A stretch of DNA of 39,884 nucleotides, taken from positions 1-39,884 of the forward strand of contig JAQUOA010000002.1 in NCBI GenBank assembly GCA_028749215.1, in the 5' to 3' direction. The stretch is from Bacteroidota bacterium. Lineage in GTDB: Bacteria; Bacteroidota; Ignavibacteria; UBA10030; UBA8401. Position numbers and translations under genes: made by a program. Positions within the stretch are counted from its first letter, which is position 1. Each line of letters begins with the position of its first letter. The notes below the pieces were generated by a model. That model saw only the letters and a program-made list of their open reading frames with translations. It made no database searches and was not told the origin of the DNA. This document shows, piece by piece, positions 1 through 39,884 of the stretch.

Positions 1-756
1 GGACGTTTAGCGATTGATGAAGAGATGATGCAAGAGGTGGAGAACATTAAATCCGCCGTGAAGCCGAATGAAATTCTCTTCGTTGTCGATTCGATGATCG
101 GTCAGGATGCTGTCAATACTGCAAAGGCGTTTAATGACAGACTGAATTTTGACGGTGTTATTCTCACCAAACTTGACGGCGATACACGAGGCGGCGCGGC
201 ACTTTCCATTCGTTCAGTGGTCGGGAAGCCGATTAAGTTTGTCGGCGTTGGTGAAAAGCTTGATGCACTTGAACAGTTTTATCCGGATCGCATGGCATCG
301 CGCATCCTCGGCATGGGCGATATTGTTTCCCTAGTAGAAAAAGCGCAGCAAACATTCGATCAGAAACAAGCTCAGAAGCTTCAAGAGAAGATCGTCAAGT
401 CGCAGTTCACACTGGAAGATTTTTACGATCAGCTGCAGCAGATTAAAAAGATGGGGCCGCTGAGTCAGGTGATGTCCATGATTCCCGGAGCGAGCAAGCT
501 TGGGAACGTGAACGATGTGGATGAAAAAGAATTGAAGTATGTGGAAGCGATCATTCTTTCCATGACGAAAGAAGAGCGGCACAATCCGAGCATCATTAAC
601 GGATCGCGAAGAAAAAGAATTGCCAACGGAAGCGGGACATCTATTCAGGAAGTGAACAAACTGCTGAATCAGTTTACGCAAATGCAGAAAATGATGCGTA
701 ATTTCACCAAAGGGAAGAGCTTTGCCAATATGGTGGGGCAGCGGTTCGGACGATAA
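1..756 (+). CDS. ffh: Signal recognition particle protein Ffh (5'-truncated by the window edge)
   Basis: Frame 1 is open from nt 1 ([12 protein letters not shown]...), so the ATG at 25 is internal. The translation shows the end of the SRP54 G domain ([15 protein letters not shown]; [28 protein letters not shown]) and a Met-rich M domain ([13 protein letters not shown]). It sits directly upstream of rpsP, the usual bacterial arrangement. Confidence 0.95.
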
Positions 757-810
757 GAGTTTAAATCAAAATCAATTACTATATTCATAGCAGTAAAAAG
801 GAGAAATACA

Positions 811-1242
811 GTGGCAGTAAAATTAAGACTTCAACGCGGCGGAAAAAAGAAACAGCCGATCTACCGCATCGTAGCGGCAGATTCGCGCTTCAAACGCGAC
901 GGCCGTTTTTTAGAACGCGTCGGTTCCTACAATCCCAATACCAATCCGATGACCATCGATGTGAAAGAACCACGCATCATGTATTGGCTTGGAGTCGGTG
1001 CAACCCCGACAGATACCGTTCGCAACCTCCTCAGCAGAAAAGGGATCATGTTGAAATGGTACCTGAAGAAAAAAGGAAAAGACGAAGCGACCATTACGTT
1101 GGAATTTGAAAAATGGCAGGCAGTACAAGAGTTGAAGCTTCAAAAAGAAAAAGAACGCAAAACACGACGCAAAGCGGCAAAGAAAAAAGTTGCAGCAGCT
1201 CTTGCCGCGCCCCCGGCAGCGGAAGCTCCCGCACAAGCGTAA
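811..1242 (+). CDS. rpsP: 30S ribosomal protein S16 with a Lys/Ala-rich C-terminal extension
   Basis: GTG start at 811 preceded by AAAGGAG (797-803). The N-terminus MAVKLRLQRGGKKKQPIYRIVAADSRFKRDGRFLERVGSYNP is canonical S16. About 55 extra C-terminal residues are rich in K/A/E (KEKERKTRRKAAKKKVAAALAAPPAAEAPAQA). Confidence 0.95.
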   Translation: MAVKLRLQRGGKKKQPIYRIVAADSRFKRDGRFLERVGSYNPNTNPMTIDVKEPRIMYWLGVGATPTDTVRNLLSRKGIMLKWYLKKKGKDEATITLEFEKWQAVQELKLQKEKERKTRRKAAKKKVAAALAAPPAAEAPAQA

Positions 1243-1422
1243 CGCAGTACGTGCAGATTTCAACCGGTGTAGTACGGTTATGCAACTAGTTCCGGAAGAT
1301 GTTGAGTCGAGTTTCGCATCACGATTCTTACAGTAACAAGATATAGCGGTACAGTAAGATAACATTCAGGCTTCTCACCCGCCAGCCCGGCGACGGACTG
1401 GCATCAGTCATAGGAGGCAGAT

Positions 1423-1653
1423 ATGCGTGAGTTTCTCGAATTCATCGCCAAACAACTCGTCGACAATCCTGATTCTGTCCAAATTGCAGAAGAGGAGAAA
1501 GAGGGTAAGGTTATCTTTAAGATCAAAGTTGCCCAGCCCGATATCGGGAAAATTATTGGCAAGCAAGGGCGGACAGCACAAGCAATGCGTGTTTTGTTGA
1601 GCGCTGTTGCCGCAAAAAATGGAAAACGAGCGATACTGGAAGTTGAAGACTAA
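1423..1653 (+). CDS. KH-domain RNA-binding protein (YlqC/UPF0109-like)
   Basis: ATG at 1423 with AGGAGG at 1412-1417. The 76-aa product has a KH GxxG loop (IGKIIGKQGRTAQAMRVLL). It occupies the conserved position between rpsP and rimM. Confidence 0.85.
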   Translation: MREFLEFIAKQLVDNPDSVQIAEEEKEGKVIFKIKVAQPDIGKIIGKQGRTAQAMRVLLSAVAAKNGKRAILEVED

Positions 1654-2182
1654 CACAGCGGAGAGCCTTCGCGCCATTGCGCGAATAGGGAAAGTTTTTG
1701 GGGTGCGTGGTGAAGTAAAAATTTTTTCATACTCACGCGGTCTTGATGAGTATAAAAAACTTCCAAAGCTTTTTGTGGGGAAGAATGAATCGTCTGTGGT
1801 TGTGTATGAGATTGAAAGCGTTAAAAACCGCGGCGATGAATTGTATGTGAAGTTGAAAGGGATCGATGACAGGACACAGGCTGAATTAGTGGTCGGTCAG
1901 TATCTGTTTGTCGTGGAATCCGAAAGAAAAAAACTTCCAAGCGGAAAATTTTTTCACGATGAAATTGTCGGTTGTGTCGTGGTGGATGAACAAGGGAAAA
2001 AATTCGGAGTAGTGAAAGATGTCCAGCAATATCCCGCTCATCCGTTGTATGCTGTCGCCACGAAAAAGGGTGATGTCTTAATGCCGGCGGCGGGTGATAT
2101 TATTCAATCGGTAAACATCAAACGAAAAGAAATAGTCGTGCATCCTCCGGAAGGATTGTTCGACGGTGAAATGGCAGAGTAA
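1607..2182 (+). CDS. rimM: 16S rRNA processing protein RimM
   Basis: IARIGKVFGVRGEVKIFSY is a typical RimM N-terminal barrel, followed by a PRC-barrel-like C-terminal half. Operon context is rpsP-KH-rimM-trmD. The start is uncertain: ATG 1607 overlaps the KH gene, and in-frame ATG 1619 or TTG 1643 are alternatives. Confidence 0.85.
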   Translation: MPQKMENERYWKLKTNTAESLRAIARIGKVFGVRGEVKIFSYSRGLDEYKKLPKLFVGKNESSVVVYEIESVKNRGDELYVKLKGIDDRTQAELVVGQYLFVVESERKKLPSGKFFHDEIVGCVVVDEQGKKFGVVKDVQQYPAHPLYAVATKKGDVLMPAAGDIIQSVNIKRKEIVVHPPEGLFDGEMAE

Positions 2183-2870
2183 GAAGGCTGTGAGTATTCG
2201 GATTGACATTATTTCTGCCGTGCCGCAGGTGTTGATGAGCCCAATCAACGAAAGCATCATCAAGCGGGCACAGCAAAAGCAGTTGGCAGAAATTGTCGTC
2301 CACGATCTTCGTTCTTTTACACATGATAAACATAAGATCATCGACCAGCCTCCGTACGGCGGAGGCGCAGGAATGATCTTGAAACCCGAACCGATCTTCG
2401 AGTGCATTGAGTGGCTGAAGAGTGAGCGCACGTATGATGAAGTGATTTACGTGACGGCAGACGGCGAGCGATTCGATCAGAAAATGGCGAATCAATTTTC
2501 GCTGAAAAAAAATGTCATCATTCTCTGCGGCCACTATAAAGGAATCGATGAGAGAGTTCGTCAGGAGCTGATTACAAAAGAAATATCCATCGGTGATTAT
2601 GTGTTGACGGGCGGAGAATTAGCGGCGATGGTTATTGCTGATGCTGTGGTGAGATTAATTCCCGGCGTGATCAGCGACGGGGAATCAGCATTGACAGATT
2701 CGTTTCAGGATGGGCTGCTGGATTCTCCGTATTATACTCGTCCGCCTGAATTTCGCGGAATGAAAGTTCCGGATGTGTTGCTGAGCGGTGATCACAAAGA
2801 AGTGGCAAAGTGGAAAGAAGAGCAGCGGAAAAAGAAAACTGCAGAACGAAGAAAAGATTTGTTGAAATAA
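2166..2870 (+). CDS. trmD: tRNA (guanine37-N1)-methyltransferase TrmD
   Basis: IRIDIISAVPQVL...QPPYGGGAGMILKPEP...IILCGHYKGIDERV...SIGDYVLTGGELAA are TrmD/SPOUT knot motifs. GTG 2166 is preceded by GGAAGGA (2149-2155). GTG 2190 is an alternative start. Confidence 0.93.
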   Translation: MKWQSKKAVSIRIDIISAVPQVLMSPINESIIKRAQQKQLAEIVVHDLRSFTHDKHKIIDQPPYGGGAGMILKPEPIFECIEWLKSERTYDEVIYVTADGERFDQKMANQFSLKKNVIILCGHYKGIDERVRQELITKEISIGDYVLTGGELAAMVIADAVVRLIPGVISDGESALTDSFQDGLLDSPYYTRPPEFRGMKVPDVLLSGDHKEVAKWKEEQRKKKTAERRKDLLK

Positions 2871-2950
2871 GATGCATCGGCACGTCGTGGAGATTAAAAT
2901 TTTCCATGACGGATTTGAAAATAGAAAATAACAATACACAATCAATCATC

Positions 2951-2968
2951 GTCCCGTTTTGACGGGAC
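2951..2968 (+). promoter_or_regulatory. Stem-loop in the rplS 5' leader (7-bp stem, 4-nt loop)
   Basis: GTCCCGT-TTTG-ACGGGAC pairs perfectly (2951-2957 with 2962-2968). It lies about 10 nt upstream of the GAGGTAGG ribosome-binding region of rplS. No T-run follows, so it is not an intrinsic terminator. Confidence 0.3.
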
Positions 2969-2986
2969 AACATTAACGAGGTAGGT

Positions 2987-3331
2987 ATGGATAAGATAAA
3001 ATTAGTAGAAGCGGCATTCGTGAAAGCCGACGTTCCAGAGTTCAAAGTCGGCGATACATTGAATGTTCATGTGCGCGTAGTTGAAGGCGACAAAGAACGT
3101 ATTCAGCAATTTCAAGGAGTGGTTATCGGCCGCCGCGGCGAAGGAATGGGAGCAACATTTACCGTGCGTAAAGTATCCGACGGTGTCGGCGTGGAAAGAA
3201 TTTTCCCGCTCAACTCTCCGCGTATCGCAAAGATTGAAAAAGTCAAAGAAGGCGGAGTGCGCCGCGCCCGGTTGTATTATTTACGCGGCCTTGCAGCAAA
3301 ACAGATCCGACAAAAAACCGGAAACAATTAG
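2987..3331 (+). CDS. rplS: 50S ribosomal protein L19
   Basis: [68 protein letters not shown] is canonical L19. It follows trmD. Confidence 0.95.
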
Positions 3332-4143
3332 TGAGTATGACTCAATTTCGCATTGGTGCCTTGCGAGATCTGTATCATCAACTGCTGTACGATATGTTTC
3401 AAAGTTCCGTTTCGACAGAAGAAAAGATTCCGAGTCGAGCGGAACTTTTATTTGATACAGCTCCCGCACATATTGAACGGCTGATGAATAACGAACTCGA
3501 CGCCGCTTTTATTAATCCGATCGATTTTGCGTTGAACAGCTCCGATCTTGTGGTATATCCCGCGGTCTGTGCTGCGACTTCCGGAATGAGCGACATCGTG
3601 CGACTGTATCTGCGTGAAAAAATTAAAACAATCTCGTCCCTTGCGGTGAACACTACGTCGGCTTCTGAAGTCGTTCTTGCCCGTATTGTGTTGACAGAAA
3701 AGTATGAAGCAGCACCATCAATTGTACCGGTTGCAGGCGATATCCCATCCATGCTGAAAACTTCCGACTCAGCCTTAACCGTTGGAGACGATGTATTGAA
3801 AACGAAATGGAATGGACCCTTTATCGATGTGGTGGATGAATGGACCGATATTACGGAACTTCCGTTCGTGCATACTTTGTGTGTGAGCCGCAATGATAAA
3901 TTTATTCCTGAGTTGAATGCACTTCTCGCAGAATCTCTTGCCCAAGGGAAGAACAATGTAACAAAAGTAGCGCTTTCCGCATCAGCAAAGATTGGTATTG
4001 CTGCCGACGACCTCCTGGATTATTATTCTTCCATCTCATACACATTCAACGAAGAGCTTCACGCAGGGTTAGACGAATTCTTTCGTATGGCTTTTTACCA
4101 GGGAATGTTAAGTGATATTCCTGAAGTATCGTTTGGGGAATAA
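3331..4143 (+). CDS. MqnA-like protein (chorismate dehydratase / VitK2-biosynthesis family fold), tentative
   Basis: GTG 3331 overlaps the rplS stop by 1 nt (TAGTG). Segments resemble MqnA-family proteins as I remember them: NELDAAFINPIDFA, SSLAVNTTSASEVVLARIVL, SDSALTVGDDVLK and DVVDEWTDITELPFVHTLCVSRND. The N-terminus is divergent. This call rests on memory of the family pattern only. Confidence 0.5.
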   Translation: MSMTQFRIGALRDLYHQLLYDMFQSSVSTEEKIPSRAELLFDTAPAHIERLMNNELDAAFINPIDFALNSSDLVVYPAVCAATSGMSDIVRLYLREKIKTISSLAVNTTSASEVVLARIVLTEKYEAAPSIVPVAGDIPSMLKTSDSALTVGDDVLKTKWNGPFIDVVDEWTDITELPFVHTLCVSRNDKFIPELNALLAESLAQGKNNVTKVALSASAKIGIAADDLLDYYSSISYTFNEELHAGLDEFFRMAFYQGMLSDIPEVSFGE

Positions 4144-4164
4144 GAAATTCAATAAGACTCGATT

Positions 4165-4178
4165 AGATTTTAAAATCT
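4165..4178. promoter_or_regulatory. Perfect 14-bp palindrome AGATTTTAAAATCT upstream of recN (candidate operator)
   Basis: AGATTTT (4165-4171) is the reverse complement of AAAATCT (4172-4178). The site lies 45 nt upstream of the recN ATG in a 79-nt intergenic region. Confidence 0.25.
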
Positions 4179-4222
4179 TACTTCAAGTTGAAACTCTCCA
4201 TTTTTCAGCGTAATTTGACTCA

Positions 4223-5932
4223 ATGCTGAAGACTCTCCTCATTAAAAACTACGCACTCATCGAAGAAATTTCGGTCGAATTTTCTCGCGGTCTTACCATC
4301 ATTACAGGCGAAACAGGTGCAGGGAAATCTATCTTAATAGATGCTTTGGGGTTACTTCTTGGTGAACGTGCCAGCACTGAAATGATTCGCACCGGCGCGG
4401 AGAAAGCAATTGTTGAAGGTGTGTTTGATGTTCAAGGCAACGACCGAATGAAAGAGATCCTTAGAAATAATGAAAGTGATGCTTCGGATGATATGGTGGT
4501 GCGCCGCGAGATAAATTCAAAAGGACAAAGCCGCTGTTTTGTGAACGACTCTCCTGTTTCCGTCTCCCTGTTAAAAGAAATCGGCGATGTGCTTGTTGAT
4601 TTGCACGGACAGCATGAACATCAATCATTGCTGCGTGCAGAAACGCACATCGATTTTCTGGATGATTTCGGCGGTTATCAGAAAGAGATTGAAGAGTATC
4701 GCATGTCGTATCGAGTGCTGGTCGATTTGACGTCGAAGAAAAGAAATTTACAGGACCAAGAAGAGCAGTTGAAAGCAAAGAAGCAGCTGTTCGATTTTCA
4801 GATCAAAGAAATTGATGCAATCAGCCCACAGGCAAATGAAGAAGAAGCGCTTGAAGCTGAATTGAAGATTTTGGAAAATTCCGAAAAGCTGAATGAGTTG
4901 ACAAGCAGTGTTTACCATCTATTATATGAAGCAGAAAGCTCTGTGCGAGATGCACTGGTGAATGCGCGAAAGACGTTGGAACAGCTATCCGGTATTGATG
5001 CTTCTTTTGAAAATTCTGTCAGCGAAGCAAAATCTGCTGAAGTAATTGTCGATGAACTTTCGAAATTTGTGCAGAGCTATCATTCCCGGATAGAATTTAA
5101 TCCCGAACGCCTCGAAGAAATACGCGAGCGGCTTGGCGCGCTGTCACTGTTGAAGAAAAAATACGGCGGCACACTCCATGCCCTGATTGCGTACCGGGCG
5201 AAGATTGGTGAGGAATTTAAATTTGCAGAAAATTTTGAATCAGAAATTGCCAAGTTAGAGAAAGAAATTGCCGGTGCGCAATCTGAAACAGGAAAGAAAG
5301 CAGAGACTCTTACTCAAAAGCGAAAAGATTTCTCGAAGAAGTTAGAAAAGGCAATTCTGGAAACACTTTCGGAACTTGGTATTGCAAAGGCAAAGTTCTC
5401 AGCGATAATTCAACAGCGTCCAATGGACGGCGCGGCTCACACGGCGGTGGTAAAAAGCGGCAATGGCTTTGTTGAAGCAACGAGTAAGGGAATTGATCAT
5501 GTTGAATTTTTTCTTTCCACGAATGTGGGAGAGGATGTTAAGCCGCTTGCCAAAGTTGCTTCCGGCGGTGAAGTATCACGTATCATGCTTGCGCTGAAAG
5601 GTGCACTAGCGGCTTCCGATAAAACACCGCTCCTCATTTTTGATGAAATTGATACGGGCGTGAGTGGAAGGATCGGACAAGCCGTCGGATTGAGCTTAAA
5701 AAAACTTTCAAAACACCATCAGGTTATTGCGATTACCCATCTGCCGCAAATTGCAGGATTGGCGGACACACATTTTTCCGTTGAAAAGACAGAAGCAAAT
5801 AAAAAGACATCAACCAGATTGCGGTTGCTGCAAAACGAAGAGAGAATAAAAGAAGTTGCAAAATTATTGAGCGGGGAAAACATTACAGAAGCAGGGCTAA
5901 AATCTGCCCGCGAGTTAATGGGTATTAAATAG
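4223..5932 (+). CDS. recN: DNA repair protein RecN
   Basis: N-terminal Walker A (LTIITGETGAGKSILIDALGLLLGERAS), a long coiled-coil middle, and a C-terminal SMC-like signature and Walker B (ASGGEVSRIMLALK...PLLIFDEIDTGVSG). Confidence 0.93.
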   Translation: MLKTLLIKNYALIEEISVEFSRGLTIITGETGAGKSILIDALGLLLGERASTEMIRTGAEKAIVEGVFDVQGNDRMKEILRNNESDASDDMVVRREINSKGQSRCFVNDSPVSVSLLKEIGDVLVDLHGQHEHQSLLRAETHIDFLDDFGGYQKEIEEYRMSYRVLVDLTSKKRNLQDQEEQLKAKKQLFDFQIKEIDAISPQANEEEALEAELKILENSEKLNELTSSVYHLLYEAESSVRDALVNARKTLEQLSGIDASFENSVSEAKSAEVIVDELSKFVQSYHSRIEFNPERLEEIRERLGALSLLKKKYGGTLHALIAYRAKIGEEFKFAENFESEIAKLEKEIAGAQSETGKKAETLTQKRKDFSKKLEKAILETLSELGIAKAKFSAIIQQRPMDGAAHTAVVKSGNGFVEATSKGIDHVEFFLSTNVGEDVKPLAKVASGGEVSRIMLALKGALAASDKTPLLIFDEIDTGVSGRIGQAVGLSLKKLSKHHQVIAITHLPQIAGLADTHFSVEKTEANKKTSTRLRLLQNEERIKEVAKLLSGENITEAGLKSARELMGIK

Positions 5933-5969
5933 CTGTTGGAAGTTAGCCATTGGTAATTAGCGAATTACG

Positions 5970-6353
5970 ATGAGAGACTTCAGAAAATTAAAAATTTGGA
6001 TTCAGGCAATTGAAATCGTAACAAAAGTATATGCTTTGACAGCAAAATTGCCAGATACGGAAAAATACGGATTGAAGTCCCAAGTTCAACGGGCCGCAGT
6101 TTCCATTCCTTCAAATATTGCGGAAGGAGCAAGTCGTGACAGTGAGTTAGAGTTCAAACGCTTTTTGGAAATAGCCATTGGTTCATCGTTTGAAGTTGAG
6201 ACTCAATTAGTTATAGCACAAAATTTAAAAATGTTAAATCAGGATGAGCTTAAGGAAATATTTTCGTTGATTTCCAGTGAACAAAAAATGTTAAACAGCT
6301 TAATCTCAAAAATAAATATCGGTAAACCTAAAAAGCCAAACGCAAACAGCTAA
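5970..6353 (+). CDS. Four-helix-bundle protein ('23S rRNA intervening-sequence protein' family, Avd-like fold)
   Basis: FRKLKIWIQAIEIVTKVY...KYGLKSQVQRAAVSIPSNIAEGASRDSELEFKRFLEIAIGSSFEVETQLVIA matches the family pattern (SIPSNIAEG and E.ETQL motifs). Confidence 0.85.
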   Translation: MRDFRKLKIWIQAIEIVTKVYALTAKLPDTEKYGLKSQVQRAAVSIPSNIAEGASRDSELEFKRFLEIAIGSSFEVETQLVIAQNLKMLNQDELKEIFSLISSEQKMLNSLISKINIGKPKKPNANS

Positions 6354-6398
6354 TATCCAAAAGCTTTATTGTGTTATGTTAATTCGGAATAGTTAAAC

Positions 6399-7850
6399 AT
6401 GCCTCTTCAAATCTATAACTCACTAACTCGAAAAAAAGAAGAATTCAAACCGATTCATGATAACATTGTGAATATGTATGTCTGCGGCCCGACGGTGTAC
6501 GGACTGTCGCATCTTGGTCACGCAAAAAGTTACGTGTCGTTCGACATCATTTTCCGGTATTTACAGTACCTAAAATATAAAGTGACATATGTTCAAAACA
6601 TTACCGACGTCGGACATCTAACGGATGACGCCGATGAAGGCGAAGATAAAATTGCAAAGCAGGCGCGTGCTGATAAATTGCATCCGATGCAGGTGGTTGA
6701 ACTTTATACTCGCGAATATTTTGCCGACATGGACGCATTGAATATTTTGCGTCCAGATATTTCACCGAGAGCGACCGGACATATCCCTGAACAGATTGAA
6801 ATGGCACAGAACCTTCTTGCAAAAGGATTCGCCTACGAAGTGAATGGCTCGGTTTATTTTGATGTCACGAAAGACAAAGAGTACGGAAAACTTTCCGGCA
6901 GAATTCTGGAAGAAGCTGAAAGCGGGACGCGCGTTGATGTAAAATCAGAAAAGAGAAATCCCGCCGACTTTGCGTTGTGGAAAAAAGCGGATCCGAACCA
7001 CATTATGCAATGGAGTTCTCCGTGGGGCAAAGGATTTCCCGGCTGGCATCTTGAATGCTCGGCGATGTCGATGAAGTATCTCGGCGAAACGTTCGACATT
7101 CACGGCGGTGGACTGGATAATCAATTTCCTCATCATGAGTGCGAGATCGCGCAGAGCGAATGCGCAACGGGGCACCAATTTGTGAAATACTGGGTGCACA
7201 ATAATCTGGTGACGGTGTACGGGAAAAAAATGGGGAAGTCGCTCGGAAACTTCATCACGCTGAAAGATGCTTTCAAGAAATACGATCCATTGCTGATACG
7301 GTTTGCTATTCTCCAAAGTCATTACCGCAGCACGTTAGATTTTAGTGAGCAAGGATTGGAAGGAGCGGCGAAGGGATTTGAAAAATTGCGCAATACGTTT
7401 AATAAATTAAAAGAAGAGATTGAATTTCAACAAATCGCAAAGAATCCTGAAATGTTTGACAGGACGAACGAACTAACACAAATTGAAACAGAATTACAAG
7501 CAGCAATGGATGATGATTTTAATTCACCGCGCGCAATAGCAGCTTTATTTGAATTGGTTTCAAAAATCAACACGTGGTTACAACCCGGAGGTAACCCTTT
7601 ATTAGAAAATTTACGTCGTGCATATCTATTGTTTGAAGATTATGGTGAAAAAATTTTAGGTCTGCTTCCAAATAAAAACGTTTACACCGAATCCGTAGAA
7701 CCACAGTTGATGGAGTTGATAATTGCCATTCGGACAGAATCACGCAAAACCAAAAATTTTGCTATCTCAGACAAAATCCGTGACGACTTGAAAGCGGCGG
7801 GCATTGTACTTGAAGACGGTAAAGATGGAACAACATGGAAAAAGATTTGA
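6399..7850 (+). CDS. cysS: Cysteine--tRNA ligase
   Basis: Class I motifs: HIGH-type (CGPTVYGLSHLGHAKSY) and KMSKS-type (KMGKSLGN). Cysteinyl-tRNA synthetase features include GFPGWHLECSAMS and HGGGLDNQFPHHECE. Confidence 0.95.
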   Translation: MPLQIYNSLTRKKEEFKPIHDNIVNMYVCGPTVYGLSHLGHAKSYVSFDIIFRYLQYLKYKVTYVQNITDVGHLTDDADEGEDKIAKQARADKLHPMQVVELYTREYFADMDALNILRPDISPRATGHIPEQIEMAQNLLAKGFAYEVNGSVYFDVTKDKEYGKLSGRILEEAESGTRVDVKSEKRNPADFALWKKADPNHIMQWSSPWGKGFPGWHLECSAMSMKYLGETFDIHGGGLDNQFPHHECEIAQSECATGHQFVKYWVHNNLVTVYGKKMGKSLGNFITLKDAFKKYDPLLIRFAILQSHYRSTLDFSEQGLEGAAKGFEKLRNTFNKLKEEIEFQQIAKNPEMFDRTNELTQIETELQAAMDDDFNSPRAIAALFELVSKINTWLQPGGNPLLENLRRAYLLFEDYGEKILGLLPNKNVYTESVEPQLMELIIAIRTESRKTKNFAISDKIRDDLKAAGIVLEDGKDGTTWKKI

Positions 7851-7903
7851 AAAATCGCAATCTTGTATTGAACTTCTTTCACTTCACTATCTTAGGGAAG
7901 ACC

Positions 7904-8671
7904 ATGAGAAAATTTTTTGTCATTTGTCTGTTAGTATGCTCACTCACATCATTGGTGGTCGCCCAAAACACCGCCGGCGATGCTTCAACCATTGAGCCGC
8001 GCTATATTATAGATACGCCGACAGCCGGATTGTTGAAACGAGGTGCCTTCTCGTTCGAATCAAATTTCTTTCAGGATGGCGGAGTGATGTTTGGATTGTA
8101 TGCCGGTGCCCTTGATCGGTTAACATTTGGTGTGTCCTACGGTGGTGTTGGTATCATCGGAAAAAATGCTGCCAGTATGCAGAAACTTCCCGGTGTGATG
8201 CTGAAGTACCGTTTGTTTGAAGAGTCCGTAGCGATGCCCGCAATCGCTTTCGGCTTTGATTCGCAGGGGAAAGAAACATACATCGACAGCCTTGAGCGCT
8301 TCACGATTAAATCGCGCGGAATTTTTATTGCCGCCAGTAAAAATTATTCGATGCTCGGCTTCTTAAGTTTCCACGGAGGTGTGAACTGGAGCATGGAAAA
8401 GAAAGACGGTGATAAAGACATGGATGTATTTTGTGGATTGGAAAAATCACTCGGACAAGAATTATCTCTCCTTGCCGAATACGATTTTGCATTCAACGAC
8501 AACAACAATGATGCGTATGGAAAAGGATACGGATATTTGAATGCCGGAATTCGATGGTCGCTTGCCAGCGGTTTAACGCTTGGGTTTGACCTTAAAAACA
8601 TCGTAAAAAATCAAAATAACGTGACTTTTGCAAATCGGACTTTGAAGGTGGAATACATTCGCACCTTTTAA
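7904..8671 (+). CDS. Predicted outer-membrane beta-barrel protein, unknown function
   Basis: ATG 7904 gives a signal peptide MRKFFVICLLVCSLTSLVVAQ. The body has an alternating hydrophobic and Gly/aromatic pattern, and the C-terminus ends in a terminal Phe (KVEYIRTF), typical of Bam substrates. The ORF-track start at 7835 adds a non-signal extension overlapping cysS. Confidence 0.55.
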   Translation: MRKFFVICLLVCSLTSLVVAQNTAGDASTIEPRYIIDTPTAGLLKRGAFSFESNFFQDGGVMFGLYAGALDRLTFGVSYGGVGIIGKNAASMQKLPGVMLKYRLFEESVAMPAIAFGFDSQGKETYIDSLERFTIKSRGIFIAASKNYSMLGFLSFHGGVNWSMEKKDGDKDMDVFCGLEKSLGQELSLLAEYDFAFNDNNNDAYGKGYGYLNAGIRWSLASGLTLGFDLKNIVKNQNNVTFANRTLKVEYIRTF

Positions 8672-8821
8672 CCAAGACATTCGTAATCTTGATGATGAAA
8701 GATGCTTAACTTGACTCTTGTCGATTAATCCTGCAATATACATTTGGTGTCTAAAAATACAGACGGGAATGATACAGTGAAGCGTGATGTTTATAGTACT
8801 AGAATGATGAGGAGGTTCGCC

Positions 8822-9820
8822 ATGAAATCTGTGCTGAAAAAATATTTACTTGGTGTTGCTGCGTTCGGTGGATTAATTTTTTCCGGATGCTATACTGAAG
8901 TTTCGACCCTAGATAACGATCATCAACAATACGCCTACACCGATGAATCGGATACCACGGTGACCGATAAAGATGTTACCATCAACAACAATTACTACCT
9001 TGATGATGATTATCGCCAGTCGCGTTTCAGATTGTCCTTCAATTATTACTATCCAACCTATCAGCCGTCGTGGATAGCAGGTTATTATTATTCGTATTAC
9101 GATGATTGGAATTTCGGATGGCATCAACCCTTCTATTATAATGATTGGTGCTACAATCCGCATCCGTATTGGTATCATAGTTGGTACTATGATCCGTTTT
9201 ATAATCCGTACCCGTACTATTATTATCATACACCAGGATATGCTTATGCACCGCCGTCAAACCCCGGTCGTATCAGAAATAATGGACCGTCACGCGATGC
9301 TGCGAATCCGAATGGTCGAACCAGATCGAATCCGTCAATTCCTTCTCCGGGAACTGCCGTAGCAACAACATCGCCAACGCCGAGAGTGAGAGAAACAGCA
9401 AGAGACAATGATGCACAACCGGTTACGACACGCCGGCGCGCTGAAGTGCCATGGTGGGAACGGGTAAACAATGAACAACAACGTACTCGGGATAACGAAG
9501 CCAGAAATTCAGGTAACGCTGTACGTCCGGGCGAGCGACAACGAGTTGATTCCGGTCCAACTCAGGGGACGAAAAGCGGTGATGCTCGACAGAATAACCG
9601 GCGCAGAGAAAGTTCACCGGCATACTCGCCACCGGCGCGGCGAAATAATAGTGGCGATGCAAAGCCTGCCGAACGACAACGCGGACGGCGTGAACAATCG
9701 TATTCACCACCGACACAAAATAGACAACCGGCGTACTCACCTCCACCAAGCAACACCGGTGGTCGGGGGCGGGGCGGTGAAAGTTCTGGCGGAGGGGGAA
9801 GAAAGAGAAGCGAACGATGA
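8822..9820 (+). CDS. Lipoprotein with a Tyr/Trp-rich segment and an Arg/Asn/Ser/Pro-rich low-complexity tail, unknown function
   Basis: ATG 8822 preceded by GGAGG (8811-8815). Signal peptide plus lipobox: MKSVLKKYLLGVAAFGGLIFSGC. The aromatic-rich block is at 8984-9256 and the Arg-rich tail carrying three YSPP motifs at 9257-9817. Coding is supported by the long ORF and the ATGA overlap with the next gene. Confidence 0.6.
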   Translation: MKSVLKKYLLGVAAFGGLIFSGCYTEVSTLDNDHQQYAYTDESDTTVTDKDVTINNNYYLDDDYRQSRFRLSFNYYYPTYQPSWIAGYYYSYYDDWNFGWHQPFYYNDWCYNPHPYWYHSWYYDPFYNPYPYYYYHTPGYAYAPPSNPGRIRNNGPSRDAANPNGRTRSNPSIPSPGTAVATTSPTPRVRETARDNDAQPVTTRRRAEVPWWERVNNEQQRTRDNEARNSGNAVRPGERQRVDSGPTQGTKSGDARQNNRRRESSPAYSPPARRNNSGDAKPAERQRGRREQSYSPPTQNRQPAYSPPPSNTGGRGRGGESSGGGGRKRSER

Positions 9821-10485
9821 ACACAACAAAAAAAATATTATGCACGTCAGTTTTGTTTGGCGTGATAATTTTTGCTGGATGTTATACGCAGTTAATGACA
9901 CCTCAGGAATACACAAAAGAACGCCGGCAAACTGTGGAGACTCAAGTTGTGCAATCTGAGAATTATAATCATTGCCTTTCGTGTCATTCAAGAGAGGAAC
10001 TTGACGATCGGTACATCGACTTAAAGTATTACGGAATTCACACAGTGCATGATGGTATTCCCCTCGATCCGATTGCATGGAACGATCCTTACGCTTCGCC
10101 GGGGTATATTCCCGAAATTGAATACGGCTGGCCCCGGCCGAATAATATTCTTCCCTGGTGGTTGCCGCCTGCAGCGAGCGTGACAGCAACAACACAAACT
10201 GAAACTAAAGATCGTACTAGAACTGCCGGCGCAACACGCGATGCTAATGATCGCACAAGGCGGTCAGAACCAATTTCAACGTACACACCACCGTCAACTC
10301 CGGTTGGAGGAACGTCGCCGTCGACACCTTCGCCGGCAGCAACTGTTGCGCCGCCGAAGCAAACGCAGCAGTCTGCCACAACAAATAGTACCGGACGAAC
10401 CAAAGATTCCACATCAAACACCAATAGCACATCACGCACTCGCGACAGCGGTTCAACGCGAGATGATGGTGATAGACATCGATAA
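9817..10485 (+). CDS. Lipoprotein with a single CxxCH motif (possible mono-heme c-type cytochrome) and a Thr/Ser/Pro/Arg-rich tail
   Basis: The ATG overlaps the upstream stop (ATGA at 9817-9820). Signal peptide plus lipobox: MNTTKKILCTSVLFGVIIFAGC. The only two Cys in the mature part form CLSCH (9973-9987). The low-complexity tail starts near 10160. Confidence 0.6.
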   Translation: MNTTKKILCTSVLFGVIIFAGCYTQLMTPQEYTKERRQTVETQVVQSENYNHCLSCHSREELDDRYIDLKYYGIHTVHDGIPLDPIAWNDPYASPGYIPEIEYGWPRPNNILPWWLPPAASVTATTQTETKDRTRTAGATRDANDRTRRSEPISTYTPPSTPVGGTSPSTPSPAATVAPPKQTQQSATTNSTGRTKDSTSNTNSTSRTRDSGSTRDDGDRHR

Positions 10486-10507
10486 TATTTCTTGGAGAAG
10501 GATTTGT

Positions 10508-11971
10508 ATGAAGAGCTTGCAGAAAATATGGCTTTCACTTTTTTTTATCATGACAGTTTCGTATTCGCAATTTACGGAAGATGCACTTCGTTATTCACAG
10601 CGCGGCGATGGAGTGGGTGCGCGAGCGATGGGAATGGGTAATGCGTACATCGGAGTTTCAGATGATTACAGTGCCGCCGTCTGGAATCCAGCTGGACTTG
10701 CACAACTGCGCAGATTAGAATTTACCGGGGGAATTTCAAATTACGGTTTGACTAACGATGCTTCATATCTTGGGACGAAAACATCAGACAATACCGCGGC
10801 AACATCTCTTGATAATTTAGGATTTGTTTTCCCTTTCCCAACGGAGCGCGGAAGTTTGGTCTTTGCTGTCGGCTATAACCGTCTTGTCAATTACGCATCG
10901 GTTGTCTCATTCAATGGATTCAATAGTCAAAGTTCTATCATACCAACGCTGTATGATTCAGATGTAAGATACGATGTTCCGTTTAATACGAATCTTACAA
11001 ATAATTATGGATACACCGCCATTCAGGGCAATGTAAATCAAAGCGGCACGCTCAAGGAAAGCGGGCGTTTAGGTCAATGGTCATTTTCCGGTGCCATTGA
11101 TGTCGAGGAAAATATTTCCATCGGTATTTCATTGAATGTCTTGAATGGTTCGTACAATAGTACACGTAATTACCTAGAGGCAGATACAAAAAATATGTTT
11201 AATAATGCCTCTGCTAATTTGCCGATTGATTCTGCGTACCTTCGCTTTAATAAATTTTATTATGATAGTTTCCTGCACAGCGACCTGAGCGGAGGCGGTG
11301 TGACTTTTGGTGCCATGTATCGATCGGATGTCTTTCGAGTTGGTTTAATTGCAAAATCACCAACGTCTATTACTATCAAAGAAACATACAGCTACGCCGG
11401 ACAAAGTGTGTTCGACAATGCTGGGACTTGGCAGCCATATTATGATTCTTCAGCCAGTCGTTGGATTACGTCACCATATACACAGCACTCTACACCTGAA
11501 ACACCAAACGAGTATGGCATAAGTTCTCCCTGGACACTTGGAGGAGGTTTCTCTTGGTATGTTGTACCGCAACTTCTTCTTGCTGTAGATATTGAACACA
11601 CAGATTGGACCCAAATAGAGTGGAAAGATAATGCAGATTTGGAAAAAGGGAATATCGACCTTCAAAAAAATTTTCGAGCGGTGACAAGTTACCGGGTAGG
11701 TGCCGAGTTTGATATTCCAAAGACCGACGTGCGTGTTCGAGGAGGTTACTCGATGACACCGTCCCCGTATAAAAATGATCCAAGCTCGTATGGACATACA
11801 TTGATCACCGGCGGTGCAGGTATCCTTCTGCAACGCAATGTTGTGCTTGATGCCGCTGTAGCGTTTGGTTCATTTAAATCCTTCCAATACCAATACTCTG
11901 GGAATACTTCTCGCACGGACGAATCAAAATCTACGACGCAGGTCAATGTAACGCTGGGATATAGGTTTTAA
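10508..11971 (+). CDS. Outer-membrane beta-barrel of the FadL / PorV-like type
   Basis: ATG 10508 gives signal peptide MKSLQKIWLSLFFIMTVSYSQ. The N-terminal motif GARAMGMGNAYIGVSDDYSAAVWNPAGLA is characteristic of FadL/TodX and PorV/PorQ-type barrels. The C-terminus ends VNVTLGYRF. The ORF-track start at 10241 is an out-of-context extension overlapping the previous gene. Confidence 0.65.
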   Translation: MKSLQKIWLSLFFIMTVSYSQFTEDALRYSQRGDGVGARAMGMGNAYIGVSDDYSAAVWNPAGLAQLRRLEFTGGISNYGLTNDASYLGTKTSDNTAATSLDNLGFVFPFPTERGSLVFAVGYNRLVNYASVVSFNGFNSQSSIIPTLYDSDVRYDVPFNTNLTNNYGYTAIQGNVNQSGTLKESGRLGQWSFSGAIDVEENISIGISLNVLNGSYNSTRNYLEADTKNMFNNASANLPIDSAYLRFNKFYYDSFLHSDLSGGGVTFGAMYRSDVFRVGLIAKSPTSITIKETYSYAGQSVFDNAGTWQPYYDSSASRWITSPYTQHSTPETPNEYGISSPWTLGGGFSWYVVPQLLLAVDIEHTDWTQIEWKDNADLEKGNIDLQKNFRAVTSYRVGAEFDIPKTDVRVRGGYSMTPSPYKNDPSSYGHTLITGGAGILLQRNVVLDAAVAFGSFKSFQYQYSGNTSRTDESKSTTQVNVTLGYRF

Positions 11972-11993
11972 GCCATTTCTCATTGTAGAAACT

Positions 11994-12029
11994 AAAAAAC
12001 CATCCCGATGAATTGGGATGGTTTTTTTT
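11994..12029 (+). terminator. Rho-independent terminator after the 7.9-12 kb envelope cluster
   Basis: A-run, then a 7-bp stem CCATCCC (12000-12006) pairing with GGGATGG (12015-12021) around an 8-nt loop, then T8 (12022-12029). Confidence 0.7.
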
Positions 12030-12098
12030 GTTGTCTTTCATCGTAACATTCAATAGTTTTAATGCGAAGAGTCCTTTTTACGTGAAGAAGGAGAATTT

Positions 12099-13283
12099 AT
12101 GTTCGGCAGCAAACCGCAGGTCAATACAAAAGCTCAGGAGCAGAAAGAGAAGATCTCGAAGCACCTTCGCGCAGCAGATGAATTTTTCCGCTACAACCGT
12201 TTTGAAGAAGCTCTCACACAAATTGATTTTGTCTTCTTGATCGACCCAAAAAATGCACTGGCACGTTCTTTTAAAGAGCGCATTATTATGATGCAGAAAC
12301 GTGCACAAGGGGCATCCGCGAAAGAGAATCCTGTAGCAATGTCTGAAGAACAAAAACAATCGGCAGTGGCGCAGTTACTTGCTTCGGCTGATGAAATGAT
12401 CCGCAATAAAGATTATAAACGTGCTTTAAACTACGTTGCCGATGTGTACAAAATTGAACCTCAAAATTACTTTGCAAAATCATACTCTGACCGTATTGAC
12501 ATGCTCATGCAGCAGCATCAACAGGAAGCGGCAAAAATTCTTAGCTCGACAACATCTCCGTCTCACACCGATCAGACCGGGCAACAATCCGTGCACGGGG
12601 CGTTTTTTATGTACCGCGAGTTGATGAAAGAAGTATGGTTCGACGGGAAAGTGACACCGGAAGAAGAACAGGAATTAAAACGGGTGAGAGATATTTTTAA
12701 TATCACCAATAAAGAACATTTTGAAATTGAACGTGAAGTAAAAACAGAAGCCTACATTGAAGCACTTCATCTTGCATGGAAGGACGGAGTGTTGACGCAA
12801 AATGAACGGCAGGTGCTTGAGCTGATGCGTCAAAAGTACGGCATTTCGAGCGATGAACATCAGCTTGCTGAAAGCAAAGTACAGGAAGCAAAAAAAGGAA
12901 CACCGACGAAAGCCACCATCCTTATTGTTGATGAAGATAAGGACCACCGCACCGGATTGACGACATACTTTACAGAACGGAATTACCAAATTTTTGCCGC
13001 GGCAAACGTTGAAGAAGCTTTTCGATACATGGTCAAACAATTTCCGAACATCGTTCTTACCGACATCATTTTTTTCTCAAGCAAGCTTGACGGATTTTCA
13101 CTGTTTGAAAAAACCAAAGAACTTTCCACCATGCAGCACATTCCATTTTTCTTCATGAGCAAAAAGAGAGATGAAAAAATTATTCGTGCGGCAATGCGAA
13201 TGGGATTAGATCTCTACTTCTCTAAACCTGTCGATCAAGAACTCTTGCTGGCAGCAATCGAAGGCAAACTGCGCGTGAAGTAG
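12099..13283 (+). CDS. Response-regulator receiver protein with helical-repeat N-terminal modules and no recognisable output domain
   Basis: The C-terminal REC domain (about 12909-13280) has all canonical positions: ILIVDEDKD (acidic pocket), IVLTDIIF (phospho-Asp), FFFMSKK (Ser/Thr) and YFSKP (Lys). The N-terminus has two TPR-like repeats and two 'G(K/V)(V/L)T..E...L' repeats. RBS GAAGGAG lies upstream. Confidence 0.75.
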   Translation: MFGSKPQVNTKAQEQKEKISKHLRAADEFFRYNRFEEALTQIDFVFLIDPKNALARSFKERIIMMQKRAQGASAKENPVAMSEEQKQSAVAQLLASADEMIRNKDYKRALNYVADVYKIEPQNYFAKSYSDRIDMLMQQHQQEAAKILSSTTSPSHTDQTGQQSVHGAFFMYRELMKEVWFDGKVTPEEEQELKRVRDIFNITNKEHFEIEREVKTEAYIEALHLAWKDGVLTQNERQVLELMRQKYGISSDEHQLAESKVQEAKKGTPTKATILIVDEDKDHRTGLTTYFTERNYQIFAAANVEEAFRYMVKQFPNIVLTDIIFFSSKLDGFSLFEKTKELSTMQHIPFFFMSKKRDEKIIRAAMRMGLDLYFSKPVDQELLLAAIEGKLRVK

Positions 13284-13427
13284 TTTCCCGCCCCACGTCA
13301 TACTCTTGCGACAATATTTTTGTTGATTGATCGTCTCATTCTTGGAGCGGAGACATCATTTGCCTCATAGTTGACGCCGGCACGCCGCTAAAGCACCGAA
13401 CAAAAATCATCAATCTTATCTACCACT

Positions 13428-14582
13428 ATGAAACGTCAATTTATAATTTTTTTTAGCATCGTCTTGACGATCTATGCCGTGATCCATTGGTATATTTTTC
13501 TCAGAGGATGGAATGCTTTTGCTCTGCTTTCCGAATATAGAGGATGGATATTAGCGGCCGGAATTCTTTTGGCCTCGGCATTCCCTGTCGGACGTATACT
13601 CGAACGGTTTACCTTGTCACTGTTCAGCGAAGTGATCGTGTACATTGGTGCCGTGTGGCTGGCGGAGATGGTGTATCTGTTTCTGTTCATTGCACTGGTT
13701 GATATTCTTCGTGTCATCAATTTCTTTATTCCATTCTTTCCCTCCTTCATCGTCCAACACTATCAACAAACAAGTTTGTGGGCTGGAGTTATTGTTCTGT
13801 CACTCTCCTCTCTTATTACGGCAGGAGGATTTATCAATGCACGATTTCCGCGGATAAAGATCCTTCACCTTGCTACTCCAGGAAAAAATTCATCACAAAA
13901 AGAATTGAATATTGCCGTTGTATCCGATATTCACCTTGGTACCATCATGGGGAAAAATCGGCTTGGTTATATTGTTGATAAAATTAATTCACTTAATCCC
14001 GACATTGTTCTTTTGCCCGGCGATGTTTTTGATGAAGATATTGGAAAGGTGATCAAGAATAATCTTGGTGAAATTCTGCGCACGATAAAATCCAAGTACG
14101 GAACCTATGCTGTGACCGGCAACCATGAGTACTTTGGGGACGCCGAACAGGCGGTGGCATATTTACGAGCACACGACATTACAGTGCTGCGCGATGAAGC
14201 AGTGAATATTTCCGATGTCGTTACCGTCATTGGAAGGGAAGATGTGAGTTCACGATCAATGAATGGAAAACACCGGAAGTCTCTTCAGGACATTCTTTCA
14301 TCCGCCCAACATCATCTTCCCACTATCGTTCTCGATCATCAACCGTTTCATCTTGAAGAACCGGCAGAGACGAATATTGATCTTCAGCTTTCGGGGCATA
14401 CCCATCACGGACAGCTGTGGCCTTTTAATTTTATTACCAACCGCGTCTACGAAGTAAGCTGGGGATACAAAAAAAAGATGAACACACACATTTATGTTTC
14501 ATGCGGCGCCGGTTCATGGGGGCCTCCTGTCCGGACCGGCAACAGGCCGGAGATTGTCAACGTGCGGTTGAGGTTTGTGTAG
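13428..14582 (+). CDS. Membrane-anchored metallophosphoesterase (YkuE/YaeI-like)
   Basis: The N-terminal region has several hydrophobic helices. Calcineurin-like motifs follow: VVSDIHLG, LLPGDVFDE, VTGNHEYF and SGHTHHGQ. Confidence 0.85.
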   Translation: MKRQFIIFFSIVLTIYAVIHWYIFLRGWNAFALLSEYRGWILAAGILLASAFPVGRILERFTLSLFSEVIVYIGAVWLAEMVYLFLFIALVDILRVINFFIPFFPSFIVQHYQQTSLWAGVIVLSLSSLITAGGFINARFPRIKILHLATPGKNSSQKELNIAVVSDIHLGTIMGKNRLGYIVDKINSLNPDIVLLPGDVFDEDIGKVIKNNLGEILRTIKSKYGTYAVTGNHEYFGDAEQAVAYLRAHDITVLRDEAVNISDVVTVIGREDVSSRSMNGKHRKSLQDILSSAQHHLPTIVLDHQPFHLEEPAETNIDLQLSGHTHHGQLWPFNFITNRVYEVSWGYKKKMNTHIYVSCGAGSWGPPVRTGNRPEIVNVRLRFV

Positions 14583-14611
14583 AAAGTTGGTATTATCGGT
14601 AAACACTTTCT

Positions 14612-15091
14612 ATGAAATCTCCAGACATCATTTCTGCAATCGTCCGGCAGCTTGAAGAATCCTACCATCAGCAGTCGTGGCATGGAACAAATCTGCGCGG
14701 CTCAATTCGCGGCGTACCATTGACACAGGCTCTGTGGAGGCCTTCACCGAATCGTCACAACATTTGGGAAGTGGTCGTGCATTGTGCGTACTGGAAGTAC
14801 ACTGTCCGCCGGCGATTAACGGGTGAGAAGCGCGGTTCATTTCCATTGAAAGGAAGCAACTGGTTCAAACGTTCACCCGATGGAACAGAGGAACAGTGGA
14901 AGAAGGATGTTCGTTTGCTTGAAGAGATGCATTACCTGCTTGTTGAAGAAGTGAAAAAACTTTCCGCTTTTGATCTCATCAAACATACTGCTGGCAGCAA
15001 GTTTACCAACTTACAAACCATCACCGGTATAGCAATGCACGATGTGTACCATGCAGGACAAATTCAGCTATTGAAACGCCTGCAAAAATAG
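14612..15091 (+). CDS. DinB-superfamily protein
   Basis: 159 aa with spaced His residues typical of the DinB four-helix bundle: WHGTNLRGSI, NIWEVVVHCAYWKY and AMHDVYHAGQIQLLKR. Confidence 0.8.
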   Translation: MKSPDIISAIVRQLEESYHQQSWHGTNLRGSIRGVPLTQALWRPSPNRHNIWEVVVHCAYWKYTVRRRLTGEKRGSFPLKGSNWFKRSPDGTEEQWKKDVRLLEEMHYLLVEEVKKLSAFDLIKHTAGSKFTNLQTITGIAMHDVYHAGQIQLLKRLQK

Positions 15092-15120
15092 TGTATAAAT
15101 TTTTGATGCCCAAAAAAATC

Positions 15121-16209
15121 ATGAAACAATTTTTCAAACCCTCGGTTAACTGGCTTCTTATATTTATTCCACTCACCGTTGCGGCTGAATATTTTTTCCA
15201 TTCTTCGCCAACGGTGCTTTTTCTTTTCTCCTGTCTTTCAATCGTGCCGCTGGCGGGATGGCTTGGCAAAGCAACTGAACATCTCGCAGAAAAAACCGGC
15301 GAAGGGATCGGCGGTTTGTTGAACGCCACATTCGGCAACGCCGCAGAATTAATTATAGCGCTCATGGCGCTCAACAAAGGATTGTACGATGTTGTGAAGG
15401 CATCAATTACCGGCTCCATCATTGGCAACCTGCTTCTTGTGCTGGGTGCGGCATTTCTTGCCGGCGGAATAAAACACAAAGTACAGAGATTTAATCCCGT
15501 CGGTGCGCGCACCATGGGGACAGTGCTCACACTCGCTTCCATCGGGCTGATTGCGCCGGCGTTGTTTCACTATTTTGGCGGAAGCAATATAGCACACCGT
15601 GAATCAGATCTCAGTTTTGAGATTGCGGTCGTTCTGTTAATTACCTATCTGCTCAGCCTCCTTTTTTCTTTAAAGACTCATAAACAATTTTTTGTGGGAG
15701 AAGCGGCTGAAGCAGCCGAAGTGAATGAAGGAAAGCACGGCTTGTGGAGTACAAGAAAATCTTTAATGGTACTCGCCGGTGCAACATTGTTCATTGCGTG
15801 GATGAGCGAAATTCTCGTCGGTTCGGTTGAACTTGCCGCTCACGCCATGGGAATGACAAGCATCTTTGTCGGAGTGATTGTTGTAGCGATCATCGGCAAC
15901 GCAGCGGAACACAGCACCGCGATTATGGTAGCAATGAAAAACAGAATGGATCTGAGCGTTGGCATTGCGATCGGAAGCAGCGTACAAGTGGCATTGTTTG
16001 TTGCACCTGTGCTCGTATTTTTGAGCCGTATCGTTGGCCCGCGCCCGATGGATTTAGTGTTTACGCCGATCGAGATTCTTGCGATTGCGCTTGCGGCACT
16101 GATTACAGAGCAAATAGACAGCGACGGTGAAAGTAATTGGTTTGAAGGAGTCCAGCTTATTTCCGTCTATATTATTTTTGCGTTGGTTTTTTATTTTTTA
16201 CCGGCATAA
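15121..16209 (+). CDS. Ca2+/H+ antiporter (CaCA/CAX family)
   Basis: Two alpha-repeat signature motifs, GNAAELIIA and GNAAEHSTA, lie within about 11 hydrophobic segments. The start is uncertain: the ORF opens at GTG 15091 (1-nt overlap with the DinB stop), and ATG 15106 and ATG 15121 are alternatives. Confidence 0.85.
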   Translation: MKQFFKPSVNWLLIFIPLTVAAEYFFHSSPTVLFLFSCLSIVPLAGWLGKATEHLAEKTGEGIGGLLNATFGNAAELIIALMALNKGLYDVVKASITGSIIGNLLLVLGAAFLAGGIKHKVQRFNPVGARTMGTVLTLASIGLIAPALFHYFGGSNIAHRESDLSFEIAVVLLITYLLSLLFSLKTHKQFFVGEAAEAAEVNEGKHGLWSTRKSLMVLAGATLFIAWMSEILVGSVELAAHAMGMTSIFVGVIVVAIIGNAAEHSTAIMVAMKNRMDLSVGIAIGSSVQVALFVAPVLVFLSRIVGPRPMDLVFTPIEILAIALAALITEQIDSDGESNWFEGVQLISVYIIFALVFYFLPA

Positions 16210-16342
16210 ACAATTGTAAAGATAATCCAGCCTCTTTTCTCCGTAGCACTTCTGAACTTTTCAGATTTATTCTTGGAATTAGTACCATATCATCGTACCT
16301 TTCCACAGCCGCAAAATGCCTCACATGACCTTGCGAATGCCT

Positions 16343-18700
16343 ATGAAAAAACTGATACACTCTTTCCTTCTGATTGTTTTCTTTTTTTCCGCAGCATGTT
16401 CACAAGTGTTTCCTTTAAAAAGAGAAGCCCGTGGTGCATGGATCGCTACCGTTGCCAACATTGACTGGCCAAGTTCAAATTCAGCCTCTCCTGCAGCACA
16501 GCAAGCCCAACTGATTTCTATTCTAGATCAACTATCAGCCGCCGGAATTAATATTGCAATTTTTCAAATCCGCTCTGAATGTGACGCCATGTACCAATCT
16601 CCATATGATCCATGGTCGTACTGGTTGACAGGAAGCCAGGGGACTGCACCGAATCCATTGTGGGATCCTTTACAATTTGCTGTGGAAGAGGCACATAAGC
16701 GAGGAATGGAATTGCATGCATGGTTTAATCCATATAGAGTTGAGCGATCTGCCGGCAACTATGCAGCGGCGGCGACCCATGTTTCAAAAACACATCCGGA
16801 CTGGGTATTGCAGGTCGGCAGCGTAAAATTTTTAGATCCCGGGTTAAAGGAAGTTCGCGATTACGTTTCCAAGGTAATTTCCGATGTTGTGCGGCGGTAT
16901 GATATCGACGCTGCTCACATGGATGATTATTTTTATGTGCAAGGAGTTTCGACTCAAGACGACAGTACTTTTGCAAATTATCCTCGTGGATTTATGAATC
17001 GTGGAGATTGGCGGAGAGATAATGTCAATCTTCTCCTCAAGCAAGTCTATGACAGCATTCAAGTGATAAAGCCTTGGGTGAAGTGGGGAATCAGTCCAGC
17101 AGGAATTTGGAGGAATGGCGTTCCATCAGGAATTATCGGCAATGATAATTACAGCGTATTGTATTGTGATCCGGTTGCATGGATGGCGGGAAAATATATC
17201 GACTATCTTGCCCCACAGTTGTACTGGAGGATTGGAGGCAATCAAGATTTTACATTACTCCTTCCTTGGTGGAACTCAGTTTCAAACGGGATACAAATTA
17301 TTCCGGGGCTTGCCGCATACAGAATCAATACTTCCAGTTTTGGTCCGGCAGGTGAAATTGGTAATCAAATTAGGTTTGATCGTGCCGATGGTACAACAGT
17401 GGCAGGAAATTTTCTTTACACAACAAACAACATAACTGGCAATCTTGGCGGATTAACCGATTCGTTGAAAAACGATTTATACAAATATTCCGCGTTGGTT
17501 CCGCGAATTGTCGGGAAAGATTCTCTGGCTCCAAATCCTCCGCTCAACGCACATTATGGTCGTTTCGGAAATTCTCCCATTGCCGAATTGCAGTGGGATG
17601 TTCCATCTAAAGCATCAGACAATGATACGGCTTCGATGTATGTGATTTATCAAACAGCAACACCGACTGTAACACAAGCGGAGATTGATAATGCACAAAA
17701 CATTGCACGGCTGACGAGTCAGAAATTTTTCAATCCATTGCAATCAAAGAAAACGGAAAAGAATTTTGTTATTACCGCACTGGATAAAAATAACAACGAG
17801 AGCTCAGCAAGCACGGTTGTGTCAATTTCCGGCGTTCCTGTTCAACCCTTGTTAGCATATCCCGCAGATAATGCACACGATCAACTTTCAACAGTCAACG
17901 TCGGTTGGAATTATGCCGAAGGTTCGAGCGGCTATATTGTGCAGATAGCGTCTGATTCAAGTTTTACAACACCGCTGGTCACCACCGGCGCGTTTTCTGA
18001 TTCGACATGGCAAGCGGCAAATTTACCAGGGCAACAATACTATTACTGGAAAGTGAAAGGGACAAATCTTGTTGGCGACGGAGCATACTCTATTACCAGA
18101 AAATTTTTCACAGGAATCCCGGCAACGCCGATGTTATTATTTCCGGCGCATGCCTCACTCAACCTCGAGGTCGATAGTGTGAAATTTACATGGAACGCTG
18201 CCGGTGCATCACAGACGTATCGTTTTCAAATTTCCACAACAACAGATTTCATTGTCAATGTCCTGGACACGACGATGTTGGCTGATACGAATTTTACGGT
18301 TCGAAATCTGAAGTCATCCACGATCTACCGATGGAGGGTCAACGCAGCAAACGCCGTCGGCGCAAGTTTGTGGTCGCCTATTTTCGGATTTAAAACAAAA
18401 ACAGTTGTTTCGGCGGATGAGTTTGCTGAGGTGCCGATGAAATTTGAGTTGAGTCAGAATTATCCGAATCCGTTTAATCCGGAGACCAACATTCGCTTTT
18501 CGCTGACTGAAAGCAATTTCACCGTGCTGAAAATTTACAACGTGCTTGGAAGTGAAGTGGCAACATTGGTGAATGAATCCATGCCTGCAGGCACTTACAC
18601 GGTGCCGTTCCGTGCCGAGCAATTAGCAAGCGGAGTTTACATTTATCGCATAATTTCAGGCAATTTTTCCGAAACAAAAAAGATGGTTTTACAAAAGTAA
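16343..18700 (+). CDS. Secreted GHL10-type (glycosyl-hydrolase-like 10 / YngK-like) protein with two tandem Ig/FN3-like modules and a T9SS C-terminal sorting domain
   Basis: ATG 16343 gives signal peptide MKKLIHSFLLIVFFFSAACSQ. GHL10 hallmarks: REARGAWIATVANIDWPSS and ELHAWFNPYR. Tandem modules of about 93 aa lie at 17837-18115 and 18116-about 18400. The C-terminal sorting domain at 18443-18697 reads FELSQNYPNPFNPETNIRF...GVYIYRIISGNFSETKKMVLQK. Confidence 0.8.
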   Translation: MKKLIHSFLLIVFFFSAACSQVFPLKREARGAWIATVANIDWPSSNSASPAAQQAQLISILDQLSAAGINIAIFQIRSECDAMYQSPYDPWSYWLTGSQGTAPNPLWDPLQFAVEEAHKRGMELHAWFNPYRVERSAGNYAAAATHVSKTHPDWVLQVGSVKFLDPGLKEVRDYVSKVISDVVRRYDIDAAHMDDYFYVQGVSTQDDSTFANYPRGFMNRGDWRRDNVNLLLKQVYDSIQVIKPWVKWGISPAGIWRNGVPSGIIGNDNYSVLYCDPVAWMAGKYIDYLAPQLYWRIGGNQDFTLLLPWWNSVSNGIQIIPGLAAYRINTSSFGPAGEIGNQIRFDRADGTTVAGNFLYTTNNITGNLGGLTDSLKNDLYKYSALVPRIVGKDSLAPNPPLNAHYGRFGNSPIAELQWDVPSKASDNDTASMYVIYQTATPTVTQAEIDNAQNIARLTSQKFFNPLQSKKTEKNFVITALDKNNNESSASTVVSISGVPVQPLLAYPADNAHDQLSTVNVGWNYAEGSSGYIVQIASDSSFTTPLVTTGAFSDSTWQAANLPGQQYYYWKVKGTNLVGDGAYSITRKFFTGIPATPMLLFPAHASLNLEVDSVKFTWNAAGASQTYRFQISTTTDFIVNVLDTTMLADTNFTVRNLKSSTIYRWRVNAANAVGASLWSPIFGFKTKTVVSADEFAEVPMKFELSQNYPNPFNPETNIRFSLTESNFTVLKIYNVLGSEVATLVNESMPAGTYTVPFRAEQLASGVYIYRIISGNFSETKKMVLQK

Positions 18701-18905
18701 CAATGAATATTTATGCAACATCCTGAAATTTTTTCTGTTGTGTTATCATTAAATTTTTGTTACACTCATGTACTATTTTTATAGCTTTCTATTGTGCAGA
18801 AGGCGCTTTTCTACAAGTAACGATCCCACCCTGCTGAGTAGAAAGTACAACGATGATCATTGACCCTCGAAATCAACAATCCTTTTTGTTAAAGGAGATG
18901 AATCC

Positions 18906-21900
18906 GTGAAACGTATTGCTACTCTGTCTCTGCTTCTCAGCATTTTTCTGTGTGCATTTCTCATTGCCGGAACGACCGGCAAAATTTCCGGTATTGTCAC
19001 AAACGTGCAGACCGGCGAACGTCTGCTTGGCGTTAATGTGTTGATTGTTGGAACGACATCGGGTGCTTCAACCGATCCGGATGGTTTTTTTGCCATTGTG
19101 AATGTGCCTCCCGGAGAATATTCGGTTCGAGCATCATCACTTGGTTATACCGCTATTGTACAAACAAAAGTTCGCGTCATCGTCGATCAAACCACCGAAT
19201 TGAATTTTCGTTTAAATGAAGAAATTGTAAAAGGCGAAGAAGTTGTCGTCATTGCTCAGCGGCCGGTGGTGCAAAAAGATGTGGCAACAAGTGTGGCGAA
19301 TATCTCATCAAAAGAAATTGAAAGCCTTCCTGTCACGACAATCAGCGGCGTGGTTGGATTGCAGGCAGGCGTGCAGGCAGGGCTGGTCATCCGCGGGTCA
19401 AACAATGCTGACCAGACAGCATTTATTGTTGACGGGCTGACGCTGCGGGATGAACGAAACAATAAACCGTACTCCGCCATCAGCTTAAGTTCAGTTCAAG
19501 ATATACAAGTACAGACCGGAGGGTTCAATGCTGAGTACGGAAACATCCGATCCGGAGTGGTGAATGTGATCACGAAGGATGGAAGTCCGACGTTGTATAC
19601 ATTTTCCGCAACTGCGCGGTTGAGCCCGCCGACGGCAAAAAATTTCGGCGGTTCAATTTACAATTCTAATTCGTACTTCATGCGTCCTTTTCTAGACCCC
19701 GCCGTGGCATTTACGGGGACAGGAACAGGCACAGATCCAGGCGCGTGGGATAAGTGGACGCGTCAGCAGTACAGACCGTTTGTCGGTTGGAATGCAATCT
19801 CGCAAGCTTCACTTGCCGACAACGATCCAAGGAATGATTTAACTCCGGAAGCGGCGCAGCAATTATTTAAATACATGCATAGAAAACAAGGCGATATTAC
19901 AAAACCTGATTATGATGTTGATGCAGGTTTCGGCGGCCCCGTTCCATTCGTCAGCTCCATGCTTGGCAATCTTCGTTTCTTTGCATCGTACCGCCAGCAA
20001 AAAAGTATGTACATGATTCCTCTTTCACGCGAAGCGTACGAAGACTATAACGGTCAAGTCAAGTTCACTTCTGATATTACGACTACGCTCAAACTAGCCG
20101 TGCAGGGGATGATGGGTCAGCAGTTAGGGACAACGGATAATAATTCGGGTAATTCCGGATTGATGCAGACAGCAGGAGATATTGCGACAAGTTTAAATAA
20201 AGCCAACTATGGCGATCTTCAAATTTACACCAATGATTATTATGCTCCATCGACAGTAAAAATGACCAGCCTCGGAGGCAAGGTTACACAACTTCTTTCA
20301 GCAGAGACATTTTATGAAGCAAGCGTCAATTACGTAGGATTTAAGTACGACACCAATCCTGGCAGAGCTCGTGATACAACAAAGCGTGTTCTTTTTGGCA
20401 ACGGCTATTACGTTGATGAAGAACCATTCGGCTATATGCAGCAAAATAATGATTACTTCTTCACCCCAAGCTTTACCAACAAGTACGGTCAAAGCGGGTC
20501 GCGCGATACCAGCAGGATTTCTAACACCACGGTAAAAGTGGATTTTAACAGTCAGGTAAATAGATACAATCAGATTAAAACCGGTGTTGAACTTGTACTT
20601 TCCATGAATAACTCGAACTACGCATCGGTCAACAGCGTGAGCGGTTCCAAAACTGTTTCACAGTGGACCACCTATCCCTACCGCGCTTCACTGTATGCGC
20701 AGGATAAATTTGAATATGAGGGGATGGTAGCGAATTTTGGAGTCCGCATGGATGTCTCGAATCCGAACGGCGATTGGTATATTTATAACCCCTATGACAA
20801 TTCGCTGTTTGGCGGTCAGTCGTTAAATCTCGATAAGCTGTTGGTCCGCACACGCGTTGAAAAGAATGTCACATTCAGTCCCCGCCTTGGCATCGCATTC
20901 CCGATCACTGACTATGCAAAACTCTTTTTCAATTACGGCCATTTCCGTTCCATGCCTCAGCCGGAAGATTTGTTTTTGGTACGGCATGATCCGGTCAGTA
21001 AAAGTGTCTCCCGAATTGCCAACCCAAATAATCCTTTGCCAAAAACGATTGCGTACGAATTGGGGTATGAACACAGTCTCTTAGAGGAGTACCTCATTCG
21101 TGTTGTGGGATATTATAAAAATGTTTCAGATCAAATTACACAACTCACCGTGCTGGGATCAAAGGTTAATTACACGGTGTCGACTCCGAATTCATATGAA
21201 GATATTCGCGGATTTGAAGTAACACTTTCCCGCAACCGCGGTGAATGGATAACCGGATTTCTTAATTATACGTACATGGCACGTTCAACCGGCCGGTTCG
21301 GATTTCGCCAAATATCACAAAGCATTACCGATCAAAATAATTACGAGGCAATTCATACCGACGAACTATACCAAACAAAACCGGTTGCTCAACCGTTTGC
21401 CCGCCTGAGTGTCGATTTCTTTACGCCGGCAGACTATATGCAAAACGAAGTAGGAGTAGGGGGCGTAGGATTGTTAAACGATTGGCGATTGAATATGACA
21501 ACAAATTGGAGTTCGGGCGCTTACGATACATGGACAGGAAATGTAAGCAGTTCGCTTCCGGACGTGAGAAATAATGTTCAATGGAAAGACACGTATGGCG
21601 CCAATATCCGGTTGAGCAAAAACTTTAAATTTGGTGCCGCAAATGTCCAGCTGTTTGCCGACATCAATAATATTTTCAACATAAGAAATTTTACAGGATC
21701 GTCTGACGGCGGTTATGGATTTACGAGTGTTGATGATGAAAACAGCTATTGGCAATCGCTGCACTTACCGAAAGAAATTGTAGAAGATCGCTTTAACTAC
21801 ATTAACATTCCCGGCAGCGATCAACCGGGAGAGGTTCGAAAAGATGGTGCACCGTATGTTCACATAGAACCGGTCAAAACTCTCGCCGATGCAAATTATA

Positions 21901-22103
21901 TTGTTTCTACGGCAATTTATTGGGACAAGTCTACCGGGAGATATATGGAGAACAAGGGGAGCGGTTGGACCGAAGTGAGTTCATCTCGTATGAAAAAAAT
22001 TCTTGATGATAAATCATATATCGATATGCCTAACATGGATTTTCTGGTATTTCTAAATCCCCGCGATATTTTTTGGGGACTGAAAGTAACATTTGAATTT
22101 TAA
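18906..22103 (+). CDS. SusC-like TonB-dependent outer-membrane receptor (CarboxypepD_reg domain, plug and large barrel)
   Basis: GTG 18906 after AAAGGAG. Signal peptide, then a carboxypeptidase-regulatory-like domain (GKISGIVTNVQTGERLLGVNVLIVGTTSGASTDPDGFFAIVNVPPGEYSVRASSLGY). A TonB-box-like EEVVVIA is at 19236-19256. Plug motifs: VIRGSNNADQTAFIVDGL...VQTGGFNAEYGNIRSGVVNVITKDG. The barrel ends in a terminal Phe (LKVTFEF). Confidence 0.8.
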   Translation: MKRIATLSLLLSIFLCAFLIAGTTGKISGIVTNVQTGERLLGVNVLIVGTTSGASTDPDGFFAIVNVPPGEYSVRASSLGYTAIVQTKVRVIVDQTTELNFRLNEEIVKGEEVVVIAQRPVVQKDVATSVANISSKEIESLPVTTISGVVGLQAGVQAGLVIRGSNNADQTAFIVDGLTLRDERNNKPYSAISLSSVQDIQVQTGGFNAEYGNIRSGVVNVITKDGSPTLYTFSATARLSPPTAKNFGGSIYNSNSYFMRPFLDPAVAFTGTGTGTDPGAWDKWTRQQYRPFVGWNAISQASLADNDPRNDLTPEAAQQLFKYMHRKQGDITKPDYDVDAGFGGPVPFVSSMLGNLRFFASYRQQKSMYMIPLSREAYEDYNGQVKFTSDITTTLKLAVQGMMGQQLGTTDNNSGNSGLMQTAGDIATSLNKANYGDLQIYTNDYYAPSTVKMTSLGGKVTQLLSAETFYEASVNYVGFKYDTNPGRARDTTKRVLFGNGYYVDEEPFGYMQQNNDYFFTPSFTNKYGQSGSRDTSRISNTTVKVDFNSQVNRYNQIKTGVELVLSMNNSNYASVNSVSGSKTVSQWTTYPYRASLYAQDKFEYEGMVANFGVRMDVSNPNGDWYIYNPYDNSLFGGQSLNLDKLLVRTRVEKNVTFSPRLGIAFPITDYAKLFFNYGHFRSMPQPEDLFLVRHDPVSKSVSRIANPNNPLPKTIAYELGYEHSLLEEYLIRVVGYYKNVSDQITQLTVLGSKVNYTVSTPNSYEDIRGFEVTLSRNRGEWITGFLNYTYMARSTGRFGFRQISQSITDQNNYEAIHTDELYQTKPVAQPFARLSVDFFTPADYMQNEVGVGGVGLLNDWRLNMTTNWSSGAYDTWTGNVSSSLPDVRNNVQWKDTYGANIRLSKNFKFGAANVQLFADINNIFNIRNFTGSSDGGYGFTSVDDENSYWQSLHLPKEIVEDRFNYINIPGSDQPGEVRKDGAPYVHIEPVKTLADANYIVSTAIYWDKSTGRYMENKGSGWTEVSSSRMKKILDDKSYIDMPNMDFLVFLNPRDIFWGLKVTFEF

Positions 22104-22126
22104 GCAACGGTGATTATGAGGATACT

Positions 22127-24211
22127 ATGAATTATAAACGTTTCGTTGTTATTGCTGCGGTAATGCTTCCATCATTTGTAATTGCTCAAGAATCAAATAC
22201 ATACAAGTGGATGACAGTAGGATCACTTCATAATTTGTTTTCAAATTATGGCTCTGAAATAGAAACAGGAAGAACCGGAAAAACCGCCGATCAGGCGGAT
22301 GGATTGCGGTGGCCTGCCCTGTATCGTACGCAAGATATGCAGGCGGCAAAGGCCATTTGGATTGGGACAACAAATTATACCGATGCAAAGGGAACTTTTG
22401 TTCATAAAATAGTGCACGTTGGCCCGCGTCCAACCGCAGGCAGTTATGCCGGCGAAACTTTTCCTGTTCTTTTCAAAATGACCAGCAAGTACGATCCTCC
22501 ACTGGTATATGTTGACGGCGTGCAGACGTACAACACCTTGGTTGAAAATGATGACGTCGATCCCACAATGAAATGGGATCGAATGATTGATAATGTTGAC
22601 AACACGCCAATTGGTTTGACGATGCATAGAAAAATTATTGCCTTCGGACAGCCATACCATGACAATTACATCGTGTACGATTACACCTTTACCAATACCG
22701 GATTAATTGACGATAAGGGAACCAAACGGGCAAATGCAACCTTGAACAATGTGTACGTCTATTTTTTAAATCGGTATGGAATCAATAGGGATGTACAGCC
22801 GGTCATTGGAGATCCTGTCGCGTATGGGAAAAATTTAGTGACTGATTTCCGCGGCGATACGACGAACCCCGGTCCGGCAAAATATTTTTCGACCAATACC
22901 GATAATAACGATCTGCGTGTTGGATTTGCTTGGCATGGGTATTATCCGGGATTCACCGGAGGATATGATAATATTGGGGGACCAATATTTAAACAGGCCA
23001 CAGGACACGTTGCCGGCGATACCGTTGGAAGATTGGGTGCGTACCAATTTGTAGGATGGGCAACGCTCCACGCAGACAAATCTCCAAGCGATACCTCAGA
23101 TGATACTAAGCAGCCGTCAACAACTTCGTACGAAGGATCGGATGGACAATATGTAAGTGCCGGAAGTATTGACCAGTATAATCCGGCTGCCATGGACGGG
23201 CAATGGGCGATGATCACCAAAGGCCATGTAATACCTCGCCATGCCGATCTATTGACTCCAACAACTGGTGATCCCTCTTTAGGTAATTCAGGCGGTCAAT
23301 CAATGGCAGTTGGTTACGGTCCTTACACTATCGCACCATCGGAGAGTATTCATATTGTTGTCGCCGAGCTTGCAGCTGGTTTATCCCGTGATGCATCGAT
23401 CCAAATTGGAAGAGCCTTCAAAGCAAGTTCGTCTGCACCAATTACGTTTAATGGAGTTACAAAATCTAAAAATGATTGGGTGTTTACAGGAAAAGATTCA
23501 CTGTTTCAATCGGTGAGACGAGCGCTTGCGAATTACCAAAGCGGCTGGAATATTTCTCAACCGCCTCCGCCTCCAACAACTGTCAATATCTTCAGCAGAG
23601 CAAATAAAATCCATATGGAATGGTTGGTTCCAAATGATCCTAAAATTGACGGATGGGAAATATGGCGGGCTTCTGCACAGTACGACAGCACCTATTATAA
23701 AATTTGGGAAGGCCCCGCTAGTGCGACCTCATACGATGATACCTTGGGCAGATTTGATGTTGCGTACTATTATTACATAGCGTCAATCGGTAAAGCGTCG
23801 GATAATACCGGTGTTGGAAACACGCCGCTTGGCAGATTAACGAGCAGTCGGTATTATACTCAGACGTACACCCCCGCTTATCGCCGGTTAGGTGCTTCAT
23901 TGGCGCTGGTGAAATCTAATATCAGGATTGTACCGAATCCGTATAACCTGGGAGCCGATGCGCGAAATTTATTATTTCCCGGTCAGCAGGATAAAATTGT
24001 GTTCAAAAATATTCCTGGAATTTGTACCATAAAAATTTATTCCGAATTGGGTGAATTGATCAAAACGCTCGATCATACCAACGAAACAGGGTCACAGGAT
24101 TATAATTTAACGACATCGTCTAATCAAATTATTGTGAGCGGCATTTACATTGCCGTGATCGAGACACCCAAAGGTGAACGAAGCATCCATAAATTTGTTG
24201 TCATCCGGTAA
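22127..24211 (+). CDS. Secreted 694-aa protein of unknown function with an FN3-like module and a divergent T9SS-sorting-domain-like C-terminus
   Basis: Signal peptide MNYKRFVVIAAVMLPSFVIAQ with no lipobox. I recognise no family in the roughly 470-aa N-terminal region. A PPPPP linker leads into an FN3-like module (IHMEWLVPNDPKIDGWEIWRA...YYYYIASIG). The C-terminal beta-sandwich at 23921-24208 reads IRIVPNPYN...CTIKIYSELGELIKTL...SGIYIAVIETPKGERSIHKFVVIR. Confidence 0.6.
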   Translation: MNYKRFVVIAAVMLPSFVIAQESNTYKWMTVGSLHNLFSNYGSEIETGRTGKTADQADGLRWPALYRTQDMQAAKAIWIGTTNYTDAKGTFVHKIVHVGPRPTAGSYAGETFPVLFKMTSKYDPPLVYVDGVQTYNTLVENDDVDPTMKWDRMIDNVDNTPIGLTMHRKIIAFGQPYHDNYIVYDYTFTNTGLIDDKGTKRANATLNNVYVYFLNRYGINRDVQPVIGDPVAYGKNLVTDFRGDTTNPGPAKYFSTNTDNNDLRVGFAWHGYYPGFTGGYDNIGGPIFKQATGHVAGDTVGRLGAYQFVGWATLHADKSPSDTSDDTKQPSTTSYEGSDGQYVSAGSIDQYNPAAMDGQWAMITKGHVIPRHADLLTPTTGDPSLGNSGGQSMAVGYGPYTIAPSESIHIVVAELAAGLSRDASIQIGRAFKASSSAPITFNGVTKSKNDWVFTGKDSLFQSVRRALANYQSGWNISQPPPPPTTVNIFSRANKIHMEWLVPNDPKIDGWEIWRASAQYDSTYYKIWEGPASATSYDDTLGRFDVAYYYYIASIGKASDNTGVGNTPLGRLTSSRYYTQTYTPAYRRLGASLALVKSNIRIVPNPYNLGADARNLLFPGQQDKIVFKNIPGICTIKIYSELGELIKTLDHTNETGSQDYNLTTSSNQIIVSGIYIAVIETPKGERSIHKFVVIR

Positions 24212-24229
24212 AAAAGTTTGGACTTGCGT

Positions 24230-24844
24230 ATGAAAAATTTACTCGTCGTATTATTTCTTGCAGGAATCAGCCTCTTTTGTTCTTCCTGTGTCAAATCAAC
24301 TTCCTCGGACAAATATGATGCTGTGTGGAAACCGTATTCCAGTACGATATGGGCCAAGCAATCGGCAGGCATCACAAATTTTGCCGCGGCCGATGGGGGC
24401 TGTAATTTCGATGCCACCATTACCACCGCCAGCATAGCCGATACAGTATGGCTTATTCCGACCATGTACAATATTTCAAATATCGAATCTGGGAAAAATC
24501 CGCTGTTGACCATATCGGCGAGTGTATCTTCAAATCCGGATTCAATGAAACTTGACAGTGCCCATTATACGTATTTTCAATTTGGAAGACTCGACGGAAC
24601 GATACAAACATTCGGAAAGGACAGCGTACGCACGCAGCCGAGATCGTTTGCTTCAAATACTCTGTATTCATACGCCCCCAGTATCCGTCCTGATTCTTGC
24701 AGCAGGCAAATGTATATACAAATAATCTTACACTGGAACAGCTACTCTGGCCCGGCGGTGCTTGATACGTTGAAATCGGCAAAAATATCTGTTCAGTTGA
24801 AAAATATTTCGTTTGCTGTTTCCGGTATCGATATTCTGAAATAA
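24230..24844 (+). CDS. Small putative lipoprotein, unknown function
   Basis: MKNLLVVLFLAGISLFCSSC has a signal peptide with Cys near the cleavage region, though the lipobox is imperfect. It is tightly packed between neighbours, with gaps of 18 nt and 24 nt. I recognise no family. Confidence 0.5.
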   Translation: MKNLLVVLFLAGISLFCSSCVKSTSSDKYDAVWKPYSSTIWAKQSAGITNFAAADGGCNFDATITTASIADTVWLIPTMYNISNIESGKNPLLTISASVSSNPDSMKLDSAHYTYFQFGRLDGTIQTFGKDSVRTQPRSFASNTLYSYAPSIRPDSCSRQMYIQIILHWNSYSGPAVLDTLKSAKISVQLKNISFAVSGIDILK

Positions 24845-24868
24845 GTGTCTCTCAATAGGCAGGTTACT

Positions 24869-25867
24869 ATGAAAAAATATTGTACTCTTTTCCTTCTCGC
24901 GGGCGTTACAGCCTTGGCTGTCGCGCAAAATAACAAACTTGCTCAAACGGGTTTGAAATTTTTAAACGTTGCAACCGATCCCCGGGCTGTGGCAATGGGA
25001 GAAGCAGTGACGTCGGTGGAAGGAACATCGTCGGCATTGTTCTTCAACCCTGCAGGATTAGCGCGTTTGCACTCATCGGCACACGCAGAATTTGGAAGCA
25101 CGCAATGGATCGCCGATATCAAACAGATCTACGGCAGTGTGGCGATCGCAACACCGAACAATGATTACGGGGTGTTCGGCATTACATTTCAATCCGTGGA
25201 TTATGGTGCCATACCGCGAACAGTCTTTGCCGATAATGCCGACGGCTATATGGACATGGGTACATTTTCTCCAGCAGCGTTATCATTAGGGATCGGTTAC
25301 GCCCGATCGTTAAGCGATAAGTTTTCTGTGGGGGGACGCGTAGCGTACAATATGCAAGACTTGGGAGAAGGTTTCAACACTATTGATGCCAACAGAAATC
25401 CTATTGCAACAAAGAATAGAGTGGAAGTACTGTCATTTGATTTTGGGATGTTCTATAAAACAGGTTTTAAGAGTTTAAATTTTGCCATGAGCGTAAAAAA
25501 TTTTTCCAAAGAGGTCAAATATCAGCGCGAAGGTTTTCAACTGCCGTTGATGTTTCGCATTGGTGTTTCGGTCAATGCCATGGATTTTATTTCAGAAGAA
25601 CAGACTGCTGATCCGTTCTTAGTTTCTGTTGATGCCAACAATGCACGCGATTATCCGGAAACCGTTAACCTTGGCGGTGAATATGTTTTTATGAAAACAT
25701 TCTCGCTTCGGGCAGGATATATGTTTGGTTATGATGAACATAATTTTACGGCGGGGATTGGTGTTCAACAAACGATTGAAGGATTCGGCGTAGGATTGGA
25801 TTACGCCTACACGCCCTATGGAATTTTTGGAACCGTCAATCGATTTGCAATACAAATGTATTTCTAA
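24869..25867 (+). CDS. PorV/PorQ-family-like outer-membrane beta-barrel
   Basis: ATG 24869 gives signal peptide MKKYCTLFLLAGVTALAVAQ. The N-terminal motif GLKFLNVATDPRAVAMGEAVTSVEGTSSALFFNPAGLARL is PorV/PorQ-like. The protein is about 330 aa and ends with a terminal aromatic (FAIQMYF). Confidence 0.65.
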   Translation: MKKYCTLFLLAGVTALAVAQNNKLAQTGLKFLNVATDPRAVAMGEAVTSVEGTSSALFFNPAGLARLHSSAHAEFGSTQWIADIKQIYGSVAIATPNNDYGVFGITFQSVDYGAIPRTVFADNADGYMDMGTFSPAALSLGIGYARSLSDKFSVGGRVAYNMQDLGEGFNTIDANRNPIATKNRVEVLSFDFGMFYKTGFKSLNFAMSVKNFSKEVKYQREGFQLPLMFRIGVSVNAMDFISEEQTADPFLVSVDANNARDYPETVNLGGEYVFMKTFSLRAGYMFGYDEHNFTAGIGVQQTIEGFGVGLDYAYTPYGIFGTVNRFAIQMYF

Positions 25868-25890
25868 TTTAATCTTGCGAAGATAATTGT

Positions 25891-27135
25891 ATGAAAACAC
25901 TACGACTTTTTACGGCACTTCTTGGGGTGCTTCTTCTTGCGATCTCAAGTTGTACAAAAGATGCACCGTCAAGTGTGTATAATCCTAATACTAGTTTTGG
26001 CGGGCCGCCGAATGTAACCACGATAGTACCTGAAAATGCTCCGTATATTTTAGGCGGCTTAACAACCATTCTCATCAATGGAACAAATTTTGGGACTGAT
26101 ACATCAAAGGTTCATGTCTTCTTTAATAGCACCAAAGTATCACTGTCTTCGATAACGGCTACGCAAATTAAACTTTTAGCTCCTTTGATTATCCAAGACT
26201 CAATTCGAGTCAGGGTTTCAATTGATGGTTCAGATAAGTTTTCCGACCTTAAATATGTCAGCATCCGGTCTGTCATGACTCTTATCAAAGATATCGATAC
26301 GGCAAAACAGGTACCGAATGCAATCACATTCAACAAGAACGGAGATTTATTTGTTTCGGTCGTGACGAGCGCAGGGGTAAGTGACGGTATTTATCAATTG
26401 TCATCGGGTGGAGGAAGTTTGCAGTTTGCGACCAAGGGAACCGAGTCATATTTTAGCGGATTAAAATTCCGAGGGGATTCTCTCTATGCAGCGCGGCGTG
26501 CAAACAGACTCGTTTCACGGAACACTGTGAACGGAAGTATGAATATCTTTACAGCATCATTTCCAGCGGCAGCTTTGCCTATTAATATTGAAGATTTTGA
26601 TTATGATCAGCAAAGAGTTATGTGGGCAGCCGGAAATACATCGGATGGTGGAATATTGAGAATAGATTCACTAAAAAACGTCAAAAAATTCCCCTTCCCA
26701 GGAATCATTCATTCTGTGCGCGTCTTTAATGGCGCGCTCTACGTTAGCAATGAATCATCAACCGATTCAACGAAGGCGGTGTACCAAATTCCAATGAACA
26801 CTGCTGACACCAGCTTGGGAACAGCTGTAAAATATTTCGATCTTTCTGCGACAGTTGGAAATAAAACGAATATAGTATTTGGTATTACATTTGACAGTCA
26901 AGGAAATTTATACGCTGGGACAGATGCACCTGCCGGAATTTATGTTGTTGCAACGGATAAATCCGTACAGCCTTTGTACAATAGTTTGGTTGGCCCAAAT
27001 TGTCAATATCTGGCATGGGGAAACGATTCATATTTGTACGCTGTTCGAGTGAAAGCATCATCAACAAGCCGGCCGACAGGATTATTTAAAATTGATATGT
27101 TAGGAAAAGTCACCGCACCATATTACGGTCAATAA
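25891..27135 (+). CDS. Lipoprotein with an IPT/TIG-like Ig domain and a beta-propeller (NHL/SMP-30-like) body
   Basis: Signal peptide plus lipobox LLLAISSC. The IPT/TIG-like segment reads VTTIVPENAPYILGGLTTILINGTNFGTDTSKVHVFFNSTKVSLSSITATQIKLLAP. Repeated blade-like motifs include AITFNKNGDLFVS and GITFDSQGNLYAGTD. Confidence 0.6.
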   Translation: MKTLRLFTALLGVLLLAISSCTKDAPSSVYNPNTSFGGPPNVTTIVPENAPYILGGLTTILINGTNFGTDTSKVHVFFNSTKVSLSSITATQIKLLAPLIIQDSIRVRVSIDGSDKFSDLKYVSIRSVMTLIKDIDTAKQVPNAITFNKNGDLFVSVVTSAGVSDGIYQLSSGGGSLQFATKGTESYFSGLKFRGDSLYAARRANRLVSRNTVNGSMNIFTASFPAAALPINIEDFDYDQQRVMWAAGNTSDGGILRIDSLKNVKKFPFPGIIHSVRVFNGALYVSNESSTDSTKAVYQIPMNTADTSLGTAVKYFDLSATVGNKTNIVFGITFDSQGNLYAGTDAPAGIYVVATDKSVQPLYNSLVGPNCQYLAWGNDSYLYAVRVKASSTSRPTGLFKIDMLGKVTAPYYGQ

Positions 27136-27189
27136 GAAACAAAGCGTCACATAATCCACATATAAGTTAATAATAACAGGAGGTAACAA

Positions 27190-28539
27190 ATGAAAAAAAT
27201 TTTTCTTCTTGCTGCAGTTTTTCTGATAGCCGTGTCAGTAGCATCAGCGCAGTATGTGTACGACTCTACGTTCACCAAGAATGCGGCTGATAGTCTATTG
27301 ATTGTTTCAGGAAATGGACTTCATGGTGTAGCGGTAGATCCAACTGGTAATGTGTGGACCGTCAATTACAATACATACCTTAAAGGAGACAGCATAACAG
27401 ATCCGTCAACAAATGTAACAAAAGCTTTTTTGCGTCTGAATATTTGGAAACCGGATGGAACACCAGTATCTTTTTCACCTTTAAAAATACTAAGCGGAGC
27501 TGGAGTAACTGATACGTTGTATAAAGGAAATAGTGGACGGGGACTTTCTACTACTCCTGACGGTAATATCTTGTTTTGTTGGTTCAACAACATATATCTT
27601 CTAAACTATAAAACCGGTGCTGTAATTAAAAAAATTGTGGCAACGTATACCAATGGTACCACAGCCGCAGCTGCTGATCTTTTGGGAGATATATTTGTTG
27701 GTCCAGTTTTTAATAATCAAGGCCCTCTGCAAATGTTTGACAATACCGGTGCCAAGTTAGCTAATGTTACTGATACCACTCGATTTTTTTCTCGCACACT
27801 TACTTGTTCAAGAGCGGGAGATAAAGTCTATTACGCAGGATACACTTCACACAGTATTATTCGATATACGGGTGACCCATTAGGAGGGTTTACAACAATT
27901 GATACATTACTGAAAGGCTTTGATTGTGAAGCTATTGCTCGCAGTGGAAAAAGTGATTTAATTTGGGCATCAGCCGGTTCAGGCAATGATTTACCGAACA
28001 GATATGGGAACTTAAAAACTTCTTATAGTTCTCATACTTGGTATTTGTGGAATCCTACTACCAATGCAATCAAAGACAGTATAAAATGGAATGGGTTGAA
28101 TAGTTTTACAACTGCAGATAGTGCTGCTCTTCGTCCGAGAGGTGTATCAACTTCAACCAATGGAGATACAGTGTATGTTGTAATGTTTGGGGCAAAAGCT
28201 GGAATGTATAATATTCAACGCTTTGTAGGACCAAAGACATCATCGGTTCAGCGTGAGGATGGTATTGTTGCAACAAATTATACTCTTGCTCAAAACTATC
28301 CCAATCCGTTCAACCCGTCAACTAAGATTAAGTTTACATTGGCAAATTCTGCATCTGTCAGCTTAAAAGTATATGACGTGTTAGGCAAAGAAGTGGCAAC
28401 ACTTGCTACCGGTAATTATACAGCCGGTGCATACTCCGTAGATTTTGATGCAAAAAATCTTGCTGCCGGCATGTATATCTACACTTTAACGACATCCAAT
28501 GGTTTCTCACAAACCAAAAAGATGCTGTTGTTGAAGTAA
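27190..28539 (+). CDS. Secreted beta-propeller protein with a canonical T9SS C-terminal sorting domain
   Basis: RBS AGGAGG upstream and signal peptide MKKIFLLAAVFLIAVSVASAQ. Blade-like motifs: GLHGVAVDPTGNVWTVNY and GLSTTPDGNILFCWFN. The sorting domain at 28279-28536 reads YTLAQNYPNPFNPSTKIKF...GMYIYTLTTSNGFSQTKKMLLLK. Confidence 0.7.
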   Translation: MKKIFLLAAVFLIAVSVASAQYVYDSTFTKNAADSLLIVSGNGLHGVAVDPTGNVWTVNYNTYLKGDSITDPSTNVTKAFLRLNIWKPDGTPVSFSPLKILSGAGVTDTLYKGNSGRGLSTTPDGNILFCWFNNIYLLNYKTGAVIKKIVATYTNGTTAAAADLLGDIFVGPVFNNQGPLQMFDNTGAKLANVTDTTRFFSRTLTCSRAGDKVYYAGYTSHSIIRYTGDPLGGFTTIDTLLKGFDCEAIARSGKSDLIWASAGSGNDLPNRYGNLKTSYSSHTWYLWNPTTNAIKDSIKWNGLNSFTTADSAALRPRGVSTSTNGDTVYVVMFGAKAGMYNIQRFVGPKTSSVQREDGIVATNYTLAQNYPNPFNPSTKIKFTLANSASVSLKVYDVLGKEVATLATGNYTAGAYSVDFDAKNLAAGMYIYTLTTSNGFSQTKKMLLLK

Positions 28540-28562
28540 TTTTACCCAAAGGAAAATCTTTG

Positions 28563-28589
28563 AAAACCCCGCACAATGCGGGGTTTTTT
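28563..28589 (+). terminator. Rho-independent terminator closing the six-gene operon
   Basis: AAAA, then a 7-bp GC-rich stem CCCCGCA (28567-28573) pairing with TGCGGGG (28577-28583) around a 3-nt loop, then T6 (28584-28589). Confidence 0.8.
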
Positions 28590-28680
28590 ATTTTTATTGT
28601 AATCTAATATCGTGCTGCTTGAGACGTGTATATTTATTTCACCGATGAATTGAAAGCCGAATATAGACAGAGTCACAATT

Positions 28681-28715
28681 TAAACCTCACAGGTTTCTAA
28701 AACCTGTGAGGTTTA
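28681..28715. repeat. Perfect 16-bp inverted repeat with a 3-nt spacer (stand-alone hairpin or palindromic site)
   Basis: TAAACCTCACAGGTTT (28681-28696), CTA, AAACCTGTGAGGTTTA (28700-28715). Every position pairs. It lies in the 274-nt intergenic region between the terminator and hldA. Confidence 0.85.
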
Positions 28716-28753
28716 TGTACAAATAAATTGAGTTGTGATGCTCATTACTTGAA

Positions 28754-28782
28754 TTGATACTCGCTCATTTATTGGCTATATT
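28754..28782 (+). promoter_or_regulatory. Candidate sigma70-type promoter for hldA (TTGATA-N17-TATATT)
   Basis: TTGATA at 28754-28759, a 17-nt spacer, and TATATT at 28777-28782, 31 nt upstream of ATG 28814. The context is AT-rich, so a chance match is possible, and promoter consensus in this lineage is not known to me. Confidence 0.3.
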
Positions 28783-28813
28783 TTATTATTGTAGCATAAA
28801 AAATATAGGAACG

Positions 28814-29800
28814 ATGACCACTTTTACACCTCAACGAATAGACCAATTACTCAAAACTGTAAAAAATAAACGCGTTGCTATCATCGGCGATGTGATGATT
28901 GACCGCTATGTGTGGGGGACCGTTTCACGCATTTCACCTGAAGCACCGGTTCCCGTAGTGGAAGTAGAGAGCGAATCGACGCGGCTGGGGGGAGCGGCAA
29001 ACGTTGCCAATAACATTACATCTCTTGGCGCAAAGGCATTGTTAATTGGTGTTGTGGGAAATGATAATAACGGAAAAGAGCTGCGTCTGTATCTTGAGAA
29101 AGAAAATACTTCTTCAGAAGGTATCGTCACTGATCCGTCGCGTCCAACGACCGTAAAGACTCGTGTTATTGCACACAGCCAGCATGTTGTGCGAATTGAC
29201 AGTGAAGAGAAAAAAGATATCGGCGGTGAAATCCAAAACAAGATTATCAGCATCCTGGAAAAAAATATCAGTGCCATAGACGGAATCATCATTGAAGATT
29301 ACAATAAAGGGGTGGTGGTGAAAGAGTTGATCCACCGGATAACGGAGCTTGCACGAAAAACAAATACCGTCATCACCATCGACCCGAAGTTTAATAATTT
29401 CTTTGAGTACAAAAATGTGACGGTGTTCAAACCGAATAAAAAAGAGACAGAAGAAGCGCTGGGCCGGCGATTGCAAACAGACGATGATGTTGTTGCCGCT
29501 GGGAAAACACTTCTCGAAAAACTGAATGCTCAAAATGTCCTCCTTACCCGCGGCGAAAAAGGAATGAGCGTGTTCGAAAAATCAGGCAGTGTCACACATA
29601 TTCCTACCCGCGCTCGTCACGTCGCGGATGTTTCCGGCGCGGGTGATACCGTTATTGCCACGCTCACGGCCATGCTCGCAGGGGGTGCTACCATGCAGGA
29701 AGCTGCATCGCTGGCAAATTATGCCGGCGGTATTGTCTGCGGTGAAGTTGGTATCGTTCCGATTGATCCTGCCATCTTACGTTCAACCATTCTCGGGTAA
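28814..29800 (+). CDS. hldA: D-glycero-beta-D-manno-heptose-7-phosphate kinase (RfaE domain I, stand-alone)
   Basis: VAIIGDVMIDRYVWGTVSRISPEAPVPVVEVESESTRLGGAANVANNITSLG is the RfaE/HldE kinase N-terminus. The pfkB-type C-terminal motif DVSGAGDTVIATL is present. ATG 28814 is preferred over the ORF-track start at 28754. Confidence 0.85.
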   Translation: MTTFTPQRIDQLLKTVKNKRVAIIGDVMIDRYVWGTVSRISPEAPVPVVEVESESTRLGGAANVANNITSLGAKALLIGVVGNDNNGKELRLYLEKENTSSEGIVTDPSRPTTVKTRVIAHSQHVVRIDSEEKKDIGGEIQNKIISILEKNISAIDGIIIEDYNKGVVVKELIHRITELARKTNTVITIDPKFNNFFEYKNVTVFKPNKKETEEALGRRLQTDDDVVAAGKTLLEKLNAQNVLLTRGEKGMSVFEKSGSVTHIPTRARHVADVSGAGDTVIATLTAMLAGGATMQEAASLANYAGGIVCGEVGIVPIDPAILRSTILG

Positions 29801-29803
29801 AAA

Positions 29804-30289
29804 ATGGGCAATGTATATACTCATTCGGAATTAGTTGAAAAAAGAAATCAATGGAAGCAGCAAGGTAAAACCGTCGTGTTTACTAATGGTGTGTTTGACA
29901 TTCTTCACCGCGGGCATGTCGAATATTTGACCTCGGCAAAAAAACTTGGCCATATTCTTGTCGTTGGCGTAAACACCGATGCTTCGGTGAAACGAATTAA
30001 AGGCCCGCTTCGTCCAATAGTGAATGAACATGACCGCGCATTTGTTCTCTCGCAGCTTGTCTGTGTTGATGCGGTATGTTTATTTACTGAAGATACCCCG
30101 CTCGAACTTATTTCGTCAATTGTCCCCGATGTGCTGGTAAAAGGAGCCGACTATACAAAAGAAACCATTGTCGGCAGAGATGTTGTTGAGCGCGCCGGAG
30201 GTACAGTGCGCACGATTGAATTTGTGCCTGATCGTTCTACATCAAACATTGTGGATACTATCGTACGCCGGTTTTCAAAAAGTAAGTAA
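29804..30289 (+). CDS. hldC: D-glycero-beta-D-manno-heptose-1-phosphate adenylyltransferase (RfaE domain II, stand-alone)
   Basis: Cytidylyltransferase-fold motifs VVFTNGVFDILHRGHVEYL and VVGVNTDASVKRIKGPLRPIVNEHDRAFVLSQL. The gene starts 3 nt after hldA. Confidence 0.88.
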   Translation: MGNVYTHSELVEKRNQWKQQGKTVVFTNGVFDILHRGHVEYLTSAKKLGHILVVGVNTDASVKRIKGPLRPIVNEHDRAFVLSQLVCVDAVCLFTEDTPLELISSIVPDVLVKGADYTKETIVGRDVVERAGGTVRTIEFVPDRSTSNIVDTIVRRFSKSK

Positions 30290-33200
30290 TGACGAAAAAA
30301 GTTTCAAAAATATTTTTGTATTCAATTCTAACCATTGTTCTGCTGCTGGCAATCCTTGCCGGCTATACCCAAACCGGTTTGTTCCGTAAAAATCTTCGTT
30401 CGACGGTGTATGAAATTATGAAGAAAAACCTGAATGCCTCTGTATATATTGGAGAAATTCACGGCAATATTGTGACCGGGTTGAGCATTGATACGCTTAT
30501 GATCTATGTTGATAATGCACCGTTTGTAGAATCAGGGAAGATTGCCGTTGAATTCGATCTCTACACTCTTTTGGATAAAAAAATCAGCATCGATTCTGTC
30601 CGCATTGAAAATCCGTCAGTCCATTTATTCCGATGGAAGGACGGGAGCTGGAATACCGATCATCTTGCAATGGCAACGTCGCCAAAAGATTCGACACCGT
30701 CGCCGTGGAAAATTGACGTACGGAAAATTTCGTTGGCCAATGCTCAGTTCTTTCTTGTCGATTCTACCGGAAATGTTGCTTCTGCAACCATGATTAATGG
30801 CAGGAAGGTGATGAATTATTCCGACCTGAGTCTGAAAAGTATCAACGTCGATGCGAATGGGTATTACTCATCCGAAAGATTGCGGGTACACATCGGCAAT
30901 CTCTCTTTACTTTCGCCGAATGAAGATTTTATTTTAAACAAGCTGTCGGCAGATTTTGTCTACACCAAAGATTCAACCCGTCTCAAAGCATTAACAATCC
31001 GCACGCCTCATTCTGATATTTCGTGCGATGCCTCTCTTGCAGGATTGAATCTTTTTGCGGTGAAAGACCTCAAAGAATTTCAAGATACTAAAACACGGCT
31101 GGTACTCAGCTCATCCACAATTGCTTCGCGCGATATTCAAACATTTCTTCCTGAATTATATTTTTTGCGCGGTCCGGTTACACTGGACGGAACTTTTCAA
31201 GGAACATTTGAGCAGCTCACCATAAAAAAACTTGAAGCGGTATTCGGCAAAACCGCACTTCATCTCACCGGATCTATTTCCAATATTCATGATCCGAAAG
31301 AATTACGATTGAATATTGTCTCAAAGCAAAGCCTTGTGTACTCGCCCGATGTCGCCGAGCTGCTTCCGTATTTTGGAATTCCAAATTATCCGCAGCTTGG
31401 TCTGCTCGCGATGGATTTTCAATTTGTTGGTAAGCCGCTCGATTTTATGGTCATCTCAAAAATGAAATCAGCAGCCGGTACGGTTACCGTTGACGGCGAA
31501 ATGCTGATTACGGAAGACAATATCCATTACAAAGGACTACTGGCAGGAACTTCCGTCAATCTGGAAAAAATATTTACCGCATCGGAATTTGCATCGCGAT
31601 TGAATACGAAAGCGTACATCGAAGGAAGCGGTACTTCCATTGACAAACTCGATGCCCATGCCCGCGTAGAAATTGATTCCTCAACCTTCCGGGGAATTTC
31701 TGTTTCTTCCGCTTCTCTTGAACTGAAAGCGAAAGAAAAAATTGTCGATGCATCCCTGGCGCTGATGTCACCCGACGGCAACATTCGGGCTACCGGAACG
31801 ATGGATTTTCAGCATCCTGTGCCGGCTTACACTGTTTCAACAAAAGTGCGCGGATTAAATCTTGCGCCGATTTTGCAGGATGATTATTACTCATCACGTT
31901 TGTCGTTCGATCTGACGCGGGAGGCGGATGCGCTGAATGTTTTTGATGGCAATTCCAGTACGAATGTTACCATGCTTCCTTCGATGTTCAGAGAATATGC
32001 TATGGACAGCAGCAGGGCACGGCTTGATGTGATGATGGATTCAACACGGCATCGGAGTATTATGGTGCAATCACCGGTTGTGGATGGTGATTTTGAAGGA
32101 GTGTTTACGGTAAAAGGGTTTTTGCACATCCTGCAAGCAAGCATTAATCAATTCAACGAAGTCTATACGTATCAGAGGCGTATTGTTGATTCGAGTTTTG
32201 TCATCTCACAAAACACCGGTACACCGGAGGGATTAAAGGATACGCTCTTCAACACTGTTCAATACACGCTGCATGTAAAAAATCTATTGCCTGTTTCGGT
32301 ATTTTTCCGGCTTCCGATGTTTGATGCAAAAGGTTCTGCTGTGGGAATTTTGAAAGGGGACAATCATTCAGCATCGTTGCAGGGGACAATGGAATTGGAG
32401 CGCTTGACCATTGAGCAAGATTCAACACTTGTTCAAGGCAGGAATGTGTCAGTAGCATACAACACTCAGGATATTCTTCAACAAGTGCGGAAGCATTCTC
32501 TTCCGTTGAAAGTTGAATTACTGTCGAAGGCGGATGAACTTTCTGTCAATCGGACAGTTTTAAAGAATCCTGTCTTCGATTTCACGATGAATGATTCCTC
32601 CGGCACCTATAAAGCATATACAGATGTTGATACGACAATTTCGTTTGGGTTGGAAGGGAGTATGGCTGTGCATCACGATGCAGAGAAATTGGAGGTTAAA
32701 AAATTGATGATGCGGTACCAAGGGTACCAATTGGAAAATCAAGGACCGATTGCCGCTACATTGGATCAAACAGGAATTTCCGTTGACTCTGCGTTGCTTG
32801 CCCACCGGGATCAAACCCTTTCTGTGAAAGGACATTACGGCTTTCACGGAGCCATTAATGTCGCTGCGTCGCTTGCAAATTTCGAATTTTCAGACCTCCA
32901 TTATTTTCAAACATCACCTGATACAAGGGAAAATATGATGGCATTAGGCGGGATAATTCAGGCAGATGCAAAACTATCCGGAACGGCGGCTGATCCGCAG
33001 TTTGTTGTGACAGTAAAAGGGAATGATCTTTCGTACCAAAAATCTTTGTTCGGATATCTTCGAGGTACCGTTGAATACGCTGACCGCATTGCGGCGATGA
33101 ATGTTGAAATCTTGCATGGTGCTGATACCGCATCAGTTCGCGATGTGGAGTTGAAAGGAAATGTCCCCATTGATCTGCAATTTGGTTCAGCGCAAAACCG

Positions 33201-34767
33201 TACCACTATCAAAGGGTTGGATGTGGCACTTACTTCAACAAATTTGCAGCTCTCTGCTCTTGATCCTTTTATTCCCGAGCTTAAAGAGATGACGGGAGTT
33301 ATTCGAAGTAAAATTCACATCACCGGTTCGCTCGCAGAACCGTTGTTCCAAGGATCGGCTGAATTGGATAACGGCGGTTTTGTTCTTGAAATGAACGGTT
33401 TACCATACTTAGCTGCCGGTACAGTAGAGTTTAATCAAAATAAAGTTTCATTTCCCAAATTTATAATTACCAATACAGCGGCAGATTATTCTGATGGTAA
33501 GATGGCTATTGGTGGATTTATCCTTTTAAAAAGTTTTGCTCCGGAAGAATATCATTTGCATGCAAAAGGTGAACTGCTTGTTCTCAGTGATCGGTCAAAA
33601 ACAGCATCCTCATCATTTTTTGGAACACTCGTTGCCTCAACAAGCAGTGACAGCTTACTATTTGACGGCACATTTGACCGCTCGCGGATCACCGGCGTCG
33701 TTTTCATTCAGCAAGGGTCGCTCACATTTCCCCCGACACAACAGGCATTATCTTCTGCCTCTTCCAGTTTTAATATTGTCGATTTTGTCGATGATACTAC
33801 GAAGGCCGCTGTTGACACTACGGTAGTACAATCGTTATTACAGCGGATTCAACAAATCACACTTCTTCATAAATCTAAAAAAACATTTTTAGATGGATTC
33901 GGTTACGGGTTGACAATTCAAACCCGCGGTGCTATTCGCGTGAACATGATTTTTAATGCAAATGCGGGCGCGTATGAGGAATTGTATGCCGAGCTGAACG
34001 GTAAATTGATTCTCACAAAAGATGAGAATGGGGTCCAATTGAAGGGCATGATCAATGTCGGCAATGAATCGAATTATACATTCTATAAGAAATTCAATGC
34101 AAGCGGAGCTATGACATTTGTCGGAGATCCGCAAAATCCCCAGCTTGATATTCTTGCAGCCTACGAAGGAACGCATCTGGATAAAGATAATGCAACGAAA
34201 GAAGACCGCGTCGTTGTAACGTTGAAAATTTCGGGAACACGTGCTATTCCAATTCTAAAAATAGGACTCAAGATCATCGATCAAAGCGGAAAAGAAACTG
34301 AACGTACGGGTGATGTTGAAAATGATGCGATTTCGTTCCTGCTGACGTCGTCTCCAGGCACACCGGGAAAATTCCGAGACGAGTTAACGGCCCAAGACCG
34401 AAACAGAATCAGTGATCAGCTGGCATCGACGATCGGCGGAACGTGGATCAACAGTCTGTTATCGGGATATGTCATGGGATTCGTTCAGAAGAACAAAATT
34501 CCCCTGGTGAAATCATTCGAAGTACGCCAAGTTGGTGCTGATCCGGATATACGTATTGGCGCTGAATTTCTTGATACGTACATCAATGTCGGCGGAAAAG
34601 TATTTTCCGATGTCAACAATACGAACTTCAGCCTCCAGGTTCCTCTAGGCAACAGGCAAAAACGTAATTTTATGCTTGAGGTAGAAAAGAAAACAGAAAG
34701 TTACGACTACAGTCTTCAATCGCGCACAACGCTTGGCGCGCGCATTTATTATCGCTTCACCTTTTAA
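30289..34767 (+). CDS. tamB: Translocation and assembly module protein TamB-like (1492 aa)
   Basis: The start overlaps the hldC stop (TAATG). An N-terminal membrane anchor (IFLYSILTIVLLLAILAGY) is followed by a very long beta-rich body and a DUF490-like C-terminal region ending in an aromatic (GARIYYRFTF). The call rests on size, architecture and N-terminal pattern. Confidence 0.75.
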   Translation: MTKKVSKIFLYSILTIVLLLAILAGYTQTGLFRKNLRSTVYEIMKKNLNASVYIGEIHGNIVTGLSIDTLMIYVDNAPFVESGKIAVEFDLYTLLDKKISIDSVRIENPSVHLFRWKDGSWNTDHLAMATSPKDSTPSPWKIDVRKISLANAQFFLVDSTGNVASATMINGRKVMNYSDLSLKSINVDANGYYSSERLRVHIGNLSLLSPNEDFILNKLSADFVYTKDSTRLKALTIRTPHSDISCDASLAGLNLFAVKDLKEFQDTKTRLVLSSSTIASRDIQTFLPELYFLRGPVTLDGTFQGTFEQLTIKKLEAVFGKTALHLTGSISNIHDPKELRLNIVSKQSLVYSPDVAELLPYFGIPNYPQLGLLAMDFQFVGKPLDFMVISKMKSAAGTVTVDGEMLITEDNIHYKGLLAGTSVNLEKIFTASEFASRLNTKAYIEGSGTSIDKLDAHARVEIDSSTFRGISVSSASLELKAKEKIVDASLALMSPDGNIRATGTMDFQHPVPAYTVSTKVRGLNLAPILQDDYYSSRLSFDLTREADALNVFDGNSSTNVTMLPSMFREYAMDSSRARLDVMMDSTRHRSIMVQSPVVDGDFEGVFTVKGFLHILQASINQFNEVYTYQRRIVDSSFVISQNTGTPEGLKDTLFNTVQYTLHVKNLLPVSVFFRLPMFDAKGSAVGILKGDNHSASLQGTMELERLTIEQDSTLVQGRNVSVAYNTQDILQQVRKHSLPLKVELLSKADELSVNRTVLKNPVFDFTMNDSSGTYKAYTDVDTTISFGLEGSMAVHHDAEKLEVKKLMMRYQGYQLENQGPIAATLDQTGISVDSALLAHRDQTLSVKGHYGFHGAINVAASLANFEFSDLHYFQTSPDTRENMMALGGIIQADAKLSGTAADPQFVVTVKGNDLSYQKSLFGYLRGTVEYADRIAAMNVEILHGADTASVRDVELKGNVPIDLQFGSAQNRTTIKGLDVALTSTNLQLSALDPFIPELKEMTGVIRSKIHITGSLAEPLFQGSAELDNGGFVLEMNGLPYLAAGTVEFNQNKVSFPKFIITNTAADYSDGKMAIGGFILLKSFAPEEYHLHAKGELLVLSDRSKTASSSFFGTLVASTSSDSLLFDGTFDRSRITGVVFIQQGSLTFPPTQQALSSASSSFNIVDFVDDTTKAAVDTTVVQSLLQRIQQITLLHKSKKTFLDGFGYGLTIQTRGAIRVNMIFNANAGAYEELYAELNGKLILTKDENGVQLKGMINVGNESNYTFYKKFNASGAMTFVGDPQNPQLDILAAYEGTHLDKDNATKEDRVVVTLKISGTRAIPILKIGLKIIDQSGKETERTGDVENDAISFLLTSSPGTPGKFRDELTAQDRNRISDQLASTIGGTWINSLLSGYVMGFVQKNKIPLVKSFEVRQVGADPDIRIGAEFLDTYINVGGKVFSDVNNTNFSLQVPLGNRQKRNFMLEVEKKTESYDYSLQSRTTLGARIYYRFTF

Positions 34768-36953
34768 TGAATCCAATGAATCGTTCCGATTTTCACGCCA
34801 AAGTACTGTCGTACCTCGATAAGCATCCTCACGAAGGATTCAAATCACGCCAGCTGAAACGCCGATTGAACATCACCACCGATTATGAATTCGAAACGCT
34901 TCGCGATGTTCTGCATAAAATGGTGAACAAGGGTGAGTTAGCGTGGACAAAAAATCGGGGATACCATCGTGTAAAAACTGCATCCCATGGAATTGTGGGG
35001 ACCATTGCAATGTACAAACAGGGCTTTGCTGTTGTAACGACAGAGGGAGGAGAAGAAGTGTACGTGGATAAGGAATCGTACAGCACGGCACTGAACGGCG
35101 ATACTATTGAAGTAGCATTATTGGCGGCTAAAAAGAAAACAAAAAATATTGAACAGCGCATTGAAGGAGAAGTGGTGAATGTTCTTAAGCGCGCGCAAAC
35201 TGAGTTTGTGGGTACGCTGCAGCGAAGTCAAAATTTCTATTTTGTGCTGCCCGACGATGCAAAAATGCCGAGAGATATTTATGTAGCAGGTGAAGCTATA
35301 CAAGATGCTCGTTCCGGGGATAAAGTGTTGGTGGAATTGCTTGAATGGAATGATCCGGCGAGGAACCCTGAGGGTAAAGTAATTTCGGTGCTGGGGAAGG
35401 CCGGCGATCCGTTTGTGGAACTGCAGTCGGTGATTAAAGCGTTCCGCTTGCCGACATCGTTTCCTAAAAATGTAGAGCATGAAGTTGCCGGTATTCCGAA
35501 TACACTGCCGCAGGAAGAAATAAAAAAGCGCCTCGACTTACGGAAAAAAATTATTGTCACCATCGATCCGCACGATGCAAAAGATTTTGACGATGCGTTG
35601 TCGATTGAGAAACTGGATGATTCAACCTATCAGCTTGGAGTCCATATTGCGGATGTGAGCGCGTACGTGAAAGAAGGAACGGAGCTTGACAAGGAGGCAT
35701 ATGCCCGCGGCACGAGTGTGTACTTGGCCAACCAGGTCGTTCCCATGCTTCCCGAAAAACTTTCCAATGCACTCTGCAGTTTAATGCCGAATGTTGACCG
35801 CTATGCGTACTCGTGCATGATGACCATAACCGCTACCGGAAAAGTGAAAGAGCACTCCTTTGCACGAAGCGTCATCAATTCCAAACGGCGCTTCACCTAT
35901 GAGGAAGTTGAAAAAATTCTTGACGATAAAAAAGGAGACTTTAGTGCAGAGTTAACCTTGTTGTGGACGCTGGCAAGCACGCTGCGCAAGAAAAGGATGA
36001 AGAACGGCAGTGTTGATTTTGATTCCCCCGAAGCGAAATTTCGGTACGACGAAAAAGGAAAGCCGGTGGAAATTCTAATAAAGAAAAGATTGAAAAGTCA
36101 TCAACTGGTTGAAGAGTGTATGCTGCTGGCAAATCAAACGGTCGCACAGCATATTTCTCCCGTAAAGAAGAAAAATGAAATTCAGCCGTTTGTGTACCGT
36201 GTTCACGATGTACCGGACCCCGACAAATTGCGCTCTCTTTCACAATTTGTGCAGCAGTTAGGCCATCCATTAAACATTACCGGCTCTGCATCGTCTAAAG
36301 AATTGCAGAAACTTCTTGAAAGCGTTAAAGGTACAAAAGAAGAAAATTTGATTAACGAAGTGGCGCTTCGAAGCATGGCAAAAGCGATCTATTCGCCTGA
36401 TAATATCGGTCATTATGGATTAGCGTTCGATCATTACACGCACTTTACTTCGCCTATTCGCCGGTACCCGGATTTGCTGGTGCATCGCTTGCTGGATGAG
36501 TACAGCCGCGGCATCAGCGAGTCGAGAAAAGAATATTATGCGAAGCGATTGAAAGAGTGGTGCAAGCATTGTTCGGACCGCGAGCGCGTTGCCGCCGAGG
36601 CTGAACGCGAATCGGTGAAGGTGATGCAGGTGGAGTACATGAAACAGCACATTGGAGATGAATTTGAAGGAATTATTTCCGGCGTGATGCAATTCGGCAT
36701 TTTTATCGAGATCAACGATCTGCTGGTGGAAGGATTGCTGCATGTGCGCGATATGGACGGTGATTTTTATTCGTACGATGAAAAACAGTATGCGCTCATT
36801 GGTGAACGAAAGGGGCAGCGCTACCGCCTGGGTGATTCGATAATTGTAAAGGTTGCCAAAGTCGATCCCGAACGCCGAAAGATTGATTTTGTCCCCGCAG
36901 AAATTGATATTTCTATTACAGAGAAGAAAAAGTCTAAACGGCGCCGGCACTAA
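34767..36953 (+). CDS. rnr: Ribonuclease R
   Basis: The start overlaps the tamB stop (TAATG). RNB catalytic motifs: IVTIDPHDAKDFDDALS and HYGLAFDHYTHFTSPIRRYPDLLVHRLL. A C-terminal S1 domain (FEGIISGVMQFGIFIEI...) and a basic tail follow. Confidence 0.93.
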   Translation: MNPMNRSDFHAKVLSYLDKHPHEGFKSRQLKRRLNITTDYEFETLRDVLHKMVNKGELAWTKNRGYHRVKTASHGIVGTIAMYKQGFAVVTTEGGEEVYVDKESYSTALNGDTIEVALLAAKKKTKNIEQRIEGEVVNVLKRAQTEFVGTLQRSQNFYFVLPDDAKMPRDIYVAGEAIQDARSGDKVLVELLEWNDPARNPEGKVISVLGKAGDPFVELQSVIKAFRLPTSFPKNVEHEVAGIPNTLPQEEIKKRLDLRKKIIVTIDPHDAKDFDDALSIEKLDDSTYQLGVHIADVSAYVKEGTELDKEAYARGTSVYLANQVVPMLPEKLSNALCSLMPNVDRYAYSCMMTITATGKVKEHSFARSVINSKRRFTYEEVEKILDDKKGDFSAELTLLWTLASTLRKKRMKNGSVDFDSPEAKFRYDEKGKPVEILIKKRLKSHQLVEECMLLANQTVAQHISPVKKKNEIQPFVYRVHDVPDPDKLRSLSQFVQQLGHPLNITGSASSKELQKLLESVKGTKEENLINEVALRSMAKAIYSPDNIGHYGLAFDHYTHFTSPIRRYPDLLVHRLLDEYSRGISESRKEYYAKRLKEWCKHCSDRERVAAEAERESVKVMQVEYMKQHIGDEFEGIISGVMQFGIFIEINDLLVEGLLHVRDMDGDFYSYDEKQYALIGERKGQRYRLGDSIIVKVAKVDPERRKIDFVPAEIDISITEKKKSKRRRH

Positions 36954-37002
36954 TTTTTTTGCTGCGGTGTTCATATAAGGAAGAGTTATTGATGAGGAGC
37001 TT

Positions 37003-39884
37003 ATGAAAAAAGCAGTGGTGATCGCGTTGTTGATGGTGATGAACATTGTTTTTGCACAAGAAGGAAACTTCGGCAAAAATAAAGTTCAGTATAAACACTT
37101 CAATTGGTCGTACATCCAGACCGATCACTTTGATATTTATTTCTACCAAGGCGGAGAAAAGATTGCAAACTTCACTGCCGCTGCCGCAGAATCTGCGTAC
37201 ACTTCTATCAGCAAATCATTTCGCTATCAGCTCAACAACCGCGTTCCGATTATGGTGTACAATTCCCACAACGATTTCCAGCAAACCAATGTGGTGGGTG
37301 AATATTTAGAAGAGGGAATCGGAGGTGTCACGGAATTGTTTAAGAACCGCGTCGTGCTTCCGTATGAAGGAAGTTACCGTCTGTTCCGCCACGTCATTCA
37401 CCATGAACTTGTGCATGCGGTGCTCAACGACATGTTTTACGGCGGATCTATTCAGTCAATTATTTCAAACAACATTCGTATCCAGCTTCCGGCGTGGATG
37501 AATGAAGGCCTGGCGGAATACGAAGCGCTGAAATGGGATATTAATTCCGATATGTTCATGCGAGATGCAACCATCCACACGTACCTTCCGCCGATTGAAT
37601 ATCTTGGCGGATACTTTGCGTACCGCGGCGGGCAATCGGTATGGTTTTATATCGCCAACAAGTACGGCGACCAAAAAATTGCCGAAGTACTGCACCGCGT
37701 GAAAGGGGCGCGCAGTCTCGATGCCGGATTCAAGTCGGCAATAGGGCTGACGGTGAGCGAGCTTTCCGAGCGCTGGCAGAAAGAACAAAAGGTGATGTAC
37801 TGGCCCGATGTGGCAAAACGTGATGACCCTGCGGATTTCGCCACACGGGTTACCAATCACGTAAAAGAAAATAATTTTTATAACACCAGCCCGGCAATTT
37901 CTCCGCAAGGCGACAAGATTGCCTTCATTTCGGATCGGGATGATTATTTTGACGTGTTTGTGATTTCGACAATCGATAATAAAATTAAGAAAATAGTTGA
38001 CGGACAGCGGACGAAAAATTTTGAGGAGCTGCATCTGCTTACGCCAGGGATGTCGTGGTCGCCCGACGGGAAGAAAATTGCACTGGCGGTGAAAAGCGGC
38101 GAGCATGATGCCGTCTACATTATTGATGTTGCCAGCGGCGACGAAGAAAAATTGGAGTTCGATCTGGATGGAATTTTTTCAGTCGACTGGTCTAAGAAGG
38201 AAGATAAGATCGTTTTTGTGGGGAACACGTCGTATCAATCCGATATTTATTTGTACGATTTGAAAACCAAACAGCTAACTAATCTGACGGACGATATTTT
38301 TTCCGATTCCGACCCTGTGTTTTCGCCTGATGGAAAGACGGTGTACTTTGCGTCAGATCGGCGCGATTTCGTCAATCCGCTGTACCATCCGGAAAATTTT
38401 AGAATGGCGCGGTTCGATTATTCCCAACTCGATATCTATTCCATGGATCTATCTACGAAAGCCATTAAGCGTGTTATCGCTTACGATGGAAGCGACGAAA
38501 CAGCGCCTGTGTTCTCTCCGGATGGAACAAAAATGCTTTACGTCTCGGACAGGAACGGCATTAGCAATGTGTATGAACGGAATCTTCGCACGGGTGAAGA
38601 CAGGCCGATTACGAATTCTATCACCGGTGTGTATCAACTTTCACTTTCGGCCGATGGGAACAAGCTGGCATTTTCGTCGTTGACTCATGCCGGATTCGAT
38701 ATTTTCCTTCTTAAAACACCCTTCGAAAGAAAATTGACGACTGCAGAACTTGAACCGACAGAATACATTAAACGCCAGAGACTTCTTGCACAAAAGAGTG
38801 TTGATTCTGCTGCCGTAAAAAATTTAACCGCTTCAGCGCAGGATACCGCCAGCGTGTATGGGGAGAACGTTCACATCGATTTCAATAACTATGTCTTTTC
38901 CGATGAAGCCGCACGCGAACATGAACAGACCTATTATACACCGGGGAAAGAAAAAGATATCGCCGTTACCAATAATTTGGATGAGGACAGCAACTTCATC
39001 GTCAACAAGTATAAATTAAATTTTTCGCCCGATATTATTTACGGCAATGCCGCCTTCAGCACATTCTACGGCGTGCAGGGAACGACCATGATGGCGTTCA
39101 GCGATATGCTTGGCGACCACCAAATTTATTTCCTGACAAACCTGCTTCTTGACTTGAAGAACAGCGACTATGTGCTGGCGTATTATTATTTACCCGACCT
39201 GATTGATTGGGGTATTCAAGGGTACCACAGTGCGCGATTTTTATATATTCAAGATCCCAATAACGGCGGTGTCTCGTTATTTCGTTTCCGTACGTGGGGT
39301 GTCGGAATTTCTGCGTCGCTGCCTTTAGACAGATTCAACCGCCTTGAAGGAACATTAGGGTGGATGAATTTGCTGCGAGAAAATCTTGATTACGTGAGCG
39401 ATGCTCAGCAGAGCCGGGAGTTAATCATTCCGTCGCTCAGTTATGTTCACGACAATACGCTGTGGGGATATACCGCGCCGAACAATGGAACCCGATACAA
39501 TATCAACGCCATGATCAGCCCGAAACTGGGATCGGCATCGTTGGATTTTCAAACCTACACATTCGATTACCGCACGTACACGAAATTCTGGGGTAACTAT
39601 TCATTCGTGATGCGCTATTCCGGAGGTGCGAGTGTCGGGAAAAATGCGCAGCGATTTTTTATCGGAGGGACGGAAGGATGGATCAACCGTGAATTTGAAA
39701 ACGGGGGTATTCCAATTAACAATGTTGATGACTATGCGTTCCTTGCGCCGGCGCTTCCTCTGCGCGGATACAATTATAATGTGAAGAACGGAACAAAATT
39801 CGGTTTAATCAACTACGAGCTTCGGTATCCGTTCATTCAGTATTTAGTCACGGGCGGCTTGCCCATTGCCTTTAACAATATTAC
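37003..39884 (+). CDS. Fusion protein of a gluzincin-type HExxH peptidase domain, PD40 (TolB-like) beta-propeller repeats and an Omp85-like beta-barrel (3'-truncated by the window edge)
   Basis: This ORF is absent from the ORF track because it has no stop. I translated frame 1 from ATG 37003 (GAGGAG at 36994-36999) to the window end without meeting a stop. Signal peptide MKKAVVIALLMVMNIVFAQ. HELVH is at 37402-37416 and WMNEGLAEY places a Glu 30 residues after the second His. PD40 repeats include ISPQGDKIAFISDR, WSPDGKKIAL, FSPDGKTVYFASDR and FSPDGTKMLYVSDRNG. Omp85-like motifs near the end: RFFIGGTEGWI...LPLRGYNY...INYELRYPF. Confidence 0.75.
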   Translation, partial: MKKAVVIALLMVMNIVFAQEGNFGKNKVQYKHFNWSYIQTDHFDIYFYQGGEKIANFTAAAAESAYTSISKSFRYQLNNRVPIMVYNSHNDFQQTNVVGEYLEEGIGGVTELFKNRVVLPYEGSYRLFRHVIHHELVHAVLNDMFYGGSIQSIISNNIRIQLPAWMNEGLAEYEALKWDINSDMFMRDATIHTYLPPIEYLGGYFAYRGGQSVWFYIANKYGDQKIAEVLHRVKGARSLDAGFKSAIGLTVSELSERWQKEQKVMYWPDVAKRDDPADFATRVTNHVKENNFYNTSPAISPQGDKIAFISDRDDYFDVFVISTIDNKIKKIVDGQRTKNFEELHLLTPGMSWSPDGKKIALAVKSGEHDAVYIIDVASGDEEKLEFDLDGIFSVDWSKKEDKIVFVGNTSYQSDIYLYDLKTKQLTNLTDDIFSDSDPVFSPDGKTVYFASDRRDFVNPLYHPENFRMARFDYSQLDIYSMDLSTKAIKRVIAYDGSDETAPVFSPDGTKMLYVSDRNGISNVYERNLRTGEDRPITNSITGVYQLSLSADGNKLAFSSLTHAGFDIFLLKTPFERKLTTAELEPTEYIKRQRLLAQKSVDSAAVKNLTASAQDTASVYGENVHIDFNNYVFSDEAAREHEQTYYTPGKEKDIAVTNNLDEDSNFIVNKYKLNFSPDIIYGNAAFSTFYGVQGTTMMAFSDMLGDHQIYFLTNLLLDLKNSDYVLAYYYLPDLIDWGIQGYHSARFLYIQDPNNGGVSLFRFRTWGVGISASLPLDRFNRLEGTLGWMNLLRENLDYVSDAQQSRELIIPSLSYVHDNTLWGYTAPNNGTRYNINAMISPKLGSASLDFQTYTFDYRTYTKFWGNYSFVMRYSGGASVGKNAQRFFIGGTEGWINREFENGGIPINNVDDYAFLAPALPLRGYNYNVKNGTKFGLINYELRYPFIQYLVTGGLPIAFNNI

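Follow-up and report, generated by a model that had tools for sequence, protein, structure and literature searches.

The described systems closest to the locus presented here are the SusC/SusD loci and 'utilisomes' of Bacteroidia (BT2261-2264; levan, dextran), the PorQ-PorZ and PorV-PorU pairs of the Porphyromonas gingivalis attachment complex, and SprB with its carrier SprF, a PorP-like barrel, in Flavobacterium johnsoniae. PorV is described in the literature as a shuttle or carrier, not a permanent anchor, for most of its cargo; cognate PorV-like barrels have been proposed to protect and hold the sorting domains of their partners, as in PorQ with PorZ and in SprF with type B cargo (PMC10202324, review). 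In addition, the map of the alginate locus of Rhodothermus marinus prints, in this order, a TonB-dependent receptor (2805 nt), a protein with a T9SS type A sorting domain (2181 nt), a PorV/PorQ protein (1056 nt) and a hypothetical protein (1398 nt) (PMC9530828, Fig. 2); there, the genes stand as unexplained "hypothetical" entries, without analysis. Finally, both characterised GHL10 enzymes, Cwp19 of Clostridioides difficile and DigH (YddW) of E. coli, cleave peptidoglycan glycans and act on the producer's own wall (PMC6016235; PMC12288456). GHL10 is a large family, in which these two are the characterised members.

Here we analysed a 39,884-nt stretch of contig JAQUOA010000002.1 from a Bacteroidota bacterium (the window), in which genes 1 to 6 lie co-directionally on the forward strand between positions 18906 and 28539 (Table 1). 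We hold with moderate confidence that this cluster is a SusD-free uptake module of non-Bacteroidia members of the FCB group, whose substrate here is most likely the peptidoglycan of dead bacteria. An earlier note, made from the sequence alone, had described six co-directional genes with small gaps, and the ORF coordinates agree: the gaps are 23, 6-18, 0-24, 23 and 54 nt, the ranges reflecting the choice of start codon. The 205-nt upstream gap that it reported is likewise present, beginning after a stop codon at 18700. This region probably contains the promoter and leader of the transporter gene; it has no Rfam family match, and its GGAG lies 8 nt upstream of the GTG start of gene 1. The single strong terminator placed by the note behind the last gene (28563-28589) was recovered at 28562-28588 as the strongest in the scanned region 16000-29500 and the only strong site there, all others, including that at 18784-18804, being weak hairpins.

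Table 1. Features of the locus, with positions in the window and the evidence for each.
Feature	Positions	Strand	Evidence or remarks
Gene 0, secreted enzyme, GHL10 (Cwp19/DigH-type) + FN3 + canonical T9SS type A sorting domain, 794 aa	16316..18700	+	Pfam, NCBIfam, PDB match
Intergenic region 5' of gene 1	18701..18905	+	205 nt; weak hairpin 18784-18804, GGAG ribosome-binding site
Gene 1, TonB-dependent transporter, 1065 aa	18906..22103	+	Pfam/NCBIfam matches, AF2 model, Foldseek
Gene 2, secreted protein of unnamed family, 694 aa	22127..24211	+	TIGR04183, AF2 model, Foldseek
Gene 3, small putative lipoprotein, 208 aa	24218..24844	+	Homologues in close relatives only
Gene 4, PorV/PorQ-family outer-membrane barrel, 14-strand-type, 340 aa	24845..25867	+	NF033709, PDB match
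Gene 5, candidate surface lipoprotein, IPT/TIG + beta-propeller, 414 aa	25891..27135	+	TIG 41.8 bits, lipobox ISSC
Gene 6, NHL-type beta-propeller with canonical T9SS type A sorting domain, 449 aa	27190..28539	+	Pfam/NCBIfam
Intrinsic terminator, closes the unit	28562..28588	+	12-bp stem, 6 G-C pairs, T-run

The search for homologous stretches (587 of 600 matched stretches confirmed) provided 80 loci of 22 kb each, fetched from species-representative genomes; with the window, 81 are counted. Among the matches listed, the order TonB-dependent transporter (TBDT), 694-aa protein, PorV-like barrel, TIG lipoprotein and NHL propeller is found in at least 80 loci, in 80 of 80 up to the contig limits, and in the lineages Ignavibacteria, Rhodothermales, KSB1, Calditrichota and Kryptoniota. 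Gene 1 was detected in 75 of the 81 listed loci, gene 5 in 71 and gene 6 in 59, while gene 4 comes after gene 2 in every one that reaches that far, either directly or past gene 3. Genes 1 and 2 of these loci are 44-79% identical to their counterparts in the window, gene 4 is 42-77% identical, and the five-gene core, often single-copy, retains about 45-50% across phyla. Since the order recurs in all 80 independent loci and in several phylum-level lineages, the clustering is beyond chance, and the cluster is a real, widely conserved module. In Rhodothermales, unrelated or housekeeping genes surround it, so that it stands alone and is therefore a self-contained unit. Conservation of the six-gene order in relatives, which had been set as a test, was found for five genes, with gene 3 as the exception. 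The latter (208 aa if translated from a TTG, about 204 aa if from the ATG at 24230) matches no Pfam or NCBIfam family and has homologues, among the loci listed, only in the nine closest ones, each time between genes 2 and 4. The lipoprotein of about 204 aa that the earlier note counted as part of the operon is present here but is a lineage-specific accessory gene outside the conserved unit.

Gene 1 begins with a signal peptide and an N-terminal extension of carboxypeptidase-regulatory-like type (CarbopepD_reg_2, PF13715, 64.9 bits, residues 27-115), after which come the TonB-box-like sequence EEVVVIA, a plug (PF07715, 34.7 bits against a Pfam cut-off of 23.9, residues 123-214) and a large barrel; the extension, the TonB-box-like sequence and the plug had all been recognised beforehand. 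The putative TonB box (GEEVVVIAQRP) sits between extension and plug, in a linker that is disordered and of low confidence in the AF2 model (residues 107-119), and its E112, A117 and P120 are invariant across orthologues. A profile of 25 orthologues matches the plug regions of PqqU and YncD and the structure 9hfj, an isolated SusC N-terminal domain; the barrel was not detected by sequence against the PDB. Foldseek comparison of the AF2 model (pLDDT 76.3, pTM 0.70) with the PDB gives FusA, PqqU, Cir, FepA, HasR, SusC and RagA at E=1e-17 to 5e-21 and probability 1.00 (FusA 4.6e-21, SusC 5fq6_B 7e-19, RagA 2e-18), with the classical TBDTs ranking at or above SusC. Judged by its modelled fold, which is confirmed by these matches, gene 1 is a true TBDT. 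It was previously taken as SusC-like, and this stands for the transporter class and the SusC-style N-terminal domain; it does not stand for the SusC/RagA family, outside which gene 1 falls because TIGR04056 scores far below its cut-off (58.8 bits against 368) and covers the N-terminus only (residues 26-239, model positions 2-219 of 981). We classify gene 1 as a generic TBDT that carries an N-terminal extension in the SusC style. As the earlier note had claimed, SusD is missing: the models PF07980, PF12771 and PF14322 match none of the six proteins at E<=0.01, and SusD Pfam families are absent from the inspected gene tables of the homologous loci.

In gene 2, a signal peptide precedes a beta super-sandwich of ~450 aa; after a proline linker there is an FN3 domain and then a T9SS type A sorting domain of a divergent subclass. 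The suggested sorting-domain-like C-terminus is supported by TIGR04183 at 26.5 bits (residues 620-692), a marginal score above the cut-off of 23; Pfam gives no match, including no sorting-domain call. The N-terminal region, already described as unrecognised, has no sequence match in Pfam or the PDB, and the protein belongs to an unnamed family outside the known enzyme families. Its AF2 model (pLDDT 79.4, pTM 0.81) yields in Foldseek weak matches to GH94 and the N-domains of cyclic-glucan synthases (TM about 0.25), as well as FN3 domains and PorZ; the predicted fold may weakly suggest just a carbohydrate-enzyme accessory-like sandwich. Searches gave more than 1225 homologues and, at E<=1e-30, 675 clusters of 50% identity; the domain is also fused to BNR/Sortilin propellers and beta-helices, modules of a general glycan type.

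The barrel reported in the operon is confirmed by NF033709, which matches gene 4 (likely start, ATG at 24869) at 178.2 bits against a cut-off of 90 over model positions 1-325 of 326; PorV 6h3i_F is found in the PDB at E=4.7e-6. The scores for PorV proper (NF033710, 75.6 bits against 250), PorQ proper (NF033711, 78.1 against 220) and PorV2 (47.5 against 325) lead us to reject these assignments, and gene 4 is orthologous to neither PorV nor PorQ. The TIG match and lipobox of gene 5 agree with the IPT/TIG-propeller lipoprotein proposed earlier; among PDB sequences, gene 5 matches only 3hrp_A, an uncharacterised protein of 409 aa, over the TIG region (E=3.2e-4). The presence of this lipoprotein in the conserved core contradicts the idea that T9SS tethering replaces lipidation in this system. 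Gene 6 was correctly read as a propeller with a canonical sorting domain (NHL repeat; Por_Secre_tail 41.4 bits, TIGR04183 45 bits). None of the T9SS core genes gldK/L/M/N, sprA, porU and porV lies within the 39.9-kb window or the 22-kb loci; the three sorting-domain proteins at the locus are indirect evidence that the genome would encode a T9SS.

From the observed gene content, folds, synteny and link between the sorting-domain subclass of gene 2 and the PorV-like gene, we infer protein complexes, retention through the sorting domain, direction of transport and substrate as follows. Gene 1 would perform TonB-energised import. Gene 2 would be exported by the T9SS and capture substrate through its beta super-sandwich and FN3 domain as partner of the transporter; it may be kept on the surface because its unusual sorting domain, as we propose, remains bound to the gene 4 barrel, as PorZ is by PorQ. 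The gene 5 lipoprotein and the gene 6 propeller could provide extra surface binding or processing. The T9SS-secreted GHL10 enzyme, and in other genomes also a secreted MurNAc-L-Ala amidase, would cut sacculi extracellularly, and, after import of the fragments by gene 1, their processing would fall to NamZ, NlpC/P60, an L-Ala-D/L-Glu epimerase-like enzyme and NagX-like proteins, whose genes adjoin the module in many genomes. The mechanism of this uncharacterised SusD-free uptake core is so far unstudied. The earlier note had considered the architecture uncharacterised, which is right in that it lacks prior analysis, although it had been printed before in the alginate locus of R. marinus (PMC9530828).

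The substrate, one that the earlier note did not consider, is suggested by the neighbours, among them gene 0. Its match to the Cwp19 structure 5oq2 is very strong (E=2.2e-86, 294 bits, 350 residues) and is accompanied by PF02638 (201.9 bits), fn3 (28.3 bits), Por_Secre_tail (42.1 bits) and TIGR04183 (43.7 bits). It is a GHL10 family member predicted to cleave peptidoglycan glycans; this upstream enzyme with its sorting domain appears functionally part of the locus and points to peptidoglycan. Among the 81 loci listed, 40 carry a GHL10 homologue within 10 kb of the core and 45 have at least one type of peptidoglycan-related neighbour, GHL10 included; the other types are Amidase_3 with a sorting domain (MurNAc-L-Ala amidase; 9 loci), NagX-like genes (8), L-Ala-D/L-Glu epimerase-like MR_MLE genes (6), NlpC/P60-SH3 (5) and NamZ (3). 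The same uptake architecture could serve another glycan or GlcNAc polymer (chitin-like, exopolysaccharide, glycoprotein glycans), the GHL10 enzyme here not acting on peptidoglycan. Indeed, the module design is substrate-neutral, with a similar version in the R. marinus alginate locus; the five-gene core has no recognisable peptidoglycan-specific domain, and the fusion partners of gene 2 are of a general glycan type. Furthermore, many loci lack informative neighbours (the 10 kb around the module are free of peptidoglycan-related genes in Rhodothermales and in some close relatives), NagX-like and BcrAD_BadFG-type genes fit general amino-sugar use, and just two GHL10 enzymes are characterised. 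On the other hand, the sorting-domain amidase, the exo-muramidase NamZ, NlpC/P60-SH3 and the epimerase-like enzyme are peptidoglycan-specific and recur beside the module, and the GHL10 domain of the window gives a very strong match to Cwp19. We therefore consider a different glycan unlikely.

The surface role proposed for gene 2 depends on its sorting domain, which belongs to a divergent subclass, since it shares just 24% identity with that of gene 6, and has about 20 invariant residues. An unrelated 875-aa protein shares with gene 2 solely this domain (36% identity over 102 aa); the gene after it is PorV-like in 5 of 5 loci, and in two loci the protein lies behind a TBDT. Divergent gene 2 homologues with the special domain retain the TBDT and PorV-like neighbours (two loci), whereas both kinds of neighbour are missing where the N-domain homologue ends in a canonical sorting domain (two loci), and only 9 of 131 canonical sorting-domain ORFs in the loci listed adjoin a PorV-like gene. 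The special subclass pairs strictly 1:1 with a PorV-like gene and a TBDT in three paralogous families, a comparison that comprises few independent families. The PorV-like gene tracks this subclass, not sorting domains in general. Such pairing is predicted for a dedicated carrier or anchor, in line with the earlier idea that the operon has a PorV-like partner of its own, which is always in the module. Alternatively, the barrel might be a mere export carrier or a FadL-type channel, with gene 2 released or LPS-anchored by the PorU sortase, no lid or partner on the transporter and a co-location due to co-regulation of an importer and its secreted binding protein or enzyme. PorV is indeed described as a carrier for most cargo, genes 6 and 0 presumably use the general PorV through their canonical sorting domains, and the gene 2 N-domain occurs also in stand-alone secreted proteins distant from any TBDT. 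Moreover, mean sorting-domain identity is 60% for gene 2, 58% for gene 6 and 48% for gene 0; the latter two are also well conserved, and therefore conservation alone does not mark gene 2 as retained. Nevertheless, the strict pairing, the invariant residues and the five loci with duplicated modules, where TBDT, gene 2 and PorV-like gene stay together, make this carrier-only role rather improbable. Finally, a module for maintenance of the cell's own envelope, for example one that organises the outer membrane or that turns over, sheds or takes back the cell's wall or surface-layer material, would suit the high conservation of the often single-copy core, its setting amid housekeeping genes in Rhodothermales and the action of Cwp19 and DigH on the producer's wall, but is very improbable, given that T9SS sorting domains direct GHL10 and amidase beyond the outer membrane, away from the producer's sacculus in the periplasm, that PUL-type Y_Y_Y sensor kinases lie beside the module in 4 of the loci listed and that a similar module is found inside a catabolic alginate locus.

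Compared with Cwp19 and DigH, gene 0 has a matching catalytic domain but bears FN3 and a T9SS sorting domain on the same chain, and it should therefore act outside the outer membrane, on foreign and not on its own peptidoglycan. If our preferred reading of peptidoglycan uptake is true, carriers of the module probably feed on the cell-wall debris of other bacteria. Like the SusC/SusD loci and utilisomes, the module has a large TBDT with a carboxypeptidase-regulatory-like extension and then a TonB box (putative in gene 1), encodes surface proteins alongside it, one of them a TIG/propeller lipoprotein, and has secreted glycan-cleaving enzymes nearby, and gene 1 aligns in Foldseek to SusC/RagA chains. 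Y_Y_Y sensor kinases, which are typical of polysaccharide utilisation loci, are a further likeness in some loci. It differs in lacking SusD, in a transporter that fails TIGR04056, in the slot after the transporter, which holds a non-lipidated T9SS cargo of super-sandwich fold and then a PorV-family barrel, and in its occurrence in Ignavibacteria, Rhodothermales, KSB1, Calditrichota and Kryptoniota instead of Bacteroidia.

With PorQ-PorZ and PorV-PorU the module shares a PorV-family barrel that is proposed to hold an uncleaved type A sorting domain (PMC10202324), and the FN3 and sorting-domain region of gene 2 aligns in structure with PorZ (5m11). However, gene 4 scores below both equivalogs, its partner is neither PorZ nor PorU, and the pair is encoded and duplicated together with a TBDT, for a proposed role in nutrient uptake and not in cargo attachment. 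SprB/SprF is alike in that a private barrel is encoded beside a cargo with a special sorting domain; in the module, the barrel is of the PorV/PorQ and not the PorP/SprF kind, the sorting domain is a divergent type A and not type B, the cargo is no adhesin and the whole is centred on a TBDT. The R. marinus alginate locus, likened here by printed gene names, order and sizes, has the same gene order and adjoining substrate-specific enzymes; its transporter is smaller, and its neighbours are alginate lyases in place of peptidoglycan enzymes. This arrangement ties the design to polysaccharide uptake.

The gene cluster is real, lies far beyond chance and is uncharacterised, and the central idea of the earlier note, a SusD-free TonB-dependent transporter (TBDT) combined with T9SS cargo and a PorV-like partner, was supported in each comparative test that we ran. 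The six genes are numbered 1 to 6 and the GHL10 gene upstream of them 0; genes 1, 2, 4, 5 and 6 are referred to as the core. Scanning one genome of each GTDB species for the pattern gave at least 600 matching stretches, 587 of which proved to be relatives; of these 587 loci, the best 80 were taken with 10-kb flanks. Using tblastn with the window proteins, the order gene 1, 2, 4, 5 and usually 6 was found on one strand in every one of the best 80 loci, as far as the contig reaches; the proposed check on gene order thus came out in favour of the cluster in several phyla. Identity to the window ranges from 44 to 79% for genes 1 and 2, 42 to 77% for gene 4, 22 to 59% for gene 5 and 26 to 69% for gene 6. 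ORF clustering over 81 non-duplicate loci gave the occurrences listed in the table. The unit of six genes that had been proposed stands as a conserved core of five, but not with respect to gene 3.

Features of the window and occurrence of their homologues in 81 non-duplicate loci
Feature	Coordinates	Strand	Source	Description	Loci
Four-ORF run	7835-11971	+		Three ORFs without family, then a barrel
Last ORF of this run	10241-11971	+		576-aa FadL/Toluene_X-type barrel
Orphan regulator	12099-13283	+		394 aa
Gene 0	16316-18700			GHL10 gene	40/81
Gene 1	18906-22103	+	ORF call	TBDT, 1065 aa	75/81
Gene 2	22127-24211	+	ORF call	Secreted protein, 694 aa	80/81
Gene 3	24218-24844	+	ORF call	Putative lipoprotein, 208 aa	9/81 (closest relatives only)
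Gene 4	24845-25867	+	ORF call	PorV/PorQ-family barrel	at least 59/81 (undercounted through ORF calling)
Gene 5	25891-27135	+	ORF call	TIG-propeller lipoprotein	71/81
Gene 6	27190-28539	+	ORF call	NHL propeller with sorting domain	59/81
Intrinsic terminator	28562-28588		Terminator scan
Kinase and cytidylyltransferase-like pair	28754-30289	+		Directly past the terminator

The carriers belong to Ignavibacteriales, Melioribacteraceae (including the cultured Stygiobacter electus 09-Me), Rhodothermales, KSB1 (Zhuqueibacter), Caldithrix/Calditrichota and Kryptoniota. For three loci with a module of the Ignavibacteria type, the labels read Synechococcus sp. UW140 (L007), Acidobacteriota (L014) and Syntrophomonadaceae (L081); mis-binning of the contigs or wrong labelling of the MAGs is the probable cause. 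In Rhodothermales the five-gene core is found amid unrelated genes (toxin, restriction-modification, MurB, FtsH), and can therefore be considered a self-contained unit. Genomes of KSB1, Caldithrix and Kryptoniota hold a second, diverged copy (L001, L013, L020, L023, L024 and L054), in which the genes for the TBDT, the gene-2-like protein, the PorV-like barrel and the TIG lipoprotein are kept together. These tandem copies (e.g., L001:14736-22008), with a further one in L016, are 33-49% identical to the first, with the PorV-like gene sometimes shifted to the front, and indicate that the module was duplicated as a unit.

The layout described from the bare sequence was recovered by the ORF calls, namely six co-directional genes with short intergenic gaps, preceded by a gap of 205 nt. 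Gene 1 starts with GTG, with GGAG 8 nt ahead of it. The terminator after gene 6 (12-bp stem with 6 G-C pairs, followed by a T-run) is the sole strong one within 16000-29500, as had been noted. A riboswitch or leader RNA upstream of the transporter was sought because such an element would have named its substrate; Rfam returned zero matches for the whole window and for 18600-19000, and so no riboswitch of this kind precedes gene 1. Two neighbouring groups of genes and a regulator were also recorded. The first three ORFs of the upstream run (278, 358 and 222 aa) belong to no family, the 278-aa ORF having only a sub-threshold YjbH match, and the last is a barrel with weak similarity to BamG (50.9 bits) and, at its N-terminus, to PorV_fam (39.2 bits); this run may encode another outer-membrane complex. 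The pair past the terminator, a pfkB-family kinase gene and a cytidylyltransferase-like gene, resembles an HldE-type heptose kinase/adenylyltransferase split into two genes and is probably LPS-related and outside the module; 6 close relatives likewise have the pfkB-family kinase (cluster 11) downstream of their module. The orphan regulator lies some 5.6 kb ahead of the module; a response-regulator receiver domain forms its C-terminal part, and its N-terminal part has no confident family.

Profile scans of the six proteins agreed with the domain calls made earlier, and none of the six matches any SusD model, in line with the absence of SusD. Gene 1 matches CarbopepD_reg_2 (64.9 bits) and Plug (34.7 bits), and its layout is SusC-like, with the N-terminal extension, the TonB-box-like EEVVVIA in a linker disordered in the AF2 model, and the plug all found as described. 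The AF2 model, built from 30 sequences (pLDDT 76.3, pTM 0.70), retrieves with Foldseek FusA (E=4.6e-21), then PqqU, Cir, FepA and HasR, and also SusC (5fq6_B, 7e-19) and RagA; by its predicted fold, gene 1 is a TonB-dependent transporter. PDB sequence searches match the N-terminal extension and plug only: no PDB TBDT barrel was matched by the gene 1 barrel, whether as single protein or as a 25-sequence profile, which suggests a highly divergent barrel sequence. The assignment to the SusC family did not hold, since the score on the SusC/RagA model is far under the cut-off (58.8 versus 368 bits) and confined to the N-terminus.

The 694-aa protein encoded by gene 2 was described as an unrecognised N-terminal region followed by an FN3 module and a sorting-domain-like C-terminus, and this description is confirmed. 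Pfam and PDB sequence searches give no match, while TIGR04183 identifies residues 620-692 as a sorting domain of T9SS type A (26.5 bits versus a cut-off of 23). The AF2 model (pLDDT 79.4, pTM 0.81) consists of a beta super-sandwich of about 450 residues with a few helices, a proline linker, FN3 and a C-terminal beta-sandwich sorting domain. Membership of a known enzyme class was considered; with Pfam and PDB blank, the structural search proposed for this protein shows only a weak, partial likeness to GH94 phosphorylases, cyclic glucan synthase and dextran dextrinase, in their N-terminal sandwich (TM about 0.25), besides generic FN3 matches and a PorZ match, and no enzyme class is assignable. 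The family is unnamed and large, with more than 1225 homologues, nearly all annotated 'hypothetical', and 675 clusters of 50% identity at E<=1e-30 (5000 at E<=1e-10). The alignment of 37 distant relatives was too gappy (3012 columns) for catalytic residues to be defined. The N-terminal sandwich is mobile as an extracellular module and also occurs fused to BNR/Sortilin propellers (P0335, P0345, P0350) and to beta-helix/PMP repeats (P0391, P0400, P0417, P0460), in proteins of 1100-1600 aa with canonical sorting domains; the genes stand alone in the two contexts checked (P0335, P0400).

Gene 4 scores 178 bits on the PorV/PorQ family model NF033709 (cut-off 90), and stays below the equivalog cut-offs of PorV (75.6 versus 250) and PorQ (78.1 versus 220). 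That it might be BamG, the BAM-associated FadL-like barrel, was ruled out, as gene 4 scores on PorV_fam and not on BamG; the BamG similarity in the window belongs to the barrel of the upstream run. Gene 3 has no family match in profile scans. Gene 5 combines a TIG domain with the lipobox ISSC, and its sole PDB sequence match, in the TIG region, is 3hrp_A (E=3.2e-4), an uncharacterised 409-aa protein of similar length. The supposition that tethering takes the place of lipidation is not sustained, because lipoproteins remain in the module. In gene 6 an NHL repeat accompanies a canonical sorting domain that scores 45 bits.

Compared with that of gene 6, the sorting domain of gene 2 is only 24% identical, gaps being needed, and by its sequence it is a distinct subclass. 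An unrelated 875-aa protein found in 5 loci (e.g., L013:21-2648) has the sorting domain alone in common with gene 2, at 36% identity over 102 residues that include the characteristic insertion and the motif CTI(K/R)IY. A second, diverged PorV-like gene lies directly 3′ of this family in 5/5 loci, and on two longer contigs (L084, L085) the family is located between a TBDT and a PorV-like gene. These loci make up a third paralogous module type, placed upstream of the core (L013:21-3662, L027, L037, L073, L082) and also present on L084 and L085; its sorting-domain protein measures 660-875 aa, its PorV-like gene is 27-31% identical to gene 4, and a GHL10 gene comes next in 4/5 loci (all but L013). 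Distant gene-2 homologues with the special subclass keep their TBDT and PorV-like neighbours (L086 at 27% identity; L090). On the other hand, N-domain homologues fused to BNR/Sortilin propellers or beta-helices have canonical sorting domains and lack both the TBDT and the PorV-like neighbour (L088, L089); canonical sorting-domain ORFs adjoin a PorV-like gene in only 9 of 131 cases in the loci set. This pattern is as would be predicted for a cognate carrier or anchor, and a published review (PMC10202324) proposes the same cognate-barrel logic for the PorZ/PorQ pair and for SprF and its type B cargo. Conservation as a sign of gene 2 retention was rejected: mean sorting-domain identities are similar (60% for gene 2, 58% for gene 6, 48% for gene 0) and alone do not discriminate.

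A database search with the 102-aa special domain returned short gene fragments only, two of them on long contigs that gave context. There (L084:4853-8522 and L085:4979-8408, contigs of about 100 kb) the sorting-domain protein gene is split into several short called genes. This suggests assembly frameshift errors rather than real small genes, and explains the many short 'proteins' retrieved by this search.

Concerning the substrate, the six-gene boundary first drawn proved too narrow, as gene 0 is also counted as part of the functional unit. In its product a GHL10 catalytic domain (PF02638, 201.9 bits) is joined by FN3 and a canonical sorting domain, and the product matches the Cwp19 structure at E=2.2e-86. 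To our knowledge, just two GHL10 enzymes have been characterised, both of which cut peptidoglycan glycan strands. The first is the lytic transglycosylase Cwp19 (PMC6016235); the second, DigH, specifically hydrolyses denuded glycans (PMC12288456). Other core neighbours are Amidase_3 (MurNAc-L-Ala amidase) with Big_5 and a sorting domain (9 loci), a NagX-like membrane acetyltransferase (198 bits; 8 loci), MR_MLE proteins closest to the N-acetyl-D-Glu racemase and L-Ala-D/L-Glu epimerase models (6 loci), NlpC/P60 with SH3 (5 loci), NamZ exo-muramidase (3 loci), Y_Y_Y sensor kinases with response regulators (4 loci) and a recurrent BcrAD_BadFG kinase-like gene. At least one peptidoglycan or amino-sugar gene lies within 10 kb in 45/81 loci, and in 29 of the 46 with full flanks. 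Since the glycan-cleaving and amidase enzymes bear T9SS sorting domains, they should act beyond the outer membrane, on foreign peptidoglycan. This lends moderate support to a necromass-scavenging role, given that no domain of the core is specific to peptidoglycan and that in many loci the neighbouring genes are uninformative.

Taken to its full extent, our reading is a tentative one, which we consider possible though somewhat doubtful: an unrecognised, phylum-spanning uptake machine, in which a T9SS-exported protein would cap or feed the TBDT while staying docked for good, via a private sorting-domain subclass, to a PorV-family barrel dedicated to it. It would be the functional replacement of SusD in Ignavibacteria, Rhodothermia, KSB1, Calditrichota and Kryptoniota, and its most widespread family, that of the window, would be dedicated to harvesting peptidoglycan from dead bacteria. 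SusCD systems account for glycan uptake in Bacteroidia, whose sister lineages dominate sediments, hot springs, sludge and soils; the module is a concrete, testable candidate for the equivalent in these lineages. It occurs in hundreds of species-level genomes, including those of cultured, partly tractable organisms (Rhodothermus, Melioribacter, Stygiobacter). Moreover, it offers a candidate function for orphan PorV paralogues and for a distinct T9SS sorting-domain subclass, and would extend the role of T9SS beyond secretion and gliding, to assembling import machines. Recycling of bacterial necromass is a large, poorly resolved flux of carbon and nitrogen; if the peptidoglycan link is true, the module would be a dedicated route of this recycling and a genomic marker for the flux.

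In the literature searched, no characterised module of a TBDT, a sorting-domain protein and a PorV-like barrel was found, nor any characterisation in the work on peptidoglycan utilisation loci and on T9SS in these phyla. The architecture can therefore still be called uncharacterised, as the earlier note held, but it had been printed before, without being analysed, for the alginate utilisation locus of Rhodothermus marinus. In that locus the gene for a TonB-dependent receptor is accompanied by hypA (2181 nt), whose product has a T9SS type A sorting domain, by hypB (1056 nt), which encodes a member of the PorV/PorQ family, and by hypC (1398 nt), all beside alginate lyases (PMC9530828). Compared by annotation, this locus indicates that the design may serve generally as the uptake core in polysaccharide utilisation loci of bacteria other than Bacteroidia, its paralogous families differing in substrate; the module of the window represents the most widespread of these families. 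The module would work like a SusCD locus, yet its transporter falls outside SusC and its genes outside the susC/susD pair; neither PorQ nor PorV itself, its PorV-like component would work much as PorQ does with PorZ.
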